Part shown: positions 1 to 64,000 of the stretch, one piece after another
How positions within the stretch are numbered: position 1 is the stretch's first letter
Layout: each line of letters begins with the position of its first letter
Assembly: GCA_039630545.1 (NCBI GenBank)
Contig: JBCNUU010000006.1
Coordinates: 17,543 to 81,542, forward strand
Reading direction: 5' to 3'
From: Endomicrobiia bacterium
GTDB lineage: Bacteria > Elusimicrobiota > Endomicrobiia > DTEH01
Length of the DNA stretch: 64,000 nt
Program-made: the position numbers and the translations under genes
Notes under the pieces: generated by a model
The model's input: only the letters and a program-made list of their open reading frames with translations
Database searches by the model: none
What the model was told of the DNA's origin: nothing

Positions 1-975
1 CATAGCAAGAGCTTCTAAAATTTTATTTTTTATACCTGAACCACTTATCATAGGGCATATATTTATTTTACATTTTACAATATATTCTCTTACATCTTCA
101 ACATAGCCAGTTATTATTATGTTTTTATCTTTTTTTGTATATCTTATAAGATTTTTCGGCGGATTTGGGCCAACTATATAAAATTTAACCTCAGGAATTT
201 CTTTTTTTATTATAGGATATATTTTTTTTAAAAAGTAAATACACGCATCTATATTAGGTTTAAAGCTCATTATTCCGCGAAAAAGTAAACTATATGGCTG
301 TTCTTCAAATGAAGTGTTAAATTTATAATAAAAGTATTCTATATCAACTCCGTTAGGAATAACTTTTATTTTAGTAGGCTCAATTTTTGATTTCTCACAA
401 AGCCAGTTTTTGTCTTTTGAAGATACTACTACAATTTTATCAAATATAAATTGAAGTCTGTTTTCAAAATTTAGCAGTTTTTTATATTGTTTATACCAGT
501 AATATTTTTTTAAAATATTATTTTCAACAACAAAATTTCTATAAAATAACATACTCATTGCATCATAGTAATGCAATAAAATAGGGGTTTTTATGTTTAA
601 GAATGATGCATACTCTGCAACTGTAAAAAAATCAAAAAAAATAACATCTATGTTTTCATAAAAATTAATTATTCTTTTTAACTCTTCCAAAAATTTTTCT
701 GAATAAAACTGATAAATGTTAAAGGGTTTTTTCCCAAATAAAGTATAAAAAACTCTTTTAATAATATCTTTTGAAATGGTATGTTCTACAACAACAACTT
801 CTTTGCATATGCTTTTTATTGTAGAAAGATATTTTTTTTCATCTTTTCTTATAAAACTTAAAAGTATCACAGAGTGACCATTTTTTGTAAAACTCCTTAT
901 GAGGTTGTATACGGGCATCTTTATTCCTTCATGTGGAGGATACGGAAAACTAGAACAGACAAGTAGTATATTCAT
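1..975 (-). CDS. Glycosyltransferase family 4 (GT-B fold), 3-prime end runs off the window
   Basis: Manual reverse-complement translation from ATG at 975: MNILLVCSSFPYPPHEGIKMPVYNLIRSF..., ending near position 1 with a ...SGSGIKNKILEALAM motif typical of GT4. Absent from the ORF track because no stop lies in the window. Confidence 0.75.
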   Translation of the reverse strand, partial: MNILLVCSSFPYPPHEGIKMPVYNLIRSFTKNGHSVILLSFIRKDEKKYLSTIKSICKEVVVVEHTISKDIIKRVFYTLFGKKPFNIYQFYSEKFLEELKRIINFYENIDVIFFDFFTVAEYASFLNIKTPILLHYYDAMSMLFYRNFVVENNILKKYYWYKQYKKLLNFENRLQFIFDKIVVVSSKDKNWLCEKSKIEPTKIKVIPNGVDIEYFYYKFNTSFEEQPYSLLFRGIMSFKPNIDACIYFLKKIYPIIKKEIPEVKFYIVGPNPPKNLIRYTKKDKNIIITGYVEDVREYIVKCKINICPMISGSGIKNKILEALAM

Positions 976-1031
976 TTTAATTTTTTATGAAAATTTTGTA
1001 TCAAAAAAATTCAAAAGAGGAGTCTGTTTGG

Positions 1032-2069
1032 TTATTTTTTGTTTTTATTCTGTGTTTCTTGTTGAACTATTTCTTCTTTAGTCTGGAAAAATCTTTTCTT
1101 TATTTCAGATTCTATTTCTTCAAAAATTTGCTTGTTGGTTTTTAAATAATTTTTCACCTGTTCTCTTCCCTGTCCTAATTTTTCATTTTTGTAAGTAAAC
1201 CAGGAACCCGCTTTTTCTATGATTCCTTCTTCTACTGCTGTGTCTAAAAGACAGCCAATTCTATCAATACCTGTGTCAAAATAAAATTCATATGTAGCTT
1301 CCTTAAAAGGAGGAGCAACTTTGTTTTTTGCAACTTTTACTTTCACCCAGTAACCAACAGTTTCATCTCCAACTCTTATTATATCTGCTTTTCTTACATC
1401 AAGCCTAACAGAAGCATAAAACTTCAACGCTAAACCACCTGTTGTCGTTTCTGGTGAACCAAACATTACTCCTATTTTCTGTCTTATCTGATTTATGAAT
1501 ATAATGATAGATTTTGACTTACTTACAGCAGCTGTAAGTTTTCTTAAAGCCTGTGACATAAGACGAGCCTGAAGCCCAATTTGAGATTCTCCCATCTCTC
1601 CTTCTATTTCAGCTTTTGGAACAAGTGCTGCTACAGAGTCTACAATAATAACATCTACTGCATTGCTTCGCACAAGTTTTTCTGCAATTTCTAAAGCCTG
1701 TTCTCCATAGTCAGGTTGCGAAACATAAAGGTCAGCTACATTTACTCCTAATCTTTTTGCAAAATCAGGAGTAAAAGCGTGTTCTGCATCTATCATTGCT
1801 GCTATACCGCCCATTTTTTGTGCCTCTGCTGCAATAGTTAAAGCAAGTGTTGTCTTACCAGAAGCTTCTGGACCAAAAATTTCTATTACTCTCCCTCTTG
1901 GAACCCCACCAACACCTAAAGCTAAATCTAAAGACAAAATACCTGTAGGTATCACCTCAACAGCAAGCGTCTTTTTTTCACCAAGTCTAACAATGGCTTC
2001 TTTACCATATTCTTTTTCAATCTGTGAAATTGCAGCGTTTAATGCTTTAAGTTTTTCTTCTTTTGACAT
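1032..2069 (-). CDS. recA: Recombinase RecA
   Basis: 345 aa; Walker [13 protein letters not shown], conserved RecA core ([36 protein letters not shown]). Confidence 0.97.
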
Positions 2070-2159
2070 AAGAATTTATACCTCCGAAAAATAATTTTTG
2101 ATAATATTTAAAAAAACTAACACAAAACTTCAACAAGAAAAAAACCATTATTTGGTAGT

Positions 2160-3452
2160 TTATAAAATTTCATCTTTAATTTGCAACAAAACATCTAAAA
2201 AACTTTTAACAGATTTTTCCCAACTGAATTTTTTAACCTGTTCAAATCCTTTCTTTATCAACTGCTGCCTTAGATTCTCATCAGTTAAAACTTTTAGTAT
2301 TCCCTCAGCAATATCTTCTGGATTGTAGGGATTAACATATACTGCTGCATCACCACATATTTCAGGTAAAGAACCTTTATTTGAAACCACAACAGGACAT
2401 CCACATGCCATAGCTTCAAGTGGTGGTAAACCAAAACCTTCATGTAGCGTGGCAAAAAGAAAAAGTTTAGCTCCCGTATAGAATGGAGATAATTTTTCAT
2501 TAGAAACATGTCCAATAAAGTGAACCTTTTTTTTCAAACATAAATGTACTTCTGTATTTAGTTCCTTAAAAAATTTTTTATCTAATAGACCAACTATTAC
2601 GAAATCTATATCTAGTTTTTTTTGATTAACTAAAGCTATTGCTTCTATCATACGTTTAAAGTTTTTTATAGGATGACTGTGAGCTACACAAAGTATATAG
2701 TCGTTTTTTAAACCATATTGTATTTTAATATCTTCAACTTTTTTAAAATCAACCGGATAGAAGTATTTCTCATTTACCCCCCCATAGATAACCATTCTAT
2801 TTTTAGTTTTCAAATTAAAAATTTTTATACATTCTTGCATTGTTACTGAGGAAACAGTAGCTATTCCAAAAACATTCTTAACCACTTTTGGGAATAAACA
2901 ATAGATATAAAACTTATATTTTGTTTTAAACTGCCTAAACAAAAAAGGAACTGTGTTATGAATGAATATTATTTGCTTTTTCAAAAAAATGTTAGCATCA
3001 TATTCTGTCAAAGAAACTATCAAGTCATATCTTAAAGCATAAACTGGAAAGACTATTTGTGTCCAGAACATTCTTAAGTAATCAGCTAAAACCATTTTTA
3101 TGCTACTAAGCAATCCAAAAAATGTGATTTTTTTTAGAAGATTATTTATTTTGCTAAAGAATCTATTTTTTTCTTTCTTATGTTGTTTTCTAACAACACT
3201 CTGTTTTTCAACTTCAAAATGTTTAAATATAAAATTTCGAGTATTGTATTTAAAATTCAAAATTTGTTTAATATTTTCTTTTCTTACTTCGGTAAAATGG
3301 AAAGGAAACAATGTATAAACATCAAATTGAATGTTTATATGTGGATTGCCATATACATATTTTGCAAATTCATTTATAAAGTTTATAATGTAAGTATCAA
3401 AACCACTGCCTGCTTTGTTTGAAACACGAATTGCATTAAATGCTATCTTCAT
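2160..3452 (-). CDS. Glycosyltransferase family 4 (start likely ATG at 3452 rather than track start 3518)
   Basis: C-terminal [31 protein letters not shown] motif. Internal start [12 protein letters not shown] at 3452 gives an ATGA overlap with the stop of the upstream GT2 gene. Confidence 0.85.
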
Positions 3453-4309
3453 TTTATTGATTTCAGTGTACGAATAATTTTTAGCACTGGTTTGGTATAA
3501 AAATTTAGTAAAAACCATAAAACTAAATACGAAACCACACCGAAATGTTTTTTATAGTAATAAAGCATAGAATTATAAAATATTCTTTCTTTTTTTTCCC
3601 TTCCATGCTTATTCATCGTAACTTGCCAATAATGAATAATTTTTACCTCTGCAAGATAATAGATTTTGTATCCTGCTTCTAATATTCTTTTGCACCAATC
3701 AATTTCTTCCCAGTAGATTAAAAATCCTTCATCCAATAAACCTACCTTTTCTGCAACTTCTCTTCTTATCAACATACAACTACCGCCTACAGAATCAACT
3801 TCTCTTGTTGTATTTCTGTCCCAATCCGAATATATGCGATGTAGTTTCACAGGATTATTTTTCCATATTGTATTTAACAGTAACACTTCAAATAAACCAT
3901 ACAAAAATGTTGGTAACCTATCTGAACTTCTCTGTAAACTTAAATCGGGATTAAGCAATTTTGGTCCACAAGCACCACACTCCGGATGTTCATCCATAAA
4001 TTTTACCATTTTATCAAATGTCTCATTTAGGATTATAGTGTCTGAATTCAATATCATTAAATATCTACCTTTTGCGATTTTTAAGGCTTGATTATGAGCT
4101 CGAGTAAAAAACAAATTCTCTTTGTTAGCGATTATTTTAACTTCTGGAAACTCACTTTTTACCATTTCAACGGAACCATCTTTGGAGGCATTATCCACGA
4201 CTATTATTTCAAACGAAATTTTTTTTGTAGAGCGGTATATTGATTCTAAACACTGCCTTAATAGATCTTTTGTATTATAATTAACAATAGTAATAGACAA
4301 ATCAATCAT
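3449..4309 (-). CDS. Glycosyltransferase family 2
   Basis: 286 aa; N-terminal ITIVNYNTKDLL...VVDNASKDGS...LNSDTII (GT-A / GT2 signature). Confidence 0.88.
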   Translation of the reverse strand: MIDLSITIVNYNTKDLLRQCLESIYRSTKKISFEIIVVDNASKDGSVEMVKSEFPEVKIIANKENLFFTRAHNQALKIAKGRYLMILNSDTIILNETFDKMVKFMDEHPECGACGPKLLNPDLSLQRSSDRLPTFLYGLFEVLLLNTIWKNNPVKLHRIYSDWDRNTTREVDSVGGSCMLIRREVAEKVGLLDEGFLIYWEEIDWCKRILEAGYKIYYLAEVKIIHYWQVTMNKHGREKKERIFYNSMLYYYKKHFGVVSYLVLWFLLNFYTKPVLKIIRTLKSIK

Positions 4310-5662
4310 ATTGAATTAAAAAATAATGGATTAAATACAATTTTACTATTTTTACTATCAGATTCGATCTCAGTATTATTCTTAAGTACTTTATTCCTAA
4401 ATATATCATTATAGGTTTTGATTATAATAAAATATCACCCACACCGTTTATTTTGTCAATTAAAATTCCATTGAAGATAACCTGGACAACTATATATTGT
4501 TTATATTTACTCATATGCAGATAAAACTCAAAATCACTTTTCTTTTTAAATAAAATTGACCATTCCTTAAGTGATAAAAAATTCACCTATTGTGACGATT
4601 TTTTTATTAATAACCTTAAAACGCTAATCATTTTATATACAAAATTTGCTTTTCCAATATCTACTTTACCAATCACATATATGTTGGTTTTTGTTTTGGT
4701 TTTTCATCACGGCAATATTGAACCAACACAATATTTTAACTCTTCCTCAGGCCTCTCAACCATCCTATCCAACTGTCTTTATTAATCTTCATCGTAAGAT
4801 TTAGTTGTGAAATCTTACAAAATCAGTATTTATTGGTCTAAAAATGTCTCTTTTGTCAGGATGTCTATAAAACGTAAGGATATCTTTCGTTTTCATCAGT
4901 ATAAAAAACTCATTAAGAGCATTATATTTTGGTTTACTATTTACTGGATTCATTTTATCAAGAAAATCAACAATTTTAGCAACTTCGTTAAAATTATGTT
5001 GTGGAAATAAAAAAACTTTTTGTGAGTCATTATTCAAAGTAAAGTCAAAATTAGTAAGTCTATCTCTTCAAAAGTATATAGAAACACATTCAAAACCAGG
5101 TATTAAACATTCTTTTTTTGAATTAATTTTCTTGATTTCATTTAAATAGTTATTGATATTTGATACATCTATACCCTGCCTTATCACTTCTTCTTTAAGA
5201 AATTTTGAAGTAAATTTGAATTTAACAGTCAACATATCAGATAGAAATCCATAATCTATCTTTTCTCTTTATAATATACGATGTAAATCTTCAAGCTCAA
5301 TTGTATCATTTGGAGAATAGTTACTCCTTAGACCCCATTACAACTTTAGTAATTGACAAATCTCTCAGATAGTTTGAATTTACAGGATACATTCTCTTTA
5401 CTGGTTGTAAAATATATTCGTTCGAAAGTAAAGAAAATTATAAAATAAAGTAATATACATACAAAAAACTGAATGAAATAAGTCAAACTATCAAAGCATC
5501 CCTTGTGGCTAAAAAACAAAATTAAACAGACAAAATAACTATTAAAGGGAATACACTGATTAAATTATTTTTCTCAACTTTGAACATATTTATGTCAAAT
5601 TTCTATATAAATTGTAGTATTAAAACGGTCCACTTTTGCAGATTTTTTATTTAACCTTAATT

Positions 5663-6330
5663 TTAAAAATAAACTGGAAACCAAACAATGTTGGAAACAA
5701 AGAATAAAATTTTTTTTAAGTTCTTCCATCCATTTGGCAATTTCAAAAATAAACTATGATGTTTAGGTATACCTTTGTCTTGATCAAATGAAATGTATTC
5801 AATCTTATAACCATTGTTAATGAATAATTCTTTTATAGTTTTCAATGTAAAAAATCTAAGATTGTGTTTCATCCATTATTCCTTTACCATACTCACTATT
5901 AAACAATCCTTTTTCATAATCAAAATTGCCAAATAAAAGCTTTAAGTCGTATAGACAATGTGCAACATTAGGAATGCCAGCAATTAAACTTCCATTTGAC
6001 TTTAGAAATTTTTAATATTAAATACACCTTCTGTAGCCATTTAAGGTGTTCTAAAACATTTATATGTAATCAAAGTAATCCCTAGCAAGTATACCAAAGT
6101 ATCTAAAGTGGTTTCGTCTTCAACATAACCTATAATAATTTTCTCATAATAAGGTTTTGCTAATTCAACAACTTCTTTATCAATTTCTATAGCGTACATT
6201 TTACAATTGCGTTTTTCTTTTAAAAACTTCCCAATCTATCTTGTTGCACATCCAATCTTTAAAATTACACTGTTTGGCTTAATTAGCTGAACTGCTTGAT
6301 AATCAGCCCATAACGGACATATTTTGTCAA
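5663..6330 (-). pseudogene. Degraded class I SAM-dependent methyltransferase (frame disrupted; only a 69-aa C-terminal ORF is intact)
   Basis: Reverse-complement translation gives ...VQLIKPNSVILKIGCATR*IGKFLKEKRNCKMYAIEI...: motif I (GCGTG) is mutated to GCATR followed by an in-frame TAG. Intact tail ORF 5663..5872 (RFFTLKTIKELFINNGYKIE). Confidence 0.55.
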
Positions 6331-6530
6331 TGTCTTAATTTTCTCTATGGAATTTCATTTACATTGATTCTTTTTGAATTTTGTCTTTTCTTCGCATTCA
6401 ATAAAATTTGAGAATTTATTGTATTTGTTTTTTTATCTTTTGTCGGGATCTTATCTTGGATTTTACACTAAGATTTCATTTTCATTGTTCTATAATTTTC
6501 GTGCTTATTTTTGTAACAACAGTAAAAATG

Positions 6531-7961
6531 TTAAATGTTTAATTTTATATCTTTGTTTATCAAAAAATTTAAAAACTTCTTTATTTCATCAATTTTTATA
6601 AATTTTATTGAAAAACAGAGTGTTAAAAATAAAAACGGAGCAATTTTAATTTTAAACAGAATTTCTACGACACAACTTATAAAAATGAAGCTTACTAAAT
6701 ACAGAAAATTGTATATTAAGTTTATATTAAATTTTATCAAACATACAAAGCAAATAATAAACACAAATACAACAAATGCTGTTAAATAACTTATAATTAA
6801 AGCAAAAAATTTAAACCGGTAAATAAAAACAATATTTAAAAAATTATAAAGTAGTATCATAACTAACCCATATACACTGATAAATATAAAAGGTTTGTTT
6901 TCAGAAACAAAAAAAGGTGAAAACAAAACTACAAATCCAAAAACTGGTAAATATAAAGAAAAAAATCTAAATGCTTCTACACTTTCTAAATAATTTTTTC
7001 CAAAAAGAAAAGGAAGTATATACTCTGCGAAGGAAAAAAATATAAGTCCTACGATACCAAATATAAAACCTAGAAATTTAGATGAAAATATAAGAATTTT
7101 ATTTTTCATTGCAAAATTCTGATTGGAAGAAAAATAATAAAAAAAAGGCGCCGGGATCTGTGAAATTAACATAGTTTCTATAAGCTTTGGAACCCTTGTA
7201 GATGCAAAATAAAATCCAACTTGAGCTGGATCTTTTAAAATCCCACGAAGAAGTAAAACATCTAAATTGATTGAAAGCATGTATATAAACTGCCCAAATA
7301 GAAAAGTCAAACAAAAAATTATAATCTGTTTTTCAAAATTTAAAATTTTGAAGTTAAAATTTTTAAATGAAATTGAAAAAAGAATTACTAAAAATATCAA
7401 TGATACAAAAAAATTACTTTTTAAAATTGTTTTGTATGAAAGAAACCCATATATTATAAGAATCAAACCCAAAATACTACTTGTGTTGCTTCTTATTCCG
7501 TCTATTATTACAAATTCGTTAAATTTTCCTAAACCCCGCCAGAAACCTTCAAAAGCATTAAAGAAACTAACTAAAACTACAAAAATAATAAATATATAAA
7601 ATATATCTTTTATTTCAGCAGGTAAAAAAGCTTGAAAAAATTTTTTTATGAAAATCATCGTTAATAAAAATAAACTTCCTGCAAAAAAAATGCTAATTAA
7701 ACTTTGAGATAAAAGGTTATATTTTTCTTGCAAACTAACTTTCTGTGGAACAAACTTAGTTAATGTGTTTAACCAACCTAATGAAAGAATAGGTCCTAAA
7801 GTAGATATAAGGTTCCAAACTAAGGAGTACTTACCATATTCATATGGACCTAAAAAGCGTACAAAGAATATATTTATTATACCTGTTACACCCATAAAAA
7901 AATTTCGCAAGATTATATACTTAGTGGTGTCCCAAAAAATTTTTCTGTAAATTTTACTCAT
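6531..7961 (-). CDS. Polysaccharide flippase, Wzx-like (MOP superfamily)
   Basis: 476 aa polytopic membrane protein with an N-terminal region typical of oligosaccharide flippases (ILRNFFMGVTGIINIFFVRFLGPYEYGKYSLVWNL). Confidence 0.75.
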   Translation of the reverse strand: MSKIYRKIFWDTTKYIILRNFFMGVTGIINIFFVRFLGPYEYGKYSLVWNLISTLGPILSLGWLNTLTKFVPQKVSLQEKYNLLSQSLISIFFAGSLFLLTMIFIKKFFQAFLPAEIKDIFYIFIIFVVLVSFFNAFEGFWRGLGKFNEFVIIDGIRSNTSSILGLILIIYGFLSYKTILKSNFFVSLIFLVILFSISFKNFNFKILNFEKQIIIFCLTFLFGQFIYMLSINLDVLLLRGILKDPAQVGFYFASTRVPKLIETMLISQIPAPFFYYFSSNQNFAMKNKILIFSSKFLGFIFGIVGLIFFSFAEYILPFLFGKNYLESVEAFRFFSLYLPVFGFVVLFSPFFVSENKPFIFISVYGLVMILLYNFLNIVFIYRFKFFALIISYLTAFVVFVFIICFVCLIKFNINLIYNFLYLVSFIFISCVVEILFKIKIAPFLFLTLCFSIKFIKIDEIKKFLNFLINKDIKLNI

Positions 7962-7966
7962 AAATC

Positions 7967-8704
7967 TTATAAAGAAAATATAACAAAATACTCTATATTG
8001 CCTTCTTTCCCTTTAACTTCAGATTCCTGCATAAAAATTTTTTTATATCCAAGATTTGTTTCTGCAAATTTAATAATTTTTTCTACTGCTTCTAACCTAT
8101 ACTTTTTTTCTTTAACTATTCCTTTTTTTACATACTTTGGTTCACATTCAAACTGGGGTTTTACAAGGGCAATAATCTGGTGAGGATAATTAGCTATTTT
8201 TTTTATAACAGGTAAGATTTTTGTAAGAGAGATAAAAGAAACATCAACAGTAAATATATCTATGTTTTCTTGTATCTTTTTAGCATATCCTAACTCTACA
8301 AAATATCTAAAATTTATTCCTTCTAGAACCACCACTTTAGGATTATTTCTTAACTTTTCATGTAAAAGGCCTTTGCCTACATCGCAACAGTAAACTTTTC
8401 TTGCTCCAAATTTTAAAAGACAATCAGTAAAACCTCCGGTTGAGCTTCCTACATCAAAACAAACTCTGTTTTCTACATTAATTATTCCCGTCTTCAACAA
8501 ACCTTCTAATTTGTACCCTCCAGCTGACACATATTCATATGATTTTATTATTTCAATTTTAGCATCTTTTTGTACTATTTTTGAAGGATCTTTTATTACT
8601 TCGTTGTTAATTTTCACACCACATTCTTTTATTATCTTTTGCGCTTTCTGTCTTGATTCGAAAAAATTCTTTTCCACAAGAAGCTTATCTAATCTTTCTT
8701 TCAT
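7967..8704 (-). CDS. tlyA: TlyA-family rRNA 2-prime-O-methyltransferase
   Basis: 245 aa; S4-like N-terminus (RLDKLLVEKNFFESRQKAQKII), SAM-binding motif DVGSSTGGFTDCLLKFGARKVYCCDVG. Confidence 0.9.
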   Translation of the reverse strand: MKERLDKLLVEKNFFESRQKAQKIIKECGVKINNEVIKDPSKIVQKDAKIEIIKSYEYVSAGGYKLEGLLKTGIINVENRVCFDVGSSTGGFTDCLLKFGARKVYCCDVGKGLLHEKLRNNPKVVVLEGINFRYFVELGYAKKIQENIDIFTVDVSFISLTKILPVIKKIANYPHQIIALVKPQFECEPKYVKKGIVKEKKYRLEAVEKIIKFAETNLGYKKIFMQESEVKGKEGNIEYFVIFSL

Positions 8705-8711
8705 TTTATAG

Positions 8712-9488
8712 TTAAGAATTTGACTTTATTGCCTTATAAAGTAATTCAAAAAATAATCTTCCAGATGGTGAAAGTTTATTGTTTATTTGATTATATAATG
8801 GATGTTGAAAAGAAACTACAAACCTCTCTGGATGAGGCATAAGACCTATTATCCTGCCTGAACTATCAGTTATACCGGCGATATTATACAATGAACCGTT
8901 GGGATTTAAAGGATAACCAACATTAGTTTTCCCTTCAGAATCACAATATTGAAATATGTATAAATTATTTTCTATAATATGCTTCAAAGTATTTTCTTCA
9001 GTAAAAAAATTCCCCTCTGCATGAGCTACCGGAAGTTCTATTATATCAGGTAAGCTGCTTAAAGGAGAAGGATTGTTTTTGTTTGTCTTTAAATAAACCC
9101 ATCTACATTCAAATCTAGAAGAAATATTATCAGTAAGTGTTGCTTGCTGTTTGAAATTAGGATAAGGTAAAAGGCCTAGTTTAACTAAAACTTGAAAACC
9201 ATTACATATACCAACAATAAATTTGTCTTTATTTATAAACTCTTCAAAAGAATCTTTTAATTTGTAATAAATTTCTATTGCGAAAACTTTTCCTGCTGAG
9301 ATATAATCTCCAAAGGAAAATCCTCCAGGAATAACCAAAAGTTCAAAATCTAAAATATCCACATCTTTTCTTATAACTTCATTTATATGAACCAAATCTG
9401 TTTCAAAACCTACTAATCTTAAAGCATTAACAGTCTCTTTATCGCAGTTAGTTCCTGCTACTCTTAAAACAATAGCTTTTGGTTTCAT
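8712..9488 (-). CDS. purQ: Phosphoribosylformylglycinamidine synthase, glutaminase subunit PurQ
   Basis: 258 aa; class I glutamine amidotransferase fold (LVIPGGFSFGDY, GICNGFQVL). Confidence 0.9.
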   Translation of the reverse strand: MKPKAIVLRVAGTNCDKETVNALRLVGFETDLVHINEVIRKDVDILDFELLVIPGGFSFGDYISAGKVFAIEIYYKLKDSFEEFINKDKFIVGICNGFQVLVKLGLLPYPNFKQQATLTDNISSRFECRWVYLKTNKNNPSPLSSLPDIIELPVAHAEGNFFTEENTLKHIIENNLYIFQYCDSEGKTNVGYPLNPNGSLYNIAGITDSSGRIIGLMPHPERFVVSFQHPLYNQINNKLSPSGRLFFELLYKAIKSNS

Positions 9489-11875
9489 AAAAGATTGCTA
9501 AGAGTTTTTGACCATATTTCATAAGCTTTTCTAACTGATATTTTCAAAATTGGTTGTCCTTTTATGTTAAAAATTTCCAAGTAGGGTTCCAAAGTTGTTT
9601 CTCCAAGGTATTCATAGTCAACATCTTCTTTCTTTAACAGGTCTTCAAAGAAATCTTTTGTTTGTGTTTCGACTATTATGCAGGAAGGAGGTTCTGAAAA
9701 TAGATATGATATATGGTTTTTCGTCGACAATTTTATTTTCGCACCTAACTGTTTTGCAAAACACATCTCAACCAAACTAACAATAACCCCCCCATCAGAT
9801 ACATCATGGGCCGTCAGTATGTGTTGTGCGTGGTTGTTAATAAATTTATAAACTTTTTTAGCTCTTTTTATGTCTAAGTGAGCTACTGGTAACTTTTTAT
9901 TTTCTTTTAATAAACATCTTGAAAAAATTGTACCCCCAAGAGAGTCTTCTATTTTTCCTATTAAAAAGATATAAGTTTGTGATTTCTTAAAGTAAGAAGT
10001 TCTTATTTTGGATAAATCTTCAACTATTCCTAAACCTGATATAAGGAGTGTTGAAGGTATAGAAATCTTTTTTTTACCAAGAAGATAATAGTTGTTTAAA
10101 CTATCTTTGCCAGAGATAAATGGTGTTTTAAACTTTAGAGATACTTCCTTAGCTACTTCGCAGGCTAAAAATATATCCAAAAGATTTTTTTTATTTAACT
10201 CACCCCAACAAAAATTGTCTAACAAAAATATCTTATCTAGTTGGGCTCCTGCACAGATTAAGTTTCTTATCGCTTCATCTATTGAATGTTCTACCATTCT
10301 TTCTATACTCAACTTACTTAAATGTGGCTTTATTCCACAGCTTATAGCTATGGCTTTTTTTGTATCTTGTAAACCTTCTACATTAAATGGATATAAAACA
10401 GCAGCATCCTGAGGAGAATAAAAATCATTTTCAGATTCTCCACATAGAGGTTTTAGAATTGTGTTGCCTTGAACTTCATGGTCATATTGTCTTATTATCC
10501 ATTCTTTAGATACTACATCTAAATGTGACAAAACTTTGTTGAAGATCTCCTCTAAAGAATTTTTAATGCTTATATGAGGTTTTGTTTTAGGTAAAGTGGT
10601 TTTATTATATGTGAGTTTATATTTTCTTTTAGGCAGACCGTTATGAAGGAACTCCATATCAAGATCACATATTTTAACTGAATTATAATACACTTCTAAT
10701 TTTTTGTTGTTGGTTACCTCTCCTATCACTGTAGCTTCTACATCCTCTTTGTTGCAAATTTCTAAAAACTTTTCTACTTTTTCTTTCTCCACAATTAAAA
10801 CCATTCTTTCCTGGGATTCTGAAAGCCATATCTCCCATGGCATAATATCTTTGTATTTAAGAGGAACCCTTTCAAGATATATTCTGCATCCACAATCTTT
10901 TGTTAATTCTCCACAGGCAGAAGAAAGTCCACCAGCTCCACAGTCTGTAATAGCTGTAAATAAACCTAAATCCCGAGCTTTTAAAATCACATCCACAAAC
11001 ATTTTTTGCGTTATTGGATCTCCTATCTGAACAACAGATGTAGGTAAATCTTCATGAAGAGCATCAGAAGAAAAAGTAGCACCATGAATACCATCTCTTC
11101 CAGTTTTACCACCAACAAGAACAATAAGTTGACCTGGTTTTACTGTTTTGTGAATTTTGTCACATGGAATTATACCTAAACATCCACAGTAAACCAGTGG
11201 ATTGTAAGTATATCCATCATCAAACAAAACAGCACCATTTACAGTTGGTATACCCATACGGTTACCATAGTCTCTTACCCCGCTTACTACACCTTTCATA
11301 ATTCTTTTTGGATGGAAAACTTTAGATGGAAGTTTACCATTATAATCTATATTGCCAAAACAAAAAATATCGGTGTTGGCTATTGGTTTGGCTGAAAGTC
11401 CACAACCAACTATATCTCTTATTACTCCACCAATACCAGTAGCAGCTCCACCGTAAGGTTCTAATGCTGAAGGATGATTATGAGTCTCTACCTTAAATGC
11501 TATTGCATATCCTTTATCAAAATTCACAACTCCTGCATTATCAACAAATACAGATAAACAATCTGGATGATTTATCTTTTTTGTAGCATAAAAAATTGTA
11601 TCTTTTAAAACATTGTTATATTTTTTGAGCTTGTTTTTTTTACTTATTACTTTGATTTCTACTGAACTTGTTAATGTTTTATGTTTACAATGCTCTGACC
11701 ATGTTTGAGCAATTGTTTCTAATTCACAGTCTGTAGGGTTTCTTTTTTCTTTCAAAAAATATTTTTTAATAGCCTTCATTTCCTCTAATGATAAAGAAAG
11801 CAGCCCCTTTTTGCTTATTTCTAAAAGTTTCTTGTCGCTTGCATCTAAAATATTTACTACATCATAAAATTTCAT
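9485..11875 (-). CDS. purL: Phosphoribosylformylglycinamidine synthase subunit PurL
   Basis: 796 aa; PurL/AIRS-like domains (WSEHCKHKT, GGAATGIGGVIRDI, HDVSDGG). 4-nt overlap with purQ. Confidence 0.93.
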   Translation of the reverse strand: MKFYDVVNILDASDKKLLEISKKGLLSLSLEEMKAIKKYFLKEKRNPTDCELETIAQTWSEHCKHKTLTSSVEIKVISKKNKLKKYNNVLKDTIFYATKKINHPDCLSVFVDNAGVVNFDKGYAIAFKVETHNHPSALEPYGGAATGIGGVIRDIVGCGLSAKPIANTDIFCFGNIDYNGKLPSKVFHPKRIMKGVVSGVRDYGNRMGIPTVNGAVLFDDGYTYNPLVYCGCLGIIPCDKIHKTVKPGQLIVLVGGKTGRDGIHGATFSSDALHEDLPTSVVQIGDPITQKMFVDVILKARDLGLFTAITDCGAGGLSSACGELTKDCGCRIYLERVPLKYKDIMPWEIWLSESQERMVLIVEKEKVEKFLEICNKEDVEATVIGEVTNNKKLEVYYNSVKICDLDMEFLHNGLPKRKYKLTYNKTTLPKTKPHISIKNSLEEIFNKVLSHLDVVSKEWIIRQYDHEVQGNTILKPLCGESENDFYSPQDAAVLYPFNVEGLQDTKKAIAISCGIKPHLSKLSIERMVEHSIDEAIRNLICAGAQLDKIFLLDNFCWGELNKKNLLDIFLACEVAKEVSLKFKTPFISGKDSLNNYYLLGKKKISIPSTLLISGLGIVEDLSKIRTSYFKKSQTYIFLIGKIEDSLGGTIFSRCLLKENKKLPVAHLDIKRAKKVYKFINNHAQHILTAHDVSDGGVIVSLVEMCFAKQLGAKIKLSTKNHISYLFSEPPSCIIVETQTKDFFEDLLKKEDVDYEYLGETTLEPYLEIFNIKGQPILKISVRKAYEIWSKTLSNLL

Positions 11876-12311
11876 AGTATTGGATTAAAGGATTTAAAAA
11901 AATTTTTTCTAAAATTTCTTTTACATATTTTTCTTTTATTGCTGGTTCTAAAATAAGTTGGGTTCCAGAATGAACTTCAATTGATTTATTTATACCTAAA
12001 TATCTTACTGCGTTAGAAATTGTATTCGCCACTACATCCAGTACAGCCGGTTTATACCATATATTAATAATTGTTTTGTCGTTATTTTCTTTTTTTTGTT
12101 TCTTCTTTTTAACTTTATAATTTTCTAAAAAAGGGTCTACAAGTAAAGTTTCTACAATAAAAGTTATTTCTGAATCATTAACTCCTGAAAATGAATAAAT
12201 CTTATTTATATTCATTCTATGTATTTTTACAGGACTTATTGTGTTTATCTCGTTAATAAGGTCTTTATAGTCTTTATTTTTAGGGATAATCTCAACTATG
12301 TATTTTTCCAT
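11862..12311 (-). CDS. purS: PurS-like protein, apparently a tandem double PurS domain
   Basis: 149 aa, about twice the usual PurS length. Second half resembles PurS (IINIWYKPAVLDVVANTISNAVRYLGINKSIEVHSGTQLILE). Overlaps the purL start by 14 nt. Confidence 0.6.
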   Translation of the reverse strand: MEKYIVEIIPKNKDYKDLINEINTISPVKIHRMNINKIYSFSGVNDSEITFIVETLLVDPFLENYKVKKKKQKKENNDKTIINIWYKPAVLDVVANTISNAVRYLGINKSIEVHSGTQLILEPAIKEKYVKEILEKIFLNPLIQYYEIL

Positions 12312-12320
12312 ATTTTAAAA

Positions 12321-14171
12321 CTACAAGTTACTATAAATAGTTTTTAAAATTTTTTCTTCTGTTAAACCAACTAAATCATCTAATATGTGTTTATCACCGA
12401 AAGTAATAAATTTATCAGGTAATGAAATCGGAATAACTTTTGTCTTGCAATGGTTTTTAGTTATATATTCACTAACTGCTGAAAATAAACCTCCTATAAT
12501 AGAGTTTTCTTCTACAGTTACAACTACTACATCTTCTTTACAAACTTTTTCTAATAATGCTTCATCAAGAGGTTTAACAAATCTCATGTTTACAACACTA
12601 CATTCACAATCTAGTTTATCTACAATTTTAATTATTCTGTAAATCAAAGGACCAACACAAAGAAATACTATCTTTGAATTGTGTGTGTATTTTTCTATAC
12701 AAGCTTTGCCTGGGTCTATTTTATGAAAATTTTCAAAATCTACAAAAGTATCTGGGATGTAATCTCTTGGATATCTTATCGCAACAGGTCCATTTATGTA
12801 TTCCACAGCAGTATAAAACATGTCTTTAAGTTCTTCTCCATTCTTTGGAACCATAATGGTCATATTTGGTATAAATCTCAAATAAGATAAATCAAAACTT
12901 CCGTGATGAGTGGGTCCATCTTTGCCAACTAGTCCTGCTCTATCAATCATAAACACAACATGTAAATTCTGTAAAGCAACATCATGAATAATTTGATCCA
13001 GTGATCTTTGTAGAAAAGTTGAATAAATAGCACATACAGGAATAAAACCACCTCTTGCAAGTCCACAAGCAAACGAAACAGCATGTTCCTCCGCAATACC
13101 TACATCAAAAAATCTATTTCTAAAAACTTCAGAAAACTCTTCAAGTCCACATCCTTCAGTCATAGCAGCTGTAATACCAACTATTTTTGGATTTCTTTTA
13201 GCTAAATTAATGATTGATTTTGAAAATACATCAGTAAATGTTATTTTTTCACTTTTAATTTCTTCTCCGGTTTCAATTACAAAAGGGACTACTCCATGAT
13301 ATTTTTCAGGCTTTTTTTCTGCAGGTTTATAACCTTTACCTTTTTTTGTAACAACATGTACTACAACTGGCCCTTTGAAATTTTTTATATTTTTAAATAC
13401 TTCGCACAGCTCCTTAATATCATGACCATCTACAGGTCCAACATACGCAAACCCCATTTCTTCAAATAACATTCCAGGAAATAACAGAAGTTTAAAACGT
13501 TTAGCCACTCTAAGTAGTATCTGACCTATATATTTAAGTCGTCTTAAAAATTTATCTATTCTGCTTTCAATTTTTTTTACTAAACCTAAAGTAAACAATC
13601 TCACTAACATTTTAGCAATAGCACCAACACTTTTGGAAATAAACATAGCGTTATCATTTAAAACTACTATAAAATCATAACCTAAATGTCCGGCACAGTT
13701 AAGCCCTTCATAGGTTAACCCTCCACTTAAAGAACCATCTCCAATAACTGCTATAACTTTGTAATCTTCCCTGTTTATTTCTCTGGCTGCCACTAGACCT
13801 AAAGCGGTAGATATAGCTGTTGAAGCATGTCCAACAGTGAATATATCATACTCTGATTCATCCTTATTTGTAAATCCACTTATACCTCCGTATTGTCTTA
13901 ATGTTGGAAATTTATTTTTTCTGCCGGTAAGTATTTTGTGAGTATAGGTTTGATGTCCAACATCCCACACGATCTTATCATTTGGCATATCAAAAGTGTA
14001 ATGTAAAGCCACAGTAAGTTCAACAGCTCCTAAATTGGAGGCAAGATGTCCACCCGTTTTTGAAACAGTTTCAATAATGTATTCTCTTATCTCTTCGGCT
14101 AATTTTTTAAGTTCTGAATAATTTAAAGTTTTAATGTCTTTAGGATACTCTACTTTATCTAAAATTCTCAT
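12321..14171 (-). CDS. dxs: 1-deoxy-D-xylulose-5-phosphate synthase
   Basis: 616 aa; TPP-binding motifs (GHLASNLGAVELTVALHYTF, GDGSLSGG) and transketolase-like C-terminal domains. Confidence 0.95.
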   Translation of the reverse strand: MRILDKVEYPKDIKTLNYSELKKLAEEIREYIIETVSKTGGHLASNLGAVELTVALHYTFDMPNDKIVWDVGHQTYTHKILTGRKNKFPTLRQYGGISGFTNKDESEYDIFTVGHASTAISTALGLVAAREINREDYKVIAVIGDGSLSGGLTYEGLNCAGHLGYDFIVVLNDNAMFISKSVGAIAKMLVRLFTLGLVKKIESRIDKFLRRLKYIGQILLRVAKRFKLLLFPGMLFEEMGFAYVGPVDGHDIKELCEVFKNIKNFKGPVVVHVVTKKGKGYKPAEKKPEKYHGVVPFVIETGEEIKSEKITFTDVFSKSIINLAKRNPKIVGITAAMTEGCGLEEFSEVFRNRFFDVGIAEEHAVSFACGLARGGFIPVCAIYSTFLQRSLDQIIHDVALQNLHVVFMIDRAGLVGKDGPTHHGSFDLSYLRFIPNMTIMVPKNGEELKDMFYTAVEYINGPVAIRYPRDYIPDTFVDFENFHKIDPGKACIEKYTHNSKIVFLCVGPLIYRIIKIVDKLDCECSVVNMRFVKPLDEALLEKVCKEDVVVVTVEENSIIGGLFSAVSEYITKNHCKTKVIPISLPDKFITFGDKHILDDLVGLTEEKILKTIYSNL

Positions 14172-15058
14172 ACGGTCCTTGTTGAAATTTTTTCAATTAA
14201 GTATTTTAAGTAACCATTATTTTTGCTAAATTCTTTATCAATTTTACAAATTATATCTTTTTTAAGCTGTTCAATAAAATTTTTTGTTCCATTAATTCCT
14301 ATTAGTGAAGGATAACACAAACTTTCTTTATCCTGGCCAGAAAGAAAATCAATTAAATCGTCAGTTACTTGAAAAAGAAGACCAATTTTTTTTCCTATTT
14401 CTTTCAAGATTTTTATCTTTTTATTATCAAGAGAAGCAACAAAAGCAGGAATTGTTACCGCAGCTTCTATTAACTTCGCTGTTTTATTTATACTTAAATC
14501 TCTTATATATAGAGAAAGGAATTTTTTATTTTTACCTAAAAACTTTTTACTTTCTAAGTCCATAAGTTGTCCTTTTATAAGTCCATTAAGTCCAGCATAG
14601 TTAGACACCAATTTTATAGACTTTATGACAATATCCTGATCTTTTTTCCAATCAGATAAAATCTCAAAAGATAAAGTTAAAAGCCCATCCCCTGTAAGCA
14701 CAGCATCTGATTCGGAAAATTTTTTATGAAGAGCAAGTCTACCTCTGCGGTAATCATCGTTATCCATACAAGGTAGATCATCATGTATAAGTGAGTAGTT
14801 ATGTATTAACTCTATACAGCAGGCAGGATAAAGAACTTCTGCTTTTTTTATTCCTAACATTTCAGCCGAACTAAACATTAAAGCAGGTCTTATATACTTG
14901 CCGGAAGGAAATAAAGGATATAAAACGATTCTTTTATACTTGTACTGAAGACCATCTAAATATTTTTCTAATATTTTCTTAAAGTTTCTTTCAAACCATA
15001 TTCTATCTTCTTTGAATTTTTTTTCAAAATGGAAGTTCATCATCGGTGTCTTCTTCAT
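14168..15058 (-). CDS. ispA: Polyprenyl (farnesyl/geranylgeranyl) diphosphate synthase
   Basis: 296 aa; first Asp-rich motif LIHDDLPCMDNDDYRRG and second motif QVTDDLID. Confidence 0.92.
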   Translation of the reverse strand: MKKTPMMNFHFEKKFKEDRIWFERNFKKILEKYLDGLQYKYKRIVLYPLFPSGKYIRPALMFSSAEMLGIKKAEVLYPACCIELIHNYSLIHDDLPCMDNDDYRRGRLALHKKFSESDAVLTGDGLLTLSFEILSDWKKDQDIVIKSIKLVSNYAGLNGLIKGQLMDLESKKFLGKNKKFLSLYIRDLSINKTAKLIEAAVTIPAFVASLDNKKIKILKEIGKKIGLLFQVTDDLIDFLSGQDKESLCYPSLIGINGTKNFIEQLKKDIICKIDKEFSKNNGYLKYLIEKISTRTV

Positions 15059-15341
15059 CTTCTTTATTTTTAAAGTTAAAATTTTTGTTATTCAGTTCTT
15101 CATCTTTTTTATCTAAAAATGGCTTAAGTGTAAAACCTTCTTTTGTTCTTATTACTATTTCTACTTTGTGTTTCACCTCTTCTAATTTCTGATTACAAAA
15201 ATTTACCAATTCCATACCTTCTTGAAAAAGGTTAATAGTCTCTTCAAGTGGAACATCTGAAGTTTCCAATTTTGTAACTATTTCTTCAAGTCTTTTTAAT
15301 GCTTCTTCAAAATTATATTTTTCTTTTCTATTTTTTTCCAT
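15024..15341 (-). CDS. xseB: Exodeoxyribonuclease VII small subunit with an acidic C-terminal tail
   Basis: 105 aa; FEEALKRLEEIVTKLETSDVPLEETINLFQEGMEL matches the XseB core. Conserved xseB-ispA-dxs order. Confidence 0.88.
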   Translation of the reverse strand: MEKNRKEKYNFEEALKRLEEIVTKLETSDVPLEETINLFQEGMELVNFCNQKLEEVKHKVEIVIRTKEGFTLKPFLDKKDEELNNKNFNFKNKEDEEDTDDELPF

Positions 15342-15354
15342 AAATTTCTCCTTC

Positions 15355-15774
15355 TTAATAACTTTCTTTTATTATTTTTATAAGTTCTTTATCTGATTTA
15401 TAGGTAAGAATGTCTTCCACATTTTTTATTTCATACCACAATACTTCTTCCACCTCTTTACTTTTTATTTGTTTAACACTTATTGGTTCCATTAAATACC
15501 AGCATACATTTTTATGAATTTTTTTCCCATCTTCTATAAACCAATATTCTACATCTTTTATTTTCTTTATTATTTTTGCCTCTACACCAGTTTCTTCTTT
15601 TACTTCTCTTAAAGCGGCAGCTTCTGGAGTTTCTTCTTTTTCAATATGGCCTTTGGGAAAAGTGTAGACAGTTTCTCCTTTCAAATTTTTAGTTTTTATC
15701 ACAAGAACTTTATTTTTATCTATAACTACTCCGCCAGCTGAAAACTCAAAACTTACTTTTTTTTCCTTATTCAT
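15355..15774 (-). CDS. NUDIX hydrolase
   Basis: 139 aa; Nudix box GHIEKEETPEAAALREVKEETGV. Confidence 0.88.
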   Translation of the reverse strand: MNKEKKVSFEFSAGGVVIDKNKVLVIKTKNLKGETVYTFPKGHIEKEETPEAAALREVKEETGVEAKIIKKIKDVEYWFIEDGKKIHKNVCWYLMEPISVKQIKSKEVEEVLWYEIKNVEDILTYKSDKELIKIIKESY

Positions 15775-16270
15775 ATATCTTTATCACATCCTGGAGTGAT
15801 TTTTTGTTTATTTTCTTCACATTTTCAAGTTCTTTTTCCTCAGGATAACCTAGGGAAATCAAACTTACTAATTTATATTTATTGTCTACTTTAAGAAGTT
15901 CTTTTATTTTCTCAGCATAAACTTTTTTGTCACCTGCTACCCAGCAACTCCCTATTCCATAACACCATGCTGCCAAAAGAATATTTTGTGTAGCTGCACA
16001 ACCATCTTCTAAATAATACTTTGTATCTTCACAAAATACTACAATGCAACAATAAGCATCTTTGATAAACTTTCCATAATCTGTAATTTCAGCTATTTGG
16101 TTTTTTATTTCTTTGTTTTTAACAACAACAAATAACCATGGTTGTTTATTATTTGCAGAAGGTGCTAATCTTGCACAATCTAAGATTTCTTTTATAATAT
16201 TATCGGGTATAGGTTTGTTAGTGTATCTTCTTATACTTCTTCTTGTTTTTATTACTTCTAATATGCTCAT
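15767..16270 (-). CDS. Nitroreductase-family protein
   Basis: 167 aa; RRSIRRY...LAPSANNKQPW motif. Confidence 0.85.
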   Translation of the reverse strand: MSILEVIKTRRSIRRYTNKPIPDNIIKEILDCARLAPSANNKQPWLFVVVKNKEIKNQIAEITDYGKFIKDAYCCIVVFCEDTKYYLEDGCAATQNILLAAWCYGIGSCWVAGDKKVYAEKIKELLKVDNKYKLVSLISLGYPEEKELENVKKINKKSLQDVIKIYE

Positions 16271-16293
16271 ACAATTAAAATTTAAACTTTTAT

Positions 16294-17436
16294 TTAGAGT
16301 AAAATTATCATAAGAAACAAAGCAATCAAGCCCGTAAAACTCCCGAACAAAAATGGAGCACCCACACCAATACTATCCCATAAAAATCCTGCTATTGTGC
16401 TTGCAAAAAAAAGCATAAAACCTCCTACAGTTGAATGTGTACCTAAAACTGTAGCTTTATATTCCGGAGGTGAAATTTCTGCTAAAAATGCTTTCTCTTG
16501 TCCTTCTACAATAGCTATATAAATACCATATACTACAAATAAGATCCAGATAAGGTCAGGTTTTTTTATAGCAAAAAATCCAAAATATACAAAAGAGTAA
16601 ATTAAGTAGCCTAATATTATTGTTGTTTTTTTACCAATTTTATCTCCCAGAATACCTGCTGGGTAAGAAAAAATAGTATAAGATATATTGTATATTAAAT
16701 AAAGCAAAATTATGTTTAAGTAACTAACACCTAGATGTTTAGCTCTCAAAAGTAAAAATTGATTTGAAGAGTTGCCTAAAGAAAAAATAGCAGAAATAAA
16801 AATATACTTTTTAGCAACTTCAGGTATGTATCTAAAACTAAAAAGTTTGTGTCCCGCTCTTTTAGAAGAAAATTCTTTTTTCTTTGGTTCCTTTACAAAA
16901 AATAGCACAACTACGGCCAAAAACGCAGGAATTAAAGACAAAAGAAAGACTTTTTTAAATGGTACCTCTTCAGGATAAAAATAAAACACAATGTATACCA
17001 CAATCACTCCTAACATAGCTCCAAAAGTATCCATTGCTCTATGTAAACCAAAAACTTTTCCTTTTTTAACATCATCTATAGATTCAGAAATTAAAGCATC
17101 TCTTGGTGCAGTCCTTACACCTTTACCTAATCTATCAACTACTCTTGCTAGCAATACCATAAACCATGTTTTACTTACATATAAAAACATTTTACCAATT
17201 GTAGAAAATGAATATCCAAAAATAGCGAAAGGTTTTCTTTTTTTAAATTTATCTGAAAAACTACCAGAAAAAATTTTAAGAAGATTAGCTACACTTTCTG
17301 CTATGCCTTCTATGATTCCTATAATACTAAATGGGGTATTTAAGGAAGCTAAATAAAGACCCAACAAAGGATAGATCATTTCAGAAGAAACATCGGTTAA
17401 CAAACTAGTAATTCCTAAAAGAATTATGTTTTTCAT
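16294..17436 (-). CDS. MFS transporter
   Basis: 380 aa; about 12 predicted TM segments, MFS-like loop motif (RVVDRLGKGVRTAPRDALISE). Confidence 0.8.
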   Translation of the reverse strand: MKNIILLGITSLLTDVSSEMIYPLLGLYLASLNTPFSIIGIIEGIAESVANLLKIFSGSFSDKFKKRKPFAIFGYSFSTIGKMFLYVSKTWFMVLLARVVDRLGKGVRTAPRDALISESIDDVKKGKVFGLHRAMDTFGAMLGVIVVYIVFYFYPEEVPFKKVFLLSLIPAFLAVVVLFFVKEPKKKEFSSKRAGHKLFSFRYIPEVAKKYIFISAIFSLGNSSNQFLLLRAKHLGVSYLNIILLYLIYNISYTIFSYPAGILGDKIGKKTTIILGYLIYSFVYFGFFAIKKPDLIWILFVVYGIYIAIVEGQEKAFLAEISPPEYKATVLGTHSTVGGFMLFFASTIAGFLWDSIGVGAPFLFGSFTGLIALFLMIILL

Positions 17437-17478
17437 AATAAATTTTATTCTATAATATTTTTACTTAAAATTAAAGTG

Positions 17479-17507
17479 TTGAAAAAGCTAAAAGTTTTTG
17501 ATAGAAT
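17479..17507 (+). promoter_or_regulatory. Candidate sigma70-type promoter (TTGAAA-N17-TAGAAT) 8 nt upstream of the radical SAM ATG
   Basis: Hexamers read directly: TTGAAA 17479-17484, TAGAAT 17502-17507. AT-rich background makes false positives likely. Confidence 0.25.
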
Positions 17508-17515
17508 TTTCAGAA

Positions 17516-18868
17516 ATGAAAATTATACTAATAAATCCTCCTGTATATGACTTTAGTGCATATGATGTGTGGATCAAACCGTTAGGAATTCTTTATCTTT
17601 CTAACATATTAAAGAAACATAACTTTGAAATTGTACTGTTAGATTGTTTAGACAGAAACTTTTTTTTAGATAAGCCAGTAAAGGAAAACGGCACTGGAAA
17701 ATACCCCTATGAAGTTGTTCAAAAACCTTCTGTTTTAAGCAATATCCCCTTAAGATACAAAAGATACGGAGTAAGTAAAAAGATAATTGAAGATTTTCTA
17801 TTAACACATAAAGACGCCAGGTATGTAATAGTTACTTCCTGCATGAGTTACTGGTATTTAGGAGTAGAGGAGATAATAGATACTGTAAAGAGACTTCTTC
17901 CAGAAAGCAAAATAATTCTCGGAGGAACTTATCCTGTAATCATGCCTGAGCACGCTAAGAGTTTATTCTCATCTAAAGTAGCTCTAATATCATGCAAGCC
18001 AGGCTTTTATGAAGTGCTAGATTATCTTGATATTCCTGAAAAGGAATACTATAATTCTTTTGAAAACTTTCCTGCCCCAGATTATACATTGTATAAAAGA
18101 GTATGGTATGTTGTTTTAAGGTTATCTTATGGATGTGGAAATAGATGCACATATTGTGCAACAGGAAGTATATTTTCAGATTATCAAGTCAAAGATATAA
18201 AAAAAGTAGTAAAGGAAATAATAGAACTTTACAATCTTACAAATTGTCAAAATTTTGTATTTTATGATGACTATCTTCCGATTAACAAAAGATATTTTTT
18301 AGATTTGTTTAAAGAATTATCTAAATTAAATCTGAAAATTAAATTTTTTACTCCAAATGGTATAAATCCTAAATTAATCTCAAAGGAAACAGCAATTCTT
18401 CTAAAACAACTTAATTTTATAGATCCCAGACTCAGCTTGGAAACAGTTTCTAATTTAACACATAATTTAGTAGACAAAAAAGTTTTTCTTAAAGATTTTG
18501 AAGAAGCTCTTAAAAATTTAGTTCTTGCCGGATATAACCCAAATGAAATATCGGTATACTTGTTAGCTGGATTACCAGGTGAAACTATAGAAGATGTTTA
18601 TAACTCAATAAATATTATGTCTGCATATAAAGTAAGAATTAGACTTAGTGAATTATCTATTGTGCCTAAAAGCAAGTTGTTTTATGATTTAAATCTTGAT
18701 GAAACAGTGGATCCACTTCTTTATAACAACACTATATTTTTATTTCATGGAATTCCTGGTAAAATAAAACCATGGTGCAACTTTGAAGAAATGCAACAGC
18801 TTAAAAACCATGTAAAAGAAATAAATTCAAAAATTAATGTTTTGGATTTTAAAGAAAGTTATGTTTGA
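17516..18868 (+). CDS. Radical SAM protein with N-terminal B12-binding-like domain (class B), unknown substrate
   Basis: CxxxCxxC cluster motif GCGNRCTYCATG; Rossmann-like N-terminus (KIILINPPVYDF...KPLGILYL). Track start 17498 is a TTG; ATG at 17516 preferred. Confidence 0.8.
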   Translation: MKIILINPPVYDFSAYDVWIKPLGILYLSNILKKHNFEIVLLDCLDRNFFLDKPVKENGTGKYPYEVVQKPSVLSNIPLRYKRYGVSKKIIEDFLLTHKDARYVIVTSCMSYWYLGVEEIIDTVKRLLPESKIILGGTYPVIMPEHAKSLFSSKVALISCKPGFYEVLDYLDIPEKEYYNSFENFPAPDYTLYKRVWYVVLRLSYGCGNRCTYCATGSIFSDYQVKDIKKVVKEIIELYNLTNCQNFVFYDDYLPINKRYFLDLFKELSKLNLKIKFFTPNGINPKLISKETAILLKQLNFIDPRLSLETVSNLTHNLVDKKVFLKDFEEALKNLVLAGYNPNEISVYLLAGLPGETIEDVYNSINIMSAYKVRIRLSELSIVPKSKLFYDLNLDETVDPLLYNNTIFLFHGIPGKIKPWCNFEEMQQLKNHVKEINSKINVLDFKESYV

Positions 18869-19625
18869 TACTCACTCCCATTTATTTGACAAAAAAATTC
18901 TTCCACAACTGGATATTATTCTTCAACAAATAAATTCTTTAAATTTCTTAGGTGTAATCTGCATCTGTGAAAATGAAAAAGATATAGAATATTTCTTAAA
19001 ATATTACTTAAAGTATAATTTTCTTTATTGTAGTATTGGCATTCATCCTCATAATGCTAAAAACTTTAATGAAAAAAACTTTTTATATATGTTTGAAACA
19101 TTAAAAAAAACTCAAAGGTTAGTTGCCATAGGAGAAACAGGTCTTGATTTTTATTACAACTTCTCTGACAAGGAAACACAACTAAGATGCTTTTATTTTC
19201 AACTTAAATTTGCTAAGAGCCAAAATTTACCTGTTATAATACATTCAAGAAACAGCAAACTTATCACTTATAACATTCTTAAAGAAGAAAATATCACTAA
19301 AGGAATTATTCATTGTTTTAGTGAGGATACTGAGTACGCAAAGAAGTTTGTAGAATTAGGATTTCTTTTAGGAATAACTGGAATTATTACATTTGAAAAG
19401 TCAACCAGTTTAAAAGAAACTTTGAAATCTATAAGTATATCTGATATCGTTGTGGAAACAGATTCTCCATATTTAACTCCGCATCCTTATAGAGGAAGGC
19501 CAAACAATCCATTGTATCTAAAATATATACTTCAAGAAATAGAAAAAATAAAAGGTAGTTCATTTGATGAGATAGAAAAAATAACTGATAGGAATGCTTT
19601 AAGAGTTTTCAATTTAATACAATGA
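18861..19625 (+). CDS. tatD: TatD-family metal-dependent hydrolase
   Basis: MFDTHSHL...IGETGLDFYY...IIHSR motifs. Start taken at the second Met (18861), overlapping the radical SAM stop. Confidence 0.88.
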   Translation: MFDTHSHLFDKKILPQLDIILQQINSLNFLGVICICENEKDIEYFLKYYLKYNFLYCSIGIHPHNAKNFNEKNFLYMFETLKKTQRLVAIGETGLDFYYNFSDKETQLRCFYFQLKFAKSQNLPVIIHSRNSKLITYNILKEENITKGIIHCFSEDTEYAKKFVELGFLLGITGIITFEKSTSLKETLKSISISDIVVETDSPYLTPHPYRGRPNNPLYLKYILQEIEKIKGSSFDEIEKITDRNALRVFNLIQ

Positions 19626-21775
19626 AGAACAAAATCTTTCTATTATTAATTTTTATTCTGTCTTTGATTTTCTTTTCAGATATAATATTCAAAGATAAAA
19701 CATTTTTTCAAAGAGATATAATTCTACAATTTAAACCCTGGAAAGTTTATATAAAAAACTGCTTGGGTAAAATTGACTCAAAAGACTATCTGGATTTTCT
19801 TCCTTTATGGAATCCCTACAACCATTGTGGCACTCCTTTTATAAGCAACATTCAATCTCAGATCTTTTATCCATTAAGTATTATTTTTTACCTATTCAAT
19901 AGTTTTGAAGTCGCATTTAAAATTTTTATAATTTTTCATATAATTCTAGCAGGATTTTTTATGTTTTTGTTTTTAAAAAATAGAAATCTAAACTTCATAA
20001 GTTGTATTGCTGGCAGCATCGTATGGTGTTTTAACGGATATATTATATCAAGAATTGAATTTTTAAGTGTTTTTAGTTCTATAATATGGCTACCTTTAAT
20101 TATTTTTTTGATTGATAAATTTCCATATACATTCTCTTTATCTCATGTTATATACTTATCTTTCGCAATGGCTTTTAAGTTTTTAGCTGGACACACACAG
20201 ATATGGTTTTATGCTATGTGCTTTTGTGTGATGTATGTTATTTTTTTAAGTATTATAAGACAAAACAAAACAATAGTGTTTATGTTTGCGCTAAGTGTTG
20301 GCCTTTCTTTGGTTTTTTGTTGTATTCAGTTTTTGCCAACCTTAGAATTTGTTCTCCATTCCACAAGAGGAGGATTTGAAATTAAAAAATTTGGAATGGA
20401 TTTTAAAGAATCTGCAACCTATTCTTTAAAATTCTCTCATCTTATAAATTTTATTTATCCTTTTTACTGGCAGGTTAATCCTGAGGTGTTTAATATAAAA
20501 AATTCAATTAAAATTTTAAATTTACCTAATTACTGGATATATACCTTTTATGTAGGAGTAATAACCATTTTTTTGTCTGTATTTTATTTTTTTAGTAGAA
20601 GAGATATTAAAGAAAAAATTTTCCTGTTATTCAGTTTTATTTTTTTTATAACTTATGCACTTGGAGAAAATTTTTGGCTTTATGGTTTTTTATATGAAAT
20701 ATTTCCAGTTGTAAGAATTTTCCGATATCCTGCTACTGCTAGTTATATTCCGGTTTTTGTGTTTTGTATTTTGTGTTCTTTTGGTTTAGATATTTTAGTT
20801 TCTTTTATTAAAAATGAAAAAATTAAAAAAATTTTATACTTATTGCCTGCTTTAATATTTTTAGAGTTAGTATATTATAGCAAAAAAATAACAATTACTT
20901 TACCTTCTAAAATCCTTTATGAAAAAGCCTCAACAATAGACTTTTTGTTAAAATTAAAAGACATAAACCTCTACAGAATAGCTTTAACTCCGAAAACTCA
21001 AGTTTTAGCAAGGAGTGTTTCTTCTAAAAATTTATATGAAGCAATAAAAACCTACAGGGATAATCTATTAGGAAACATAAATCTTGACTACTTTATTTAT
21101 AATTTTAGAGGTCAGGATATAGAACTTAAAAATTTTTTTGATTTTATCGATCTGGTGTATAAAAGAAAATCACTGGATGAAGCTCTTCCATTTTTTTCTA
21201 TATCCAATGTTAAATATATTCTATCTTCAGAATATCAGAGTACAAAATTTTGTAATTTAATTTCTAATAGAAGTAACATGAAAATATACGAAAATCCATT
21301 TGCTTTAAAAAAAGTATATTTTGTAAACAAGTATATTCTTGAAACTGATTTAGAAAAATCTAAAGAAATAATGCAAAATATAGCTAAAAACTTAAATGAA
21401 ATCGTAATAATTCATACTAAAGAACAATTTAAAATAAATTCTTTAAACAAAAAAGCAAAATATTATATAAAAAATATAAATTCTGAAAACAACAAAATTT
21501 TTATAGAAATAGACAATCCCACAGATGGATTTTTGGTTTTTTCTCAAAATTTTTACCCTGGATGGAAGTGTTATTTAAATGGCTGCTTAGAGAAGATTTA
21601 TCAATGTAATATATATATGATGTGTGTATATTTGAAAAAAGGTGTAAATCAAGTTATGTTTAAATTTGAACCTGTCAGCTTTAAAATAGGAACGGTTGTT
21701 TCTTTAGTAAGTTTATTATTTAGTTTTCTATTTTTATTTGAAAAAGGAGGTTTAACAAAAAATGAAAGAATGTAA
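19622..21775 (+). CDS. YfhO-like polytopic membrane protein (putative glycosyltransferase of the GT-C type)
   Basis: 717 aa; N-terminal [13 protein letters not shown]...[11 protein letters not shown], many TM helices, large C-terminal extracytoplasmic domain. ATGA overlap with tatD. Confidence 0.65.
21745..21750 (+). promoter_or_regulatory. Shine-Dalgarno AGGAGG for the small Cys-rich ORF
   Basis: AAAGGAGGT read directly, 11 nt upstream of ATG at 21762, inside the 3-prime end of the YfhO-like gene. Confidence 0.5.
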
Positions 21776-21959
21776 TATTACACAAAATTTAAAATACTGC
21801 ACATGCAGTTATGAACCATGCAGCAGAAAAGGAAGATGTTGTGAGTGTGTTTTATATCACAGAAAAAACGGAGAACTTCCTGGTTGTTTTTTTCCAAAAG
21901 ATAAAGAAAGAACTTACAACAGAAGTATAGAATTTTTTGTTTCTATTTTTAAAAAATAA
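21762..21959 (+). CDS. Small cysteine-rich protein (8 Cys, CCEC motif), unknown function
   Basis: 65 aa [44 protein letters not shown]...; strong SD upstream; overlaps the YfhO-like stop by 14 nt. Confidence 0.6.
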
Positions 21960-21963
21960 ATAG

Positions 21964-23079
21964 TTATATTATAGTTTCTTCGGTCTCTATATCAAAAAGA
22001 TGAATTTTTTCTGTGTTTACTACTACTTCTATTACCTGATTAGGCTTTGCTGTATTATGTGGATCTGCTTTTATTACAAAGCTGTTTTTGCTGCTTTTAA
22101 GATGTAAATAAATTTCTGACCCTAATGTTTCAATAAAGTCCACAGTTAAGGTTACTAATGTTCCATCTTTTATAGGTCCTGTGTAGAAAAGTTTATCATA
22201 CATGTGCTCAGGTCTAACACCTAATATCATTTTGTTGCTCTTTTTTGTGGAGAGGTAATTTTCTATTTTTTCTTTGAAACTTGCAGGAAGTTTTAACTTA
22301 AAACTTCCCTCATCTGCATATATATCGCCGTTTTCTTTTACTATTTCAACCTCCATAAAATTCATAGGAGGTGAACCTATAAATCCAGCAACAAATTTAT
22401 TTCTGGGATTATCATACAGTTCAATTGGTTTATCTACTTGCTGAATAACACCGTCTTTCATTACACAGATCTTATCCCCTAAAGTCATAGCTTCTACTTG
22501 ATCATGTGTAACATATATTATTGTTGTTTGAAGACGTTCATGTAATTTTTTAAGCTCGGCACGCATTTGAACTCTTAATTTAGCATCTAAATTTGAAAGT
22601 GGCTCATCAAACAAAAATACTTTCGGTTTTCTTACTATTGCTCTACCAACAGCAACACGCTGTCTCTGGCCACCTGAAAGTTCTTTAGGATATCTATTAA
22701 GTAAATGTGAAATACCTAAAATTTCAGCAGCTTCTTTTACTCTCATATCTATTTCATGTTTAGAATACCCACGAATTTTTAAACCAAAAGCCATATTGTC
22801 ATACACTTTCATATGAGGATACAAAGCATAGTTTTGAAAAACCATAGCTATATCCCTGTCTTTCGGATGAAGGTTGTTTACAACTTTATCGTCAATATAG
22901 ATTTTTCCTTCTGTAATTTCTTCAAGTCCAGCAATCATTCTTAAAGTTGTTGTTTTTCCACATCCCGATGGTCCTACAAGCACAGCGAATTCTTTATCTT
23001 TTATTTCTAAATTAATTCTTTTTACAACTTCATGATTACCAAACCTCTTTGTAACATTTTCTAAAACAACTTTTGCCAT
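21964..23079 (-). CDS. Sugar-type ABC transporter ATP-binding protein (MalK/MsmX/UgpC-like), no permease adjacent
   Basis: 371 aa; Walker A GPSGCGKTT, signature LSGGQRQR, Walker B LFDEPLSNLD, C-terminal MalK-like regulatory domain. Confidence 0.92.
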   Translation of the reverse strand: MAKVVLENVTKRFGNHEVVKRINLEIKDKEFAVLVGPSGCGKTTTLRMIAGLEEITEGKIYIDDKVVNNLHPKDRDIAMVFQNYALYPHMKVYDNMAFGLKIRGYSKHEIDMRVKEAAEILGISHLLNRYPKELSGGQRQRVAVGRAIVRKPKVFLFDEPLSNLDAKLRVQMRAELKKLHERLQTTIIYVTHDQVEAMTLGDKICVMKDGVIQQVDKPIELYDNPRNKFVAGFIGSPPMNFMEVEIVKENGDIYADEGSFKLKLPASFKEKIENYLSTKKSNKMILGVRPEHMYDKLFYTGPIKDGTLVTLTVDFIETLGSEIYLHLKSSKNSFVIKADPHNTAKPNQVIEVVVNTEKIHLFDIETEETII

Positions 23080-23110
23080 ACTTTCTCCTCCGTTGGTTTT
23101 AAGACTAAAA

Positions 23111-23186
23111 CGGGCTCGACGGGATTTGAACCCGCGATCTCTGGCTTGACAGGCCAGCGTGTTGAACCAGGCTACACCACGAGCCC
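23111..23186 (-). tRNA. tRNA-Asp (GTC)
   Basis: Manual cloverleaf: acceptor GGGCTCG/CGAGCCC, anticodon loop CTGTCAA, T-loop TTCAAAT, G73 discriminator; GC-rich island in AT-rich DNA; CCA not encoded. Confidence 0.85.
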
Positions 23187-23199
23187 ACCACCCAAAATA

Positions 23200-23271
23200 T
23201 GGGCGGTAGAGGATTTGAACCTCTGACCTTCCGGGTGTAAACCGGGCGCTCTCCCGCTGAGCTAACCGCCC
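23200..23271 (-). tRNA. tRNA-Val (TAC)
   Basis: Manual cloverleaf: acceptor GGGCGGT/ACCGCCC, anticodon loop TTTACAC, T-arm AGAGG-TTCAAAT-CCTCT. Ends placed by hand, +/-2 nt. Confidence 0.8.
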
Positions 23272-23305
23272 TTGTTATTTAATCAATCAAATAAAAACTT
23301 TCCTG

Positions 23306-23380
23306 GGTGGTTGACGGGACTTGAACCCGCAACAACCTGGGCCACAGCCAGGTGCTCTATCCAGTTGAGCTACAACCACC
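23306..23380 (-). tRNA. tRNA-His (GTG) with encoded G-1
   Basis: Manual cloverleaf: extra 5-prime G pairing with C73, anticodon loop CTGTGGC, T-loop TTCAAGT. Confidence 0.82.
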
Positions 23381-23408
23381 ACAAAACAAACCTTTTTCAA
23401 ATTCAAAA

Positions 23409-23482
<74 letters not shown>

Positions 23483-23489
23483 ATTAAAA

Positions 23490-23562
23490 TGAGCCCGGAG
23501 AGATTCGAACTCTCGACACCCGGCTTAAAAGGCCGGTGCTCTACCGACTGAGCTACGGGCCC
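23490..23562 (-). tRNA. tRNA-Lys (TTT)
   Basis: Manual cloverleaf: acceptor GGGCCCG/CGGGCTC (one G-U), anticodon loop CTTTTAA, T-loop TTCGAAT. Confidence 0.82.
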
Positions 23563-23585
23563 TTTTTTTATCAAAATTTTTACTC

Positions 23586-23657
23586 AGCCGGCGAAGGGAT
23601 TTGAACCCCCGACCTGACGCTTACAAGGCGCCTGCTCTACCACTGAGCTACGCCGGC
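23586..23657 (-). tRNA. tRNA-Thr (TGT)
   Basis: Manual cloverleaf: acceptor GCCGGCG/CGCCGGC, anticodon loop CTTGTAA, short variable arm (so not Tyr), T-loop TTCAAAT. Confidence 0.78.
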
Positions 23658-23673
23658 ATTTTTTGAAAAAATA

Positions 23674-23702
23674 AAAATATAAAAATGAATTCTAAAAGTC
23701 AA
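23674..23702 (-). promoter_or_regulatory. Candidate promoter for the tRNA cluster (TTGACT-N17-TATTTT on minus strand)
   Basis: Hexamers read directly on the reverse strand, about 10-15 nt upstream of the tRNA-Thr 5-prime end, within/just past the obg 3-prime end. Confidence 0.25.
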
Positions 23703-23705
23703 TAA

Positions 23706-24989
23706 TTATTCTCTAAAATCAAATTCTACATCTGAGATTATAACTTTATCTCCTTCTTTTATTCCCTTTTCTTTTAGAAATTTTTCTATCTTCAATTTTT
23801 TAAATATTTTCTGAAGACGCGCAATACTTTCTTCGGAATTAAAATCTGTCATTTTTACCAAATCTTCTAATTTTTTATTCTTAATTATAAATTTGTTACC
23901 TGCTTTCTCTATCACAAACTCATCTTCGTATTTATATATTTTCTGCTCCTCTGAAATTTCTATTTCAACTTCTGTATTTTTTAATTTTTCTAACATATTA
24001 CAAATCTTTTTTATTAATTCTTTAAGACCTTCTCTTTTTAAAGCAGAAATTGCTAAAATTGTATACTCTGACTTTATTTTTTGTTTTAATTTTCTTATCA
24101 GCTGATTTTTGACATTCTCAGGGATCATATCAATTTTATTCAAAACTACTATCATTGGTTTTTTCGCAAGTTTTTCAGAATAATTTTTAAGTTCTTTCAT
24201 AATTATTTTATAATTTTTATATATCTCATTTTCATCAGCACTACTTACATCAATCAAATGAATAAGCATTTTTGTTCTTTCAATATGTCTTAAAAATTCA
24301 ACTCCCAGTCCTTTACCTTTATGAGCATCTTCTATAATACCAGGAATATCTGCTATTACAAACTTTTTGTCAGAATATACCAATGTCCCTAAATTTGGTG
24401 ACAATGTAGTAAAAGGATAATCTGCAATTTTAGGTTTAGCAGGTGTCAAAACAGCTAAAAGTGTAGACTTTCCTGCATTAGGAAGTCCAACTATTCCAAC
24501 ATCAGCTATAAGCTTTAGTTCTAAAATTAAAGTAACTTTTTGAGACGGTTGGCCTAATTCAGCTATTTTGGGCGCACGATTAGTTGAGGATTTAAAATCA
24601 GCATTGCCTCTTCCGCCTCTACCACCTTCTGCAACTAATACTGTATCATATGGTTTTACTAAATCTTTAAGAAAAATTTTATTCTGGTTTTCATCTAATT
24701 TATATACAACTGTCCCGCAAGGAACATCTATATAAAGATCTTTCCCATCTTTACCATACATATTTTTACCCTTACCATGCTGCCCGTCTTCTGCTTTAAA
24801 ATGGGGTTTTAAAGTAAAGTCATAAAGAGTAGTAATATTGGGGTTAGCTCTTAAGTAAACATCTCCACCTTTTCCGCCTCTTCCACCATCAGGTCCACCA
24901 AAAGGTACAAACTTTTCTCTTCTAAAACTTACACAACCATTACCTCCTTTTCCTGATTCTACATATATTTTTACTCTGTCAATAAACAT
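23706..24989 (-). CDS. obg: GTPase Obg/CgtA
   Basis: 427 aa; Gly-rich Obg fold (GKGGNGCVSFRREKFVPFGGPDGGRGGKGGDV), G-motifs GLPNAGKST and DIPG, C-terminal OCT-like domain. Confidence 0.95.
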   Translation of the reverse strand: MFIDRVKIYVESGKGGNGCVSFRREKFVPFGGPDGGRGGKGGDVYLRANPNITTLYDFTLKPHFKAEDGQHGKGKNMYGKDGKDLYIDVPCGTVVYKLDENQNKIFLKDLVKPYDTVLVAEGGRGGRGNADFKSSTNRAPKIAELGQPSQKVTLILELKLIADVGIVGLPNAGKSTLLAVLTPAKPKIADYPFTTLSPNLGTLVYSDKKFVIADIPGIIEDAHKGKGLGVEFLRHIERTKMLIHLIDVSSADENEIYKNYKIIMKELKNYSEKLAKKPMIVVLNKIDMIPENVKNQLIRKLKQKIKSEYTILAISALKREGLKELIKKICNMLEKLKNTEVEIEISEEQKIYKYEDEFVIEKAGNKFIIKNKKLEDLVKMTDFNSEESIARLQKIFKKLKIEKFLKEKGIKEGDKVIISDVEFDFRE

Positions 24990-24996
24990 AATTTTA

Positions 24997-25233
24997 CTAT
25001 AGAGGATAAACCTCTACTATCTTTTTCTGTTTAGTAAGATTTTTAAAAATAACTTTACCAGTAATTTTTGAGTGAATAGTAAAATCTTTAGAAAGATAAG
25101 TATTTCTGCCAGCTAAAAACTTTGTCCCTCTTTGTTTTAAAATAATTTGTCCCGGTTTTACTATTTGTCCTTCATAAATTTTTACGCCAAGATATTTTGG
25201 ATTACTATCTCTTCCATTAACAACATGTGCCAT
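24997..25233 (-). CDS. rpmA: 50S ribosomal protein L27
   Basis: 78 aa; NGRDSNPKYLGVK...RGTKF matches the L27 signature. Confidence 0.92.
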   Translation of the reverse strand: MAHVVNGRDSNPKYLGVKIYEGQIVKPGQIILKQRGTKFLAGRNTYLSKDFTIHSKITGKVIFKNLTKQKKIVEVYPL

Positions 25234-25251
25234 TTGGTTGCTTCCTCCTTT

Positions 25252-26385
25252 CTATTCAATTATAGTCTTATCATAGTTTAATATCTGAGAACTACCTTCT
25301 TCTGAAAACCATAAAAATTTGTTATCTATATAAAAACTTGAAATGTTTTTGTTTGCCAAAAAACTTAATTTAAAAGAATTTGATATTTCTTTGAGTCCTT
25401 TAAGCATATAAAGATTATAATCATTATCTAAAATCCATATTTTGTTTTTATAAGAAGACGCATAAATTGTATTTTTTATCAGATAAGAAAATTTTTCTAC
25501 AATTCTATTTAAATCTTTATCATAAAGTATGACTTCTTTGGCTTTATTATTAAACACTAAAATATTTCCTCTATAAGCTACAATACATATTGGCTCAATT
25601 TGAGATAAATCAAGTACTTTAAGCAAAATATTTTTATTTTTTATTATCGCATATTTGTAAATTTTTTTATTCCAGCCATCTAAAATATACAAAAAATTAG
25701 ATATAAAACAAACAGAAGTAGGTACTATATTATCTTTAGCAAATTTAAAAGAAGTTACCAATAATAAAAAATCACCTTTCATTTTATAAAATGCTACTTC
25801 TTGAGAAGACCAACTGCTTAATACAAGTTTATTATCAATTTTATTTATAGAGGAAATAGTTTCTAATGTAGTGTCATAGATCTTTGGGATTGGAATTTTT
25901 TCTTTTGAAATAAAATTTTTATAAAAAAATAAAACACCCACACTAACAACAAAAATTCCACCAAAAATAAATAAAAAATTTTTTATTTGAAAATTTAATT
26001 TAAAACCTAAAGATTGAAGATGTTGGATTTCTGCTTCATGAGATTTAACAATCTGTAGATTATCAACTGGCATTTGAGAAGAGATTGTTTTGTTTTCTTT
26101 TGAAAGAATACTTATTTTTGTTAACAGCTCATTTAAATTTTTTTGAGCCTCAAAATATCTTGGATTGAGCCTGAGTGCTTTTTCAAATTCCATCCTTGCT
26201 TCTTCTAAAAAACCCTTTTTCGCTAGAGCTTTTCCTAAAGAGTTATGAACATCTGCGTAGTCAGCTCCATATTCTATTGCTTTTTTATATTCCTCTATGG
26301 CTATATCTAACTCTCCAGTAGCTTCAAAAACTCTTCCACGATAATAATGCCTCATCGCATCAAATGAAACATCATATTTAGACAT
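25252..26385 (-). CDS. TPR-repeat membrane protein (N-terminal TPR, one TM helix, C-terminal beta-rich domain)
   Basis: 377 aa; TPR-like AIEEYKKAIEYGADYADVHNSLGKALAKKGFLEEARMEFEKALRLNP; TM FLFIFGGIFVVSVGVLFFY. Confidence 0.6.
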   Translation of the reverse strand: MSKYDVSFDAMRHYYRGRVFEATGELDIAIEEYKKAIEYGADYADVHNSLGKALAKKGFLEEARMEFEKALRLNPRYFEAQKNLNELLTKISILSKENKTISSQMPVDNLQIVKSHEAEIQHLQSLGFKLNFQIKNFLFIFGGIFVVSVGVLFFYKNFISKEKIPIPKIYDTTLETISSINKIDNKLVLSSWSSQEVAFYKMKGDFLLLVTSFKFAKDNIVPTSVCFISNFLYILDGWNKKIYKYAIIKNKNILLKVLDLSQIEPICIVAYRGNILVFNNKAKEVILYDKDLNRIVEKFSYLIKNTIYASSYKNKIWILDNDYNLYMLKGLKEISNSFKLSFLANKNISSFYIDNKFLWFSEEGSSQILNYDKTIIE

Positions 26386-26397
26386 AAGTTTTTCTCC

Positions 26398-27570
26398 TTA
26401 AGCTGGAAATTCTAAAGTTACAACTGTTCCTTTATTAAATACAGAGGTTATATCTATTTTAGCATCGAATAATTTTAAATACCACTTTGCTTTAAACAAT
26501 CCTATACCAAAATGTCCCTGTTCAAATTTTGTGGTAAAAAACAATTCAAAAACTTTTGGCAATAAATGTTCAGGTATTCCACAACCATTATCTTCTATCA
26601 TTATTCTTTTAGACAACTCAGAGGAATATAACCTGATAGTTATTCTGTTGCCTGTAAGCTGTAAAAATGCTTCTAATGAATTTTGAATTATCTCAGAAAT
26701 AATATCTATTAAAATTTGAAAATCTGCTTCTACAATAAACTCTACATCTGGCGACAAAATTTCTTGTACAACTTCTACATTTTTAAAAGAAATTTCATTT
26801 TGAAATTTATTTAAAACAGAAACTAAAACTGATTTTAAATCTACTTTCTGGATATTTATAGCAGTTGGAGGTTTTAAGCGTTCAGATGCAGTACGAATTA
26901 TATCTCTTATTCTATATATCTCTTTCTGTACTAATGAAATTTTTTTAAAAGAAGGATGGCCATCTATTTCATCTTTTACTAAATTAAAAGCTTCATCTAT
27001 GATTCCAATTGGGTTTCTAAAATATCTTAAACATTCATTCATACAAGTAGTCAACAATTTCATATGTGACAACACATACTCAATTTTATCCTGTTTTATG
27101 ACTTCTTTAAGAGATTTTTCTTTTTTAGAAATGCTTTCTATTTCATTTTTTAAATTTTTATTTTCTGCCTCAAGTTCTGTTATTTTTTTTATAAGTTCTA
27201 AAAAAGATTTATCCTGTTGAACAGACAAAGCTGAAACTTTAGCTATCTGTTGTTCTTGTGTAGATTTAATTTGTTCATATTTTGCAATTATGTCTTCCAT
27301 TTCTTTTTGTAATTTTTGAATTATTTTCTCTTTTTCTTGTAGAATTGTTTCATAACCTTTTTTTATTGTTTCAAGTAACATATTTTGAACTTCAGAGAAA
27401 AAAGATGGAGATACAACGCCAGATGATATAATCTGTGGTTGAATATTTAAAATTTGTGTTGAGATGTTATCTTTTTTATTTTGTATTTCTTCAGTAAGTT
27501 TTTTTATTCTTTCACGAATTTTTGTTATTTTTTCTTTTTCTTGTTGTGATAGTTTTTCTAAATCTTTCAT
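26398..27570 (-). CDS. Histidine-kinase-like protein (coiled-coil N-terminus, C-terminal HATPase_c), no TM segment, no adjacent response regulator
   Basis: 390 aa; GHKL ATPase motifs (IEDNGCGIP, FTTKFEQGHFGIGL); long heptad-like N-terminal region. Confidence 0.7.
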   Translation of the reverse strand: MKDLEKLSQQEKEKITKIRERIKKLTEEIQNKKDNISTQILNIQPQIISSGVVSPSFFSEVQNMLLETIKKGYETILQEKEKIIQKLQKEMEDIIAKYEQIKSTQEQQIAKVSALSVQQDKSFLELIKKITELEAENKNLKNEIESISKKEKSLKEVIKQDKIEYVLSHMKLLTTCMNECLRYFRNPIGIIDEAFNLVKDEIDGHPSFKKISLVQKEIYRIRDIIRTASERLKPPTAINIQKVDLKSVLVSVLNKFQNEISFKNVEVVQEILSPDVEFIVEADFQILIDIISEIIQNSLEAFLQLTGNRITIRLYSSELSKRIMIEDNGCGIPEHLLPKVFELFFTTKFEQGHFGIGLFKAKWYLKLFDAKIDITSVFNKGTVVTLEFPA

Positions 27571-27575
27571 AGGGT

Positions 27576-28922
27576 TTATGGTATCTCAAGCACACTTCCA
27601 GGAACTAATTGCCCCCTTATGATTTTTTCTTTGTTTGCTTCATAAATTTTTCTCCATTGGGAAGCATCTCCATAGTATTTTTCAGCTAATTTTGGTAAAG
27701 TGTCACCCTCAACAACAGTATGATATCTTTTTTTGGGAATCGTAACAGGTTGTGGTTGTGATGGTTTTGGTTTTTCTTCAATTCTTTTTGTTTCGGCTTC
27801 TTTAAGTTTTTTTTCTAATTCTTCTATTTTTTTTAACAACTCCTCTTGAAGAAGTATTTGCTGAGACTGCAAAATTTGTGGTTGTTCTTTTTTTTCAACT
27901 TCTAACTTAGAAGATAACATTTTAAGTTCTTCTTCAAGCTTTTGTTTTTCTAAAAGAAGTTTTTCATATTCTTTTTTTGAAATCTTTTCTTCTTCAACTT
28001 CTACAGGAAAAAATTTATAACTTAAAGAAATACACTGTTGTCCACCTGTGTCAATTTTATTTATCAAAGAAAACTTATAACCATAGTTAAATGTTATTCT
28101 AGAAGTATATAAACCAAAACCTAAAGAAATACTGTTGTAATCTTTGTTTCCATAACATATACCAAAGGATGGAGTAAATTTTAATTTTTTGTTAAAGAAT
28201 AACATCTTGTATTCAAACACTAAGGAGACAAAATAATCCGTCAAAGAAGAAAATTCAAATTTTATATCAGGTAGTATTTTTATATTTTTATAATTGTATC
28301 TATATCCAAAACTCATCCTTAATGGCATTTTCTCTTCAGTATATAAACCTATAGATGGCTGTAGTATATTGTCTATTGTAAATGCTCCTGTATGAATTTC
28401 ATTAAACATATATAAACTACCTAATGAAAATGAAAAATAAGATATTTCTTTACTTTTTAAAAATACAGGATTGTTTTTTATATACTCATCAAGAGTATAG
28501 GCTTCTTTGTCATATGTAAGCTTTAATCCAAAAGCTATCTTTGAGTTGATTTCTTTTAGTTGTCTACCGTAAGACAGCAGGATTTTGTTTTTAATGTACC
28601 AATCTGTAATTCCAAATTGATTAAATCCTAAACCTAAACTTCCACCCAGAAATTTCTGTGTAACTGCTAAACTATTATTAATAAATTTAGTTCCATCTGT
28701 CAAGTTAGGATAAATGAGGTTATAAGTAACAACCACTTCAGCTACTTTTATGTTCCATAAACCAGAAGGGTTTAAAAACATACATCCTGCTGAACCATCT
28801 TCAGCAGCTGGTTCTAACTTTCTTAAGTTCTCAGCAGAAAAATTTTCAGAAGGAGAATATCCACATAAAAAGTTGTAGATAAACAAAAAAACGACTATTA
28901 TTGTTCTATTTAAATACTTCAT
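27576..28922 (-). CDS. Secreted barrel-like protein with C-terminal coiled coil and LysM domain (putative outer-membrane to peptidoglycan tether)
   Basis: 448 aa; signal peptide MKYLNRTIIVVFLFIYNFLCG, about 300 aa of alternating aromatic/hydrophobic beta-like segments, charged coiled coil (EKLLLEKQKLEEELK...), C-terminal LysM YHTVVEGDTLPKLAEKYYGD. Confidence 0.65.
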   Translation of the reverse strand: MKYLNRTIIVVFLFIYNFLCGYSPSENFSAENLRKLEPAAEDGSAGCMFLNPSGLWNIKVAEVVVTYNLIYPNLTDGTKFINNSLAVTQKFLGGSLGLGFNQFGITDWYIKNKILLSYGRQLKEINSKIAFGLKLTYDKEAYTLDEYIKNNPVFLKSKEISYFSFSLGSLYMFNEIHTGAFTIDNILQPSIGLYTEEKMPLRMSFGYRYNYKNIKILPDIKFEFSSLTDYFVSLVFEYKMLFFNKKLKFTPSFGICYGNKDYNSISLGFGLYTSRITFNYGYKFSLINKIDTGGQQCISLSYKFFPVEVEEEKISKKEYEKLLLEKQKLEEELKMLSSKLEVEKKEQPQILQSQQILLQEELLKKIEELEKKLKEAETKRIEEKPKPSQPQPVTIPKKRYHTVVEGDTLPKLAEKYYGDASQWRKIYEANKEKIIRGQLVPGSVLEIP

Positions 28923-31900
28923 TTTGCTACAATTATTGTCCCAGTAAATGTTTTATTACCAACTTTTATTTTATAAATATAAACACCTTTTGGCACAAAG
29001 TTTCCGTTGGTATCTTTCCCATCCCAGGTAAGTTCTACACCTTCTAATTTTAACCTGGCAATATATCTTAAGTTTAAATCATAAACTTCACCTTCAGGTG
29101 TAAACAAAGTAGGATTGAAAATCACAAAATGAATTTTGTTGTCTTGTGACGCTGTTGGTGTAAAGATTTTTTTTGGATAAATATTTGTAATCACAGGTTC
29201 TTGAGTTGAAATGACTTTTCTTACTACATATTCTCCTGTAGACCTTAAAGTACATCTCAAAATACTTTTTTGTTCATCATAAAAACTTGGAACAAGCACA
29301 TATTCAATATCATTATTAAAAAATACTAAAGGTTTTACTTTAACTAAATTTTTTTCTTCCACGAAATTATCGGATGAATAATCTTCATTTTCTTTCTGAA
29401 GAAAAATTTCTAAGTTTATTGGCTGTTTAAACTTATAGGAGACAGGTTTATTATTTCTAACAAGTTCTAATTTATATTTCATAAATGTACTGAAATTAAT
29501 ACTTTCATTTTCTTCAACAGGTACTGTTGTAATGTTAAGTTTATAGCCATAAAATGAAATTTCTTCTTCTACACCTTTTGGAATAACGATCTTCATTGTA
29601 TCTAAAAAGGGAATAATTCTACTTCCCGAATTAAAGGAAGAAACTACATCTGACGGTAAACTTTCTATTCCAGTTTCTGTTACAACCTTTATTAAATAAT
29701 AATAAGTGTTAAAATAAATATAGTCGGTAAATGTCGTAGCCGGAGTTGAGACAAATTTATAAAAAGACGAAGGGTTTAAAACACCTTCATAGTCCTGACT
29801 GCGATAAATGTTATAGCCTTTAATGTCGTCAGCTAAAGAACCATCTGTATATGTTTGCACTTTTTCCCATGATAAAATAAATCTATAATCAGGATTATCA
29901 TAATTTATTTTTTCTATTCTTGAAGGAATATTTATTACTCCTATAAAGAAAGTATTTTTAGTAGGTTCACTAAAAATATCTTCCTCATCTATTGCTATCA
30001 CTTCATAATAATATGTCATATTCTGTGTTAAGTTTATTTGGGGCTGATATGAATTAGATGAAACTTCTACATCAATTACTGGAGAATAAAGATTTTTATT
30101 GGAAAAAATTTTGAGTCTATATTTTTTAATGCTAGTGTTGGGTTCCGGGTGTGGTAAAGGTTCCCATTCAAAAACAGGTCTTCTTAATAAAATTTCTCCT
30201 TCGGGATTTAAAATTTTTACACCTTGAGGTCTAAAATATGGCACATAAAAGCTTAAAACTGAAGAATCTCTCCACAGGCCTCTTTTATCATAAGCGCGTA
30301 TTTTCCAATAATAAGTTGAATTCATTAAGAGCTTAAAATTGATTGTGTAGACAGTAACTGAAGATGAAACCACAATGGATGTTGTAATGTTTAGCTGAAA
30401 ATTTTGTTTTGTTGAAAGTTTAATTTCATAATAGTTTATACCATCGTCTTTATCAAAACCTATCTCCCATATAAACTGAGGCTTTCTTGTAAAAACTGTA
30501 CTTGACGGGGAAAATATTCCAAATGGTTCTGGTGGATCGTTTTGGGAGTCAATGAATAAATAATTAGTTGTAGATATTTTTTGACTAACTTGATTTTTAG
30601 CAACTACATACCAGAAATATGTTGTGTTTTCTTTTAAGGTTGAAGTAGAATATGAAATAGGTTGTAGTTCTTTGTAGTTTTCATAAGGACCTAAAAAAAA
30701 TTCTACTTTATTGGGTGGTTTTCCTAGTTCACCTATGTATAACTCATACGTTATCTGTTTCCACCACTCTGTAATATTTGCGGGTGCCCAAATTAGATTT
30801 AAAGGTTGTGTTGCCCGAGTAAAAGTATAGGATGAACCTGGACTAAGTAGATAAATATCATCGGGAGGATCATCCTGTAGGTCTACTATAAACATGTAAG
30901 ATGAAATGCTTTTTGTATAGTTTGATTTTGTATCATAAGCTTCAACCCACCAGTAGTAGGCTGCATTTTCTTTTAATTTTGATAAATCTATATTATAACT
31001 TAAAGTTGTACTTCCTAAAATAACTATATATGTTGAATCACCTACTATATAGCTTTCTGCTGATGAAATTACTACTTTATATTGTTCTACATAATCCTTT
31101 GGATCAGAGTCATAACTTTGTTGCCAGCTTAAATTTATATATCTTTCTTTTATTACTCCAGAAGTGATATTGAGATAAAAACTTTTTGGATTTTCTTCAT
31201 AAAAATTTACCCAGAAAGAACCAATAGTAGAACTTGAAATCCCTCCATAGTTATCATAAGCCACCACCTGCCAGAAATATTGAGTGTTTTCTTTAAAATC
31301 AAAAAAGATTTCTGCCTCTATAGTTTCTCCTATTTGTTTTCCTATGTTTGTTCCGGCAGAAAATTTTTCATAAACAGAAAAATTTTGAAAACTTGAAATA
31401 TATAAAGTATAGTATAATATATCTCTATCCAAATCTCCATTGTTTTTAAACTTAAATTTAAAAGAAGATAAAACTATTTCATCATTTAAAGGATATACTA
31501 ATTCAAAATTGTTTGGATCAAAATTTGTAGTTTGAAAATAAAATGTAGAGTAGGGTGTCTCAAAATTTCCAAATTTATCATAAGCTTTTACATACCAGTA
31601 ATAAGTGGTCCTAGGATGCAGATCAAAATTTAAAATAAATTTTGTATCTGAAGAATAAAAAGTATAATAAGAAGAAAAATTAGCAAAACTGCTTATTATA
31701 ATTACATAACTTGAAACAAAAGAATCATAGTTGTCTGGATCGTATACTTGTTCCCAGTAAAATGTTGGTCTAAAAGTTTTAATTCCTGATGCAAAAGGAT
31801 GACTTATGCTTACTCCAGGAGACAAAAGATTAAACTTTAATGGCCTCTGGTTTGAAACTATAAATCTTCCGGTACTTAAAGCGACACCATATGGTTTTAC

Positions 31901-34669
31901 TAAGTATGGTTGCGATGTAGAAGGATTTAGTGCAAAATCCCATTCATTTTTACTCCAGCAATGAACCTGCCAGTAGTAAGTTACAGAAGGGCAAAGCTTA
32001 GAAAGTGTAAACATAACTGTAGTAGAACTTATATCTGAATTTTCTAAATATACATTTATTTTCCAAAAAGGTAAAGTATACCAATGATCGGAATTCTGAA
32101 TTAAGACCGTAGAAATATTTAAAAAATAATGTTTTACAGAATCAAAAGGATCTGGATCTTTAGGTTTTGACCATTCAAAATATATTGGCCCTTCCAGAGA
32201 TGCTGGATTTACTATACCGGTAGGTGTAATTATGGTATAGTTAGAAGGTGGTTCTTTAATAAAATCTATACAAAAACTTAAAGGATTTTCATTTAAAGGT
32301 GGAGAAAATGTTTCTGTTGAACTCCATATCCAGTATAGATTTTGAGGAGCATCAATTGCTCTAATCCTGAAAAAATATGTGGTATTTTCTACAAGCTCAA
32401 GTACATATCCTTCTTGGGTACCTTCTTCTATGTTTTTTACTATAACTGTGGAAACAAAAAAATCCCATTTTTTAAACCAGTCATCATATTCAAATGGTGG
32501 AGCATTAAATGTCGGATTTGTAACATATCTCCAGGCATTTGGTTCTGTTTTTGGTTCACGCCAGCTTGAAATAAAAACTGCATATTCATATACTCCGTCT
32601 TCAGGATCAGGATCCCATGTAGGCTGCCAACATAAAACTATAGGAGTTGATTTAGCAATAAATATCTTTTTACCATCAACAACTTTTTCCGTTACAGGAT
32701 AATAGGTTGTATCATCCAGTATTACTTTATAGAAAGTTACATTTTTTATTAAAGAAATCATACCAGTAGGGAAAAACACATCAAAACTACAAACAGGTTC
32801 ATCTATTTGGTTTACCCAAAAACTTGCAACTGGAGTTTGAGTAGAAAGTTGACTAAATCCAAAAGGAGCTCCTGAATCATATGCTACAACATACCAGTAT
32901 ATTTTTTGGTTCTCATAAAAAAGCAATTCATTAGAAGAAGGTTGAGTATATGGTGTCATCAAAAAATATGAATTAGTAAGTAAACCTTCCTGTGGAATTG
33001 TAATGTAGCTTTCAAAATTTTCTGAAGTAGAAAGATAAATTTTATAACCAACAACATAATCAAAAGGATCTATCTCATATGCATCTTTAAAATCAAAAAT
33101 TAAACTACCATCTTTAGTATGCACTACAGTATTTGAAGGTGAAATTAAAGGATTTAAAGGAAACTTTGGAGCTGTATTTTGAAAGTTTACTGTAAACCTA
33201 AAAATAGCAGTGGTTGAAGAAGCATTTTCTGAATCATATACAGAAAGACTCCAGAAGTATGTGATATTGTCTTGTAAGTCCTTAACAACTATAGATGTAG
33301 CAGAAGTAGACACTTCAACCAAAATCGCTCCTAAAGTGTTACCAATGGTATAGCTTGAGATTTTTAATGTGTAGGTAGATATATAATCTCCGTAATCAGA
33401 ATCGTAACTGTTATCACTGAAAGAGAAACCAGCATGCCACACTGCATCAGACCAATCAAATTTTACTGTTGAGGAAGAAATAATGGTTGAAGTGGTATTT
33501 TTTACTGGATCATATACAAAGTGTTTGTGAGGATAAAAACATGAAGGAGAAGAATTAAAAGCTCTGCAAAAAGGAGATGAAGAAGAAATTAAAGACCAGT
33601 TTAATTTTTCATCTGCTATTTTTATAGAAAAATAATAAGGACTACTATTAACTAGATTATTTACTACTATATTTGTAGAAATATAAGGAGTAATGTTTAC
33701 ATTAGTTATAAAAAAAACTTCCGTAGCTTGGTTCCATAAAGTTTCATTATATATTTTTTGGGTGTGATATTTTATCTTATAACTTCCTGTATAGGTAGAA
33801 GAATTGTATAAGAAACCATCCTCATATGAGTCTTCATATGGAAAAACCCAACTAAGTTTTACATGTCTAAATCCAGCTGAAACAAAAATTGATGTAATAC
33901 TTTTTGGAGGTGAAATATCAGGCTGAGCCCACATTGTTGTTTTGTTAGACATCTCAGAAAGATTACCTAGTTCATCTTCTGCCCAAATTCTTAAATAATA
34001 AGTTATCCCACCAGATAATCCTGTAATCAAATATCCTGCAGACCATATATAAGATGGGTAAGAAAAAGTAGATATTACAATCTGGGCAGCAGAAGTACTC
34101 CAATTGTTAAAATACTCTATATCTGTATACTGAATATAATAATAACCAGAAAGAATACCGGTCATCGTATTGTTGATATAATCATCACTTCCTTGAAATT
34201 TTAATTCAACTTCTCCCTCATGAACTCCGGGATTTGCTTCTATAATCTCTACATAAGGCAACCATAGAGTCATCCAGCCGGTTGCAATATTTGATAAGGA
34301 TAAATCACCCTGAGATCCTGAAGAAATAAATACAACAAAATAAAATGTTGTAAACCTGCTTAAAGAATTCTCAAGCACAAAATTATCTAACCCTGTAAGC
34401 ACAAACAATTGTTGTTGAAGAGGATTGACGGGACCCGTGGATACTACTATGGAAGAAGAAGTTGACCAGTTAACTTCATAAAAACTACTGTATTTTATGT
34501 AGTATGCACTTCCTTCAGGTAACACATCCGGACCAGGATAAGTCCATATTAGCTTTACACTGCCTTCTTTTAGTTCATCAATTCCTGAAATCGAAAATAA
34601 ATCGGAAACAGGATTAGGTTGAGCAAAAACTTTAAAAGTAAATAAACTTAAAAATAAAACAATATACAT
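28919..34669 (-). CDS. Giant secreted protein with tandem Fn3-like repeats and a C-terminal FlgD-Ig-like (sorting-type) domain
   Basis: 1916 aa; signal peptide MYIVLFLSLFTFKVFAQ; recurring TxYYWxVxAYD-type repeat ends (YFWYVVA, YYWKIRAYD, YFWQVVAYDNYG, YYWWVEAYD, YYWYVKAYDKFG); C-terminus LTWDGKDTNGNFVPKGVYIYKIKVGNKTFTGTIIVAK. Confidence 0.8.
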   Translation of the reverse strand: MYIVLFLSLFTFKVFAQPNPVSDLFSISGIDELKEGSVKLIWTYPGPDVLPEGSAYYIKYSSFYEVNWSTSSSIVVSTGPVNPLQQQLFVLTGLDNFVLENSLSRFTTFYFVVFISSGSQGDLSLSNIATGWMTLWLPYVEIIEANPGVHEGEVELKFQGSDDYINNTMTGILSGYYYIQYTDIEYFNNWSTSAAQIVISTFSYPSYIWSAGYLITGLSGGITYYLRIWAEDELGNLSEMSNKTTMWAQPDISPPKSITSIFVSAGFRHVKLSWVFPYEDSYEDGFLYNSSTYTGSYKIKYHTQKIYNETLWNQATEVFFITNVNITPYISTNIVVNNLVNSSPYYFSIKIADEKLNWSLISSSSPFCRAFNSSPSCFYPHKHFVYDPVKNTTSTIISSSTVKFDWSDAVWHAGFSFSDNSYDSDYGDYISTYTLKISSYTIGNTLGAILVEVSTSATSIVVKDLQDNITYFWSLSVYDSENASSTTAIFRFTVNFQNTAPKFPLNPLISPSNTVVHTKDGSLIFDFKDAYEIDPFDYVVGYKIYLSTSENFESYITIPQEGLLTNSYFLMTPYTQPSSNELLFYENQKIYWYVVAYDSGAPFGFSQLSTQTPVASFWVNQIDEPVCSFDVFFPTGMISLIKNVTFYKVILDDTTYYPVTEKVVDGKKIFIAKSTPIVLCWQPTWDPDPEDGVYEYAVFISSWREPKTEPNAWRYVTNPTFNAPPFEYDDWFKKWDFFVSTVIVKNIEEGTQEGYVLELVENTTYFFRIRAIDAPQNLYWIWSSTETFSPPLNENPLSFCIDFIKEPPSNYTIITPTGIVNPASLEGPIYFEWSKPKDPDPFDSVKHYFLNISTVLIQNSDHWYTLPFWKINVYLENSDISSTTVMFTLSKLCPSVTYYWQVHCWSKNEWDFALNPSTSQPYLVKPYGVALSTGRFIVSNQRPLKFNLLSPGVSISHPFASGIKTFRPTFYWEQVYDPDNYDSFVSSYVIIISSFANFSSYYTFYSSDTKFILNFDLHPRTTYYWYVKAYDKFGNFETPYSTFYFQTTNFDPNNFELVYPLNDEIVLSSFKFKFKNNGDLDRDILYYTLYISSFQNFSVYEKFSAGTNIGKQIGETIEAEIFFDFKENTQYFWQVVAYDNYGGISSSTIGSFWVNFYEENPKSFYLNITSGVIKERYINLSWQQSYDSDPKDYVEQYKVVISSAESYIVGDSTYIVILGSTTLSYNIDLSKLKENAAYYWWVEAYDTKSNYTKSISSYMFIVDLQDDPPDDIYLLSPGSSYTFTRATQPLNLIWAPANITEWWKQITYELYIGELGKPPNKVEFFLGPYENYKELQPISYSTSTLKENTTYFWYVVAKNQVSQKISTTNYLFIDSQNDPPEPFGIFSPSSTVFTRKPQFIWEIGFDKDDGINYYEIKLSTKQNFQLNITTSIVVSSSVTVYTINFKLLMNSTYYWKIRAYDKRGLWRDSSVLSFYVPYFRPQGVKILNPEGEILLRRPVFEWEPLPHPEPNTSIKKYRLKIFSNKNLYSPVIDVEVSSNSYQPQINLTQNMTYYYEVIAIDEEDIFSEPTKNTFFIGVINIPSRIEKINYDNPDYRFILSWEKVQTYTDGSLADDIKGYNIYRSQDYEGVLNPSSFYKFVSTPATTFTDYIYFNTYYYLIKVVTETGIESLPSDVVSSFNSGSRIIPFLDTMKIVIPKGVEEEISFYGYKLNITTVPVEENESINFSTFMKYKLELVRNNKPVSYKFKQPINLEIFLQKENEDYSSDNFVEEKNLVKVKPLVFFNNDIEYVLVPSFYDEQKSILRCTLRSTGEYVVRKVISTQEPVITNIYPKKIFTPTASQDNKIHFVIFNPTLFTPEGEVYDLNLRYIARLKLEGVELTWDGKDTNGNFVPKGVYIYKIKVGNKTFTGTIIVAK

Positions 34670-34700
34670 AAAAATATTTAGCTTCTAAATTTAAATCATC

Positions 34701-35195
34701 TTACTTATTAAAATATACTAATTTTTTAAGGATTATTTCAACACAAATTTTAATTTCTTCTGCTGTATTAAGATAAATACTTTCCGGCTGACCAATTGGA
34801 TCAAAAATTTCTGGCTGTGAAAAAAATCCCGCAAATTCTTTTAAGAGATAAACTTTATCAAAAAATTTCTTAAAATTCAGATAGATGAAATCCATTTGGC
34901 TTTTTTCCATTACAAAAACTATATCGGAAATTTCCAATAAAGGAGAATTTATTTTTGTAGGTATATGTTTTGAAAGGTCTTTTTCTTTGATATTATAGAT
35001 TTTAAAAAGTTTATTAATACTTTCTGGAATTTTAAAGTTTTGCTGTGCTATTACTCCGCAAGAGTAGACTTTAATATTATCTATATTATATTTAGCCAGA
35101 AGATGTAAAGTATATCCTTCAGCAAAAACACTTCTAAATACATTTCCATTACACACATAAAGTATTGTTTTTATTTCTTTCATAAGTTTATTCAA
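34701..35195 (-). CDS. Low-molecular-weight protein tyrosine phosphatase
   Basis: 164 aa; P-loop CX5R (VCNGNVFRS) and DP motif (IFDPIG). Confidence 0.85.
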   Translation of the reverse strand: MNKLMKEIKTILYVCNGNVFRSVFAEGYTLHLLAKYNIDNIKVYSCGVIAQQNFKIPESINKLFKIYNIKEKDLSKHIPTKINSPLLEISDIVFVMEKSQMDFIYLNFKKFFDKVYLLKEFAGFFSQPEIFDPIGQPESIYLNTAEEIKICVEIILKKLVYFNK

Positions 35196-35544
35196 TAAAA
35201 ATTGGATTTGTGGCTAACATATGCGGAAAATCAAACTCTACCCACAACCTACTTGTAGTAAGAAGGTTTTTCCGGATTTTTGTATGAAGACGCGATTTTT
35301 TTTTAGATGTTGCAGCTTTTTAAACTTAAAAATCAAAAACTTTACCTTCAAATTTATATTTTGTCCCCAAAATACCTAATTTTTTAGAAATTTCTATATT
35401 CGATATTTCTAATCTTTTTTTATCCCTCCATACATTATAAAAATTTCAGCTTTTTAAAGAATAAAATAAAGTATATATTTTTTCTTTTTTTATTGCAAAA
35501 AGTATATTTTTTCTTTCATAAATAGATGTTACTTCTTTACCAAT

Positions 35545-35742
35545 TCAGCATAACACCATACAGGTTTTTCCCTTACAGTATTCAACTAAAATTTTATCCC
35601 AGAATCCTTCTATGCTATCAACTTTTTTAACCTTCAGAAATATAACTGTAGCCATCATAATTATAACGATTAAACAAAGATGAAAAATATGGTTTATTAA
35701 GTTTATTTTTTCTAATTCCTGTCCATCTATAACCACTTTCAT
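35545..35742 (-). CDS. Small hypothetical membrane protein (uncertain)
   Basis: 65-aa ORF with one hydrophobic helix, 3 nt downstream of the phosphoesterase gene; no recognisable motif. Confidence 0.3.
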   Translation of the reverse strand: MKVVIDGQELEKINLINHIFHLCLIVIIMMATVIFLKVKKVDSIEGFWDKILVEYCKGKTCMVLC

Positions 35743-35745
35743 AAT

Positions 35746-36870
35746 TTATAAGATATCTATAACAACAACTTCAGATGAGGATAAAAACCTCATAGGAGGA
35801 CCCCAAACCCCTGCACCTGAAGTAACATATAGTGTTGATTTATTTTTTCTAAACAGACCATATAGGTATTTATAAAAAATTCGTGTAAAAATATGAAACG
35901 GGAAAATCTGTCCATTATGGGTATGACCACTTAACATCATAATATCAAAATTTTTGGAAAGTTCATCAAAAAATAACGGCTGGTGTGAGACAACAATATT
36001 AAGTTTTCCTGTTTTGTAGTTATTATTAATTATACTTACAATTTCTTCTTTGTGTAAGTTTTCTGTCCTAATGTCACCTAAGCCTATAATGTTAACATTT
36101 TCAATCTCAAATGAAGTATTCTGTAACACTATAAAACCAAACTGTTCAAAAATTCTTTTTGATTTCTCAATCCCAAAATAATAATCATGATTGCCTAATA
36201 CTGCTATCTTTGTAGAATATATTTTTTTAATTGTTTCTTCTAATTTAACATCATATACAAAACCAGGATCAAACATATCACCACCAAAAATAAGTATTTG
36301 GGGATCTATATTTTTTATTTTATTAAATAACTCTATTGCTATTTTATTCTTGTATTTGAAATCAAGATGTAAATCAGAAAGGTAAACAATCCTGAAACTA
36401 TTATTACCATCTAAATCAACAACAATCTGTTTTATTTTTGACATTTTTATTCCACGATAAGTTGCCAGAGTTGAAGATATTAAACTTACCAATAAAACTC
36501 CTAAACCAATATATTTATTGCTTCCTTTGAGGAATAAAAAAGAAATAAAATCACCAATCACACAATATGAAACAAAAATTATAACAATACCCATCCAATA
36601 AAAACCAAAGAAATAAATTGTTTTTAAAACTGCATCTGGTACTACAACAGCTCTCAAAATTAAACTTAAAAATGAAACCGAAAACATTAAAACAAATATA
36701 AACTTAACTAAATTTTTATAATTGTTTAAAGCTAAATGCCTATTTAAAAAATTAACAATGTATAAATGTGACAAAAAATACCCAAAAATAAGCAAAAGAA
36801 ATCCAACAAGAATAATTACAACTTTTGCCATTATTTTTTTAATTTTTATTGAAATTTTAGTATATACCAC
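35746..36870 (-). CDS. Membrane-anchored calcineurin-like metallophosphoesterase
   Basis: 374 aa; N-terminal TM helices, phosphoesterase motifs (YLSDLHLD, GGDMFD, GNHDYY, GHTHNG). Track start is GTG; a later ATG (MAKVV...) is also possible. Confidence 0.85.
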   Translation of the reverse strand: MVYTKISIKIKKIMAKVVIILVGFLLLIFGYFLSHLYIVNFLNRHLALNNYKNLVKFIFVLMFSVSFLSLILRAVVVPDAVLKTIYFFGFYWMGIVIIFVSYCVIGDFISFLFLKGSNKYIGLGVLLVSLISSTLATYRGIKMSKIKQIVVDLDGNNSFRIVYLSDLHLDFKYKNKIAIELFNKIKNIDPQILIFGGDMFDPGFVYDVKLEETIKKIYSTKIAVLGNHDYYFGIEKSKRIFEQFGFIVLQNTSFEIENVNIIGLGDIRTENLHKEEIVSIINNNYKTGKLNIVVSHQPLFFDELSKNFDIMMLSGHTHNGQIFPFHIFTRIFYKYLYGLFRKNKSTLYVTSGAGVWGPPMRFLSSSEVVVIDIL

Positions 36871-37020
36871 TTAAGATCTGATTTCAACATCATTCTAACA
36901 AGTTCTTCAAATTTTACTTTAGGATACCAACTTAATTTCTTTAGTGCTTTGCTTTAATCATCACACAATTCAAAAATTTCAAAAGCATCTGTAATTTTAC
37001 GCATTACAACATTTAAGAAA
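36867..37020 (-). pseudogene. C-terminal remnant of a GDP-mannose 4,6-dehydratase-like (SDR epimerase/dehydratase) gene
   Basis: Reverse-complement translation LNVVMRKITDAFEIFELCDD*SKALKKLSWYPKVKFEELVRMMLKSDLKW resembles the Gmd C-terminus and carries an in-frame stop; upstream 37020-37390 has only broken frames. Confidence 0.5.
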
Positions 37021-37389
37021 TTTCTTTTTTAAAACTGACAATAAAGATATTGTACTGTCTTATTTTAGTATTTACTGCTAAAAACTCATCTTCAAATAAG
37101 AATAAATAAACTTAGTACAACAAAAACAAACTCTACTTTGAATAGAGCTAACTGCACTATGATTTTATATAGTCCGGCAGAAATCTTTAACCAGTTTTAA
37201 TTTTCTGGCTGTTTTTTCTGCTATGATTGTAGATTTAATAATTTTTACTTCCATGTTTATTGCATTAAACATATCCCAAATTAACATTTCTGTTTGTATA
37301 CCGGTATAATTAACGATGGGTTTATTTTATTACTGTCGTTGCTTGATAAATTGGAATCTATAAATTAGTGTATATTTTCATTATTTTTT

Positions 37390-38466
37390 CTATAAACCAG
37401 ATTTCTGCAGTAATTTTTTAAGTTCTTCCGGATCAGAAGAAGCACTTATGGCTTCTTCCAGACTAATTAATCTTCTTTGATACAAATCTGCTAGTGCTTG
37501 ATTCATTGTTTGCATTCCAAATTTTGCACCAGTTTGAATTAAAGTAAATATTTGTTCTGGCTTTCCTTCACGAATTAAGTTCCTTACAGCAGGTGTAGCA
37601 ACTAACACCTCACAAGCTAAAACTCTACCTTTGCCCGAAATATGCAAAAGAAGCTGCTGTGCCAAAACTGCTTGTAGTACAAAAGAAAGCTGAACTCTTA
37701 CTTGCTGCTGTTGATGAGGTGGAAAAACATCCACTATTCTGTTGACAGTAGAAACAGCATCTGTAGTATGAAGAGTTGCAAAAACCAAATGCCCCGTCTC
37801 GGCTATAGTAAGTGCCGCAGAAATTGTTTCTAGATCGCGCATTTCTCCTATCAAAATAATATCAGGATCTTCTCTTAACACATACTTTAATGCTGTAGCG
37901 AAACTTTCTGTATCTGAACCAACTTCTCTTTGGTTTATTATACAGTTTTTATGATGAAACAGATATTCTATAGGATCTTCTATTGTAATAATATGGGCAT
38001 TTCTATGTTCATTAATAAAATTTATCATAGAAGCTAATGTTGTTGTTTTCCCGGACCCCGTGGGACCTGTTACCAAAATTAAACCCCTTGGAAGATCTAC
38101 AAGTTGAGAAACAATTTTTGGAAGTCTTAATTCTTCAAAAGTAGGAGGAGTCGAAGGAATAGCTCTCAAAGCTGCAGCAACTGCACCCTTTTGACGAAAA
38201 ACATTCATTCTTATTCTTCCTATATCTCTTACTCCAAAAGATACATCCAACTCATTAAGTGTTTCAAACCTTTCTTTCTGTTTATCTGTAAGAACAGAAT
38301 AAATTAGTTTTTGACACATTTCTGGGGTAAGTTTACCAAAAGAGGTAGGTACTAACTTACCATCAACTCTTAACATAGGAGGTAATCCAGCAGTAATATG
38401 TAAATCTGAAGCTTTTTGTTCATGCATTAAATACAACAAATTTTCCATACTTAAAGACATCTCCAT
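37390..38466 (-). CDS. pilT: Type IV pilus retraction ATPase PilT
   Basis: 358 aa; Walker A GPTGSGKTTT, Asp box, Walker B DIILIGEMRD, His box, PilT-type GMQT motif. Confidence 0.92.
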   Translation of the reverse strand: MEMSLSMENLLYLMHEQKASDLHITAGLPPMLRVDGKLVPTSFGKLTPEMCQKLIYSVLTDKQKERFETLNELDVSFGVRDIGRIRMNVFRQKGAVAAALRAIPSTPPTFEELRLPKIVSQLVDLPRGLILVTGPTGSGKTTTLASMINFINEHRNAHIITIEDPIEYLFHHKNCIINQREVGSDTESFATALKYVLREDPDIILIGEMRDLETISAALTIAETGHLVFATLHTTDAVSTVNRIVDVFPPHQQQQVRVQLSFVLQAVLAQQLLLHISGKGRVLACEVLVATPAVRNLIREGKPEQIFTLIQTGAKFGMQTMNQALADLYQRRLISLEEAISASSDPEELKKLLQKSGL

Positions 38467-38492
38467 ATATCAATCCTCCCTTTAAAAATAAT

Positions 38493-40208
38493 TTAAACAC
38501 CTGTTTCTTCACTAACAGTAACTCTTAAAACTTCCTCTATAGTTGTGATTCCAGCAAGCATTTTTCTTATTGCAGATTTTCTTAAAGTAGACATTCCATT
38601 TCTTATAGCTACTTTCTTTATTTCTATATCTGGTGTGTTTTTCAAAATCATTTCTCTTATTTCATCTGTTATCTCCATAATTTCATAAATACCTATCCTT
38701 CCTTTATATCCATTATTACATTTTTTACACCCAGCACCTTTATATAGCACTACTTTTTTTTGTCTTTGAACCATATCATCAGTAACTCCTAAAGGATACA
38801 ACTTCTCTACAGGAACCTCATATGGCTGTTTACATTCTGAACATATTTTCCTTACTAATCTTTGAGCTTCAACTAAAGTAAGTGTGGAAGAAATTAAAAA
38901 TGGATCTATCCCCATATTTACAAGACGCGTTACAGCAGAAGGTGCATCGTTTGTATGAAGAGTAGAAAATACTAACTGACCTGTTAAAGCTGCCTGAATT
39001 GCTATTCTTGCTGTCTCTGTATCACGAATTTCACCTACTAAAATTATATCAGGTGCTTGTCTTAAAAAAGCTCTTAAACCAGAAGCAAATGTTAATCCAA
39101 CTTCAGGATTCACATTTACCTGTGTTATTCCATCTAAAAGATATTCGACAGGATCCTCTATTGTTAATATATTGACTTCTGGACGATTTAAAGTTGAAAG
39201 AGCAGAATATAAAGTAGTTGATTTTCCAGAACCGGTAGGTCCTGTAATCAAAATTAAACCAAAAGGCAACCTAATTGTCCTTAAAAAAATCTCTAGCTGT
39301 TCTGGTTCAAAACCCAATTTTTCAAGATCCAAACACAAGGCAGAAGAATCGAGGATTCTTAAAACTGCTTTTTCTCCATATACCACAGGAAGTATTGAAA
39401 CGCGAAAATCTATCTCTCTTTCATCTATGCGCATTTTTATTCTACCATCTTGAGGTTTTCTTGTTTCTGTAACATCTAGCTTTGACATAATTTTTATTCT
39501 TGCTATCAAGGCATTATAAACATGATGAGGAAAAAATGCTTCCTCTTTTGCTACTCCATCAATCCTGTAGCGCAAACGACATTTCTTTTCAAAGGGTTCA
39601 AGGTGTATATCAGAAGCTCTTTTGCGAACTGCTGTAATAATAATATTATTTGCAAGCTTAACTATAGGTTCTTCTTCCGCAAGTTCCCTTACTTCAACTG
39701 TTTCTGGTATTGGCTCGACTTCTATTGAAGTTTCTAATTTCTCAAGTTCATTTATTTCTTTCTCTATGTGTGTTGTTTCTTCTTTTAAAAGATACTTTCT
39801 TATATTCTCCTTAATATCTTTGAGAGTGGCAACTACCGGCTTAACATTAAGTCCTGTAGAAAGTTTAATGTCATCTATTATAAACAAATTATAAGGATCA
39901 GGAAGAGCCACCGTTAAAGTATTCGTTTTTTTATCAAAACTTATAGGGAAAACATTATGTTTTTCTATAAACGTCCTAGGCAGTAAATTAATTACAGATT
40001 CGTCTATTTCAAGTTCTGAAATATAAACAAAATCCAAATTTTGTTGTCTTGCTAAAAAAGACAAAAGAACATCTTCAGTGATATATCCTAAATTTATCAA
40101 AGTCTGCCCTAATTTTTCACCAGTTTGTTTTTGTAAAGTCAAAGCTTCTTCAAGTTGCTTTTGTGTTATAATATTTGCTGAAATTAAAATTTCACCTAAT
40201 TTTTGCAT
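38493..40208 (-). CDS. pilB: PilB/GspE-family assembly ATPase (paralog 1)
   Basis: 571 aa; N-terminal GSPII_E_N-like domain, Walker A GPTGSGKSTT, tetracysteine motif CSECKQ...CKKC. Confidence 0.9.
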   Translation of the reverse strand: MQKLGEILISANIITQKQLEEALTLQKQTGEKLGQTLINLGYITEDVLLSFLARQQNLDFVYISELEIDESVINLLPRTFIEKHNVFPISFDKKTNTLTVALPDPYNLFIIDDIKLSTGLNVKPVVATLKDIKENIRKYLLKEETTHIEKEINELEKLETSIEVEPIPETVEVRELAEEEPIVKLANNIIITAVRKRASDIHLEPFEKKCRLRYRIDGVAKEEAFFPHHVYNALIARIKIMSKLDVTETRKPQDGRIKMRIDEREIDFRVSILPVVYGEKAVLRILDSSALCLDLEKLGFEPEQLEIFLRTIRLPFGLILITGPTGSGKSTTLYSALSTLNRPEVNILTIEDPVEYLLDGITQVNVNPEVGLTFASGLRAFLRQAPDIILVGEIRDTETARIAIQAALTGQLVFSTLHTNDAPSAVTRLVNMGIDPFLISSTLTLVEAQRLVRKICSECKQPYEVPVEKLYPLGVTDDMVQRQKKVVLYKGAGCKKCNNGYKGRIGIYEIMEITDEIREMILKNTPDIEIKKVAIRNGMSTLRKSAIRKMLAGITTIEEVLRVTVSEETGV

Positions 40209-40225
40209 ATAAGTTTAAATAAAAG

Positions 40226-41956
40226 TTACTCTTCTTCAGCAAATGTATTTTTAATTACTTCTTCAACAGTAGTGATACCCGCTAATAATTTTTTTAAAGC
40301 CGCCTCTCTTAATGTTATCATTCCGTTTTTTCTTGCTTGTTGTTTTATCTCAAAATGAGAAGCTTTTTTAAGGATTAAATCCTTTATTGACTCATTGCAA
40401 TCAATCACTTCAAATATTCCTGTTCTTCCTTTATATCCACCTTGACATTTACTACATCCTGTTCCTTTGTAAATAACTATTTCCTTCATATTCTTTACCA
40501 TTTCAGATGTAACACCTAATGGTTGAAGTTGTTGAAGTGAAACCCTATATTGTCTACGACACTCTTTACATATTTTTCTTAAAAGCTTTTGAGACATCAC
40601 AAGTGTTAAAGTTGAAGCTATTAAAAACGGCTCCACACCCATATTTATCAGCCTTGTTACTGCAGAAGCAGCATCATTTGTATGTAGAGTAGCAAAAACT
40701 AAATGTCCAGTTAAAGCTGCGTTAATACCTATTTCAATTGTTTCTTTATCTCTTATTTCTCCTATCATTATTACATCTGGATCTTGCCTTAAAAACGCAC
40801 GCAAAGCAGCAGCAAAAGTAAGTCCAACTTTTTCATTGACATTTACTTGATTTATACCATACATAACCGCTTCAACAGGATCTTCAACTGTCATAATGTT
40901 TACATCTTCAGTGTTTAAAACATTAAGTGCTGAATATAATGTTGTAGTCTTTCCTGAACCAGTAGGACCTGTAACAAGAATCATTCCATAAGGTTGTTTT
41001 ATAGCTTTTTCAAAAAGCCTAAGTTGTTCTTCCTCAAAACCTAATTCTGTTAAAGGTAAAGTAAGTGCCTGTGCGTCTATTATTCTTATACAAACTTTTT
41101 CTCCATGCGCTGCAGGTATAACTGATAAACGAAGATTTATTGGTTTGCCATTATAAGACATCCTGACTCTTCCATCTTGTGGTTTTCTTCTTTCAGTAAT
41201 GTCCATCTTACCCATTATTTTTATTCTTGCCACTACAGAAGGAAGCAATTTTTTAGGTAGAGGTTTTTGATCATGAAAAACACCGTCAATTCTGTACCTT
41301 ATTCTTACTTGTTTTTCCTGGGGTTCAATAAGAATATCAGAAGCATTTAAATTCAATGCTTGTTCTATTATAAAATTTACAGCTTTTACAACTGGAGCAG
41401 CATCTGCTTTAATATCTAATTCAGTGATATCCTGTTCTTCTACTATTTCAGCAGTGCCTGTTTCTATTTCTGTTTCTGCTTTCTTTTCTATTTCTTCTAT
41501 AGACTCTTTTTTCTCATAGTATTTGTTTATCGCTTCCAAAATCTCTTTTTTTCTTGCTACAACAATTTTTATGTTATAAGGAGTAGCCAACTTAAGACTA
41601 TCAAGGGCTATTATATCTAAAGGATCTGACATAGCTACAGTGAGAGTTTTTGTATTTTTGTCAAACTCAACAGGAATAAACTGAAAAGTTTTTACTAATT
41701 TTTCTGAAACTAACTTAAGAGTATCGGTAGGTATTTCATCAATTTCTGAAAGTGAAATGTAAGGAATATTAAACTGTTTAGCTAAAACAGCAAAAAGGAT
41801 TTCTTCGTTAACAAGTCCTTCTTCTATTAACAACTCACCAAGTTTTTTGCCTGTTTTTTTTTGAGTTTCTAACACACTTTGTAGTTGTTCCTGGGTAATT
41901 AGTCCTAATGCTACAAGAAGTTCTCCTAGTTTCTTATGAGGAGTTATTATTTCCAT
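40226..41956 (-). CDS. pilB: PilB/GspE-family assembly ATPase (paralog 2)
   Basis: 576 aa; same architecture, Walker A GPTGSGKTTT, tetracysteine CKECRR...CSKC; clearly paralogous to the downstream copy. Confidence 0.9.
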   Translation of the reverse strand: MEIITPHKKLGELLVALGLITQEQLQSVLETQKKTGKKLGELLIEEGLVNEEILFAVLAKQFNIPYISLSEIDEIPTDTLKLVSEKLVKTFQFIPVEFDKNTKTLTVAMSDPLDIIALDSLKLATPYNIKIVVARKKEILEAINKYYEKKESIEEIEKKAETEIETGTAEIVEEQDITELDIKADAAPVVKAVNFIIEQALNLNASDILIEPQEKQVRIRYRIDGVFHDQKPLPKKLLPSVVARIKIMGKMDITERRKPQDGRVRMSYNGKPINLRLSVIPAAHGEKVCIRIIDAQALTLPLTELGFEEEQLRLFEKAIKQPYGMILVTGPTGSGKTTTLYSALNVLNTEDVNIMTVEDPVEAVMYGINQVNVNEKVGLTFAAALRAFLRQDPDVIMIGEIRDKETIEIGINAALTGHLVFATLHTNDAASAVTRLINMGVEPFLIASTLTLVMSQKLLRKICKECRRQYRVSLQQLQPLGVTSEMVKNMKEIVIYKGTGCSKCQGGYKGRTGIFEVIDCNESIKDLILKKASHFEIKQQARKNGMITLREAALKKLLAGITTVEEVIKNTFAEEE

Positions 41957-41967
41957 AATATGTAACT

Positions 41968-42456
41968 TTATCTTGCAAATCTTTTCTCTACAATCGGAAT
42001 AATATCTTTTGGAACAAAATCTGAAATATCTCCTCCAAAACTTGCTATTTCTTTTATTAAACTAGAGGATAAATAAATCCATCTTATATCTGGCATAAGA
42101 TATATAGTCTCCATTTCAGGAAACATCTTGCGATTTGTTAAAATCATCTGAAATTCATATTCAAAATCACTTAGTGCCCTTAATCCCCTTAATACAGTGT
42201 TACATTTTTTCTTTCTAAGATAATCTACCAACAACCCATCAAAACTATCAATTTCAACTTTTTTATTAAGATTATTTTTTTTAATTATTTTTTTTAGCAT
42301 TTCTATACGCTCTTCAAGCGAAAAAAAAGGTTTTTTTTGAGGATTGTTAAGGATAGCTACTATAATAAAGTCAAAAATTTTACTTGCTCTAAGAATAAGG
42401 TCTACATGTCCATTAGTCGGAGGGTCAAAACTTCCTGGATATACTATTTTTTTCAT
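41968..42456 (-). CDS. coaD: Phosphopantetheine adenylyltransferase
   Basis: 162 aa; YPGSFDPPTNGHVDL (H/TxGH motif). Confidence 0.95.
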   Translation of the reverse strand: MKKIVYPGSFDPPTNGHVDLILRASKIFDFIIVAILNNPQKKPFFSLEERIEMLKKIIKKNNLNKKVEIDSFDGLLVDYLRKKKCNTVLRGLRALSDFEYEFQMILTNRKMFPEMETIYLMPDIRWIYLSSSLIKEIASFGGDISDFVPKDIIPIVEKRFAR

Positions 42457-42488
42457 TAAAATGTAATTATTAAAATTTTACACTTTTT

Positions 42489-43994
42489 TCAAGAATTTTT
42501 ATAATTCTTTAAAAATTTCTGGATCAAAGATATAGCCTGTTTTCTTGTAGAAATCTTACCGAGAATTTGTGCTTCTTTTATCAGATTTAATAGTTTTCCT
42601 ACCAATGGACCTTGAGGAATTTTAAAGATATTCATAATATCATATCCGTTTAATAATTTTGGTAGTGTTAACTTAGCTTTGTAATCTTTATATATATCTA
42701 GTATTTTATTTTCAAAATTTATAAACTCTTTTAAAGACGAAAAATTCTTAAAATATTTTCTTCTTTCTTTAACAGGAATACTTTCATATGAAATTCTATC
42801 TGCAAGAGAAAACACTAATAAAAAATATATATTATCGCCTACATCTTTAAACAATCGAAGATAAGCCCTTTGTGTTAGGTTGTCTTTATTAACACAGAGA
42901 TTTCCTATCCTCATATGATGTTTTATTACATTCAAAATAACCGAAATATCATCGTTACTTAATTTTAGTTCACGTAAGATCTTTTCTGAAATCTCATATG
43001 ATTTTATTTCATGATGAAAGAATCTAACTTTTCCTTTTATTTTTTTAGCAACTAATGGCTTTGCTATATCATGCAACAATGAAATAAACTTTAAAATATA
43101 TTCTTTCCCTCTTATAGCTGAAAAAATTTCTTTATGATGGCAAGGATAATATTTTTTAATATTTAACAAAATTTTTTCTATACTTCTATAAGTAAGTTTT
43201 ACATGTTGCCATAAACCTTCTGGGTGAAAATAAAATTTTTTAAACTGAGTATTTTTACCTTTCTCTTTTATAATTTTTATATCAGGAAAAATTTCTTCTA
43301 ATATTCCATTTTTGTCCATCCATTCTAATACTTTATAGGATTCATTGTTAAATATTTTTTTAATTTCCTCTAAAATTCTTTCTTTTGCAACTTGTTTAAG
43401 GAAAACTTTGGTTTTTTTTATAAGAAGATTTATTTTTTTGTGTGGTTTGAAACCTAATACATAAAATCTTGCTACTCTGATTATTCTTAAGGGGTCTTTT
43501 AAAAAAACATCTTCTTTTACTACTTTTAATACTTTATCTTTTATATCTTTTTTTGCATTAAGTGGGTCTTCTAAGTTACTAAACAAAATTTTAGTATTAA
43601 AAGAAGATAAAAACCTTATAAAGTGCGATAATTTTAAATATAGGGTATTAATGGTAAAATCTCTTCTTTGAATATCTTCTTGTAAATTTTCATAATTAGT
43701 AAAGTCTAAGTTTATAAAGAAGTTAGTTTCTTTTATAACGGTTCTAAAAACTAAATTTTCTTCATCAAGGACAACAAACGGAAGACTGTTTTTAAGTATT
43801 ATTTCTTTTAGTTTTTCTACTGAAAGATTTTTAACTGCTATATCTATATCAAGCTGGTTTTTTGTTTTAAACAGATTTTTATAAATAAACAGATCTCGCA
43901 AAATACCCCCGACAACAAAACAATCCTTAAAATTTTTATCTATAGTAGATAAAAAATTCTTTAACTTATATAAACTCGTAGGTTCCATTTTCAT
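42489..43994 (-). CDS. cca: tRNA nucleotidyltransferase (CCA-adding) / poly(A) polymerase family, with HD domain
   Basis: 501 aa; GGILRD...DIDIA nucleotidyltransferase motif; HD motif LLHDIAKP. Confidence 0.85.
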   Translation of the reverse strand: MKMEPTSLYKLKNFLSTIDKNFKDCFVVGGILRDLFIYKNLFKTKNQLDIDIAVKNLSVEKLKEIILKNSLPFVVLDEENLVFRTVIKETNFFINLDFTNYENLQEDIQRRDFTINTLYLKLSHFIRFLSSFNTKILFSNLEDPLNAKKDIKDKVLKVVKEDVFLKDPLRIIRVARFYVLGFKPHKKINLLIKKTKVFLKQVAKERILEEIKKIFNNESYKVLEWMDKNGILEEIFPDIKIIKEKGKNTQFKKFYFHPEGLWQHVKLTYRSIEKILLNIKKYYPCHHKEIFSAIRGKEYILKFISLLHDIAKPLVAKKIKGKVRFFHHEIKSYEISEKILRELKLSNDDISVILNVIKHHMRIGNLCVNKDNLTQRAYLRLFKDVGDNIYFLLVFSLADRISYESIPVKERRKYFKNFSSLKEFINFENKILDIYKDYKAKLTLPKLLNGYDIMNIFKIPQGPLVGKLLNLIKEAQILGKISTRKQAISLIQKFLKNYKNS

Positions 43995-44688
43995 GTAATA
44001 TTAACAAATTATCACAAAAATATTCAGCTAAATTTTTATCATGGGTTATAAAAATATACGAAAGCTTTAAATTTTCTTTTATCTCATTTAAAAAATTCAA
44101 CATCTGAGCCTGAAGTGCAACATCCATAGCTGAAAGGGGCTCATCTAAAATCAACATTTTTGGATAAAGACATAACACAAGTAAAACAGCAACTCTCTGC
44201 CTTTGTCCTCCAGAAAGTTGGTAAGGATACATATTTAAAATTTCAAAAGGTAACTTCGTAATGGAAAGAAGCTCTTTGGTTTTTAGTTCTATGTCAGAAT
44301 TTTTAAACTTTAAATTGTTAAGTTTGAAATATTGCTTTATTCTTTCTTTTATTAAATAGCCAACAGTAAACTTTGGATTTAACATTGAATATGGATTTTG
44401 AAACAAAAGCTGCACCTTTAATGCAAATTCCTTAAAAGAATACTCATTTATATTTCTACCTTCTATAAAAATCTCTCCCTCATCAGGAGGTTCTATTTTA
44501 GAAATTATTTTAACAAGCGTAGTTTTGCCTACACCGGATGGACCAAGTATACCTAAGGTTTTATTGTATTCTAAATAAAAACTTACATTTGAAAGAATTT
44601 TTTTTCTTAAAATTTCTACATGAAGCAATTGAGAATAAACAGGATATGTCTTACTTAAAGATTTTACTTCTAAAATATTATTTTTCAT
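43966..44688 (-). CDS. oppF: Oligopeptide-type ABC transporter ATP-binding protein (OppF-like); start moved to internal ATG
   Basis: Walker A GPSGVGKTT, LSGGQRQR, Walker B ILDEPLSAMD. Track start 44847 overlaps oppD by 170 nt; MKNNILEVKSL at 44688 preferred. Confidence 0.85.
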   Translation of the reverse strand: MKNNILEVKSLSKTYPVYSQLLHVEILRKKILSNVSFYLEYNKTLGILGPSGVGKTTLVKIISKIEPPDEGEIFIEGRNINEYSFKEFALKVQLLFQNPYSMLNPKFTVGYLIKERIKQYFKLNNLKFKNSDIELKTKELLSITKLPFEILNMYPYQLSGGQRQRVAVLLVLCLYPKMLILDEPLSAMDVALQAQMLNFLNEIKENLKLSYIFITHDKNLAEYFCDNLLILHENGTYEFI

Positions 44689-45703
44689 ATAAGAAACATT
44701 TAATGAAATGTTTGTCTTCAAATGAGTAAAATTCTGGTTTTGAAAGCTCACATTTTTTAATTTTTTTATTACATCTATTATAAAAAATACATCTTTTAAA
44801 AGTAGCCTCGTCTGTAAGATCAGGTAAATCATACGGAATTGTAGCAAGTTTTTGGCCTTTTTTTGTTTTATCTACAGTACATTCTAAAAGTAACATAGTA
44901 TATGGATGCAGCGGCTTTTCAAAAATTTCTTTAGTATAAGAGTATTCAATAATTTCACCAGCGTATAGAATAAAAACATAATCCACATAATTTCTAACGA
45001 GATTTATATCATGGGTAATAAGAATAAAAGTAGAATTGTTTTCAAATACTAATTCATTAAGTAAATCCATAATAACTTCTTTTAAAGAAGCGTCAAGGGA
45101 AGTGGTAGGTTCATCAGCTATTAAAATTTCTGGTTTGTTAACTACAGCAGCTGCTATACAAATTCTTTGAATCTGACCTCCGGATAATTGATGTGGGTAT
45201 TTATTATAGGTTAACTCAGGCTCAGGAAGTTTTACTTTATGAAATATATCAATGACTTTATGATAAACTTCACTTTTTGAAAATTCAAAATGGTTTGTAA
45301 TTACCTCTTCAACCTGTTTACCAACTGGTATTACTGGATTTAAAGCACTAAAGGGATCCTGAAATATCATAGAAATATGATTACCCCTTAAGTGTAGCAT
45401 ATGATTTTCTGAAAGAAGATTATTTTTGTTTTTACTATTTATTATAAAAATCTCTTTACTACAATTACAGGAATCCTTTTGTGGATAAAATTTAATAATA
45501 CCAGAATAGCTTGTGAATTTTTTGTCGTTTAGTAACATTATGGTGTTAGCAAGGGTAGTTTTACCTGAACCTGATTCTCCTACTATTGCTATCTTTTGAG
45601 ATTGAGAAATAGTTAAACTAATATCTCTTAATATAAATAACTTCTTATTGTTTTTAAGTAAAAAACAAACATTTAAATTTTTTATTTCTAAAACATCTTT
45701 CAT
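44678..45703 (-). CDS. oppD: Oligopeptide-type ABC transporter ATP-binding protein (OppD-like)
   Basis: 341 aa; Walker A GESGSGKTT, LSGGQIQR, Walker B LIADEPTTSLD. Confidence 0.9.
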   Translation of the reverse strand: MKDVLEIKNLNVCFLLKNNKKLFILRDISLTISQSQKIAIVGESGSGKTTLANTIMLLNDKKFTSYSGIIKFYPQKDSCNCSKEIFIINSKNKNNLLSENHMLHLRGNHISMIFQDPFSALNPVIPVGKQVEEVITNHFEFSKSEVYHKVIDIFHKVKLPEPELTYNKYPHQLSGGQIQRICIAAAVVNKPEILIADEPTTSLDASLKEVIMDLLNELVFENNSTFILITHDINLVRNYVDYVFILYAGEIIEYSYTKEIFEKPLHPYTMLLLECTVDKTKKGQKLATIPYDLPDLTDEATFKRCIFYNRCNKKIKKCELSKPEFYSFEDKHFIKCFLYEK

Positions 45704-46506
45704 TTTTCTTTAGGGCTAAACATAATTCTAAAACCTTCAGCTAAAAAGTTAAATCCTATAACAGTGAAAAATATTGCAAGTCCTGGAAATAAAGAAAGCC
45801 ACCACGCTATATGAATATAATCCTTCCCAGATGTAAGAATATTTCCCCATGAAGGCTGTGGAGGCTGAACTCCTAAACCTAAAAAAGATAAAGCTGACTC
45901 TGTCAAAATAGCTGAAGCTATACCTAAACTGAATGTTACAAGAATTGGAGCTAAGACATTTGGTAAAATATGAACAAATATTATCTTAAAGGAAGAAAAA
46001 CCTGCAAGTTTACATGAAAGTATAAATTCCATGTTTTTAATTTTTAAAACTTCTGCTCTAACATATCTTGTAAGAGAAGGCCATGAGGTAAGACCTATTA
46101 CTAACATTATGTTATAAACACTTGGTTTGACGAATGCAATTACCAATAAAATAAGAAAAAAAGTTGGAAAACAAAGCATTATATCGACCAACCTCATTAT
46201 TGCAGTATCTATCCAGCCACCATAATAACCACTTAAAAGTCCTAAACAACTTCCTATAATAGTAGCAACTCCTACTGCTATAAAACCAACACTTAAAGAA
46301 ATTTTAGTAGCATGAATCATTCTTGAAAATACATCTCTCCCAAGTTCATCTGTCCCAAAAAAGTGTTTAAAAGATGGTGGTTTTAATCTATTAAGTAAAT
46401 CTTGCTGATAAGGATCATATGGTGAAAAAAACTTAGCAAAAACTGCTATTACAACAAAAAATGAAACTATAATTAACCCGACTATAAAATAAGTATTTCT
46501 TTTCAT
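45700..46506 (-). CDS. oppC: ABC transporter permease (OppC/DppC-like)
   Basis: 268 aa; 6 TM helices, BPD-transporter loop (SESALSFLGLG). Confidence 0.88.
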   Translation of the reverse strand: MKRNTYFIVGLIIVSFFVVIAVFAKFFSPYDPYQQDLLNRLKPPSFKHFFGTDELGRDVFSRMIHATKISLSVGFIAVGVATIIGSCLGLLSGYYGGWIDTAIMRLVDIMLCFPTFFLILLVIAFVKPSVYNIMLVIGLTSWPSLTRYVRAEVLKIKNMEFILSCKLAGFSSFKIIFVHILPNVLAPILVTFSLGIASAILTESALSFLGLGVQPPQPSWGNILTSGKDYIHIAWWLSLFPGLAIFFTVIGFNFLAEGFRIMFSPKEK

Positions 46507-46507
46507 A

Positions 46508-47476
46508 TCACTTATACCTTACTCTTGGATCTACATAGACATAAAGAATATCAGCTAAAAAATTTCCTAATAGTGTAAGAAATGCAGTTATTACGCTTAT
46601 TCCCATTATTAAAGGATAATCTCTTGACATTATAGCCTCATATCCTAGGCGCCCCATTCCTGGATATGCAAAAATTGTTTCAAATATAAAAGCGCCACCG
46701 ATAATTTCTGGCAAAGATAATCCTAAAATTGTTACAACTGGAATAAGAACATTTTTAAAAGCATGTTTAAAAATTACTTTGTTTTTTGGTGTCCCTTTGC
46801 TAATTGCAAATTTTATATAATCACTGTTTAGTTGTTCTATCATAGTTGCTCTTATATATCTTGTAAGTCCAGCTAATCCGCCAAAAGCAGAAATTAACAC
46901 AGGCAAAATTAAATGTTTAATGATATCTATAAATTTTTCTGTAAAACTTAGATATTCAAAATTTACACTTCTTATTCCTGAAATAGGCAAAAGTTTTAAT
47001 TTTATTCCAAAAATTATCATGCATAAAATTGCTAACCAATATTTAGGAATTGAATATCCCAGAAACACAAAAACAGAAATTATTTTATCTAATAATTTAT
47101 TTTGATATACTGCACAGATAACACCCAGAAATATCCCACCAAAAAAAATTAAAAAAAGAGAAGATATATTAAGAACCAATGTAGCTGGAAGTCTTTCTAA
47201 TATTTTTTTTATCACGGGTCTGTCATCTTTGAAAGAATTTCCAAAATCTAATTTAATAAATCGCACAAGCCAATCGAGATATCTTAAATGAAGCGGTTTA
47301 TCTAATCCATAAATTCTGGCAATTTTCTGTTTTGCTTCATAGGTAATTTTTGAACTAAAATCCATCATATCCTGAGGTTTTCCAGGAGATATATTAATAA
47401 CAAAAAAAGTTATAAAACTTATTCCAAAAAATGTAATAATTAAAATCAGTATTCTTTTTAAAACTATCTTAAGCAT
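46508..47476 (-). CDS. oppB: ABC transporter permease (OppB/DppB-like)
   Basis: 322 aa; polytopic, N-terminal MLKIVLKRILILIITFFGISFITFF typical of OppB. Confidence 0.88.
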   Translation of the reverse strand: MLKIVLKRILILIITFFGISFITFFVINISPGKPQDMMDFSSKITYEAKQKIARIYGLDKPLHLRYLDWLVRFIKLDFGNSFKDDRPVIKKILERLPATLVLNISSLFLIFFGGIFLGVICAVYQNKLLDKIISVFVFLGYSIPKYWLAILCMIIFGIKLKLLPISGIRSVNFEYLSFTEKFIDIIKHLILPVLISAFGGLAGLTRYIRATMIEQLNSDYIKFAISKGTPKNKVIFKHAFKNVLIPVVTILGLSLPEIIGGAFIFETIFAYPGMGRLGYEAIMSRDYPLIMGISVITAFLTLLGNFLADILYVYVDPRVRYK

Positions 47477-47582
47477 ATCTTTTTGCCAGATAGAGTTTTC
47501 TTAGTTATTTATTTAAAAACTATAAAAATTAAAAATTTTTTTCTATTGATAAATAAAAAAATTTTTATTAAAATTTTGAACT

Positions 47583-48722
47583 ATGAAAAAATTTTTATGT
47601 TTTACATTTTTTTGTTATTTATTTACAACCTGCTGTACCTTACAAACTACAGAACATAAATCAGAAAATCCTCAAACAAAAAATAAAATAAAAGTAGAAA
47701 AACCAAAATATGTAAGAGGAATACATCTTTCTGCCTGGGTTGCTGGGTTAGACAAATTTAAAAAAAGATTCGAACCATATTTAGGAAAAGAAAAACTAAA
47801 TTCTATTGTAATTGCAATAAAAGAATATGAAGGGCAGGTATATATTGATGTACCAGAAATTAAAAATAAATATAACACACCAATAATTCCAATCCCAAAG
47901 ATTGAAGAATATCTTGAAGAATTAAAATCAAAGGGAATATATCCCATAGCAAGAATAGTTGTATTTAAAGACAACCATTTAGCAAAAAACTTTCCTCACC
48001 TGGCAGTCAAAACTCCAGATGGTAAAATATGGAAAGATTACAAAGGAAACTCATGGACAGATCCTTACAACAAAGAAGTCTGGGACTACAACATTGCGGT
48101 TGCAAAAAGAGCAGTTGAACTTGGATTTGAAGAAATACAGTTTGACTATATAAGATTTCCATCTGACGGTAATACAAAACTTTGCAGATACTCACAACAT
48201 CACACCTCCACCTCAGCTACCAAAGCTCTGGTTGACTTTTTACAATATGCTAAAGAAAAACTCTCGCCAACATTTATTTCTATAGATGTTTTTGGATTAA
48301 CACCCTCAGTAAACCATGATATGGGAATAGGACAGAGGTTTCTTCAAATGGCAGAAGTTGTAGATTTTGTATCACCTATGATGTATCCTTCACATTATAG
48401 AAAAGGAGAATATGGTATTCCTGATCCCAACAGAGAACCCTACAAAACAGTTTTTAGAACAGTTTCTGACGCAAAAAAACTTTTAGCAGAACAATATCAT
48501 AAACTAAGACCGTACTTACAGGATTTTTCTTTGGGCTACAAGTATGGCCCTGAAGAGGTAAAAGCACAAATTAAAGCTTGCTATGATAATGGTATCTTTG
48601 AGTGGCTTTTATGGGATCCTAAATGTTTATATACTTTGGAGGCAATTGAAGAAATGATAAAATTTAAACCTGAAAACTATTCTGTAGAAATGTCTACGAT
48701 TGAATCTCAAAACAATAAATAA
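47583..48722 (+). CDS. Lipoprotein with putative glycoside-hydrolase-like TIM-barrel domain (family not resolved)
   Basis: 379 aa; lipobox-like signal (LFTTCCT); conserved-looking segments YVRGIHLSAW and EIQFDYIRFPSDGN. Confidence 0.55.
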   Translation: MKKFLCFTFFCYLFTTCCTLQTTEHKSENPQTKNKIKVEKPKYVRGIHLSAWVAGLDKFKKRFEPYLGKEKLNSIVIAIKEYEGQVYIDVPEIKNKYNTPIIPIPKIEEYLEELKSKGIYPIARIVVFKDNHLAKNFPHLAVKTPDGKIWKDYKGNSWTDPYNKEVWDYNIAVAKRAVELGFEEIQFDYIRFPSDGNTKLCRYSQHHTSTSATKALVDFLQYAKEKLSPTFISIDVFGLTPSVNHDMGIGQRFLQMAEVVDFVSPMMYPSHYRKGEYGIPDPNREPYKTVFRTVSDAKKLLAEQYHKLRPYLQDFSLGYKYGPEEVKAQIKACYDNGIFEWLLWDPKCLYTLEAIEEMIKFKPENYSVEMSTIESQNNK

Positions 48723-49289
48723 TTAATCTATTAATCTAAACTTATCAATCACTATATATTCTGGACCTTCTGGTTTTAAGATGCTTTGAAAGAATGTAAT
48801 ATGGGTTACTTTGTTTGTTCCAAAAATTTGATTTTTATATTTTTCAATATAATCGACAATTTCATTTATTCTTTTTATTTGTTTAACTCTTGCAATTGTA
48901 AGGTGAGCTGTAAATTCTTTTGTTTCTTTAGGAAAACCCTCTTTTGAAAGCTCACTTTCTATTAAATCTGCAAGGGTTTTAAGTTTGTCTTTGCCTTCTT
49001 TTATTCCTATCCATATAACTCTAGGTGAGTTTATTTTTGGAAAAACTCCTAATCCTTCAAAGGATATATTAAAACTTTCTTTGCTTTGTAGAATTTCTTT
49101 TAAGACATTTTTTACAGTTAAAACCTGTTTTTCGTCAATCTCACCTAAAAACTTCAATGTTATATGAAGGTTTTCTTTTTTTACCCAGGAAATTTTATTT
49201 TTGTCTATTTCACGATAAGTTTTAAATATAAATGTGTCTATTTTCTGCTTGACTTCTTCATCAAGTTCTACAGCTATGAATGTTCTCAT
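48723..49289 (-). CDS. thpR: RNA 2-prime,3-prime-cyclic phosphodiesterase (2H family, ThpR/LigT)
   Basis: 188 aa; two H-x-T/S-x motifs (HITLKF and HLTIAR). Confidence 0.88.
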   Translation of the reverse strand: MRTFIAVELDEEVKQKIDTFIFKTYREIDKNKISWVKKENLHITLKFLGEIDEKQVLTVKNVLKEILQSKESFNISFEGLGVFPKINSPRVIWIGIKEGKDKLKTLADLIESELSKEGFPKETKEFTAHLTIARVKQIKRINEIVDYIEKYKNQIFGTNKVTHITFFQSILKPEGPEYIVIDKFRLID

Positions 49290-49292
49290 ATT

Positions 49293-50561
49293 TTATTTAA
49301 TTGTTTTTCTTAACATATCTAATGCTGCATTTACTGCTTGCTCTTTTACTTCTACTCTTGAACCAAAAAATCTAAAACACTTTGTATTGAAGTTTTTCCC
49401 ATCATATATACAAATCCAAACTGTCCCTATCGGTTTTTCTTTTGTAGCACCTGTTGGACCTGCAATGCCTGAAATAGAAACACAATAGTCAGCATAAGTA
49501 ATGTTTTTAAGTCCAACACACATCTCTTTTACTGTTTCTTCAGAAACAGCTCCATATGTATCTAATGTCTCTTTTTTTACTCCTAAGAGTTTCATCTTTA
49601 AGGCATTTGAATAAGCTACCACTCCTCCTAAAAAATAAAAAGAACTACCTGGAATGTTTGTGATTCTGTTTGCCAAAAGTCCACCTGTACACGACTCTGC
49701 AACAGCAACTGTTTTTTTATGTCTGCCCAAAGATAAACCCACCACCTGCTCCAGGCTAACTTTTCCCTCAGCAAAAACAGCATCCTTGTTGTCTGAGTTT
49801 ATAAAGCAATCATAAATTTCTTTTTTTATGAGTTTTAGTTCTTCATCAACTTTTAGTTCGTCTTCTCCTGAAACAGTTATTACTATATCTACAACATTTA
49901 AATGAGGGAGTATCCCAAAATCAACCTCTGAGGAGTATTTTTTTTGTGTCTCCACAACTGGTTTTATTATTTCTTCAATTTTTGATTCTGGGATATTACA
50001 AACCTTAAGTATTTCTTCTTTTGTAATTTTAGTTTGAAATTTTGTAAGAAAAGGAAACACATACTCATCAAACATCGGTTGAAGTTCTCTTGGAGGACCC
50101 GGTAAGACAAAGATTATTTTTTGCTTTTTATCTTTTTTAGTTATTATTTTTTCTCCTGGAGCATGACCTACTTTATTAAACAAAACTTCAGCTCCCTCTA
50201 CTACATATGCTTGCCTTTCAGCAAGTTTTGGAACTTCTTGATTTTTCTCAATAAAGTGCCTCACTATGTTTTCATATACTTCTTTTATAAAAACTGTTTT
50301 CCTATCTAAAACATAAGCAACGGTTTCTACTGTTATATCGTCAAGTGTAGGACCAATACCACCTGTAATAAAAATAACATCCGATACCTCAATATGATAA
50401 TTTAAAATTTCAGCAAGAGTATCCTTATCATCAGGAACAGTAGAGCAAAAATTAATTTTTAAGCCTATCGATGATAGTTTTTTTGCAATATAAAAAAGGT
50501 TAGTGTTTGGTTTTTCTTTTAACAATTCAGAGCCTGTTGAGATAACTGAAATTTTAACCAT
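49293..50561 (-). CDS. cinA: CinA (MoCF-binding domain plus NMN deamidase domain)
   Basis: 422 aa; N-terminal ISTGSELL...ITGGIGPTLDDIT, C-terminal CinA domain AESCTGGLLANRIT. Confidence 0.92.
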   Translation of the reverse strand: MVKISVISTGSELLKEKPNTNLFYIAKKLSSIGLKINFCSTVPDDKDTLAEILNYHIEVSDVIFITGGIGPTLDDITVETVAYVLDRKTVFIKEVYENIVRHFIEKNQEVPKLAERQAYVVEGAEVLFNKVGHAPGEKIITKKDKKQKIIFVLPGPPRELQPMFDEYVFPFLTKFQTKITKEEILKVCNIPESKIEEIIKPVVETQKKYSSEVDFGILPHLNVVDIVITVSGEDELKVDEELKLIKKEIYDCFINSDNKDAVFAEGKVSLEQVVGLSLGRHKKTVAVAESCTGGLLANRITNIPGSSFYFLGGVVAYSNALKMKLLGVKKETLDTYGAVSEETVKEMCVGLKNITYADYCVSISGIAGPTGATKEKPIGTVWICIYDGKNFNTKCFRFFGSRVEVKEQAVNAALDMLRKTIK

Positions 50562-50576
50562 ATTAATTAAAAATTT

Positions 50577-50876
50577 TTAGTGCACAAACCCTATTTTAGG
50601 TACTTGTTTTGGTTCTGTTTTTATTTCTCCAAATTTTTCTTCGTATTTTTTAATATTATCTTGTAAAGCAGACAGAAACCTTTTTATATGCCCTGGAGAA
50701 GTAATAACTCTTGCTCTAACTTTTGCTTTTGGAACTTGTGGTTGAATAAATATAAAATCTAAGATAAACTCATCAGGTGAGTGACTTATAATTGCTAAGT
50801 TAGAATATACTCCCTGAGCAGTTAAATCGTCAATTTCTATTTGTATTTGTTGATCTTTTATTTCTTTTTCTTCCAT
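50577..50876 (-). CDS. DUF3467-like small protein
   Basis: 99 aa; GVYSNLAIISHSPDEFILDF segment recalled as characteristic of DUF3467 (from memory, not searched). Confidence 0.6.
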   Translation of the reverse strand: MEEKEIKDQQIQIEIDDLTAQGVYSNLAIISHSPDEFILDFIFIQPQVPKAKVRARVITSPGHIKRFLSALQDNIKKYEEKFGEIKTEPKQVPKIGFVH

Positions 50877-50906
50877 AAAAATCCTCCATAGATTATTAAT
50901 TGGATA

Positions 50907-51791
50907 CTAACTTTTTCTAAAAAGATAAACCATAAGTGCTTTTTGTACATACAATCTGTTTTCTGCTTGTTTTATTACTATTGAATTTTTACCATCTAAA
51001 ACTTCATCTGTTATCTCCAAACCACGATTTGCTGGTAGACAATGCATCACTATACAATCAGGCTTTGCCAGAGATAAAAGTTTAGAATTTACTTGATATG
51101 GTTTAAAAATCTTTATTCTTTTTTTCTTTTCTTTTTCTTGTCCCATTGAAATCCACACATCTGTGTAAATCACATCTGCATTTTTTATAAATTCTAAACT
51201 TTCAGAAATTACTATATTTTTAGAAAAATTTCCTTTTGGTTGAAATTTTTTAGGTATAATAAAATATGACTGCATACCTAAAATTTCAGATATATATATT
51301 AAAGATAAACATACATTGTTAGCGTCACCTATATACACAAACTTAATTTTGTTTATATTATCCAATGAAACTTTTTTTTGTTCTAATATACTCCAAACAT
51401 CAGATAGAACCTGACAGGGATGTTCTTTGTCACTTAGTGCATTTATTACAGGAATTTTTGAATATTTTGTAAATTCTAACAAAGTTTCATGCTTATTTAC
51501 TCTTAAAATCAATCCATCTAAATAACAGTTAAAAATATTTGCAGTATCTTTTATTGTCTCTCCACGAGAAAGTTGCAGTTGTTTTTCATCCAGTTCTATA
51601 GGCATTCCCCCCAACTGTCGAATTCCTACTTCAAAAGAAATCCTTGTTCTTGTTGACGGTTTTTCAAAAATTAAACCAATATATTTGTTCTTTAGTTCTA
51701 AAGTTAGCTCTTTAGTTGTGTACACAGGTACTAAATCATAAATTTCTTTTATTTGCTGTTTTGTTAAATCTTTTATACTTATGAAGTGCAT
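50907..51791 (-). CDS. argF: Ornithine carbamoyltransferase
   Basis: 294 aa; carbamoyl-phosphate site STRTR, ornithine-site HCLPA motif. Confidence 0.85.
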   Translation of the reverse strand: MHFISIKDLTKQQIKEIYDLVPVYTTKELTLELKNKYIGLIFEKPSTRTRISFEVGIRQLGGMPIELDEKQLQLSRGETIKDTANIFNCYLDGLILRVNKHETLLEFTKYSKIPVINALSDKEHPCQVLSDVWSILEQKKVSLDNINKIKFVYIGDANNVCLSLIYISEILGMQSYFIIPKKFQPKGNFSKNIVISESLEFIKNADVIYTDVWISMGQEKEKKKRIKIFKPYQVNSKLLSLAKPDCIVMHCLPANRGLEITDEVLDGKNSIVIKQAENRLYVQKALMVYLFRKS

Positions 51792-51797
51792 AATAAG

Positions 51798-52697
51798 TTA
51801 CTTTATTTTTACTCCTTCGTTTACAAATGATAAAATTTTTAATTCACAATTAAGTATGTTTGTAATCTTTTGTTTAACTTTTTCTAATAAATTTTCATCT
51901 AAATCAGCTTTTTTATAAAGTGCTACAACTGTTGAACCAGAACCACTTAACATACAACACAAAGCTTTGTTTTCTAAACATATCTTGAATACAACATTCA
52001 TCCATGGCATAAGTTTTTTTCTATATGGTTGATGCAAAAAATCTTCTGCTGCAAATTTAAGAAATTCATATCTTTTAGCAACTAATGAAGATACAAGCAT
52101 TGCTACATTAGAAACATTTTTTACAGCATTTTTGAAATTAATATTATTGGGCAAAACTTCTCTTGCTTTCTGTGTAGAAATCTTTTTTTGCGGGATAATA
52201 GCTAAAACCAAAAGTTCTTTTGGAATAGGTAATTTCACAAACTTAACTTTACCGTCTATAACACTACTTACACACAATCCACCAAACATACAAGGCACAA
52301 CATTGTCAGGATGCCCTTCAAGTTCACAAGCAATGTTTATTAACTCATATTCAGATAACGGTTCTCCACATAAAATGTTTCCAGCAACTACACCTGCAAC
52401 ATATGCTGTAGCAGAAGAACCAAGTCCACGCTGCAATGGGATGTTGTTTTTAATATAAATTTCTAAAGAAGGTAAAGCATTTTTTGTTAATTTAAAAATT
52501 TTTTTGATCGCTCTGTATACTAAATTATTTTCATCTTTTACAACTAAATCTGCGTCTATACCTTCTACTTCGATTTTTAACCTGGCTTTATTACTTACAA
52601 CATTTATCTCAAATTCATTATATAAAGACAAAGAAGCTCCTAAACAGTCAAATCCTGGTCCTAAGTTTGCAGTTGTCGCTGGAGTTTTTATTTTCAT
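51798..52697 (-). CDS. thrB: Homoserine kinase
   Basis: 299 aa; GHMP kinase motifs (TPATTANLGPGFDCLG, PLQRGLGSSAT), EGHPDNV typical of ThrB. Confidence 0.88.
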   Translation of the reverse strand: MKIKTPATTANLGPGFDCLGASLSLYNEFEINVVSNKARLKIEVEGIDADLVVKDENNLVYRAIKKIFKLTKNALPSLEIYIKNNIPLQRGLGSSATAYVAGVVAGNILCGEPLSEYELINIACELEGHPDNVVPCMFGGLCVSSVIDGKVKFVKLPIPKELLVLAIIPQKKISTQKAREVLPNNINFKNAVKNVSNVAMLVSSLVAKRYEFLKFAAEDFLHQPYRKKLMPWMNVVFKICLENKALCCMLSGSGSTVVALYKKADLDENLLEKVKQKITNILNCELKILSFVNEGVKIK

Positions 52698-52714
52698 ATA
52701 GTAAAATGAATAAT

Positions 52715-54001
52715 TTATATACCCAGTTTAGTAGACTCTTTCATTGCACAGTAGGAACCACACATTGAACATACTTTTTTTGTTTTACTTTGAATTTTTT
52801 TTCTTTCTTGCTCAAATTTAATTTTGTCAATAGCATATTTTTGCTGGAGAGCCCAGTTAAGGGATTTTCTTGCTTTTGACATCTCTAAATCAACTTTATC
52901 ATCACCGAACTTTCTTCTTTTGACAATATCTGCTGCATGCGCTGCTATGCGTGCTGCTATTACTCCCTCATATACATCTTTCGGCGTAGGTAATCTTAAA
53001 TGTTCTGCTGAAGTTACATAGCATATAAGATCTGCACCTGCTTTAGCAGCTATTGCTGCTCCTATTGCTGAGTTTATGTGATCGTATCCAGCAGCTATAT
53101 CTGTAACGAGTGGCCCCAAAAGATAGTATGGCTTTTCGCAAGTTAACTTTTTTTGCAATTTCACATGATCTTCAATTATATCCATTGGCATATGACCAGG
53201 ACCTTCTATCATCACTTGGACGCCTTCTCTATTTGCAATTTCTGCTAATTCTGCCAATGTTTTTAATTCAGCAATTTGTGCTTTATCGTTTGCATCAAAA
53301 ATGCTACCAGGCCTTAAGGCGTCTCCTAAGCTAAGTGTTAAATTATATTTTTTAGAGATGCTTAACAATCTATCAAAATGTTCATAAAGTGGATTTTCTT
53401 TTTTGTTTTCAATTATCCACTCAGCAAGAAAAGAACCACCTCTACTTACTATTCCGCATACTCTTTTGTTTTTCTTTAATAGATCTATATTTTTTCTTGT
53501 TATTCCACAATGAACAGTAATAAAATCAACACCATCTTCAGCATGTTTTTGTATTGTTTCAAATATGTGTTCTACCGATATGTCTTTTATTTTTTTGTTT
53601 TTTCTCAATGTCTCACAAACAACTTGATATATAGGTACTGTCCCTACAGGAACAGTTGAGTGTGATATAACCTGTTTTCTTATGTAATCCAGATCACCGC
53701 CTGTTGATAAATCCATTACAGTGTCTGCTTTTGCTTTTATAGCAGCTTTTAGTTTTTCTAATTCGAACTTTATATCAACTTTATCTGGAGATGTACCTAT
53801 GTTTGCGTTTACTTTTGTTTTTAAGTTTTTCCCTACAGCAGAAGGTTGTATTTTTGATTTTACATTTTTTAAAATTACTACTTTACCATCAAGTATATTT
53901 TTTATTAAATCTTTAAAACAAACATTTTCTTCATCAGATATTTTTTTTATCAACTGATAAGTGTTTTTATCTTTTATTTTTAGTTTCTCTATTATACTCA
54001 T
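52715..54001 (-). CDS. thiC: Phosphomethylpyrimidine synthase
   Basis: 428 aa; VMDLSTGGD core and C-terminal CSMCGSYCAMK cluster motif. Confidence 0.92.
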   Translation of the reverse strand: MSIIEKLKIKDKNTYQLIKKISDEENVCFKDLIKNILDGKVVILKNVKSKIQPSAVGKNLKTKVNANIGTSPDKVDIKFELEKLKAAIKAKADTVMDLSTGGDLDYIRKQVISHSTVPVGTVPIYQVVCETLRKNKKIKDISVEHIFETIQKHAEDGVDFITVHCGITRKNIDLLKKNKRVCGIVSRGGSFLAEWIIENKKENPLYEHFDRLLSISKKYNLTLSLGDALRPGSIFDANDKAQIAELKTLAELAEIANREGVQVMIEGPGHMPMDIIEDHVKLQKKLTCEKPYYLLGPLVTDIAAGYDHINSAIGAAIAAKAGADLICYVTSAEHLRLPTPKDVYEGVIAARIAAHAADIVKRRKFGDDKVDLEMSKARKSLNWALQQKYAIDKIKFEQERKKIQSKTKKVCSMCGSYCAMKESTKLGI

Positions 54002-54063
54002 CTTTTCTCCTTAAAAAGCAGCTAAGTTTTTATACCAAAATATACTAAAGGAATTCAACATAA

Positions 54064-54822
54064 TCAATAAAATTCGGATTTAAACCAGTTGTTGAGGGTT
54101 GTTTTAAAAAGATTAACTAATAAAGTATGTGTTGTTAGATTAAGTTCATCTTGCCTTATTGGCGGGAAAATTTTTATATAGAGGGAATTTCCAGGGTTTA
54201 CTTTGCCAATATCTTTTATTATTTTGCCCATTTCTAAAAAATCTGTTTTTACACATATCGGAAGTAATTCTACTTTAAAGATCCTTGCAAGCTTAATACC
54301 AATTTTATTGAATTTTTTTTCGTTTATAAATTTAGTTCTGGTAGCTTGAGGGAATACAATTATTGAAATTCCTTTATTGAATAATTTTTTTGTGTTTTTT
54401 AAAACGACTTCAAAATCTTTTTTGGGATTTTTTCTTGTAACAGATATTGGCTCAAGAAATTTTATAAGTTTACCTAAAATAGGATACCTAAGCAAGCTCT
54501 CTTTTACAACAAACGAAATTTTAAAGTATTTACCTATTAAATAACCAAAAAGTAAAGTCTCTAAACTGCTCATATGATTGCTTACAATTACTGCTGGAGG
54601 AGAGACTTTTTTAAGATTTTCCTGGCCTTCTATATATACTTTTGCACCTAACTTGTAAACTAAATTTAAAATTTTCCTGGAATAATATATATAATATCGC
54701 CATGAATAGGTTTTAAATAAAATTCTAAAATAAGCTATCAAAAAAATTAAAAATAAATTTGTATAAAAATAAATAGATGCAAAAAAAGGAATTTTAAAGA
54801 TTAATTTTAGCAAATTACTCAT
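54064..54822 (-). CDS. Lysophospholipid acyltransferase (PlsC family)
   Basis: 252 aa; N-terminal TM segment, acyltransferase motifs SNHMSSLE (block I) and FPQATRT (block III). Confidence 0.85.
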   Translation of the reverse strand: MSNLLKLIFKIPFFASIYFYTNLFLIFLIAYFRILFKTYSWRYYIYYSRKILNLVYKLGAKVYIEGQENLKKVSPPAVIVSNHMSSLETLLFGYLIGKYFKISFVVKESLLRYPILGKLIKFLEPISVTRKNPKKDFEVVLKNTKKLFNKGISIIVFPQATRTKFINEKKFNKIGIKLARIFKVELLPICVKTDFLEMGKIIKDIGKVNPGNSLYIKIFPPIRQDELNLTTHTLLVNLFKTTLNNWFKSEFY

Positions 54823-55439
54823 TTAAATATGGATTTTAATTTGAAAACTTCTCTTTTAAGATCAGCAATTTTTAGCGCGCTAATTACAGCTATTGCTGAA
54901 GGCTTTATCTCTTTTAGCAGTTCAACATTTTTAGAGTTTATCCCTCCTATAGCCACAACCGGCATTTTATTTTTAGCAAGCAAAACCACCTCTTTAACTG
55001 TTTGTAAACCTACTGGCTTATAGTCTTTTGTGCTGGTAGGAAAAACCGGTCCAATTGAAATATAATCTACAGGCATCTTCAAAGCTTCTTTGGCTTGCTG
55101 AAATGAGTGAGTAGAAACCCCAATAATAAAATTTTTGCTTTTTATTTTTAGTAATTTTCTTACTACTTCTGCAGGAAGATCATCCTGTCCAAGATGAACA
55201 CCATCTGCTTTTACTAACAAAGCAATATCTACCCTATCATCAATTATAAAAGGAATTTTTTTAGAAGCAAGAATTTTTTTTATATTTAAAGCAACAGAGT
55301 AAAAAAACTTATCTGAAAAATTTTTAATTCTTAATTGAATAACATCTGGATTAAATTTTATAAGCTTTCTTGTAAAGCTTATGTACTCCTGTAAAGTTTC
55401 AAACTCTGGCAAAATACAATACAAACCTTTTATTTTCAT
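54819..55439 (-). CDS. thiE: Thiamine-phosphate synthase
   Basis: 206 aa; TIM-barrel ThiE motifs (IQLRIKN, DRVDIAL...ADGVHLGQDDLP, IGGIN). Confidence 0.9.
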   Translation of the reverse strand: MKIKGLYCILPEFETLQEYISFTRKLIKFNPDVIQLRIKNFSDKFFYSVALNIKKILASKKIPFIIDDRVDIALLVKADGVHLGQDDLPAEVVRKLLKIKSKNFIIGVSTHSFQQAKEALKMPVDYISIGPVFPTSTKDYKPVGLQTVKEVVLLAKNKMPVVAIGGINSKNVELLKEIKPSAIAVISALKIADLKREVFKLKSIFK

Positions 55440-55837
55440 TTGAAAATTTTTTTTATGATTTCCTTTTCTAAATCATATATCTTATATCTTATTTTTTTTA
55501 ACTTTAACACATTTTTTATATCAACCAACTTTGATAGTTCCTCAAGAACTCTCAAAGATTCACTTACCCGATGGAAGTTCGAAATTAAAAGCTGATTTAT
55601 ATTTTTATATTTTTTTTCTTTTGCAGAAATTCCTGGATCAGAAATACTGTTTCTCTGGAATACAGTTGAAGGATAAAATTTTAAAAAAAGTTTTGGTATT
55701 TTGTGCCTTATTTCTCTTAAAGCTTTATATTTTGATTCAAACCTATAAACAAATCTTAAAGTTTCTTCTATCACTCTTAAACCTTCTGTGATTCTGTTAA
55801 TGTTAGCATCAATTATTCTTAAAATTTTTTTATTCAT
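55436..55837 (-). CDS. Conserved hypothetical protein with two internal RxxEGLRVxEE-type repeats, translationally coupled to thiE
   Basis: 133 aa; NINRITEGLRVIEETLRFV and NFHRVSESLRVLEELSKLV are evident internal repeats; ATGA-type overlaps with both neighbours. Confidence 0.6.
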   Translation of the reverse strand: MNKKILRIIDANINRITEGLRVIEETLRFVYRFESKYKALREIRHKIPKLFLKFYPSTVFQRNSISDPGISAKEKKYKNINQLLISNFHRVSESLRVLEELSKLVDIKNVLKLKKIRYKIYDLEKEIIKKIFK

Positions 55838-56295
55838 AAACTTTGGAGTTTTAATATTTTTTTAATAATGTTAGTAGTAGATTTTCCTTTTTTAAGCTTT
55901 ATTCTTACAACTTCTGGCACAATACCCCAGCCTACTATATCTTTTACTTTATAGTCTGCGCCTTTTACTAAGATATCTGGTTTTATCTCTGCAATAAGTT
56001 TATAGGGAGTATCCTCTTTAAACAAAATCACATAATCAACATATCTTATACTGTCTAAGACTTCAGCACGATCTTTCTGAGAGTTTATAGGTCTCTGCGG
56101 ACCTTTGATTCTTTTAATTGATTTATCTGTGTTTAAACCAACTATCAAAACATCTCCTAGATTTTTTGCTTCTTTTAAAAGTTTAATATGTCCAGAATGA
56201 ATAATATCAAAACACCCGTTTGTAAAAACTAATTTCTTGTTTTCTTTTTTTAGTTTTTTTAGTATCTTTTTAAATTTTTTAAGAGTTACTATCAT
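55834..56295 (-). CDS. rfaE: D-glycero-beta-D-manno-heptose 1-phosphate adenylyltransferase (RfaE domain II type)
   Basis: 153 aa; cytidylyltransferase motif FTNGCFDIIHSGHIKLL. Confidence 0.88.
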   Translation of the reverse strand: MIVTLKKFKKILKKLKKENKKLVFTNGCFDIIHSGHIKLLKEAKNLGDVLIVGLNTDKSIKRIKGPQRPINSQKDRAEVLDSIRYVDYVILFKEDTPYKLIAEIKPDILVKGADYKVKDIVGWGIVPEVVRIKLKKGKSTTNIIKKILKLQSL

Positions 56296-56309
56296 AGGTT
56301 ATATAATTA

Positions 56310-56882
56310 CTAAAAAAGCTTTTTTTCTACTAATTCACATATTATGTGAATAATGGTAATATGCATCTCTTGTATTCTTGGAGTATCATTTGATGGAACA
56401 CAGATGCAATATTTCACCATGTCTTTTAACTTTCCTCCACTTAAACCTGTAAGTCCCACAGTTACACATTTAAGCTTGTTAGCAGTTTCAATAGCTTTTA
56501 ATACATTTGGTGAGTTTCCACTGGTAGAAATTCCAACAACTATATCACCTTTTTCAGCACATGCCTCAATTTGACGACTAAAGACAATCTCATAAGCATA
56601 ATCATTGCCTAAAGCTGTAATAGTTGAAGTATTAGTTGATAAAGCAACTGCATTTAAGGCTTTTCTTTCTTTTTTATATCTTCCAACAAGTTCTGCAACC
56701 ATATGTTGTGCATCTTCAGCAGAACCTCCGTTTCCAAAAACTATAATTTTTTTGTCTTTTTTAAAAGCATATATTATTTCTTCTACAACTCTGGATAGAA
56801 CTTTAATCTGCTTTTGATTTTTTAAAAAATTTTGTTTTATTGTTATACTCTCTTCTATAAGCGATTTTATTTCTTTTTGCAT
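56310..56882 (-). CDS. gmhA: Phosphoheptose isomerase (SIS domain)
   Basis: 190 aa; FGNGGSAEDAQH and GISTSGNS motifs. Confidence 0.9.
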   Translation of the reverse strand: MQKEIKSLIEESITIKQNFLKNQKQIKVLSRVVEEIIYAFKKDKKIIVFGNGGSAEDAQHMVAELVGRYKKERKALNAVALSTNTSTITALGNDYAYEIVFSRQIEACAEKGDIVVGISTSGNSPNVLKAIETANKLKCVTVGLTGLSGGKLKDMVKYCICVPSNDTPRIQEMHITIIHIICELVEKKLF

Positions 56883-56988
56883 ATTATGACTCCTTTAAAA
56901 AAGAGGCTCTTTTTGGTATTACTAAATTATTCCTGCCTTTTTCAATACTATTGTTGATTTAGAGAATTTTTTATTATATATTTACAAT

Positions 56989-57804
56989 ATGAACAGAAAA
57001 TCACAATTTGCAGGTAGCTGGTATCCTTCCAGCCTAAAAGAAGCAAAAAGTTATCTGTCTCCTGTAGCAAAAGATAAAAAAATAGATGTATTTGGATGTA
57101 TATGCCCCCATGCAGGCTGGCTTTATTCTGGAAAAGTTGCAGGAGAAGTTTACTCTATTATAACCCCAGCTGATGTATATATTCTGCTTGGGCCAAATCA
57201 TACAGGATTAGGAGAAAACATTGCAGTTTATCCAGAAGGAAAATGGGAATTTCCTTTTGGAGAAGTAGAAATAGAAAAAAATCTTGTAGATTTGATAGTA
57301 AAAAATTCTGAATTTGCAAAAAAGGATACAAAGGCTCACCAAAGAGAACATTCTTTAGAAGTTCATATTCCATTTCTTCAACTTATTACAGACAGAGAAT
57401 TTAAAATAGTACCTATAACTATAAAAGTAGAAGATTATGAAATGTGCAAGGACCTAGGGAATAGTATATTTTTTTCAATAAAAGAATATCTAAAAACAAA
57501 CAAAGACAAAAAAATAATAATAATTGCCTCAACCGATATGACCCATTATGAATCACAAAGTTATGCTTATAAACTTGATACACTTGCCATTGAAGAAATT
57601 TTAAAACTTTCACCAAAAGGTCTTTATGACATTGTGCTCTCTTACGGAATAAGTATGTGTGGAGTTTATCCTACGGTTTCTGCATTAATAGCATTAAAAC
57701 TTCTTGGCGCAAAAAAGGCAGAGGTAATAAAATATCAAACAAGTGGAGATGTTACAGGAGAATATGACTCTGTAGTGGGATATGCTGGAATAATAATTTA
57801 CTAA
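56989..57804 (+). CDS. MEMO1-family protein (AmmeMemoRadiSam system protein B type)
   Basis: 271 aa; FAGSWYP, CPHAGWLYSG, GPNHTG, HSLEVHIPFL, MTHYE motifs. Confidence 0.85.
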   Translation: MNRKSQFAGSWYPSSLKEAKSYLSPVAKDKKIDVFGCICPHAGWLYSGKVAGEVYSIITPADVYILLGPNHTGLGENIAVYPEGKWEFPFGEVEIEKNLVDLIVKNSEFAKKDTKAHQREHSLEVHIPFLQLITDREFKIVPITIKVEDYEMCKDLGNSIFFSIKEYLKTNKDKKIIIIASTDMTHYESQSYAYKLDTLAIEEILKLSPKGLYDIVLSYGISMCGVYPTVSALIALKLLGAKKAEVIKYQTSGDVTGEYDSVVGYAGIIIY

Positions 57805-57808
57805 AAAT

Positions 57809-59011
57809 ATGATAAAGCGAGTTGTTCTTGTTGTACTGGACGGTTTAGGAGTTGGTTATTTAAATGACGCAAAAGAATACAATGATGAAGGTACAAATAC
57901 CTTAACTCATATCTACCAACAAATTCCAAATTTTTCTCTCCCAAACCTGGCTAAGTTAGGTTTGTATAATCTTATTGAAAATTGCAAGTTTAAATATAAA
58001 AACTGCATTGGAAGTTATACCAAAATGGCTGAGTTATCAAAAGGCAAAGATACTATTACAGGACACTGGGAAATCACAGGTATAGTTGTAGAAACACCCT
58101 TTCCTACATATCCTAAAGGGTTTCCAGAAGAGATAATTAAAGAATTTGAAAAAAGAATAGGCACAAAAACACTTGGCAACATTCCAGCTTCAGGAACAGA
58201 AATTTTAAAACTTTTAGGTGAAAAACATCTTAAAACTGGATATCCTATAATATATACTTCTGCTGACAGTGTCTTTCAAATAGCAGCTCATGAAAAGGTT
58301 ATACCTGTAGAAAAACTTTATTACTACTGTCAAATAGCAAGAGAGATGTTAGGAAATCCTCCTTTTGAAAAACACAAAGTAGCAAGAGTAATAGCAAGAC
58401 CTTTTACAGGCACAAATAAAAAAAATTTCACAAGAACATCGAAAAGAAAAGACTTTAGTCTTAAACCTCCCACTAAAACTATACTTGACTACATACAAGA
58501 ATCTAAAGGAAAAGTTGTAGCTTTAGGGAAAATAGAGGATATATTTGCAAATCAGGGAATCAGTGTTTCTTTTCATACAACCAATAATACTGAAACCTTA
58601 AAAGAAATTTTGAGTGTTTTAAAAAACTTCAAACAAAACAAAACTCTAATCTTTGCTAATCTTGTTGACTTTGATACACTGTGGGGACACAGAAGAGATG
58701 TTTCAGGATACTATGAAGCTCTTAAATTTTTTGACAATAAATTAGTAGATATTATTAATTACCTAGATGAAAACGATTTGTTAATAATCACATCGGATCA
58801 CGGAAATGATCCCACCTACAAAGTTCACACAGATCACACAAGAGAATTCGTTCCTTTGATTTTATTCTCTAAAAGTAAGAAGTTTAAAACAAATATTAAG
58901 CTTAAAATAAGAAAAACATTCGCTGACATAGCAAAAAGTATAGAAGAAATCTTCCAACTAAAAACAAAACTTCAAACCGGAGAGAGTTTTATTAAAGAAA
59001 TTTTTGCCTGA
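57809..59011 (+). CDS. deoB: Phosphopentomutase
   Basis: 400 aa; N-terminal VVLVVLDGLGVG, metal-site TSDHGNDPT motif. Confidence 0.92.
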   Translation: MIKRVVLVVLDGLGVGYLNDAKEYNDEGTNTLTHIYQQIPNFSLPNLAKLGLYNLIENCKFKYKNCIGSYTKMAELSKGKDTITGHWEITGIVVETPFPTYPKGFPEEIIKEFEKRIGTKTLGNIPASGTEILKLLGEKHLKTGYPIIYTSADSVFQIAAHEKVIPVEKLYYYCQIAREMLGNPPFEKHKVARVIARPFTGTNKKNFTRTSKRKDFSLKPPTKTILDYIQESKGKVVALGKIEDIFANQGISVSFHTTNNTETLKEILSVLKNFKQNKTLIFANLVDFDTLWGHRRDVSGYYEALKFFDNKLVDIINYLDENDLLIITSDHGNDPTYKVHTDHTREFVPLILFSKSKKFKTNIKLKIRKTFADIAKSIEEIFQLKTKLQTGESFIKEIFA

Positions 59012-59856
59012 TGAAAGAAGAGTTGATTAAAAAAATAACAGAAGCCATAAATTTTATAAAAAAAGAGACCATAAACATTTCTCCTCAATATGGCATAATT
59101 TTAGGTTCTGGTTTAGGAAATATTGCAGAAACTGTAGAAGAAAAAATAGTAATTCCTTATCATGAAGTCCCAAATATGCCGGTTTCTAATATTAAAGGGC
59201 ACAAAGGAAATTTTGTTTTTGGTTATCTCGAACAAAAACCTGTAGTAGTAATGAATGGAAGAATACATTACTATGAAGGATATTCTATGCAAGAAGTTAC
59301 TTTCCCTATAAGAATTATGCATAAACTTGGCGTTAAATACTTAATAATCACAGCTGCTGTTGGAGCTATCAGGAAAAGATTATTGTTAAAACCATCTGAT
59401 ATTGTTATAGTGAAAGACCACATAAACTTAATCGGAGATAATCCATTAAGAGGAATTATTTTTGAAGAATTTGGAGAAGTTTTTGTAGATTTATCAAATG
59501 TTTACGATAAAGAATTAATAAAATTAACAAAAACTATAGCTAAAGAAAAAAACTTAAAAATATATGAAGGCATATACCTTGCTACCTGTGGACCTTCTTA
59601 CGAAACACCAGCTGAAATAAAAGCCTTTAAAAAATTAGGAGCAGATGTGGTAGGAATGTCGTTAGTTCCAGAAGCAGTAGTAGCAAAACAGGCAAATATG
59701 AAAATTTTAGGAATTTGCTATGTAACAAACTTAGCAAGTGGATTTTCCTCAAAACCACTTTCACATGTTGAAGTGTTAGAAATTGCTACTAAAGTAGCAT
59801 ATAAGCTAAATATGTTGATAAAAGAACTTATTAAAAGATTACCTGATTATCAATGA
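59011..59856 (+). CDS. punA: Purine nucleoside phosphorylase (PunA-like)
   Basis: 281 aa; GIILGSGLG phosphate loop and PNP-family core. Confidence 0.88.
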   Translation: MKEELIKKITEAINFIKKETINISPQYGIILGSGLGNIAETVEEKIVIPYHEVPNMPVSNIKGHKGNFVFGYLEQKPVVVMNGRIHYYEGYSMQEVTFPIRIMHKLGVKYLIITAAVGAIRKRLLLKPSDIVIVKDHINLIGDNPLRGIIFEEFGEVFVDLSNVYDKELIKLTKTIAKEKNLKIYEGIYLATCGPSYETPAEIKAFKKLGADVVGMSLVPEAVVAKQANMKILGICYVTNLASGFSSKPLSHVEVLEIATKVAYKLNMLIKELIKRLPDYQ

Positions 59857-61160
59857 GAGCATATGATATAATTCTTAAAAAAAGAGATGGATATTCACTT
59901 ACTAAACAAGAAATAGATTTTATGATCCAAAATTATACCACTAACAAAATTCCTGATTATCAAATGGCTGCTTTTTTGATGAGTATATATTTTAGAAGCA
60001 TGTCAAAGAAAGAAATAATTTGGCTGACTGAATCAATGATTAAAAGTGGTGATGTTTTAGATCTAAAAGATATAGATAAACCAAAGGCAGACAAACACTC
60101 AACTGGAGGTGTAGGTGATGGAATTTCATTGTCTTTAGCTCCACTTTTAGCTTCATTTGATATAGCAGTACCTATGATGTCAGGCAGAGCCTTAGGCCAT
60201 ACCGGAGGAACTTTAGATAAACTTGAATCTATTGATGGTTTCAATATCTACTTAACTCAAACACAAATCAAAAAACAGCTAAAAAAAATTGGATTAGCTA
60301 TTTTTGCTGCAAATAAAAATATTGTCCCAGCAGATAAAAAAATATATGCTTTAAGAGATGTAACTGCTACGGTAGAAAGTATTCCATTGATATCTGCTTC
60401 AATCATGAGTAAAAAAATTGCAGAATCAATAGATGCCTTGTTACTTGATGTAAAAACAGGAAATGGAGCATTCATTGAAAAATTTTCACTTTGTCTGCAA
60501 CTTGCTAAAACTATGGTAGAAATAGGTAAAAATTTTGGTATAAAAACTTTAGCTTTAATTACTGATATGAATCAACCTTTAGGAGAATATGTTGGCAACT
60601 CTTTAGAAATTTATCAAACTATAAAGATTTTAAAAAATGAAGGACCTGAAGATATAACAGAGCTTGTACTTATAGAAACTGCAAAACTGCTACAGCTTTT
60701 AGGTATAGAAAAAAATTTTGAAAAAGCAAAACAAAAAGCTAAAGATAATTTATCTAAAGGATATGCTTTAGAAAAGTTTAAAGAACTTATTATAGCACAA
60801 AATGGAAATTATAAGATTTTAGACAAACCTCAGATTCTCTTAAATGCTAAATATCAAACACCGATAATGTCAAAGAAGTCCGGTTATATTACAAACATTA
60901 ATACAAAACTTTTAGGATTGACTTTAGCAAAATTAGGAGCTGGTAGACAAAAATTAACCGATAAAATTGATCATTTAGTTGGCATAAAAGTTTTAAAAAA
61001 GTTAAACCAGTATGTGGAAAAATCTGAACCGTTGATTTATGTGTTTTATAATGATAAAAATAAATTTGAAGAGTTACAATCTTTCTTTTTATCTTGTTTT
61101 TCAATCACAGAAAAATTAAATTTTAAAACTCCTCCTTTAGTTTATAAAGAAATAAAATAA
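59853..61160 (+). CDS. pdp: Pyrimidine-nucleoside (thymidine) phosphorylase
   Basis: 435 aa; N-terminal ILKKRDG...L, glycosyltransferase family 3 signature DKHSTGGVGD. Confidence 0.92.
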   Translation: MRAYDIILKKRDGYSLTKQEIDFMIQNYTTNKIPDYQMAAFLMSIYFRSMSKKEIIWLTESMIKSGDVLDLKDIDKPKADKHSTGGVGDGISLSLAPLLASFDIAVPMMSGRALGHTGGTLDKLESIDGFNIYLTQTQIKKQLKKIGLAIFAANKNIVPADKKIYALRDVTATVESIPLISASIMSKKIAESIDALLLDVKTGNGAFIEKFSLCLQLAKTMVEIGKNFGIKTLALITDMNQPLGEYVGNSLEIYQTIKILKNEGPEDITELVLIETAKLLQLLGIEKNFEKAKQKAKDNLSKGYALEKFKELIIAQNGNYKILDKPQILLNAKYQTPIMSKKSGYITNINTKLLGLTLAKLGAGRQKLTDKIDHLVGIKVLKKLNQYVEKSEPLIYVFYNDKNKFEELQSFFLSCFSITEKLNFKTPPLVYKEIK

Positions 61161-61163
61161 CCA

Positions 61164-63392
61164 ATGAGAATGCCGTATAAATGGATATTAAAAGAAAACA
61201 ACAATATAGATATTGAACTTCTTTCAGAAAAACTTAATCTTCCTAAAATTTTAATAAAGATTCTTGTGAATAGAGGATACGACTCAGAAGAAAAAATCAA
61301 AAAGTTTTTGTTTAATGAGCTTTTTTATTTAAAAAACCCTTTTTTGTTTAAAGATATGCAAAAAGCAGTTGAAACTACAAAAAAACACATAGAAGAAAAA
61401 AATAAAATCCTTATCTGGGGAGATAGAGATGTGGACGGAGTTACGGCTTTAAGCGTGCTTCTTTTTACTTTGGAAAAACTAGATGCTAATGTTATGTGGT
61501 ATATTCCTCAAACAGAGGGTTATGGTTTAAATATTAACACTTTAGAAAAATTTATAAATGAAATAAAACTTTTAATTACAGTAGATTGTGGCATTTCTTC
61601 TTTTGAAGAAATAAAGTATTTGATAGACAAAGGGATAGATGTAATTGTAACTGACCATCATACTCCAAACTTAGAAATAGTTCAAAACATTAAATCTTTA
61701 AATGTTCCTGTGATAAATCCACACTTAGAAGAGTTTGATTTTAAAGATCTTGCTGGAGTAGGGGTTGCTTTAAAATTTTGTTGTGGGCTTTTAATGTCAT
61801 ATGATGAAGAATATTACAACAAAGAATTTATAGTAATAGATTTGGAAACAACGGGTATTTCTGCAGTGGTGGATGAAATATGTGAAATAGCAGCTGTGAA
61901 GGTAAAAAACTTTGTACCTTATGAAATATACACTACATTAATTAAACCTACAAAAGCAATACCGGAAAGTGTATCTAAAATCCACGGAATAACCTCCAAA
62001 CTTGTAGAAAACGCTCCAACAATTCAAAAAGTTATTCCTGAACTTTTAAATTTTATTAAAAACAAACCATTGGTTATACACAACTCTGATTTTGATTTGT
62101 CTTTCTTAAATAAATCTTTACAAAATTTAGATTATCCTCCTCTATCTAACAAAGTAATTGACACATTAAAAATCTCACAGGAGTATTTACCAATAAAGTC
62201 GCATTCGCTTAAACATCTCACTGAACACTTTTTGTTTAATGCTAAACCTAACCACAGAGCATTAAATGATGCCCTAGCTACATGCGAGTTATTCTATTTT
62301 CTATATAACATAAAAAACCACAAATTAAAGTTTTATATAAAAGAAATGTTACCTTTAGTATGTTTAGGTACAATCTCAGATATAGTATCTTTGACTGATG
62401 AAAATAGAATATTTGTTAAAAAGGGAATAGAAGAAATGTATAACTCTGAACTTCCCTTTGCAAGAAGAATTAAAAAATACTTATTAGAAGAAAAAAAACT
62501 TTCTAAACTAGACTCTGAAACTTTTTCTTGGCAAATTATTCCCATTTTAAATTCAGCGGGAAGATTAAAAAAAGTAGAAATTGCTTTAAATTTATTAACT
62601 GCAAAAACTTATAAAGAAGCTAATCATTATTTTGAACAACTTTTAGAAATAGACAAACAAAGAAAAAATCTTCAAGAAATTAATTTTTCAGTCTTTTATG
62701 AGTTAGTGGAACAGCAATGTGACTTAGAAAAAGATTTGATTCTTTTGGTGGTAGCAGAAAATATAGAACATGGAGTCACAGGTATTGTGGCTAATTATAT
62801 GTTAAGAGAATTTAATCGTTGCGTTATACTTCTTATTGTGGAAAATGACACAGCAATTGGAGCTGCTCGCTCACCTGATTATGTTGATATATACCAACTT
62901 CTCAAGAAATGCGATTATCTTTTTGAAAAATTTGGAGGACACAAAAATGCTTGTGGGATTACTATAAAAAAAGAAAAAATTCCTCTGTTTAAAGATGAGC
63001 TTAAAAAATTAGAAAAAGAAATTTCGTTAAAAACTCCAGAAATAGAAATTGATACAGAAATAACACCAGAAGAGATAACTTTGGAACTTTATCAAAAACT
63101 TAACCTGTTAGAACCATTTGGTCCACAAAATAACTATCCTGTATTTCTTTTAAGAAATTTAAAAGTAATTGATTGGAAATATTTTGGAAAAACTAATAAA
63201 TATACTCAAATAGTTTTTGAAACACCAGCCTCCACAATTTTAAATGCTGTATGCTGGGATATACCTGAGTTGGGAGATATTTTAAGAAATTTCTCTTATT
63301 TTAATGTAGTCGGTGAATTAGAGTTAGACCCCCAAAGCAAAAATTCATTAAGATTGACATTGTTAGACATACAACCAGTAATTCATATTTAA
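61164..63392 (+). CDS. recJ: RecJ-like DHH/DHHA1 exonuclease with an inserted DnaQ-type (DEDDh) 3-prime to 5-prime exonuclease domain
   Basis: 742 aa; DHH motifs (GDRDVDGVTA, ITVDCGIS, VIVTDHHTP), inserted Exo I FIVIDLETTG, Exo II VIHNSDFDLSFL, Exo III HRALNDALATCELF, then RecJ core (LVCLGTISDIV) and DHHA1 (FGGHKNACG). Confidence 0.85.
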   Translation: MRMPYKWILKENNNIDIELLSEKLNLPKILIKILVNRGYDSEEKIKKFLFNELFYLKNPFLFKDMQKAVETTKKHIEEKNKILIWGDRDVDGVTALSVLLFTLEKLDANVMWYIPQTEGYGLNINTLEKFINEIKLLITVDCGISSFEEIKYLIDKGIDVIVTDHHTPNLEIVQNIKSLNVPVINPHLEEFDFKDLAGVGVALKFCCGLLMSYDEEYYNKEFIVIDLETTGISAVVDEICEIAAVKVKNFVPYEIYTTLIKPTKAIPESVSKIHGITSKLVENAPTIQKVIPELLNFIKNKPLVIHNSDFDLSFLNKSLQNLDYPPLSNKVIDTLKISQEYLPIKSHSLKHLTEHFLFNAKPNHRALNDALATCELFYFLYNIKNHKLKFYIKEMLPLVCLGTISDIVSLTDENRIFVKKGIEEMYNSELPFARRIKKYLLEEKKLSKLDSETFSWQIIPILNSAGRLKKVEIALNLLTAKTYKEANHYFEQLLEIDKQRKNLQEINFSVFYELVEQQCDLEKDLILLVVAENIEHGVTGIVANYMLREFNRCVILLIVENDTAIGAARSPDYVDIYQLLKKCDYLFEKFGGHKNACGITIKKEKIPLFKDELKKLEKEISLKTPEIEIDTEITPEEITLELYQKLNLLEPFGPQNNYPVFLLRNLKVIDWKYFGKTNKYTQIVFETPASTILNAVCWDIPELGDILRNFSYFNVVGELELDPQSKNSLRLTLLDIQPVIHI

Positions 63393-63408
63393 TTACAGGA
63401 GGAATCAA

Positions 63409-64000
63409 ATGAAAAAACAAAAATCAAAATTACCAACCAATATAAAAATTGGAATTATAGGTGGTAGTGGAGTATATAACATAGAAGATCTTAAAAATAT
63501 AAAGGAATACAATATTGTAACTCCTTTTGGAAAACCATCTGATAAAATAATTGTAGGCGAACTGGAAGGAAAACATGTGGCGTTTCTACCACGACACGGG
63601 AAAGGTCATTTTATTTCACCCACAGAATTAAACTCTCAAGCAAATATTTACGCTTTTAAACTTTTAGGTGTTGAGTTTTTATTTAGTATATCAGCCTGTG
63701 GTTCATTAAAAGAAGAAATAAAACCCAGAGATTTCGTAATACCTGACCAGATCTACGATAGAACCAAACATAGAAACCCAACTTTTTTCAGAGATGGTTT
63801 TGTGGCTCATGTGGCGTTTGCCCAACCATACTGTGAAAATTTAAGAAAGTTAGTTTTTGAATGTTGTAGAGAATTAAATCTGACCACTCATTTTGGTGGA
63901 ACTTATGTTTGTATAGAAGGACCACAGTTTTCAACCAAGGCAGAATCAAAAGTATATAGACATCTTGGTTTTGACATAATAGGAATGACAGCCTTACCAG
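63409..64000 (+). CDS. mtnP: S-methyl-5-prime-thioadenosine phosphorylase, 3-prime end runs off the window
   Basis: Manual translation MKKQKSKLPTNIKIGIIGGSGVY...VAFLPRHGKGH...GMTALP; PNP/MTAP family. No stop within the window. Confidence 0.85.
   Translation, partial: MKKQKSKLPTNIKIGIIGGSGVYNIEDLKNIKEYNIVTPFGKPSDKIIVGELEGKHVAFLPRHGKGHFISPTELNSQANIYAFKLLGVEFLFSISACGSLKEEIKPRDFVIPDQIYDRTKHRNPTFFRDGFVAHVAFAQPYCENLRKLVFECCRELNLTTHFGGTYVCIEGPQFSTKAESKVYRHLGFDIIGMTALP

What the first reader, a model, noticed from the sequence alone, without database searches (positions are those of the whole stretch)
4310..6530. About 2.2 kb of decayed coding sequence inside the glycan-biosynthesis cluster
Between the GT2 gene and the Wzx flippase there is no intact long ORF. 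Reverse-strand translation shows a class I SAM methyltransferase whose motif I is mutated (GCATR then TAG) and fragmented, plus a second unrecognised fragmented frame around 4801-5400 (FLFPQHNF...FYRHPDKRDIFRPINTD). The flanking GT and flippase genes are intact, so the glycan made here has probably lost a modification step.
Basis: seen in the sequence. Interest (0 to 1): 0.5.

Follow-up and report, generated by a model that had tools for sequence, protein, structure and literature searches.

The report
Dead methyltransferase gene in glycan cluster
A 2.2 kb gap in a surface-sugar gene cluster of an uncultured Endomicrobiia bacterium holds a clearly dead methyltransferase gene plus 1.3 kb of unidentifiable gene debris, which is an ordinary case of gene decay.

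Summary
Window 4310-6530 is the only long stretch of the 64 kb window without a gene; its longest ORF is 78 aa. It has two parts.

1. Positions 6358->5647 on the minus strand are a pseudogene of a MetW-like class I SAM methyltransferase. Intact orthologues of 236-246 aa sit at the same place (Wzx - MT - GT2 - GT4 - recA) in related Endomicrobiia contigs. The window copy carries two nonsense substitutions, a Gly->Arg change in motif I and four frameshifting indels.

2. Positions 5646->4310 are a 1337-nt segment with no counterpart in any relative examined. In most of them the MT stop overlaps or abuts the GT2 start. About 540 nt of the segment (5340->4801) keep a host-like coding periodicity broken by stops. 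No homologue was found in any protein, family, structure or contig search.

Sequencing error is very unlikely. An independent Logan contig is 100% identical over 3526 nt, 154 long A/T homopolymers lie inside intact ORFs, and two lesions are base substitutions.

The same methyltransferase carries different lesions in four related contigs, so its loss may be recurrent.

This is ordinary gene decay, probably with loss of a glycan methylation step.

The parts
5647..6358 (-). Pseudogene of a MetW-like class I SAM-dependent methyltransferase (psi-MT). ATG at 6358-6356, terminal TAA at 5649-5647.
   Evidence: Pfam MetW E 1.4e-6. Intact homologues of 236-246 aa at 57-66% identity, E down to 4.6e-87. 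Same position as the intact MT in syntenic loci L082, L090 and L092. DNA alignments A1 and A2.
6335..6337 (-). Lesion 1: nonsense substitution. Codon 8 is TAY (Tyr) in intact orthologues and TAA here.
6236..6241 (-). Lesion 2: motif I GCATG-Y becomes GCATR-stop. GGA->AGA (Gly->Arg) at 6241-6239 and TAY->TAG at 6238-6236 (codon 41).
6070..6071 (-). Lesion 3: 7-nt deletion relative to all intact orthologues, within the 'FDYILCMNVLEHL' segment. It shifts the frame.
   Evidence: A2 alignment and script. The minus-strand frame changes from f2 to f0/f1 here.
6014..6015 (-). Lesion 4: 2-nt deletion in an A run (7 A in orthologues, 5 here). It shifts the frame.
5863..5863 (-). Lesion 5: 1-nt insertion (ACAC-AT becomes ACACAAT), followed directly by an in-frame TAG.
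5723..5723 (-). Lesion 6: 1-nt insertion in an A run (8 A here, 7 in orthologues). It shifts the frame.
4310..5646 (-). 1337-nt lineage-specific segment between the psi-MT stop and the GT2 ATG. No counterpart in any relative examined.
   Evidence: Only the two ends of window 4250-5750 match the relatives by blastn or tblastx. None of the relatives' cassette genes hits it by tblastn. MT and GT2 overlap or abut in L082-85, L092, L096 and L098.
4801..5340 (-). Remnant of an unidentified coding sequence. One frame runs about 180 codons, with internal stops at 5271-5269 and 5067-5065.
   Evidence: Translation. Coding score of +19 to +22 bits, against a null maximum of 3.6 and about the 5th percentile of real genes. 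No homologue found.
6359..6530 (.). Wzx-MT intergenic spacer of 172 nt (342 nt in L082).
3449..4309 (-). Intact GT2 glycosyltransferase (286 aa). It was formerly coupled to the MT. Its stop still overlaps the GT4 start as ATGA.
   Evidence: Pfam Glycos_transf_2 E 2.3e-26. 100% identical to an NCBI Endomicrobiia MAG protein and 84% to L092. Junction sequence.
6531..7961 (-). Intact Wzx-type flippase (Polysacc_synt, 476 aa).
   Evidence: Pfam PF01943 E 3.7e-12. Full-length alignment to orthologues of 447-473 aa.

Best explanation
The 2.2 kb are the wreck of two or more former genes of a Wzx-dependent surface-glycan operon (tlyA - wzx - MT - [cassette] - GT2 - GT4 - recA) in an uncultured, AT-rich (about 27% GC) Endomicrobiia bacterium.

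Shown:
- Positions 6358->5647 are the orthologue of a 236-246 aa MetW-like class I SAM methyltransferase. In relatives this gene is intact and overlaps the start of the downstream GT2.
- The window copy is inactivated by two nonsense substitutions, a Gly->Arg change in the SAM-binding motif I and four frameshifting indels.
- It has since accumulated extra non-synonymous change.
- The following 1337 nt exist only in this lineage, at a junction where relatives carry nothing, a Methyltransf_11 gene or rmlACBD.
- About 540 nt of that segment keep genome-like codon periodicity in one frame, broken by stops.

Inferred:
- The segment is the remnant of a lineage-specific cassette gene (an ORFan), now also dead.
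- The cell still makes and flips the glycan, because wzx, GT2, GT4 and the start of the GT4-GT2 fusion are intact, but without the methyl group and whatever the cassette added.
- GT2 and GT4 must now be expressed by read-through across the dead DNA or from a new start, because the MT-GT2 coupling is gone.
- Selection on this methylation is relaxed across the clade, since the same gene is independently damaged in four related contigs.
For: - No ORF over 78 aa in 4310-6530; the rest of the window is 88% intact ORFs.
- MetW/Methyltransf hits; intact homologues at 57-66% identity over 99-100% of the reconstruction, E down to 4.6e-87.
- Conserved synteny purL-purQ-tlyA-wzx-MT-GT2-GT4-recA in L082, with recA 82-86% identical in L082, L089 and L090.
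- Lesions mapped on DNA alignments with four intact orthologues.
- Second-codon-position mismatch is 0.149-0.174 for the window against L082, L090 and L092, but 0.076-0.101 among those three.
- Overall nucleotide identity is 71.5-73.5% for the window against those three, but 77-81% among them.
- A Logan contig (SRR28200759, seen in 3 samples) is 100% identical over window 3396-6921.
- 154 A/T runs of 7 nt or more lie in intact ORFs. TAA, TAG and TGA all terminate normal genes.
- The insert matches nothing in the relatives.
- Its coding score is +19 to +22 bits; none of 1000 simulations under each of three null models reached it.
- The MT is independently broken in L095, L096, L098 and L099, at sites different from the window's.
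- Literature: in the endosymbiont 'Ca. Endomicrobium trichonymphae' the lipopolysaccharide pathway is interrupted by pseudogenes (PMC4505116).
Against: - The substrate of the methyltransferase is unknown. The best solved relative is an uncharacterised 'putative methyltransferase', 3cc8, so 'glycan methylation lost' rests on gene context only.
- The second remnant has no homologue anywhere, so its former coding status rests on statistics. Stop scarcity alone is weak (P 0.03-0.2), and only about 40% of the 1337 nt show a coding signal.
- Raw reads were not available, so coverage and base quality were not checked.
- The single lesions in L096, L098 and L099 could be assembly errors in low-coverage metagenome contigs. 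L095 shows no excess of second-position change.
- The rest of this window shows no other obvious pseudogene, so this is not a generally eroding genome.
Confidence: 0.85

Rival explanations
1. The disruptions are sequencing or assembly errors (for example homopolymer indels in a long-read MAG), and the methyltransferase is really intact.
For: Two of the four indels lie in A runs: 7 to 5 A after 6014 and 7 to 8 A at 5723. No read data could be inspected.
Against: Two lesions are substitutions to stop codons, and one is a Gly->Arg change in motif I. One indel is a 7-nt deletion and one is outside any homopolymer. 154 A/T runs of 7 nt or more inside 49 intact ORFs carry no frameshift. An independently assembled Logan contig, present in 3 samples, is identical over 3526 nt. 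Non-synonymous divergence is elevated.
Confidence: 0.02
2. The 1337-nt segment is a decayed mobile element (an IS or transposon, or a phage or plasmid fragment) that inserted at the MT/GT2 junction. It would then be the event that uncoupled or inactivated the operon, not a former glycan gene.
For: It is lineage-specific and sits precisely between the MT stop and the GT2 start, which overlap or abut in most relatives. It has no homologue among the cluster genes of relatives.
Against: No terminal inverted repeats or target-site duplication. No second copy in the window. No transposase, phage or defence family hit in Pfam, NCBIfam, PHROGs or PADLOC. Nothing in viral or metagenome contigs. Its codon periodicity fits this genome's own genes and the operon strand. 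The same junction holds ordinary glycan cassettes in relatives: rmlACBD in L090 and Methyltransf_11 in L095.
Confidence: 0.1
3. The locus is not dead but switchable. Slippage in homopolymer tracts would turn the methyltransferase on and off (phase variation), or short ORFs in the region (78 aa at 4801-5037, 55 aa at 5068-5235) would be functional small proteins.
For: Surface-glycan modification genes are classic phase-variable loci (general knowledge). Two indels lie in A runs. A 50-aa product of this region has been called as a gene in the public collection (P0142).
Against: Restoring the frame would need four independent indel reversions plus two stop-codon reversions and a motif I reversion. 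The short ORFs have no homologue among 1.84 billion representative proteins other than the sequence itself. The AF2 model of the 87-aa piece is unstructured or uncertain, with pLDDT 45.
Confidence: 0.03

Closest known systems
MetW-like / Methyltransf_23 class I SAM-dependent methyltransferases of polysaccharide gene clusters (Pfam PF07021, PF13489; nearest solved structure PDB 3cc8, 'putative methyltransferase')
   Same: Full-length homology of the reconstructed product, with E down to 4.6e-87 to intact 236-246 aa proteins. Same position between wzx and GT2 as in related Endomicrobiia. Recognisable motif I region and the C-terminal 'LFGFQFIFK' end.
   Different: Not a functional member. It has two premature stops, four frameshifts and Gly->Arg in motif I. 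The substrate of the family branch is uncharacterised.
Pseudogenes interrupting lipopolysaccharide and cell-envelope pathways in the endosymbiont 'Candidatus Endomicrobium trichonymphae' Rs-D17 (as summarised in PMC4505116)
   Same: Same bacterial class. It is the same kind of event: envelope-glycan genes decaying while their neighbours stay intact.
   Different: This genome is only distantly related to named Endomicrobium (recA about 66% to Ca. E. macrotermitis). The rest of the 64 kb window is densely and intactly coding, so there is no sign here of genome-wide erosion. The lifestyle is unknown.
Variable cassette regions of Wzx-dependent O-antigen and capsule clusters, where serotype-specific modification genes are swapped or inactivated
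   Same: There is a conserved frame (wzx ... GT2-GT4) with a variable slot. Relatives carry 0 genes, a Methyltransf_11 gene or rmlACBD between MT and GT2, and other cassettes between wzx and MT.
   Different: No Wzy polymerase or initiating transferase was identified next to it in the window. The cassette remnant here has no detectable homologue at all.

Membership tests
Class I SAM-dependent methyltransferase (MetW-like, PF07021 / Methyltransf_23) | Significant sequence homology across the whole domain | tested here: met
   PF07021 at 28.5 bits against a cut-off of 21, residues 6-178. 57-66% identity over 99-100% of the reconstruction to intact proteins, E down to 4.6e-87.
Class I SAM-dependent methyltransferase (MetW-like, PF07021 / Methyltransf_23) | Intact glycine-rich SAM-binding motif I (here EIGCATGYIG in orthologues) | tested here: not met
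   The window reads KIGCATR-stop-IG: GGA->AGA and TAY->TAG at 6241-6236.
Class I SAM-dependent methyltransferase (MetW-like, PF07021 / Methyltransf_23) | Uninterrupted reading frame of about 237 codons | tested here: not met
   Two stops and four frameshifts; the longest surviving ORF piece is 69 aa.
Pseudogene (unitary, non-processed) | Orthology by sequence and by conserved gene order to a gene that is intact in relatives | tested here: met
   purL-purQ-tlyA-wzx-MT-GT2-GT4-recA in L082, and the same frame in L090 and L092.
Pseudogene (unitary, non-processed) | Multiple disabling lesions that are not sequencing artefacts | tested here: met
   Six lesions. Identical independent Logan contig. 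Homopolymers are intact elsewhere. Raw reads were not available.
Pseudogene (unitary, non-processed) | Signature of relaxed selection after inactivation | tested here: met
   The second-codon-position mismatch rate is about 1.7 times that among intact orthologues: 0.149-0.174 against 0.076-0.101.
Insertion sequence or transposon remnant (considered for 4310-5646) | Terminal inverted repeats, target-site duplication, transposase homology or multiple copies | tested here: not met
   No convincing TIR or TSD. No other copy in the window. No family hits.
Known glycan-cluster gene families (considered for 4310-5646: rml genes, GT, Methyltransf_11, Wzy) | Detectable homology to a cluster gene of relatives or to any profile library | tested here: not met
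   tblastx and tblastn against all cluster genes of L082-L099 found nothing in the segment. Pfam, NCBIfam and PDB gave nothing significant. A search of 1.84 billion representative proteins gave only a self hit. The 180-codon frame is hydrophilic, so it is not Wzy-like (read from the translation).
Wzx-dependent surface-glycan (O-antigen-like) gene cluster | Wzx flippase plus glycosyltransferases in one operon | tested here: met
   Polysacc_synt, GT2, GT4 and a GT4-GT2 fusion beyond recA.
Wzx-dependent surface-glycan (O-antigen-like) gene cluster | Wzy polymerase, chain-length regulator and initiating phosphoglycosyltransferase | not tested
   None is evident between tlyA and recA. The rest of the genome lies outside the window.

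The most novel reading that the evidence does not exclude
The methylation step of this conserved Endomicrobiia glycan module is being lost convergently. Five lineages (the window, L095, L096, L098 and L099) carry different, independent lesions in the same methyltransferase, while the coupled GT2 is kept in all but L095, where it too is split in two. In addition, the 1.3 kb next to it would be the fossil of a true ORFan glycan-modifying gene with no relative among about 15 billion predicted proteins. This would point to a repeated shift in selection on the cell surface, such as a move into a protected or intracellular niche or escape from a phage or host receptor, and not to random decay.
Probability: 0.3. 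Interest if true: 0.4.

Novelty: new member of a known kind. Interest (0 to 1): 0.2.

Why it matters
In itself this matters little. It is a well-documented pseudogene in a surface-polysaccharide cluster, a common outcome in host-associated or niche-restricted bacteria and one already described for Endomicrobia endosymbionts.

Its practical value is for annotation. The 2.2 kb should be labelled as one methyltransferase pseudogene plus an unidentified remnant, not as hypothetical short ORFs; a 50-aa fragment of it is already in public protein collections.

The mildly interesting point is comparative. The same methyltransferase appears independently damaged in several related contigs, and the MT/GT2 junction is a cassette slot. 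The locus could therefore serve as a marker for surface-glycan diversification and relaxed selection in this little-known class.

Tried and rejected
- A genome-contig scan with Wzx found no relative. With recA it found only distant genomes, at most 66% identity, so GTDB species representatives hold no close genome.
- For the second remnant, all of these gave nothing significant:
  - the word-indexed search of 5.8 billion proteins;
  - Pfam, NCBIfam, PHROGs and PADLOC;
  - PDB phmmer, best E 0.073;
  - full phmmer of the 87-aa stop-free piece against 1.84 billion representatives, which returned only a 50-aa self hit;
  - metagenome and viral contig scans.
- The AlphaFold2 model of the 87-aa piece had pLDDT 45, so no fold search was run.
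- A short similarity between the GT2 N-terminus and 5342-5370 / 5168-5197 (repeats D1 and D2) suggested a decayed GT2 duplicate. I rejected it: the spacings are inconsistent, there is no GT2 Pfam signal and no significant tblastx hit.
- rmlACBD, which sits between MT and GT2 in L090, was tested as the ancestor of the insert and rejected.
- Promoter-like sites are not enriched (19 found, 17.9 expected) and no terminator was found, so nothing can be said about how GT2 is now transcribed.
- The look-up of the NCBI version of GT2 (P0022) found no record, so the assembly accession of this MAG was not obtained.

Full report
**Observation**

Window 4310-6530 lies between the start of a GT2 glycosyltransferase (3449-4309, minus strand) and the stop of a Wzx-type flippase (6531-7961, minus strand). 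No ORF in any of the six frames exceeds 78 aa there. The rest of the window is tightly packed with long ORFs, mostly on the minus strand. Intact ORFs cover 88% of it, and no other gene-free stretch exceeds about 0.6 kb. GC content is about 25-27% across the region, like its surroundings.

**Organism and context**

The GT2 protein is 100% identical to an NCBI protein named 'MAG: glycosyltransferase family 2 protein [Endomicrobiia bacterium]'. The best recA matches among GTDB species representatives reach only about 65-66%, among them Elusimicrobiaceae and Ca. Endomicrobium macrotermitis. Metagenome contigs reached through protein hits are much closer, with recA 82-86% identical, and share the gene order.

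- In L082 (GCA_964521665.1) the order is dxs - GYD - purS - purL - purQ - tlyA - wzx - MT - GT2 - GT4 - recA - GT4/GT2 fusion - asnB.
- The window has the same order, with the 2.2 kb gap where the MT should be.
- Pfam assignments of the flanking genes are Polysacc_synt (wzx), Glycos_transf_2, Glycos_transf_1 and FtsJ/S4 (tlyA).

**Part 1: the methyltransferase pseudogene (6358->5647, minus strand)**

A frame-corrected reconstruction hits Pfam MetW above its gathering score. It also finds 19 proteins at 52-66% identity (the full-length ones 234-246 aa), best E 4.6e-87, all carrying MetW and Methyltransf_23/11/25 domains.

DNA alignments with four intact orthologues (L082, L089, L090, L092) give the lesions:

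| Lesion | Window position | Change |
|---|---|---|
| 1 | 6337-6335 | codon 8 TAY->TAA |
| 2 | 6241-6236 | motif I GGA->AGA (Gly->Arg), directly followed by TAY->TAG |
| 3 | after 6070 | 7-nt deletion |
| 4 | after 6014 | 2-nt deletion in an A run |
| 5 | 5863 | 1-nt insertion |
| 6 | 5723 | 1-nt insertion in an A run |

- The original start (ATG at 6358) and a stop (TAA at 5649-5647) are still recognisable.
- A 3-periodic Markov coding score follows the predicted frame changes along the remnant.
- Nucleotide identity to L082, L090 and L092 is 71.5-73.5%, against 77-81% among those three.
- Second-codon-position mismatches are 0.149-0.174, against 0.076-0.101.

The copy has therefore drifted under relaxed constraint since it died. 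Most of its divergence still carries the third-position bias of its functional past.

**Are the lesions errors?**

- Three of the changes are base substitutions.
- 154 A/T homopolymers of 7 nt or more lie inside intact ORFs of the same window, with no frameshift.
- TAA, TGA and TAG all terminate normal genes (28, 16 and 5 times), so no stop-codon reassignment is involved.
- A contig assembled independently by Logan from SRR28200759, recorded in 3 samples, is 100% identical over window 3396-6921.
- Raw reads could not be examined.

**Part 2: the 1337-nt segment (5646->4310)**

In L082-L085, L092 and L096 the MT stop overlaps the GT2 start. In L098 the two are 18 nt apart. The window has 1337 nt between the two points.

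- Only the two ends of window 4250-5750, the MT C-terminus and the GT2 N-terminus, match any relative by blastn or tblastx.
- None of the cassette genes that relatives carry hits it. These include rmlACBD between MT and GT2 in L090, a Methyltransf_11 gene in L095, and B12-binding, radical-SAM and GT1 genes between wzx and MT in L092 and L099.
- It has no second copy in the window, and no terminal inverted repeats or target duplications.
- One minus-strand frame runs from 5340 to 4801, about 180 codons, with internal stops at 5271-5269 and 5067-5065.
- Stop scarcity alone is only weakly unusual for such AT-rich DNA (P 0.03-0.2).
- The 3-periodic coding score of this stretch is +19 to +22 bits. 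Markov nulls average -31 to -35 (sd about 9), with a maximum of 3.6 in 1000 simulations. Real genes average 49 bits (sd 16, 5th percentile 22).
- The score is thus similar per base to the surviving pieces of the MT pseudogene. The remaining roughly 800 nt have little or no coding signal.

No homologue was found by any route. These were word-indexed search of 5.8 billion proteins, Pfam, NCBIfam, PHROGs and PADLOC, PDB, full phmmer of the 87-aa stop-free piece against 1.84 billion representatives (only a 50-aa self hit), and metagenome and viral contig scans. A single-sequence AlphaFold2 model was uninformative, with pLDDT 45.

I read the segment as the fossil of a lineage-specific cassette gene in a slot that is variable among relatives. 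A decayed mobile element is the main alternative, at about 0.1.

**Consequences (inferred)**

wzx, GT2 and GT4 align full length to orthologues, as does the first 328 codons of the GT4/GT2 fusion, which runs off the window edge. GT2 and GT4 still overlap as ATGA. The glycan is therefore probably still built and exported, but without the methyl group and whatever the cassette added.

The methyltransferase's substrate is unknown. Its nearest solved relative, 3cc8, is an uncharacterised structural-genomics protein. The only functional hint is context. Some GT2 homologues at 44-46% identity are named rhamnosyltransferases by JGI, and L090 places rmlACBD directly upstream of an 80%-identical GT2.

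How GT2 is now expressed is open. Promoter-like motifs are no more frequent than in shuffled sequence, and no terminator was found in the dead DNA. Read-through from wzx is therefore plausible.

**Comparative point**

The same methyltransferase is damaged, at different sites, in four related contigs.

- L095 has at least three frameshifts and two stops, and its GT2 is also split.
- L096 has one stop.
- L098 has a frameshift and a stop.
- L099 has a +1 C insertion 17 nt away from the window's +1 A.
- None of the window's lesions is shared with L095; its codon 8 and motif I are intact.

This suggests recurrent loss of the step in the clade. The single-lesion cases could still be assembly errors, and L095 shows no excess of non-synonymous change. 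Envelope-glycan pseudogenes are a described feature of Endomicrobia endosymbionts (PMC4505116).

**Verdict**

What is there is an ordinary, well-supported pseudogene plus an unidentifiable gene remnant in a variable glycan cluster. It is a new instance of a known kind of event, of low general interest. The one modest comparative angle is the possible convergent loss of a glycan methyltransferase in Endomicrobiia.

Noticed in passing
L082:7713-7853: The Wzx-MT spacer of the relative L082 holds a second, partial copy of the methyltransferase N-terminus (aa 1-47, 62% identity, one stop), upstream of its intact MT. This looks like a remnant of an old duplication or recombination at the cassette border.
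   Followed up: no
L089:5003-7999 and L095:6330-8609: Related contigs show strings of short gene fragments in the same cluster. L089 has products of 73, 155, 131, 178, 72, 86 and 86 aa, with Methyltransf_11 and GT1 pieces. L095 has its MT in pieces and its GT2 split into 82 + 202 aa. Decay of this glycan cluster is therefore not confined to the window's genome.
   Followed up: partly
L090:4708-8004; L092:1476-3698; L099:538-6017: The slots between wzx and MT, and between MT and GT2, are hypervariable among relatives. L090 has rmlACBD. L092 has a B12-binding gene, a GT1 and a bAvd/23S_rRNA_IVP gene. L099 has a second MetW-like MT, a radical-SAM gene, a GT1 and a UDP-GlcNAc 2-epimerase.
   Followed up: no
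window 3440-3518: The mechanical ORF for GT4 starts at 3518 and overlaps GT2 by 70 nt. Orthologue alignments start at ATG 3452, which overlaps the GT2 stop as ATGA, so the real GT4 is probably 3452->2160.
   Followed up: partly
window 28919-34669 (-): This is a 1916-aa ORF with an N-terminal hydrophobic segment and a long repetitive, Ser/Thr/Tyr-rich body. It is probably a giant surface protein and was not analysed.
   Followed up: no
window 23110-23657 (-): This is a tight cluster of six tRNA genes: Thr-TGT, Lys-TTT, Arg-TCT, His-GTG, Val-TAC and Asp-GTC.
   Followed up: no
window 4804-4953 (-): A 50-aa product of the dead region, identical to part of the 87-aa piece, is already present as a predicted protein (P0142) in the public protein collection. 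Pseudogene debris is thus being annotated as a gene.
   Followed up: no

What the first reader, a model, noticed from the sequence alone, without database searches (positions are those of the whole stretch)
25252..34669. Surface module: giant Fn3-repeat protein coupled to barrel-coiled-coil-LysM protein, with kinase-like and TPR partners
Four co-directional genes with gaps of 12 bp or less: TPR membrane protein, cytoplasmic coiled-coil histidine-kinase-like protein, barrel-coiled-coil-LysM protein, and a 1916-aa secreted repeat protein ending in a FlgD-Ig-like domain (LTWDGKDTNGNFVPKGVYIYKIKV). The giant gene stop and the LysM gene start overlap as ATGA at 28919-28922, implying coupled translation. 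Inference: a dedicated export/anchoring module for a large adhesin or S-layer-like protein, perhaps with the C-terminal domain as sorting signal and the barrel protein as its outer-membrane partner. No canonical T9SS, T1SS or T5SS genes are visible here.
Basis: partly seen in the sequence, partly recalled or inferred. Interest (0 to 1): 0.7.

Follow-up and report, generated by a model that had tools for sequence, protein, structure and literature searches.

The report
T9SS-like adhesin–barrel anchoring module, Elusimicrobiota
Four tightly packed genes in an Endomicrobiia genome encode a giant surface protein, the outer-membrane barrel that probably carries and anchors it, and an inner-membrane/cytoplasmic pair derived from a two-component system; the first two are distant relatives of type IX secretion parts, which are described only from Bacteroidota and their relatives.

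Summary
Four minus-strand genes lie at exactly the stated coordinates, with gaps of 12 and 5 bp and an ATGA overlap.

The new features are:
- The host phylum, Elusimicrobiota.
- The LysM fusion, which stands where PorE stands in Bacteroidota.
- Two constant partner genes.

The "kinase" has an intact ATP-binding domain, but Arg replaces the phospho-acceptor His. The "TPR protein" is TPR–TM–five-bladed β-propeller. In sister modules the same positions hold a His-containing kinase and a REC–TM–propeller protein, or a single fused protein.

The four-gene order is conserved down to 25–31% identity and occurs as paralogous and tandem copies. Whether the T9SS core exists in these genomes could not be tested. 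None lies in the window ORFs I scanned or in the annotated flanks of seven related loci.

Verdict: new variant of a known kind, interest about 0.6.

The parts
28919..34669 (-). Giant secreted surface protein (1916 aa): Sec signal peptide (aa 1-16, cleavage predicted VFA|QPNP), about 13 Fn3/Ig-like repeats, variable region at aa 1700-1800, C-terminal sorting domain
   Evidence: Orthologues are 41-68% identical in seven Endomicrobia loci; the more distant L007 homologue is about 30% identical.
28922..29206 (-). C-terminal domain of the giant (aa ~1822-1916): a diverged T9SS type B CTD (CHU_C/TIGR04131-like) that also resembles FlgD_ig and the type A CTD
   Evidence: Window CTD: CHU_C E 0.0074, Por_Secre_tail 0.0019, both below cutoff. 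All 21 homologous CTDs hit CHU_C (best 2.4e-13) and 17/21 hit TIGR04131 (best 8.2e-11). It is the best-conserved part of the giant, 0.65 against 0.51 mean identity.
27576..28922 (-). Outer-membrane carrier/anchor protein (448 aa): signal peptide, 14-strand PorV/PorP-like β-barrel (aa 62-303; nt 28014-28739), periplasmic coiled coil (aa 316-381; nt 27780-27977), LysM (aa 399-448; nt 27579-27728)
28919..28922 (-). ATGA overlap of the giant's stop and the barrel gene's start
   Evidence: No obvious Shine-Dalgarno sequence precedes the barrel gene, which is compatible with coupled translation (inference).
26398..27570 (-). Cytoplasmic coiled-coil, histidine-kinase-like ATPase (390 aa). The DHp-like helix has Arg182 (nt 27025-27027) where the phospho-acceptor His should be. 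The HATPase_c domain (aa 286-389; nt 26404-26715) keeps the N, G1 (DNGCGIP), F and G2 boxes.
   Evidence: Alignment to ThkA 3a0r pairs 'lRYFRNPI' with 'aHEIRNPI'. Arg is conserved in all 10 orthologues.
25252..26385 (-). Bitopic inner-membrane protein (377 aa): cytoplasmic TPR (aa 8-102; nt 26080-26364), linker, TM helix (aa 133-159; nt 25909-25989), periplasmic five-bladed β-propeller (aa 168-372; nt 25270-25884)
   Evidence: AF2 pLDDT 86.1. Foldseek matches five-bladed propellers, TMt 0.70. In sister modules the propeller is homologous to that of REC-TM-propeller proteins.
34701..35195 (-). Low-molecular-weight phosphatase (LMWPc, CX5R motif VCNGNVFRS), 31 bp upstream of the giant. It is a conserved neighbour in Endomicrobia only, and whether it belongs to the module is uncertain.
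   Evidence: Pfam LMWPc 2.8e-13. Present upstream in L002, L004/L012, L008 and L011; absent in L006, L007, L013 and L014.

Best explanation
This is a cell-surface display and anchoring module of T9SS ancestry, joined to a degenerate two-component pair.

Proposed steps:
1. Sec exports the 1916-aa Fn3/Ig-repeat protein to the periplasm. The signal peptide is read directly from the sequence.
2. Its C-terminal ~95 residues, a diverged type B T9SS sorting domain, are recognised by the product of the next gene. This step is inferred from homology, gene order and co-divergence.
3. That product is a 14-strand barrel of the PorV/PorQ/PorP-SprF family. It acts as cognate carrier and surface anchor, as SprF does for SprB and PorP does for PG1035.
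4. The barrel's periplasmic C-terminal tail is a coiled coil ending in LysM. It pins the complex to peptidoglycan, the role PorE (OmpA_C) plays for PorP in Bacteroidota. This gives a static rather than a gliding adhesin or coat (inference).
5. Genes 3 and 4 form the inner half. Gene 4 is a TM-anchored protein whose periplasmic five-bladed β-propeller faces the barrel's periplasmic part or the CTD, and whose cytoplasmic TPR domain faces gene 3. Gene 3 is a cytoplasmic coiled-coil, ATP-binding, His-less kinase-like protein.

Sister modules carry a genuine His-containing kinase plus REC-TM-propeller, or one fused protein. Others carry a coiled-coil protein with no ATPase at all. I therefore read this pair as a signalling or scaffolding device that reports or controls assembly of the surface complex, not as the motor for export. 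The route across the outer membrane (a T9SS translocon elsewhere in the genome, or something else) is not established.
For: Cargo CTD:
- All 21 aligned CTDs hit Pfam CHU_C (best 2.4e-13) and 17/21 hit TIGR04131.
- The paralogues keep the K(I/F)(I/F)TPNxDGxND motif, while the window has FTPTASQDNKIHF.
- The CTD is the most conserved segment of the giant.

Barrel:
- 4/27 close homologues hit PorP_SprF.
- 15/26 barrels hit the PorV/PorQ family (best 2.1e-23) and 6/26 hit PorP/SprF. The orthologue in L014 matches PorP/SprF over model positions 2-292 of 292.

Known rule: porP/sprF-like genes lie directly downstream of type B cargo genes and are needed for their secretion and anchoring. F. johnsoniae also has five operons that combine a PorE homologue, a type B cargo and a SprF-like gene (PMC12618676; PMC9143113).

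Co-conservation:
- The order giant, barrel, HK-like, TPR holds in L002, L004, L006, L007, L008, L011, L012 and L014, and in truncated contigs.
- Paralogous or tandem modules occur in L006, L007, L013, L014, L028, L033 and L050.
- The CTD and barrel identity matrices correlate (Mantel r 0.88, p 2e-4).

Inner pair:
- Arg182 replaces His.
- Gene 4 has a TM helix and a propeller.
- L015 and L018 have a REC domain (2e-31) joined to TM and propeller, next to a coiled-coil HK; L015's retains the H-box His (FVHRMRN).
- L019-L024 have a 690-aa fusion of coiled coil, REC-like domain, TM and propeller.

Precedents: the periplasmic C-tail of SprF is its coupling element (PMC12635249), and the CTD of PorA signals to PorY (PMC12152298).
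Against: - The window's own CTD and barrel do not reach any curated cutoff. The CTD scores 16.8 bits against 27. The barrel has no direct PorP/PorV hit, and the best relative scores 83.4 against 90. Membership therefore rests on transitive homology and on fold.
- No T9SS core gene was found among the 25 flanking window ORFs I scanned (24 by family search plus rpmA), or among the genes annotated within ±10 kb of the barrel gene in the seven related loci fetched with precomputed Pfam annotation. The literature places T9SS only in Bacteroidota/FCB.
- Many Elusimicrobia loci have barrel-LysM plus REC-like-TM-propeller with no adjacent CTD cargo. The barrel's primary role may therefore be tethering the outer membrane to peptidoglycan.
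- Physical contacts (CTD with barrel, propeller with barrel, TPR with HK-like) were not modelled.
- The CTD/barrel correlation could simply reflect modules duplicating as linked units.
Confidence: 0.6

Rival explanations
1. The four genes are a self-contained secretion and anchoring system that does not need a T9SS. With help from BAM, the PorV/PorP-like barrel both exports and holds the giant. The TM-propeller protein and the GHKL-type ATPase supply energy or gating from the inner membrane. On this reading the cargo-carrier pair in Elusimicrobiota would predate or exist apart from the Bacteroidota T9SS.
For: - No T9SS core gene lies in the scanned window ORFs or in the annotated flanks of related loci.
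- T9SS is reported only from Bacteroidota/FCB (PMC7463736, PMC11205867), and no paper links it to Elusimicrobia.
- The four-part architecture spanning the envelope is conserved and multiplied.
- The family is large, with 590 representatives at E<=1e-30.
- A distant member sits beside FliG-like and MotA/MotB genes.
Against: - A 14-strand barrel is too narrow to pass folded Ig domains, and in Bacteroidota these barrels only collect cargo from SprA.
- Sister modules replace the ATPase with a coiled-coil protein that lacks any ATPase domain, so ATP hydrolysis cannot be essential to the shared function.
- Absence of the T9SS core from the whole genome was not shown.
Confidence: 0.2
2. The barrel-coiled-coil-LysM protein is chiefly a structural tether between the outer membrane and peptidoglycan, working like OmpA, Pal or OmpM. 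The TM-propeller protein is its envelope-integrity partner. The giant protein is an ordinary neighbour or an occasional passenger, not a dedicated client.
For: - The barrel-LysM plus REC-like-TM-propeller pair is the most widely conserved core. In at least 11 Elusimicrobia loci, such as L025, L035 and L039, it occurs with no CTD cargo upstream.
- Endomicrobiaceae lack several classical envelope proteins (PMC11257099).
- The FadL-like fold is generic.
Against: - In every module of the window type and in three other types, a protein bearing a CHU_C-type CTD lies immediately upstream of the barrel gene, often overlapping it.
- The CTD classes and barrel classes match one to one, even for two modules in the same contig.
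- The CTD is the giant's most constrained part.
Confidence: 0.15
3. A split inverse-autotransporter (type Ve-like) system: LysM plus a barrel, with the Ig-repeat passenger encoded as a separate polypeptide.
For: The parts list superficially matches intimin/invasin: LysM, β-barrel and Ig-like repeats.
Against: - The barrel has 14 strands, not 12.
- LysM is C-terminal here.
- The passenger is a separate Sec substrate with a T9SS-type CTD.
Confidence: 0.03

Closest known systems
Type B CTD cargo with cognate PorP/SprF-like carrier (SprB-SprF, Fjoh_3952-Fjoh_3951, PG1035-PorP) of the Bacteroidota T9SS
   Same: - A large repeat-rich surface protein with a Sec signal and a CHU_C-type C-terminal domain.
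- The barrel gene lies immediately downstream.
- A 14-strand barrel of the PorV/PorP superfamily.
- A periplasmic C-terminal tail acts as the coupling element.
- Multiple paralogous cargo/carrier pairs occur per genome.
   Different: - The host phylum is Elusimicrobiota.
- The sequences fall below the curated family cutoffs.
- The CTD motif is degenerate.
- The barrel tail is a coiled coil plus LysM, not twin cysteines or a PorE contact.
- No T9SS core has been shown.
- Two extra conserved partner genes are present.
PorE (PG1058) and the PorE-like genes in F. johnsoniae type B operons
   Same: Provides peptidoglycan anchoring for a PorP-cargo complex. PorE also combines TPR and β-propeller domains, the two domains of gene 4 here.
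   Different: - PorE is a periplasmic outer-membrane lipoprotein with an OmpA_C domain.
- Here peptidoglycan binding (LysM) is fused to the barrel.
- Here TPR and propeller sit on opposite sides of an inner-membrane helix.
- The only sequence match to PorE is a weak TPR hit (E 0.013).
PorX/PorY two-component system with PorA CTD as periplasmic ligand
   Same: A T9SS-type CTD is coupled to a two-component signalling pair. Sister modules (L015, L018) carry a true HK and a REC protein next to the cargo and barrel.
   Different: - In the window the kinase has lost its His and REC is replaced by TPR.
- The periplasmic sensor is a β-propeller attached to the REC/TPR protein, not to the kinase.
- The kinase-like protein is soluble.
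PorV (T9SS shuttle) and the FadL family of 14-strand barrels
   Different: PorV serves type A CTDs and has no peptidoglycan-binding tail. FadL is a lipid transporter with no link to cargo.

Membership tests
T9SS type B sorting domain (Pfam CHU_C PF13585 / TIGR04131) | Profile match at the curated cutoff, at the extreme C-terminus | tested here: not met
   Window CTD: CHU_C 16.8 bits against a cutoff of 27 (E 0.0074), with no TIGR04131 hit. Homologues: 21/21 hit CHU_C at E<=1 (best 2.4e-13) and 17/21 hit TIGR04131. The distant L088 cargo passes the cutoff (35.9 against 35). The window CTD is therefore a homologue, but a diverged one.
T9SS type B sorting domain (Pfam CHU_C PF13585 / TIGR04131) | Conserved N-terminal CTD motif (F/I)TPNGDGxND | tested here: inconclusive
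   Paralogous modules keep K(I/F)(I/F)TPNxDGxNDxIxF. The window and its orthologues have FTPTASQDNKIHF; T-P is invariant, while the Asn/Gly/Asp positions vary.
T9SS type B sorting domain (Pfam CHU_C PF13585 / TIGR04131) | A PorP/SprF-like gene directly downstream | tested here: met
   The barrel gene overlaps the cargo stop by 4 nt. The same order holds in every module found.
PorP/SprF - PorV/PorQ outer-membrane carrier family | 14-strand FadL-like β-barrel | tested here: met
PorP/SprF - PorV/PorQ outer-membrane carrier family | Profile match at the curated cutoff (TIGR03519, NF033709, PF11751) | tested here: not met
   The window barrel has no hit. Relatives: PorV_fam up to 83.4 bits against 90; PorP family 33.9 against 90.55. 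PF11751 scores 34.4 against 22.3 for the L007 paralogue, which passes Pfam's cutoff.
PorP/SprF - PorV/PorQ outer-membrane carrier family | Binds its cognate CTD and is required for cargo surface localisation | not testable with these tools
   Only indirect support: Mantel r 0.88 between the CTD and barrel divergence matrices.
Type IX secretion system (whole system) | Core genes SprA/Sov, GldK/L/M/N (PorK/L/M/N), PorU, PorZ and others in the same genome | not testable with these tools
   None among the 29 window ORFs scanned (the four module genes plus 25 others) or in the annotated flanks of related loci.
Type IX secretion system (whole system) | Host in Bacteroidota or the FCB superphylum | tested here: not met
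   The window protein is 100% identical to one from an Endomicrobiia MAG. The homologues whose source records name an organism are almost all Elusimicrobiota/Endomicrobia.
Two-component sensor histidine kinase | HATPase_c with N, G1, F and G2 boxes | tested here: met
   HATPase_c 2.9e-16. NS..E, DNGCGIP, FELFFTTK and GIGL are conserved.
Two-component sensor histidine kinase | Phospho-acceptor His in the DHp H-box | tested here: not met
   Arg182 aligns with the His of ThkA (3a0r). Arg is conserved in all 10 orthologues, and no other His is conserved nearby.
Two-component sensor histidine kinase | Cognate receiver (REC) partner | tested here: not met
   The window's gene 4 has TPR where L015 and L018 have REC (PF00072, 2e-31 and 1e-30).
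Inverse autotransporter (type Ve, intimin/invasin) | 12-strand barrel with LysM and Ig passenger in one polypeptide | tested here: not met

The most novel reading that the evidence does not exclude
Elusimicrobiota have no T9SS translocon or motor. On this reading the four-gene unit is an autonomous, multiply duplicated trans-envelope system. It runs from the CTD cargo to the PorV/PorP-like barrel-LysM, then to the periplasmic β-propeller on an inner-membrane protein, then to the cytoplasmic (pseudo)kinase or coiled-coil protein. It would be either an ancestral form of the cargo-carrier logic later incorporated into the Bacteroidota T9SS, or a new outside-in signalling route in which a giant surface adhesin reports to the cytoplasm through a barrel and a propeller.
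Probability: 0.22. Interest if true: 0.82.

Novelty: new variant of a known kind. Interest (0 to 1): 0.6.

Why it matters
T9SS cargo recognition by CTDs and PorV/PorP-type carriers is treated as a Bacteroidota/FCB speciality. Here the same logic appears in a deep-branching phylum with reduced genomes, and the family is large: 590 representatives at 50% identity clustering.

Three features make it useful:
- It has a different peptidoglycan anchor, a fused LysM.
- It is hard-wired to proteins derived from a two-component system that span the inner membrane.
- If the T9SS core is present, this extends the system's phylogenetic range and supplies natural 'static anchor' variants.

If the core is absent, it shows that the CTD-carrier pair can work without SprA and GldKLMN. 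That would bear on how the T9SS evolved and on how these little-studied bacteria build their surface. The His-to-Arg kinase and the swaps among REC, TPR and degenerate REC also give a compact natural series showing how a signalling pair degenerates into a scaffold.

Tried and rejected
- A profile of the barrel family against PDB sequences matched only LysM and coiled-coil chains.
- hhalign between the N-terminal half of the HK-like protein and the coiled-coil proteins at the same position in sister modules gave 10% probability. Their homology is not shown, so I claim only positional equivalence. The BLAST cluster that merged them was driven by coiled-coil composition and by fusion proteins.
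- A profile search with the CTD alignment in the word-indexed protein database returned only 13 fragments.
- The promoter scan found fewer sites than shuffled sequence, and the terminator scan found no more than shuffles; no terminator lies between the module's genes.
- The afdb50 fold library was unavailable.
- Glutaminyl-cyclase idea: the propeller's best fold matches are five-bladed plant/bacterial-type cyclases, and the window giant's mature N-terminus is Gln. However, identity is only 7-9%, and only 5 of 8 close orthologues start with Gln. I treat this as fold similarity only.
- The PilT and PilB/GspE genes upstream and the SpoIID-TPR gene downstream in some relatives are not consistently syntenic, so I excluded them from the module.
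- Literature searches for T9SS in Elusimicrobia found nothing relevant.
Full report
**Observation**

The window is AT-rich, about 29% GC. It carries four co-directional minus-strand ORFs at exactly the stated coordinates:
- 28919-34669, 1916 aa
- 27576-28922, 448 aa
- 26398-27570, 390 aa
- 25252-26385, 377 aa

The gaps are 5 and 12 bp. The first two genes overlap as ATGA at 28919-28922.

- Giant: Ig_Rha78A_N and fn3 repeats, plus a weak FlgD_ig / type A CTD signal on the quoted C-terminal motif.
- Second protein: LysM.
- Third protein: HATPase_c.
- Fourth protein: TPR.

The giant has 13 Fn3-type 'YYWxVxAxD' motifs and a typical Sec signal peptide. Downstream, the module is bounded by rpmA (L27, 24997-25233) and obg. 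Upstream lies a low-molecular-weight phosphatase gene 31 bp away. An identical copy of the TPR protein is recorded from an Endomicrobiia MAG.

**The cargo's C-terminal domain**

I aligned the last 200 residues of the giant with those of 20 homologous cargo proteins from related loci. The shared C-terminal domain begins K(I/F)(I/F)TPNxDGxND and ends G(V/I)Y(I/V)Y...GT(I/V)(I/V)(V/I)A(K/R).
- All 21 sequences hit Pfam CHU_C, the T9SS type B sorting signal (best 2.4e-13).
- 17 of 21 hit TIGR04131 (best 8.2e-11).
- 20 of 21 also touch the type A model.

The window's own copy is degenerate (FTPTASQDNKIHF) and sub-threshold (CHU_C E 0.0074). Even so, it is the most conserved stretch of the giant among orthologues, 0.65 against 0.51 mean identity, and it follows the least conserved stretch.

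**The barrel**

AlphaFold2 (pLDDT 81.6) gives a 14-strand barrel at residues 62-303, two long helices at 316-381 and a LysM domain at 399-448. Since a β-barrel with an even number of strands has both termini in the periplasm, the coiled coil and LysM are periplasmic.

The window sequence hits no T9SS model directly, but its clear homologues do:
- 4/27 hit PorP_SprF, best 1.6e-8.
- Across 26 barrels from all module types, 15 hit the PorV/PorQ family (best 2.1e-23, 83.4 bits against a cutoff of 90), 12 hit 'PorV2', 7 hit PorV, 7 hit PorQ and 6 hit PorP/SprF.
- The L014 orthologue matches the whole PorP/SprF model, positions 2-292 of 292.

**Comparison with what is known**

In Bacteroidota, a porP/sprF-like gene commonly lies directly downstream of a type B cargo gene. 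The barrel is needed to extract and anchor that cargo. F. johnsoniae has five operons that combine a PorE homologue, a type B cargo and a SprF-like carrier, and these are proposed to form static, cell-wall-anchored complexes (PMC12618676; PMC9143113). SprF's periplasmic C-terminal tail is the element that couples it to a periplasmic partner (PMC12635249).

The first two genes of this module reproduce that logic, with the peptidoglycan-binding function (LysM) fused to the barrel's tail. This part is a variant of a known arrangement.

**Genes 3 and 4**

The kinase-like protein has no signal peptide or TM segment.
- It keeps the ATP-binding boxes.
- HMMER alignment to ThkA puts Arg182 where the phospho-acceptor His belongs.
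- All ten orthologues have Arg there, and no alternative conserved His exists.

It cannot be a canonical histidine kinase.

The TPR protein is modelled at pLDDT 86.1 as TPR (8-102), a disordered linker, a TM helix (133-159) and a 20-strand domain (168-372). That domain superposes best on five-bladed β-propellers, TMt 0.70. Two homologues also carry a precomputed SGL propeller hit.

**Synteny and module variants**

Context look-ups and a scan of one genome per species were analysed with local BLAST and HMMs.

The order giant, barrel, HK-like, TPR-TM-propeller is kept in L002, L004, L006, L007, L008, L011, L012 and L014, and in contig-truncated copies. Identities to the window run down to about 30% (giant), 29% (barrel), 25% (HK-like) and 31% (TPR protein). 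The phosphatase gene is upstream only in the closer Endomicrobia.

The unit also exists in other forms:
- Cargo, barrel-LysM, a ~320-aa coiled-coil protein with no ATPase, then degenerate REC-like-TM-propeller. Seen in L028, L033 and L050, and as the first of two tandem modules in L006, L013, L014 and L007.
- Cargo, barrel-LysM, then one 690-aa fusion of coiled coil, REC-like domain, TM and propeller (L019, L020, L021, L024).
- Cargo, barrel-LysM, coiled-coil HK, then a genuine REC (PF00072, 2e-31)-TM-propeller (L015, L018). L015's HK retains the H-box His; in L018 the REC-propeller gene is on the opposite strand.
- Barrel-LysM plus REC-like-TM-propeller with no adjacent CTD cargo, in many other Elusimicrobia (L022-L063).

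The propeller domains are homologous across these types, with HMM E-values from 1e-17 to 1e-29 to the window family. Homology between the coiled-coil proteins and the window's HK-like N-terminus was not demonstrable.

CTD classes and barrel classes match one to one, even for two modules on one contig (Mantel r 0.88, p 2e-4). This fits cognate pairing, but it would also follow from modules duplicating as linked units.

A profile of the barrel-LysM family finds 590 representatives at E<=1e-30 among 1.84 billion clustered proteins. The few with organism names are Elusimicrobiota.

**Mechanism**

Shown directly:
- The signal peptides.
- The domain architecture and folds.
- The loss of His.
- The gene order and its conservation.
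- The fusion of coiled coil, REC-like domain, TM and propeller in some lineages.

Inferred:
- The CTD docks in or on the barrel.
- The barrel displays and anchors the giant, and is pinned to peptidoglycan by LysM.
- The propeller is periplasmic and TPR or REC is cytoplasmic. REC must meet a cytoplasmic kinase, and the protein has no signal peptide.
- The cytoplasmic coiled-coil or HK-like protein binds gene 4's cytoplasmic domain.

Some modules lack an ATPase altogether, so I consider an energising role unlikely. I favour signalling or scaffolding. There is a precedent in P. gingivalis, where the PorA CTD activates PorY (PMC12152298).

How the giant crosses the outer membrane is unknown. I found no T9SS core gene in the following places:
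- 29 window ORFs: the four module genes plus 25 others. About twenty further ORFs of 120 aa or more were not scanned.
- The annotated flanks of related loci.

I could not scan whole genomes. The literature restricts T9SS to Bacteroidota/FCB (PMC7463736, PMC11205867), and I found no report for Elusimicrobia.

**Verdict**

The finding is real and the four-gene grouping is strongly supported.

The new features are the phylum, the LysM-fused carrier, and the constant coupling to an inner-membrane/cytoplasmic pair derived from a two-component system. I rate it a new variant of a known kind, with interest about 0.6. There is roughly a one-in-five chance that it is an autonomous system independent of T9SS, which would be considerably more interesting.

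Noticed in passing
L088:1255-11288 (JGI metagenome 3300036766, contig Ga0373622_0005811): A distant barrel-family member (842 aa, barrel plus TPR) follows an fn3 cargo that passes the TIGR04131 type B CTD cutoff. It is followed by a 585-aa FliG-like protein, MotA/ExbB and two MotB-plug/OmpA genes. A CTD-cargo/carrier pair therefore sits next to a stator-like motor. The organism is unknown.
   Followed up: partly
L087:1792-15546: A 740-aa barrel-LysM protein lies between a 511-aa FlgD_ig protein and a giant ORF of more than 4512 aa that runs off the locus. This is another module layout, with a very large downstream gene.
   Followed up: no
window 37390-41956 (minus): A PilT-like ATPase and two PilB/GspE-type ATPases with MshEN domains lie in a row, as type IV pilus/T2SS motors. 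They are not syntenic with the module in other genomes.
   Followed up: partly
window 34622-34669 and the N-termini of orthologues: The predicted mature N-terminus of the giant is Gln (VFA|QPNP) in the window and in 4 of 7 close orthologues. The gene-4 propeller's best fold matches are five-bladed plant/bacterial-type glutaminyl cyclases at 7-9% identity. This is probably coincidence.
   Followed up: partly
window 24997-25233 (minus) and 23110-23657: A short rpmA (L27, 78 aa, TIGR00062 3.9e-21) lies directly upstream of obg, followed by a cluster of six tRNA genes (Thr, Lys, Arg, His, Val, Asp).
   Followed up: yes
L018 and L021: Complete cargo/barrel modules occur in contigs binned as a Deltaproteobacteria MAG (L018) and an Ignavibacteria MAG (L021). 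L018 has a coiled-coil HK and a REC-TM-propeller protein; L021 has the fused coiled-coil/propeller protein. Either the module was transferred horizontally or the contigs were mis-binned.
   Followed up: no
window 34701-35195 (minus): An LMW phosphatase with a CX5R loop (VCNGNVFRS) is conserved just upstream of the giant in Endomicrobia. Its position next to a His-less kinase-like ATPase suggests a possible kinase/phosphatase pair, which I did not test.
   Followed up: partly
window 61164-63392 (plus): A 742-aa protein combines RecJ-type DHH/DHHA1/RecJ_OB domains with an inserted RNase_T (DnaQ-like) exonuclease domain. This is an unusual fusion of two exonucleases.
   Followed up: no

Follow-up and report, generated by a model that had tools for sequence, protein, structure and literature searches.

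A PorV/PorP-like barrel fused to a LysM stalk, a candidate carrier and cell wall anchor for a giant secreted protein in Elusimicrobiota

Introduction

What would an outer-membrane barrel do with a cell wall-binding domain of its own? The question is raised by a gene found in a 64-kb stretch of Endomicrobiia DNA (hereafter the window; all coordinates refer to it), whose product might hold the outer membrane to the wall or might serve another protein. [quoted passage not shown] In this model, which has the status of a proposal, PorP-PorE complexes would pin the non-mobile type B cargo to the wall (PMC9143113, PMC12618676). Type IX secretion, to which such pairs belong, is treated in the literature surveyed as specific to Bacteroidota or to the FCB group.

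Results

Predicted architecture of the target protein

The target open reading frame starts with ATG on the minus strand and encodes 448 amino acids, its coordinates including the stop codon. It is a genuine gene and not a chance reading frame, because its product is identical to a protein from an Endomicrobiia MAG (MEN3013971.1), has full-length homologues with 43-64% identity, and belongs to a family of 677 cluster representatives (profile search of a 50%-identity library, E <= 1e-30). The family is currently annotated merely as 'LysM peptidoglycan-binding domain-containing protein'. The features of the gene are the following.

27576..28922, minus strand: target gene, encoding signal peptide, PorV/PorP-like barrel, two-helix stalk, Pro-rich linker and LysM (ORF)
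28857..28922, minus strand: Sec signal peptide, non-lipoprotein, residues 1 to ~22 (sequence read directly)
28743..28847, minus strand: N-terminal hatch-like segment, residues 26-60, with the N51-P52 'NPA/NPS' motif (alignment A1, model)
28008..28742, minus strand: predicted 14-stranded outer-membrane beta-barrel, residues 61-305 (AlphaFold2 model)
27783..28007, minus strand: predicted periplasmic stalk, amphipathic helices 316-343 and 350-378 (model, heptad bias)
27726..27782, minus strand: Pro-rich flexible linker, residues 381-399 (25% Pro; pLDDT)
27579..27725, minus strand: C-terminal LysM, residues 400-448, presumed peptidoglycan binder (Pfam LysM)

The barrel-stalk-LysM architecture is kept across the 28 homologues of alignment A1. 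The signal peptide (MKYLNRTIIVVFLFIYNFLCGY) was modelled by AlphaFold2 as a low-confidence helix (residues 2-20). Lipoprotein anchoring was considered and rejected, the signal peptide having no lipobox and Cys20 not being conserved in the 28-member alignment. In the segment that follows, alignment A1 shows N51 and P52 to be almost invariant and the model has short helices at residues 30-57; in line with the titles of PDB entries on FadL mutants, we take the NPA/NPS motif to be the hatch motif of FadL-family barrels.

The region of residues ~26-305 is rich in F (9%), Y (7%) and G (8%). AlphaFold2, run with the 28-sequence alignment, modelled 14 strands spanning residues 62-303, with a pLDDT mostly of 84-96 per 10-residue block (lowest 77) and a mean of 81.5 for the whole model. 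The modelled fold is that of PorP/SprF proteins, a 14-stranded FadL-fold outer-membrane barrel of ~300 residues. In structure comparison the barrel matched PorV and FadL, with a FadL score slightly lower than the PorV score, so that the fold by itself cannot tell a carrier from a transporter.

Residues 306-380 are 49% D/E/K/R. The a/d heptad positions are hydrophobic at a frequency of 0.75 in helix 316-343 (0.20 elsewhere) and of 0.63 in helix 350-378 (0.29 elsewhere), and the two helices are separated by a variable Pro/Gln-rich break. A single continuous coiled coil of 70 aa was rejected on account of this break. Among close homologues the stalk helices are 53-62% identical, compared with 48% for the barrel, and the spacer from barrel to LysM measures 94-113 aa in 24 of the 28 members. 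The helices may also mediate oligomerisation. None of the 28 aligned members has a cysteine beyond the barrel, which leaves no place for the Cys-X-Cys of an SprF-type C-tail. The linker is modelled with a pLDDT below 50 at residues 380-395.

The LysM domain (residues 401-448) scores 24.4 bits against Pfam LysM (PF01476, cut-off 20.9) and is modelled as beta-alpha-alpha-beta (strands 399-402 and 444-447, helices 409-417 and 420-429) with a pLDDT of ~90. It was matched in all 28 family members and is the most conserved region, with 85% pairwise identity among close homologues. When the profile of alignment A1 was searched against PDB sequences, LysM chains only were matched, among them Kbp, LytE, an autolysin and TsaP; PorV was not retrieved. 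Homology to the LysM domains of LytE, the autolysin and TsaP suggests that this domain binds peptidoglycan. Outer-membrane barrels with an even number of strands and the FadL/PorV fold have both termini on the periplasmic side. The modelled topology would place the helices and the LysM in the periplasm, and the protein is consequently expected to bridge the outer membrane and peptidoglycan.

Most of the architecture proposed in the preliminary description is borne out by these results, namely the signal peptide, barrel, charged helices and C-terminal LysM; its single heptad region of ~70 aa gives way to two helices. Its barrel holds as well, since a transmembrane beta-barrel of 14 strands is predicted by AlphaFold2 and structure comparison and a soluble beta-sandwich is not.

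Homology of the barrel to PorP/SprF and PorV/PorQ

The target protein itself matched no PorP or PorV model of Pfam or NCBIfam at E <= 1, LysM being its only match; the family of its barrel was revealed through homologues and structure and not by direct scan. NCBIfam PorV_fam was matched by 8 of the 28 family members (best E 6.2e-21), as was TIGR03519 PorP/SprF (8/28, best E 5.1e-17), and Pfam PorP_SprF (PF11751) by four of the 28 (best E 1.6e-8). One homologue with 48% identity to the target (P0015) aligned with the PorP model over its full length (positions 1-292 of 292, E 3.7e-11). All these scores lie below the family cut-offs: homologues reach 19-43 bits on the PorP model (cut-off 90.55 bits), and the best family member 75.3 bits on the PorV/PorQ model NF033709 (cut-off 90 bits). 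Judged from these profiles, homology to the PorP/SprF and PorV/PorQ families is significant, at sub-threshold scores.

With 14 strands and no match to OmpA (OmpA_C, PF00691), the protein differs from the 8-stranded OmpA family, and it has no N-terminal SLH domain of the OmpM/SLH-porin type. In a sister variant (P0153), it is TPR repeats that are fused to the barrel.

A giant gene with a type-B-like CTD lies directly upstream

The neighbourhood of the target gene contains the following features.

34701..35195, minus strand: upstream neighbour, low-molecular-weight phosphotyrosine phosphatase (LMWPc)
28919..34669, minus strand: partner gene, 1916-aa secreted fn3/Ig-repeat protein, presumed cargo/adhesin (ORF, Pfam)
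28922..29206, minus strand: CTD of the presumed cargo, its last ~95 aa, type IX type-B-like sorting domain
28919..28922, minus strand: ATGA, in which the stop codon of the cargo gene overlaps the start codon of the barrel gene (sequence GCAAAATGAAGTAT)
26398..27570, minus strand: downstream gene, cytoplasmic coiled coil with a HATPase_c kinase-like domain (Pfam HATPase_c)
25252..26385, minus strand: downstream gene, N-terminal TPR, one predicted membrane-spanning segment and a beta-rich C-terminal domain

The 1916-aa protein has a signal peptide (MYIVLFLSLFTFKVFA, followed by Q) and fn3 and Ig_Rha78A_N repeats (Pfam). Its last ~95 residues gave weak matches to CHU_C, FlgD_ig and Por_Secre_tail; they score 16.8 bits on CHU_C (PF13585, cut-off 27) and are sub-threshold for every CTD model. 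They are 38-41% identical (E 5e-17, 1e-20) to two orthologous CTDs of another locus (L004), which score 33.3 and 36.7 bits on CHU_C, above the cut-off, and keep an FTPNxDGxxD motif. On the type B model TIGR04131 the highest score was 33.4 bits (cut-off 35). Distant Elusimicrobiota orthologues retain the motif as KIFTPNNDG..D; the CTD of the window and those of close Endomicrobiia relatives have a degenerate form of it (KIFTPTASQDN). A motif of the FTPNGDGxND type at the start of the domain is a hallmark of type B CTDs. The fold is an Ig-like beta-sandwich of ~70-90 residues that resembles solved type IX CTDs. A word-indexed homologue search returned two matches for a 120-aa CTD query and six for the C-terminal 600 aa of the cargo, too few to tell how many other proteins bear this CTD.

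Presumed cargo and barrel genes are paired in a conserved module

From the ATGA overlap, the cargo and barrel genes of the window are predicted to be translationally coupled. In 13 Elusimicrobiota loci examined, a CTD protein of 915-1961 aa is encoded directly upstream of the barrel-LysM gene wherever upstream DNA is present. Conversely, all CTD-profile matches (17/17) in six-frame ORFs of ~250 kb were the gene directly upstream of a barrel-LysM gene. A reciprocal start from one cargo with a CHU_C match (P0038) led to a downstream barrel-stalk-LysM gene (28% identity, E 1e-32), and a second cargo (P0104, locus L089) likewise has a barrel-stalk-LysM gene downstream. One genome (L004) carries two tandem modules of cargo and barrel-LysM. 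In conclusion, pairing of the cargo and barrel genes is strict, with translational coupling, across the inspected Elusimicrobiota loci, and the target gene, like those of PorP/SprF proteins, lies beside the gene of its presumed cognate cargo, here one with a type-B-like CTD.

The module comprises four conserved genes: cargo, barrel-LysM, coiled-coil protein and TPR-membrane protein. The HATPase_c gene is found at the same position in five loci (L001, L002, L004, L005 and L087) and is replaced by coiled-coil-only proteins in more distant ones. The TPR-membrane protein has TPR matches at residues 13-90 and a hydrophobic segment (FLFIFGGIFVVSVGVLFFY), and its synteny is conserved. The LMWPc gene lies 31 nt from the cargo gene, at the same position in L001, L002 and L087; no terminator-like site was found on the coding strand in the gaps between the LMWPc, cargo, barrel and downstream genes, and the operon may begin with LMWPc. 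Elsewhere in the window, at 37390-41956, two ATPases resemble PilB and one resembles PilT.

Search for type IX core and general tether genes

No type IX core gene (SprA/Sov, PorK/L/M/N, PorV, PorU) was found in the 64-kb window, in its ~20 kb of flanks or beside related modules, where the unannotated neighbours are coiled-coil proteins. Neither Pal nor OmpA was found in these places, the window being covered by a Pfam scan of ~40 of its ORFs. Literature searches returned no report of type IX secretion in Elusimicrobia/Endomicrobia and none of PorP-LysM fusions; a carrier or anchor of this kind has not previously been described in Elusimicrobiota.

Discussion

A candidate carrier and anchor with a built-in wall-binding module

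We propose, with a probability of roughly 60%, that the target protein is a carrier and anchor of the PorV/PorP/SprF kind, with a built-in wall anchor comparable to PorE, for the giant protein encoded upstream. The protein would be exported by Sec and then inserted into the outer membrane by the barrel-assembly machinery, residues ~26-305 forming the 14-stranded FadL-fold barrel. From the last strand, a stalk of ~100 residues (two helices and linker) would hang into the periplasm, where we place the LysM from the model, and would end in this peptidoglycan-binding domain. By analogy with SprF, which retains SprB, and PorP, which retains PG1035, the barrel would recognise the type-B-like CTD of the upstream protein and retain this cargo on the cell surface, and the LysM stalk would pin the barrel-cargo complex to the wall. 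The outcome would be a giant adhesin or surface fibre, anchored statically, for which a route across the outer membrane is presumed.

Alternative readings

A barrel followed by a periplasmic stalk and LysM would physically bridge the outer membrane and the wall, and the protein could be a general envelope tether comparable to OmpA, Pal, Lpp or OmpM, next to which the giant gene is incidental. The Lpp coiled coil sets the membrane-to-wall distance in E. coli; the conserved 94-113-aa stalk would similarly fit a fixed distance, and the barrel-LysM family is widespread in Elusimicrobiota. We nevertheless consider this reading unlikely: adjacency and coupling to a CTD-bearing giant gene are strict (17/17 matches), two paralogous modules occur in one genome, and the barrel falls in the cargo-binding PorV/PorP group. 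In addition, a scan of species-representative genomes seeded on the LysM motif gave 80 loci, of which 71 were LysM-only matches in Gemmatimonadales and others and only nine were full-length matches, all in uncultured Elusimicrobia. This number suggests an accessory and not a core envelope gene, although barrel homologues with a divergent LysM may have been missed because of the seed. Finally, Tol-Pal has been reported for Elusimicrobia in a survey (PMC12204202), so that the phylum probably has a canonical tether. The preliminary description had proposed a tether role with an unusual domain order. A barrel at the N-terminus and a wall-binding module at the C-terminus is exactly the order of OmpA; the link between membrane and wall remains probable from the fold topology, and it probably operates within a cargo-specific module instead of as a general tether. 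Translational coupling, constant pairing and tandem modules are the reasons for which we favour a cargo-specific carrier/anchor of the PorP/SprF kind.

The module might also be a self-contained system for export and display that works without a type IX translocon, in which the cargo depends on the barrel, possibly with the downstream proteins, to arrive at the surface and is then anchored by the barrel. BAM-assisted export or a nearby machinery of the type II or type IV pilus kind would be candidate routes. The four-gene module is conserved, the inspected DNA contains no type IX core gene, and the PilB-like (two) and PilT-like (one) ATPases at 37390-41956 would fit such a machinery. However, the core search covers only ~84 kb of one genome and ~20-kb pieces of others, a plugged 14-strand barrel is, from its fold, expected to be too narrow for folded fn3 domains, and every type B CTD cargo characterised so far requires the SprA translocon (PMC9143113), which makes export of this sort improbable. 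A related and broader proposition, which we hold to be doubtful, is that the Elusimicrobiota that bear the module have no type IX translocon and motor, and that the four-gene cassette serves the autonomous display and wall anchoring of giant proteins, as a system related or ancestral to the type IX carrier step. If the cassette were autonomous, recognition of CTD by barrel would have evolved, and would work, independently of the type IX machine.

There is little to recommend a FadL-type uptake channel for hydrophobic compounds, merely stabilised by the LysM tail. The FadL and PorV scores are close, but the profile matches go to PorV/PorP, and, despite the common fold and the NPA-like motif, membership of Pfam Toluene_X (PF03349, FadL/TodX) is not indicated (two of the 28 members match, best E 0.02); moreover, no fatty-acid or aromatic catabolism genes were found among the scanned ORFs of the window, and the pairing with a CTD cargo would be left unexplained. 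Least credible is a surface-exposed stalk whose LysM binds foreign glycans (chitin, another cell's wall): chitin and other GlcNAc polymers are among the known ligands of LysM domains, and the profile matches include the LysM of the fungal effector Ecp6 (4b8v, E 0.0029), but the FadL/PorV-fold matches are consistent with both chain ends being periplasmic and the model has no passenger-type linker through the lumen.

Implications

Natural gene fusions are classic evidence of a functional link. If the target protein is a carrier with a built-in anchor, its fusion of barrel and LysM would lend independent support to the proposed role of PorP-PorE in fixing non-mobile type B cargo to the wall (PMC9143113, PMC12618676). 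It would also extend the range of type IX-style pairs of cargo and carrier to Elusimicrobiota, which raises the question of how their giant proteins cross the outer membrane. A family of 677 representatives would gain a testable role, and giant genes adjacent to its members could be flagged as cargo. A FadL/PorV-fold barrel with a helical stalk and LysM would be a third way to join an outer-membrane barrel to the wall.

Comparison with known systems

The closest relatives in organisation are the PorP/SprF carriers (SprF-SprB, PorP-PG1035, Fjoh_3951-Fjoh_3952), which have in common with the target a 14-strand FadL-fold barrel of ~300 residues. Their genes, like the target gene, lie immediately downstream of that of a very large, repeat-rich protein with a type-B-like CTD (PMC9143113, PMC12618676), and the pairs are likewise one-to-one and cognate, with several modules per genome possible. 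PorP/SprF proteins are found in Bacteroidota, whereas the target belongs to Elusimicrobiota and scores far below the family cut-offs; it has a C-terminal extension of ~145 residues (helices and LysM) that is absent from PorP and SprF. SprF, a carrier of mobile adhesin, is joined to the GldK track by a disulfide bond of the Cys-X-Cys in its periplasmic C-tail (PMC12635249); this motif has no counterpart in the target. PorP/SprF proteins work with the type IX core (SprA/Sov translocon, PorK/L/M/N or GldK/L/M/N), of which nothing was seen near the target.

PorP-PorE has the proposed function that we ascribe to the target: a barrel of the PorP type would be held to peptidoglycan, together with its type B cargo, in a static surface complex (PMC9143113, PMC12618676). 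PorE is a separate lipoprotein with TPR, beta-propeller and OmpA_C-like domains, whereas the wall module of the target would be a LysM on a helical stalk, fused to the barrel. The TPR protein encoded two genes downstream in our locus differs from PorE in that it apparently spans a membrane and has no OmpA_C. PorV and PorQ are shuttle and attachment-complex barrels for type A CTDs. PorV handles numerous type A cargos, which it passes on to the PorU sortase; the target gene has a single type-B-like cargo gene as its partner, and its product ends in a putative wall-anchoring tail.

OmpA and OmpM resemble the target in combining an integral outer-membrane barrel with a module that binds peptidoglycan non-covalently. 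Compared with OmpA (8 strands, OmpA_C) and OmpM (SLH and porin), the target has a 14-strand FadL/PorV fold, a long helical stalk, a LysM and an obligate cargo-gene partner. In the intimin/invasin inverse autotransporters, a periplasmic LysM at the N-terminus is combined with a 12-strand barrel, and the adhesin is the surface passenger of that polypeptide; in the target, the LysM is C-terminal, the barrel is predicted to have 14 strands and the presumed adhesin is a separate polypeptide.

Domain layout of the barrel-LysM protein

The gene studied lies on a 103,948 bp contig of about 29% G+C from an uncultured Endomicrobiia bacterium (phylum Elusimicrobiota), directly downstream of a giant ORF:

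27576-28922, minus strand: target gene, exact match to one 448-aa reading frame (MEN3013971.1)
28919-34669, minus strand: 1916-aa ORF, the presumed cargo (hereafter the cargo)

The 448-aa protein is labelled by NCBI merely as 'LysM peptidoglycan-binding domain-containing protein'. All the sequence elements listed in the preliminary description were found. A Sec signal peptide (without lipobox) is followed by about 280 residues in which F, Y and G are abundant, then by a charged stretch (49% charged residues in 306-380) and, after a proline-rich linker, by a LysM domain (residues 401-448, 24.4 bits for a Pfam cut-off of 20.9). The charged stretch consists of two amphipathic helices with a clear heptad bias, 316-343 and 350-378, separated by a Pro/Gln break whose length differs among homologues.

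In an alignment of 28 members, the spacer between barrel and LysM measured 94-113 residues in 24 of them. Among close homologues, identity was 53-62% in the two helices compared with 48% in the barrel, and was highest in LysM (85%). This conservation of the helices suggests that the stalk may make a specific contact, by oligomerisation or with a partner protein. Its approximately 63 helical residues would span about 9 nm if extended, a length similar to that of Lpp, which sets the membrane-to-wall distance in Escherichia coli.

Identity of the barrel

AlphaFold2, run with the 28-sequence alignment, predicted with confidence that the N-terminal domain is a 14-stranded barrel (pLDDT mostly 84-96 in blocks of 10 residues), with short hatch-like helices in front of it. 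Searched alone against Pfam and NCBIfam, the target protein reached no PorP or PorV model. Among the 28 members, eight matched NF033709 PorV/PorQ (best E 6.2e-21), eight matched TIGR03519 PorP/SprF (best E 5.1e-17) and four matched Pfam PorP_SprF, all these scores falling under the curated cut-offs. Close Endomicrobiia homologues aligned along the entire PorP/SprF model (P0015, E 3.7e-11), and the resemblance to PorV/PorQ was greater in more distant Elusimicrobiota members. Residues N51-P52 are nearly invariant (NPA in most members, NPS in the target protein), an NPA-type motif shared with the FadL-family hatch. Since the family scores are under the curated cut-offs, the target protein is, as judged from these matches, a distant member of the PorV/PorP/FadL group of barrels, outside the families by the curators' rules.

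The barrel-LysM gene is paired with a presumed cargo gene

The target start codon overlaps the stop codon of the cargo gene (ATGA). The cargo ORF includes a signal peptide of its own as well as numerous fn3/Ig_Rha78A_N repeats. Its last 95 residues or so (CTD) gave weak, sub-threshold matches to CHU_C, FlgD_ig and Por_Secre_tail; CHU_C is the sorting domain of type B cargos in type IX secretion. This CTD shares 38-41% identity (E 5e-17 and 1e-20) with the C-terminal ends of the giant proteins of locus L004, in a distant Elusimicrobiota MAG. These orthologous CTDs pass the Pfam CHU_C cut-off (33.3 and 36.7 bits), with the FTPNxDGxxD motif kept, which lends support to the weak matches of the cargo CTD.

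A CTD protein of 915-1961 aa was encoded directly upstream of the barrel-LysM gene in 13 of 13 Elusimicrobiota loci, wherever upstream DNA exists. All six-frame ORFs of the window and 14 loci (about 250 kb), scanned with a profile built from 12 CTDs, gave 17 matches, each being the gene upstream of a barrel-LysM gene. A search begun from the cargo side led to P0038 (CHU_C, 774 aa), followed by a 488-aa homologue that covers the full barrel-stalk-LysM length (28% identity, E 1e-32), and P0104 showed the same overlap arrangement in locus L089. Two loci present variants:

L004, 1-11413 (Elusimicrobiota MAG GCA_043826435.1, same contig as L013): a tandem of two cargo/barrel-LysM modules, both complete
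L091, 1255-6951: sister architecture P0153 (842 aa), in which the homologous barrel is joined to TPR repeats in place of stalk and LysM

Both L004 barrels end in LysM, both cargo CTDs pass the CHU_C cut-off, and each module is trailed by its own accessory gene pair. P0153 sits two genes past an 835-aa CHU_C/FlgD_ig protein; FliG and MotA/MotB are encoded on the same contig.

When 1.84 billion representatives were searched with a profile, 677 proteins matched at E<=1e-30, and most of the top 150 matches span the entire barrel-stalk-LysM profile. The few matches with organism names were from Elusimicrobiota only, and full-length matches among species-representative genomes were found at nine loci, all in Elusimicrobia or Endomicrobia MAGs.

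Neighbouring genes

Two further genes are usually kept downstream of the barrel-LysM gene, and always in Endomicrobiia:

25252-27570, minus strand: accessory gene pair, also in L001, L002, L004, L005 and L087

The first encodes a cytoplasmic protein with a coiled coil of about 180 aa, often with HATPase_c and with no membrane segment; coiled-coil-only proteins take its place in more distant loci. The protein encoded by the second combines TPR repeats at the N terminus with a beta-rich C-terminal domain and a single hydrophobic segment.

In L005 (1924-4056) and L011 (316-2516), the cargo gene is preceded by genes for a coiled-coil protein and for a protein sharing the C-terminal motif of the TPR-membrane protein; this pair looks like a remnant or accessory half of a second module. 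In L089 (1-6018), two coiled-coil-rich ORFs (>1059 aa and 945 aa) directly precede the cargo gene and matched only SMC-like models.

Other features of the window were:

4310-6530: 2.2 kb of G+C 0.24-0.26 with no ORF >78 aa, within a cluster for polysaccharide synthesis (GT4, GT2, flippase-like gene); its short ORFs look like decayed gene fragments, such as methyltransferase-like pieces at 5663-5872 and 6041-6199
23111-23657, minus strand: six tRNA genes packed closely together between an ABC ATPase gene and obg
61164-63392, plus strand: RecJ-like protein (DHH, DHHA1, RecJ_OB) whose DHH and DHHA1 domains are separated by an inserted exonuclease domain of RNase_T/DnaQ type, apparently an uncommon fusion of two exonuclease types

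Export route and function

No type IX core gene was found in the 64-kb window, in about 20 kb of flanking contig or in the unannotated neighbours of related modules, and none of the literature searched reports type IX secretion in Elusimicrobia. Because no core gene was found, a less likely alternative would be self-contained export or display of the cargo without a type IX translocon, the four genes perhaps forming an autonomous cassette in Elusimicrobiota that lack this machine. At a distance of 3-7 kb upstream, the module is preceded by three ATPase genes:

37390-41956, minus strand: T2SSE-family genes in tandem, two PilB-like with MshEN domains and a shorter PilT-like one

In this lineage they might provide another export or pilus machine.

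The preliminary description suggested a possible outer membrane-peptidoglycan tether of unusual domain order. A physical link between outer membrane and wall is likely, but the gene looks like a member of a cargo-specific module rather than a housekeeping tether; Tol-Pal is reported for Elusimicrobia (PMC12204202). The order is not unusual, as a barrel followed by a wall-binding module is that of OmpA.

In Bacteroidota, type B CTD proteins need cognate PorP/SprF-like barrels encoded alongside, to which they remain attached at the cell surface; for non-mobile cargos a tie to peptidoglycan via PorE-like proteins of the same operons is proposed, one that mobile cargos such as SprB-SprF do without (PMC9143113; PMC12618676). 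The Endomicrobiia protein most likely follows the static variant of this arrangement, carrier and wall anchor being a single chain: the barrel would grip the CTD of the giant protein, the tail, expected from the fold topology to be periplasmic, would extend to the wall, and LysM would bind peptidoglycan and so anchor the giant statically. SprF is joined to the moving GldK track by a C-tail Cys-X-Cys (PMC12635249), whereas a tail cysteine is missing from all 28 barrel-LysM members. None of the literature searched describes LysM joined to a barrel of the PorP or PorV type. The protein is best read as a probable PorP/SprF-like carrier that brings its own peptidoglycan anchor, from a phylum that lies beyond the recorded distribution of type IX secretion.

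What the first reader, a model, noticed from the sequence alone, without database searches (positions are those of the whole stretch)
37390..41956. Tandem PilB/GspE paralogs plus PilT inside an opp-cca-coaD operon, with no pilC/pilMNOPQ/pilin nearby
Two full-length PilB-type ATPases (each with N-terminal GSPII_E_N-like domain and tetracysteine motif) lie in tandem directly upstream of pilT, all co-directional with oppBCDF, cca and coaD (gaps 11-32 bp). No platform protein, secretin or pilin gene is in the window. Inference: paralog specialisation (for example pilus versus secretion or competence) or heteromeric motors, with the structural genes elsewhere.
Basis: partly seen in the sequence, partly recalled or inferred. 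Interest (0 to 1): 0.45.

Follow-up and report, generated by a model that had tools for sequence, protein, structure and literature searches.

The report
Duplicated pilus motor genes in Endomicrobiia
An uncultured Endomicrobiia bacterium carries two old, still-constrained copies of the pilus-extension motor PilB next to the retraction motor PilT, as the leftover core of a pilus gene cluster whose other genes have moved elsewhere; this is an ordinary type IV pilus system with a lineage-specific twist.

Summary
On the minus strand lie pilT (37390-38466), PilB-A (38493-40208) and PilB-B (40226-41956). They are co-directional with coaD, a cca-like gene and oppBCDF, with gaps of 11-32 bp. The window contains no pilC, pilin, PilD or secretin.

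The window is from an Endomicrobiia (Elusimicrobiota) MAG. Both paralogs are type IVa PilB-like, not GspE-like. Both keep the MshEN c-di-GMP motifs, the zinc CxxC pairs and all catalytic motifs.

They are 51% identical. Each forms a 100%-bootstrap orthologue clade, and dN/dS is about 0.06-0.08. The duplication is therefore old and both copies are maintained.

Comparative loci explain the odd context:
- Other Elusimicrobia carry coaD-pilB-pilT-pilC(-pilA-pilD-pilMN).
- Deeper Endomicrobiia carry coaD-pilB-pilB-pilT-pilC.
- The window's subclade has lost pilC from the cluster; it now sits at tpiA-pilC-rsfS. A PilC with a neighbouring GenBank accession exists for this MAG.

Right after pilT lies a decayed Wzz/BY-kinase fragment, so the locus ends at a deletion scar.

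PilB-A carries a subclade-specific His-box change (H to Q). PilB-B has changes in its N2D domain. Whether the two act separately or as a mixed ring is untested. Similar double-PilB clusters occur in 4 of about 109 unrelated loci. Modest interest.

The parts
37390..38466 (-). pilT, the retraction ATPase (358 aa)
   Evidence: TIGR01420 scores 504.8 bits against a cutoff of 319.1. AVRNLIRE motif at residue 293. The only gene here with a clear Shine-Dalgarno sequence, AAGGGAGGA. GenBank MEN3013976.1, named 'type IV pilus twitching motility protein PilT'.
38493..40208 (-). PilB-A, the downstream PilB-type extension ATPase (571 aa)
   Evidence: TIGR02538 scores 687 bits against a cutoff of 675.65; GspE TIGR02533 scores 590.7 against 630.25. 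Best solved relatives are Geobacter PilB 6olj/5tsg at 574 bits. Walker A, Asp box, Walker B and the Arg fingers are intact. CxxC pairs at residues 456 and 494. MEN3013977.1.
40226..41956 (-). PilB-B, the upstream PilB-type extension ATPase (576 aa)
   Evidence: TIGR02538 scores 658.3 bits, just under the 675.65 cutoff; GspE scores 586.1. Best solved relatives are Geobacter PilB at 540 bits. All ATPase motifs are intact, including TGH. CxxC pairs at residues 463 and 501. MEN3013978.1, named only 'ATPase, T2SS/T4P/T4SS family'.
41774..41932 (-). PilB-B MshEN 53-residue c-di-GMP motif pair (residues 9-61)
   Evidence: KLGELLVALGLITQEQLQSVLETQ and KLGELLIEEGLVNEEILFAVLAKQ both fit the extended consensus (R/K/L)LGxx(LVI)(LVI)xxG(LVI)(LVI)xxxxLxxxLxxQ of PMC11731258. 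NF053729 scores 64.3 bits against a cutoff of 38.
40044..40202 (-). PilB-A MshEN motif pair (residues 3-55)
   Evidence: Motif II fits the consensus. Motif I (KLGEILISANIITQKQLEEALTLQ) has N at the Gly-10 position, as do M. xanthus and Geobacter PilB. NF053729 scores 72.6 bits against a cutoff of 38.
38949..38984 (-). PilB-A His box TGQLVFSTLHTN (Q411 in place of the near-invariant His)
   Evidence: Q411 aligns with H413 of G. metallireducens PilB. His occupies this position in 44/44 B orthologues and 143/143 other PilBs. Q occurs in the 21 A orthologues that are >=76% identical to the window; the 8 deeper A orthologues keep H.
41968..42456 (-). coaD (phosphopantetheine adenylyltransferase), the conserved upstream neighbour
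   Evidence: TIGR01510 scores 194.4 bits against a cutoff of 103.3. A CoaD homologue lies immediately upstream of pilB in all 10 Elusimicrobia loci examined and in none of the other roughly 110 PilB loci.
42489..47476 (-). cca-like nucleotidyltransferase plus oppB/C/D/F-like ABC importer genes, co-directional; linked to the pil genes only in this subclade
   Evidence: Pfam and NCBIfam hits all fall below equivalog cutoffs. The same order occurs in L001, L002, L035 and L036. It is replaced by uvrA, recG or mnmG in L032, L037, L034 and L041.
37129..37375 (-). Decayed remnant of a Wzz/BY-kinase gene directly downstream of pilT
   Evidence: tblastn with the intact 633-aa L002 protein matches its residues 45-127 across two reading frames with in-frame stops (E=1e-16). 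The gene is intact after pilT in L001 and L002, where it opens an EPS cluster.

Best explanation
This is the cytoplasmic motor module of a type IVa pilus in an Endomicrobiia bacterium: two PilB-type extension ATPases and one PilT retraction ATPase.

It is the eroded core of a gene cluster that is ancestral to the phylum, coaD-pilB-pilT-pilC(-pilA-pilD-pilMN). pilB was duplicated in tandem early in an Endomicrobiia lineage. Both copies have been kept under purifying selection since then. In the window's subclade pilC moved to a tpiA-pilC-rsfS position. In this genome the EPS cluster that had come to follow pilT was largely deleted.

Inferred mechanism: each PilB forms a zinc-stabilised hexamer. 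The hexamer docks on the PilC/PilM platform encoded elsewhere and uses ATP to insert pilins, while PilT replaces it to retract the pilus. Each PilB carries an N-terminal MshEN domain with lysine-type motifs that should bind c-di-GMP.

The most likely reason two are kept is sub-functionalisation. They would be two differently tuned or differently regulated extension motors that take turns on the same platform, or that serve different pilin sets.

Shown: gene identities, domain and motif integrity, age of the duplication, selective constraint, and the history of the gene order. Inferred: c-di-GMP binding, homo-hexamer formation, a shared platform, and the nature of the specialisation.
For: - Identity: NCBIfam and Pfam scores; PDB matches rank PilB above PilF above GspE for both copies.
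- Motifs: Walker A, Asp box, Walker B with the catalytic Glu, Arg fingers, the second His-box His and both CxxC pairs are conserved in the A and B clades.
- MshEN: the NF053729 domain model passes for both. Lysine-first motifs match the high-affinity PilF GSPII-B type.
- Age and constraint: 51% identity; A and B clades each have 100/100 bootstrap support; both are about 51-53% identical to other PilBs. dN/dS against L001 is 0.057 for A, 0.080 for B and 0.040 for pilT.
- Gene-order history: single pilB with pilT-pilC in L041 and L042. Tandem pilB with pilT-pilC in L032, L033, L034 and L037. Tandem pilB with pilT but no pilC in L001, L002, L035, L036 and the window.
- pilC: found at tpiA-pilC-rsfS on the same contig as L036. 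For this MAG it is found by its neighbouring accession.
- Wzz remnant directly after pilT.
Against: - No pilin, PilM/N/O/Q or PilD from this genome could be inspected.
- Assigning PilC to the same MAG rests on accession proximity, not on a shared contig.
- PilB-B falls 17 bits under the PilB equivalog cutoff.
- PilB-A has replaced a His that is invariant in 187 comparators, and a conserved Asp before Walker B. Its ATPase kinetics or cooperativity may therefore differ from a canonical PilB.
- Nothing here distinguishes homo-hexamers from hetero-hexamers.
- No diguanylate cyclase was seen in the window, so c-di-GMP signalling in this organism is unverified.
- Co-transcription is unsupported beyond short gaps and conserved order.
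Confidence: 0.72

Rival explanations
1. The two PilBs serve two different machines: one ordinary type IVa pilus, and one second filament encoded elsewhere (a competence pseudopilus, a T2SS-like endopilus or a second pilus type). PilT would serve one or both. This follows the one-PilB-per-pilus pattern.
For: - Precedent: Saccharibacteria TM7x PilB1 and PilB2 each build a distinct pilus with a single PilT.
- Endomicrobium genomes are reported to carry several pilin types and PulG-like pilins.
- The old duplication and strong constraint on both copies fit distinct essential roles.
Against: - In the deeper relatives the two pilB genes share one cluster with one pilT and one pilC. In TM7x each PilB has its own PilC.
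- Both copies score as PilB rather than GspE or ComGA.
- No second platform gene was seen within +/-10 kb in any of the tandem-pilB loci.
Confidence: 0.25
2. A and B co-assemble into a mixed (for example alternating) hexamer that is the actual extension motor, so both are needed for one machine.
For: - Strict tandem linkage is kept in all 9 tandem-pilB loci examined (the window and 8 fetched).
- Substitutions at otherwise >=90%-conserved positions are reciprocal. A changed in the C-terminal ATPase domain: N362T by the Asp box, D385A before Walker B, H411Q in the His box, and E435D. B changed in N2D: H209L in the SDIH motif, and D274N two residues before the equivalent of Arg finger R271.
- McCallum et al. 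place the His box at the inter-chain interface.
Against: - I found no report of a heteromeric PilB/GspE-type ring, but my paper searches did not target that question.
- Both copies retain a full catalytic set and could work alone.
- The H411Q change is younger than the duplication, so it cannot be part of an original heteromer design.
- No structural mapping or multimer prediction could be run.
Confidence: 0.1
3. One paralog (more likely PilB-A in the window's subclade) has shifted toward a signalling role. It would couple pilus or c-di-GMP status to exopolysaccharide production, as described for M. xanthus PilB and T. thermophilus PilF, while the other copy does the assembly work.
For: - MshEN-positive PilBs regulate EPS in M. 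xanthus and T. thermophilus.
- In the closest relatives pilT is followed directly by a Wzz/BY-kinase-Wzy-glycosyltransferase-flippase cluster.
- PilB-A carries the His-box and pre-Walker-B substitutions.
Against: - The window itself has lost that EPS cluster yet keeps both PilBs intact.
- Deeper relatives with both PilBs have no EPS genes nearby.
- A retains Walker A, the catalytic Glu and the Arg fingers.
- Adjacency to EPS genes is confined to two loci.
Confidence: 0.08

Closest known systems
Type IVa pilus pilB-pilT-pilC motor cluster (Myxococcus xanthus, Geobacter; structures 3jc8, 5tsg, 6olj, 5zfr)
   Same: - Same three-domain PilB (MshEN/GSPII N-terminus, N2D, ATPase domain with a tetracysteine motif), at 535-574 bits to these structures.
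- PilT immediately downstream.
- pilC next in line in the deeper relatives.
   Different: - Two PilB genes in tandem instead of one.
- pilC detached in the window's subclade.
- coaD as the fixed upstream neighbour.
- PilB-A has Q for Geobacter H413.
MshEN-type c-di-GMP-binding ATPases (V. cholerae MshE; T. thermophilus PilF GSPII-B; C. thermophilum PilB)
   Same: - Two 24-residue motifs separated by 5 residues at the extreme N-terminus.
- Both paralogs pass the NF053729 domain model.
- Lysine at motif position 1, as in PilF GSPII-B and CtPilB, which bind at 6-53 nM.
   Different: - Binding is not measured here.
- PilB-A motif I has Asn at the Gly-10 turn, shared with MxPilB and GmPilB.
- There is one MshEN domain per protein on each of two proteins, rather than three on one protein as in PilF.
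Organisms with two PilB paralogs for two pili (Saccharibacteria TM7x PilB1/PilB2; also Synechocystis and Clostridium PilB1/PilB2, the latter two from my own knowledge)
   Same: More than one PilB-type extension ATPase in one genome with a single PilT.
   Different: In those organisms the paralogs lie in separate loci, each with its own PilC. Here they are adjacent and, ancestrally, share one pilT-pilC cluster.
Double-PilB clusters in unrelated metagenomic contigs (L046 pilT-pilB-pilB-pilC; L048 and L079 pilB-pilT-pilB-pilC; L088)
   Same: Two PilB-type genes plus pilT and pilC in one cluster.
   Different: - Different gene orders.
- No coaD linkage.
- 40-50% identity to the window proteins, so these are independent occurrences of unknown taxonomy.

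Membership tests
Type IV-A pilus assembly ATPase PilB (TIGR02538) | Score at or above the curated equivalog cutoff (675.65 bits) | tested here: inconclusive
   PilB-A scores 687.0 and passes. PilB-B scores 658.3 and just fails. TIGR02538 is the top-scoring model for both.
Type IV-A pilus assembly ATPase PilB | Intact Walker A, Asp box, atypical Walker B with catalytic Glu, His box and Arg fingers | tested here: met
   All are present in both copies and conserved across both clades. The exception is the first His-box His in PilB-A, which is Gln in the window's subclade; the gamma-phosphate-contacting second His is kept.
Type IV-A pilus assembly ATPase PilB | Tetracysteine zinc motif of the PilB/GspE clade | tested here: met
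   CSEC and CKKC at residues 456 and 494 in A; CKEC and CSKC at 463 and 501 in B. Conserved in both clades.
Type IV-A pilus assembly ATPase PilB | Genomic association with pilT, pilC and pilins | tested here: met
   pilT is adjacent in the window. pilC follows directly in L032, L033, L034 and L037, with a pilin and PilD as well in L034. In the window's subclade pilC is elsewhere.
Type IV-A pilus assembly ATPase PilB | Powers pilus extension in vivo | not testable with these tools
   Uncultured organism; no functional data.
Type II secretion ATPase GspE (TIGR02533) | Score at or above the equivalog cutoff (630.25 bits), with gsp genes nearby | tested here: not met
   A scores 590.7 and B scores 586.1. 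No gsp or secretin genes occur in the window or in the related loci.
MshEN c-di-GMP receptor domain | Two 24-residue (R/K/L)LGxx(LVI)(LVI)xxG(LVI)(LVI)xxxxLxxxLxxQ motifs separated by 5 residues | tested here: met
   In B both motifs fit. In A motif II fits and motif I has N at Gly-10, as in MxPilB. NF053729 scores 72.6 and 64.3 against a cutoff of 38.
MshEN c-di-GMP receptor domain | Measured c-di-GMP binding | not testable with these tools
   Needs ITC or DRaCALA on purified N-terminal domains.
PilT retraction ATPase (TIGR01420) | Score above cutoff, plus the AIRNLIRE-type motif that distinguishes PilT from PilU (the motif's role is from my own knowledge) | tested here: met
   504.8 bits against a cutoff of 319.1. 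AVRNLIRE at residues 293-300.

The most novel reading that the evidence does not exclude
PilB-A and PilB-B are obligate partners on one platform, either as a mixed hexamer or as two rings acting in sequence. On this reading the reciprocal substitutions are the signature of a two-component extension motor. Those substitutions are A's in the ATPase domain around the Asp box, Walker B and His box, and B's in N2D next to an Arg finger. No such motor has been described for type IV filament ATPases in the literature I searched.
Probability: 0.1. Interest if true: 0.65.

Novelty: new member of a known kind. Interest (0 to 1): 0.27.

Why it matters
The finding gives a clean, dated natural experiment in which a pilus extension motor was duplicated in place. 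Both copies were then kept for a long evolutionary span next to a single PilT and, ancestrally, a single PilC.

If the two PilBs share one platform, the pair would be a useful system for two questions. One is how extension ATPases compete for or cooperate on PilC. The other is how c-di-GMP input is partitioned between them.

It also documents a phylum-wide coaD-pilB linkage. And it shows step by step how a canonical pil cluster disperses, which cautions against reading 'no pilC nearby' as something unusual.

Taken alone it does not change the current understanding of type IV pili.

Tried and rejected
- The promoter/terminator scan of 34500-48800 gave counts equal to shuffled sequence, so it says nothing about operon structure.
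- Rfam found only the six tRNAs; there is no RNA element in the 520-bp stretch after pilT.
- The exact-sequence look-up of the window's PilB-A returned 'not on record', so the window's own assembly could not be walked. Accession numbering was used instead.
- The metagenome-contig scan with PilB-B was dominated by a generic Walker-B pattern and returned only PilBs of <=46% identity. It was useless for orthologues but served as a background set.
- Monophyly of A+B against other Elusimicrobia PilBs is unresolved (34/100 bootstraps, neighbour-joining). I therefore do not claim where exactly in the phylum the duplication happened.
- I first read PilB-A motif I as degenerate because it fails the relaxed regex of Wang et al. 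at Gly-10. I withdrew this after seeing the same Asn in M. xanthus and Geobacter PilB.
- I first treated Lys for Arg at motif position 1 as a weakness. I withdrew this because Lys gives higher affinity in PilF GSPII-B.
- Recent duplication or a decaying copy is rejected by 51% identity and dN/dS below 0.1.
- I looked for a pilC remnant in the gap after pilT. None is there; the remnant is of a Wzz-family gene instead.

Full report
**What is there.** The window is AT-rich (about 29% GC). The stretch in question carries a run of minus-strand genes:
- oppB (46508-47476)
- oppC (45700-46506)
- oppD (44678-45703)
- oppF (43966-44847)
- a cca-like nucleotidyltransferase (42489-43994)
- coaD (41968-42456)
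- PilB-B (40226-41956)
- PilB-A (38493-40208)
- pilT (37390-38466)

Pfam and NCBIfam confirm the identities. pilT scores 504.8 bits on TIGR01420 against a cutoff of 319.1 and carries an AVRNLIRE motif. Both large proteins have an N-terminal MshEN domain, a full-length T2SSE ATPase domain and two CxxC pairs.

Pfam scans of the long, non-overlapping ORFs (all >=100 aa except a handful lying antisense within larger genes) gave housekeeping functions only. tblastn with Endomicrobiia PilC, pilin and PilD and a six-frame scan for the prepilin signal motif found nothing.

**Whose genome.** The proteins are already in GenBank. They are MEN3013976.1 (PilT), MEN3013977.1 ('type IV-A pilus assembly ATPase PilB') and MEN3013978.1 ('ATPase, T2SS/T4P/T4SS family'), all from an 'Endomicrobiia bacterium' MAG. 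The nearest genome loci are two Endomicrobia MAGs, SKYB53 and SKYB98, at 90% and 83% identity.

**What kind of ATPases.** Both paralogs score best against the type IV-A PilB model: A 687.0 and B 658.3, against a cutoff of 675.65. Both fall below the GspE cutoff of 630.25, at 590.7 and 586.1. Against solved structures both rank Geobacter and Myxococcus PilB first, then Thermus PilF, then GspE. The 'pilus versus secretion' idea is therefore not supported.

**Age of the duplication.** A and B are 51% identical. Homologue searches return two orthologue series. The A series runs from 100% down to 66% identity, and the B series from 100% down to 64%. Members of the two series share contigs.

In a neighbour-joining analysis each series is a clade in 100 of 100 bootstraps. 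A+B together is recovered in only 34. A and B are as far from each other (52%) as each is from other PilBs in the set, which are mostly from Elusimicrobia (53% and 51%). Against the closest relative, dN/dS is 0.057 for A, 0.080 for B and 0.040 for pilT. This is an old duplication with both copies maintained.

**Why the context looks odd.** Ten related Elusimicrobia loci, with the window as an eleventh, give a clear series.
- Other Elusimicrobia have coaD-pilB-pilT-pilC. In L042 this is followed by a pilin, PilD, PilM and PilN.
- Deeper Endomicrobiia relatives have coaD-pilB(B)-pilB(A)-pilT-pilC. L034 adds a pilin and PilD.
- The closer relatives and the window have cca-coaD-B-A-pilT with no pilC and with variable genes after pilT.

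CoaD sits directly upstream of pilB in all ten Elusimicrobia loci and in none of about 110 other PilB loci. What lies upstream of coaD changes: uvrA, recG, mnmG, or a divergent promoter region. The conserved unit is therefore coaD plus the pil genes, not opp-cca-coaD.

In a close relative whose pilB-pilB-pilT looks like the window's, pilC is on the same contig about 100 kb away, between tpiA and rsfS-argS. A PilC in the same tpiA-pilC-rsfS context carries accession MEN3014159.1. That is 181 numbers from the window's proteins and has the same organism label. I take this as the window MAG's own pilC. This is an inference from accession order, not from a shared contig.

**The scar after pilT.** The 520-bp 'gap' after pilT is not empty. 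Positions 37129-37375 match residues 45-127 of a 633-aa Wzz/BY-kinase protein across two reading frames with in-frame stops. That gene is intact right after pilT in SKYB53 and SKYB98. In SKYB98 it opens a Wzy-glycosyltransferase-flippase cluster. The window genome has deleted that cluster.

**Differences between the paralogs.** All residues that McCallum et al. list as universally conserved are present in both clades. These are Walker A, the Asp-box Glu, Walker B with the catalytic Glu, and two Arg fingers.

At 177 columns that are >=90% conserved in other PilBs:
- A has five clade-specific changes, all in the ATPase domain. They are N362T beside the Asp box, D385A/S before Walker B, H411Q in the His box, E435D and I246V.
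- B has nine. They include H209L in the N2D SDIH motif and D274N, two residues before the equivalent of Geobacter Arg finger R271.

Q411 aligns with Geobacter H413. In that structure H413 helps clamp T411 at the inter-chain contact. His occupies this position in all 44 B orthologues and all 143 other PilBs. Gln occurs in the 21 A orthologues that are >=76% identical to the window's. Among the A orthologues with a fetched locus, this is the same subclade that lost pilC from the cluster. This is the one feature a specialist might pause over. It is younger than the duplication and its effect is unknown.

**c-di-GMP input.** Both N-termini pass NCBI's MshE-related c-di-GMP domain model, at 72.6 and 64.3 bits against a cutoff of 38. 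All four motifs start with Lys rather than Arg. In Thermus PilF GSPII-B that Lys contributes to 6 nM binding, and the consensus was extended to R/K/L. B fits both motifs. A fits motif II and has Asn at the Gly-10 turn of motif I, as do M. xanthus and Geobacter PilB. Binding is predicted, not shown. No cyclase was seen in the window.

**How unusual is it.** Among about 109 unrelated PilB loci fetched as background, four also hold two PilB-type genes together with pilT and pilC, in other orders. PilB paralogs in separate loci are well known; for example Saccharibacteria PilB1 and PilB2 each build a distinct pilus. I found no paper describing the Endomicrobiia tandem pair. Published Endomicrobia genome papers mention only pilins, PilD and Tad-like regions.

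**Verdict.** This is a real and well-defined type IVa pilus motor module containing an old tandem PilB duplication. It sits in the eroded remnant of a phylum-typical cluster.
- The 'structural genes elsewhere' inference is supported.
- The 'secretion paralog' idea is not supported.
- The 'heteromeric motor' idea remains an untested minority possibility.

It is a new member of a known kind, of modest interest.

Noticed in passing
window 37129-37375 (-): Frameshifted, stop-containing remnant of a Wzz/BY-kinase gene directly after pilT. The gene is intact in the two closest MAGs, where it starts an EPS cluster. The window genome has lost that cluster.
   Followed up: yes
L042 871-6767: In another Elusimicrobia contig, a FliG-like protein (611 aa, FliG_M/FliG_C) plus MotA/ExbB-like and MotB/OmpA-like genes lie divergently next to coaD-pilB-pilT-pilC. 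The phylum is reported to lack flagella (PMC11257099).
   Followed up: no
window 28919-35195 (-): A low-molecular-weight phosphotyrosine phosphatase (34701-35195) followed by a 1916-aa fn3/Ig-repeat protein. It has a hydrophobic N-terminus that I read as a signal peptide; no predictor was run. The same pair (LMWPc plus a 1924-aa protein) recurs in relatives L038 and L039, so it is a conserved unit of unknown role.
   Followed up: partly
window 4309-6531: A 2.2-kb stretch at 24-26% GC with only short ORF fragments, some of which look methyltransferase-like to me (not searched against any family library). It lies inside a glycosyltransferase/flippase cluster and is probably pseudogene debris.
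   Followed up: no
window 43966-44847 (-): The oppF ORF as listed starts at TTG and overlaps oppD by 170 bp. Relatives' oppF is 242 aa, so the true start is probably further downstream. No substrate-binding (oppA) gene accompanies oppBCDF; a DUF4015 glycosyl-hydrolase-like gene is divergent at 47583-48722.
   Followed up: partly
window 23110-23657 (-): Cluster of six tRNA genes (Asp, Val, His, Arg, Lys, Thr).
   Followed up: yes
L046, L048, L079, L088: Unrelated metagenomic contigs with two PilB-type genes in one pil cluster (pilT-pilB-pilB-pilC or pilB-pilT-pilB-pilC). Double extension ATPases in one cluster may therefore be a recurrent but undescribed arrangement.
   Followed up: partly
window 11862-12311 (-): This ORF has the PurS domain only in residues 81-148 of 149. 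It has either an N-terminal extension or an over-called start.
   Followed up: no
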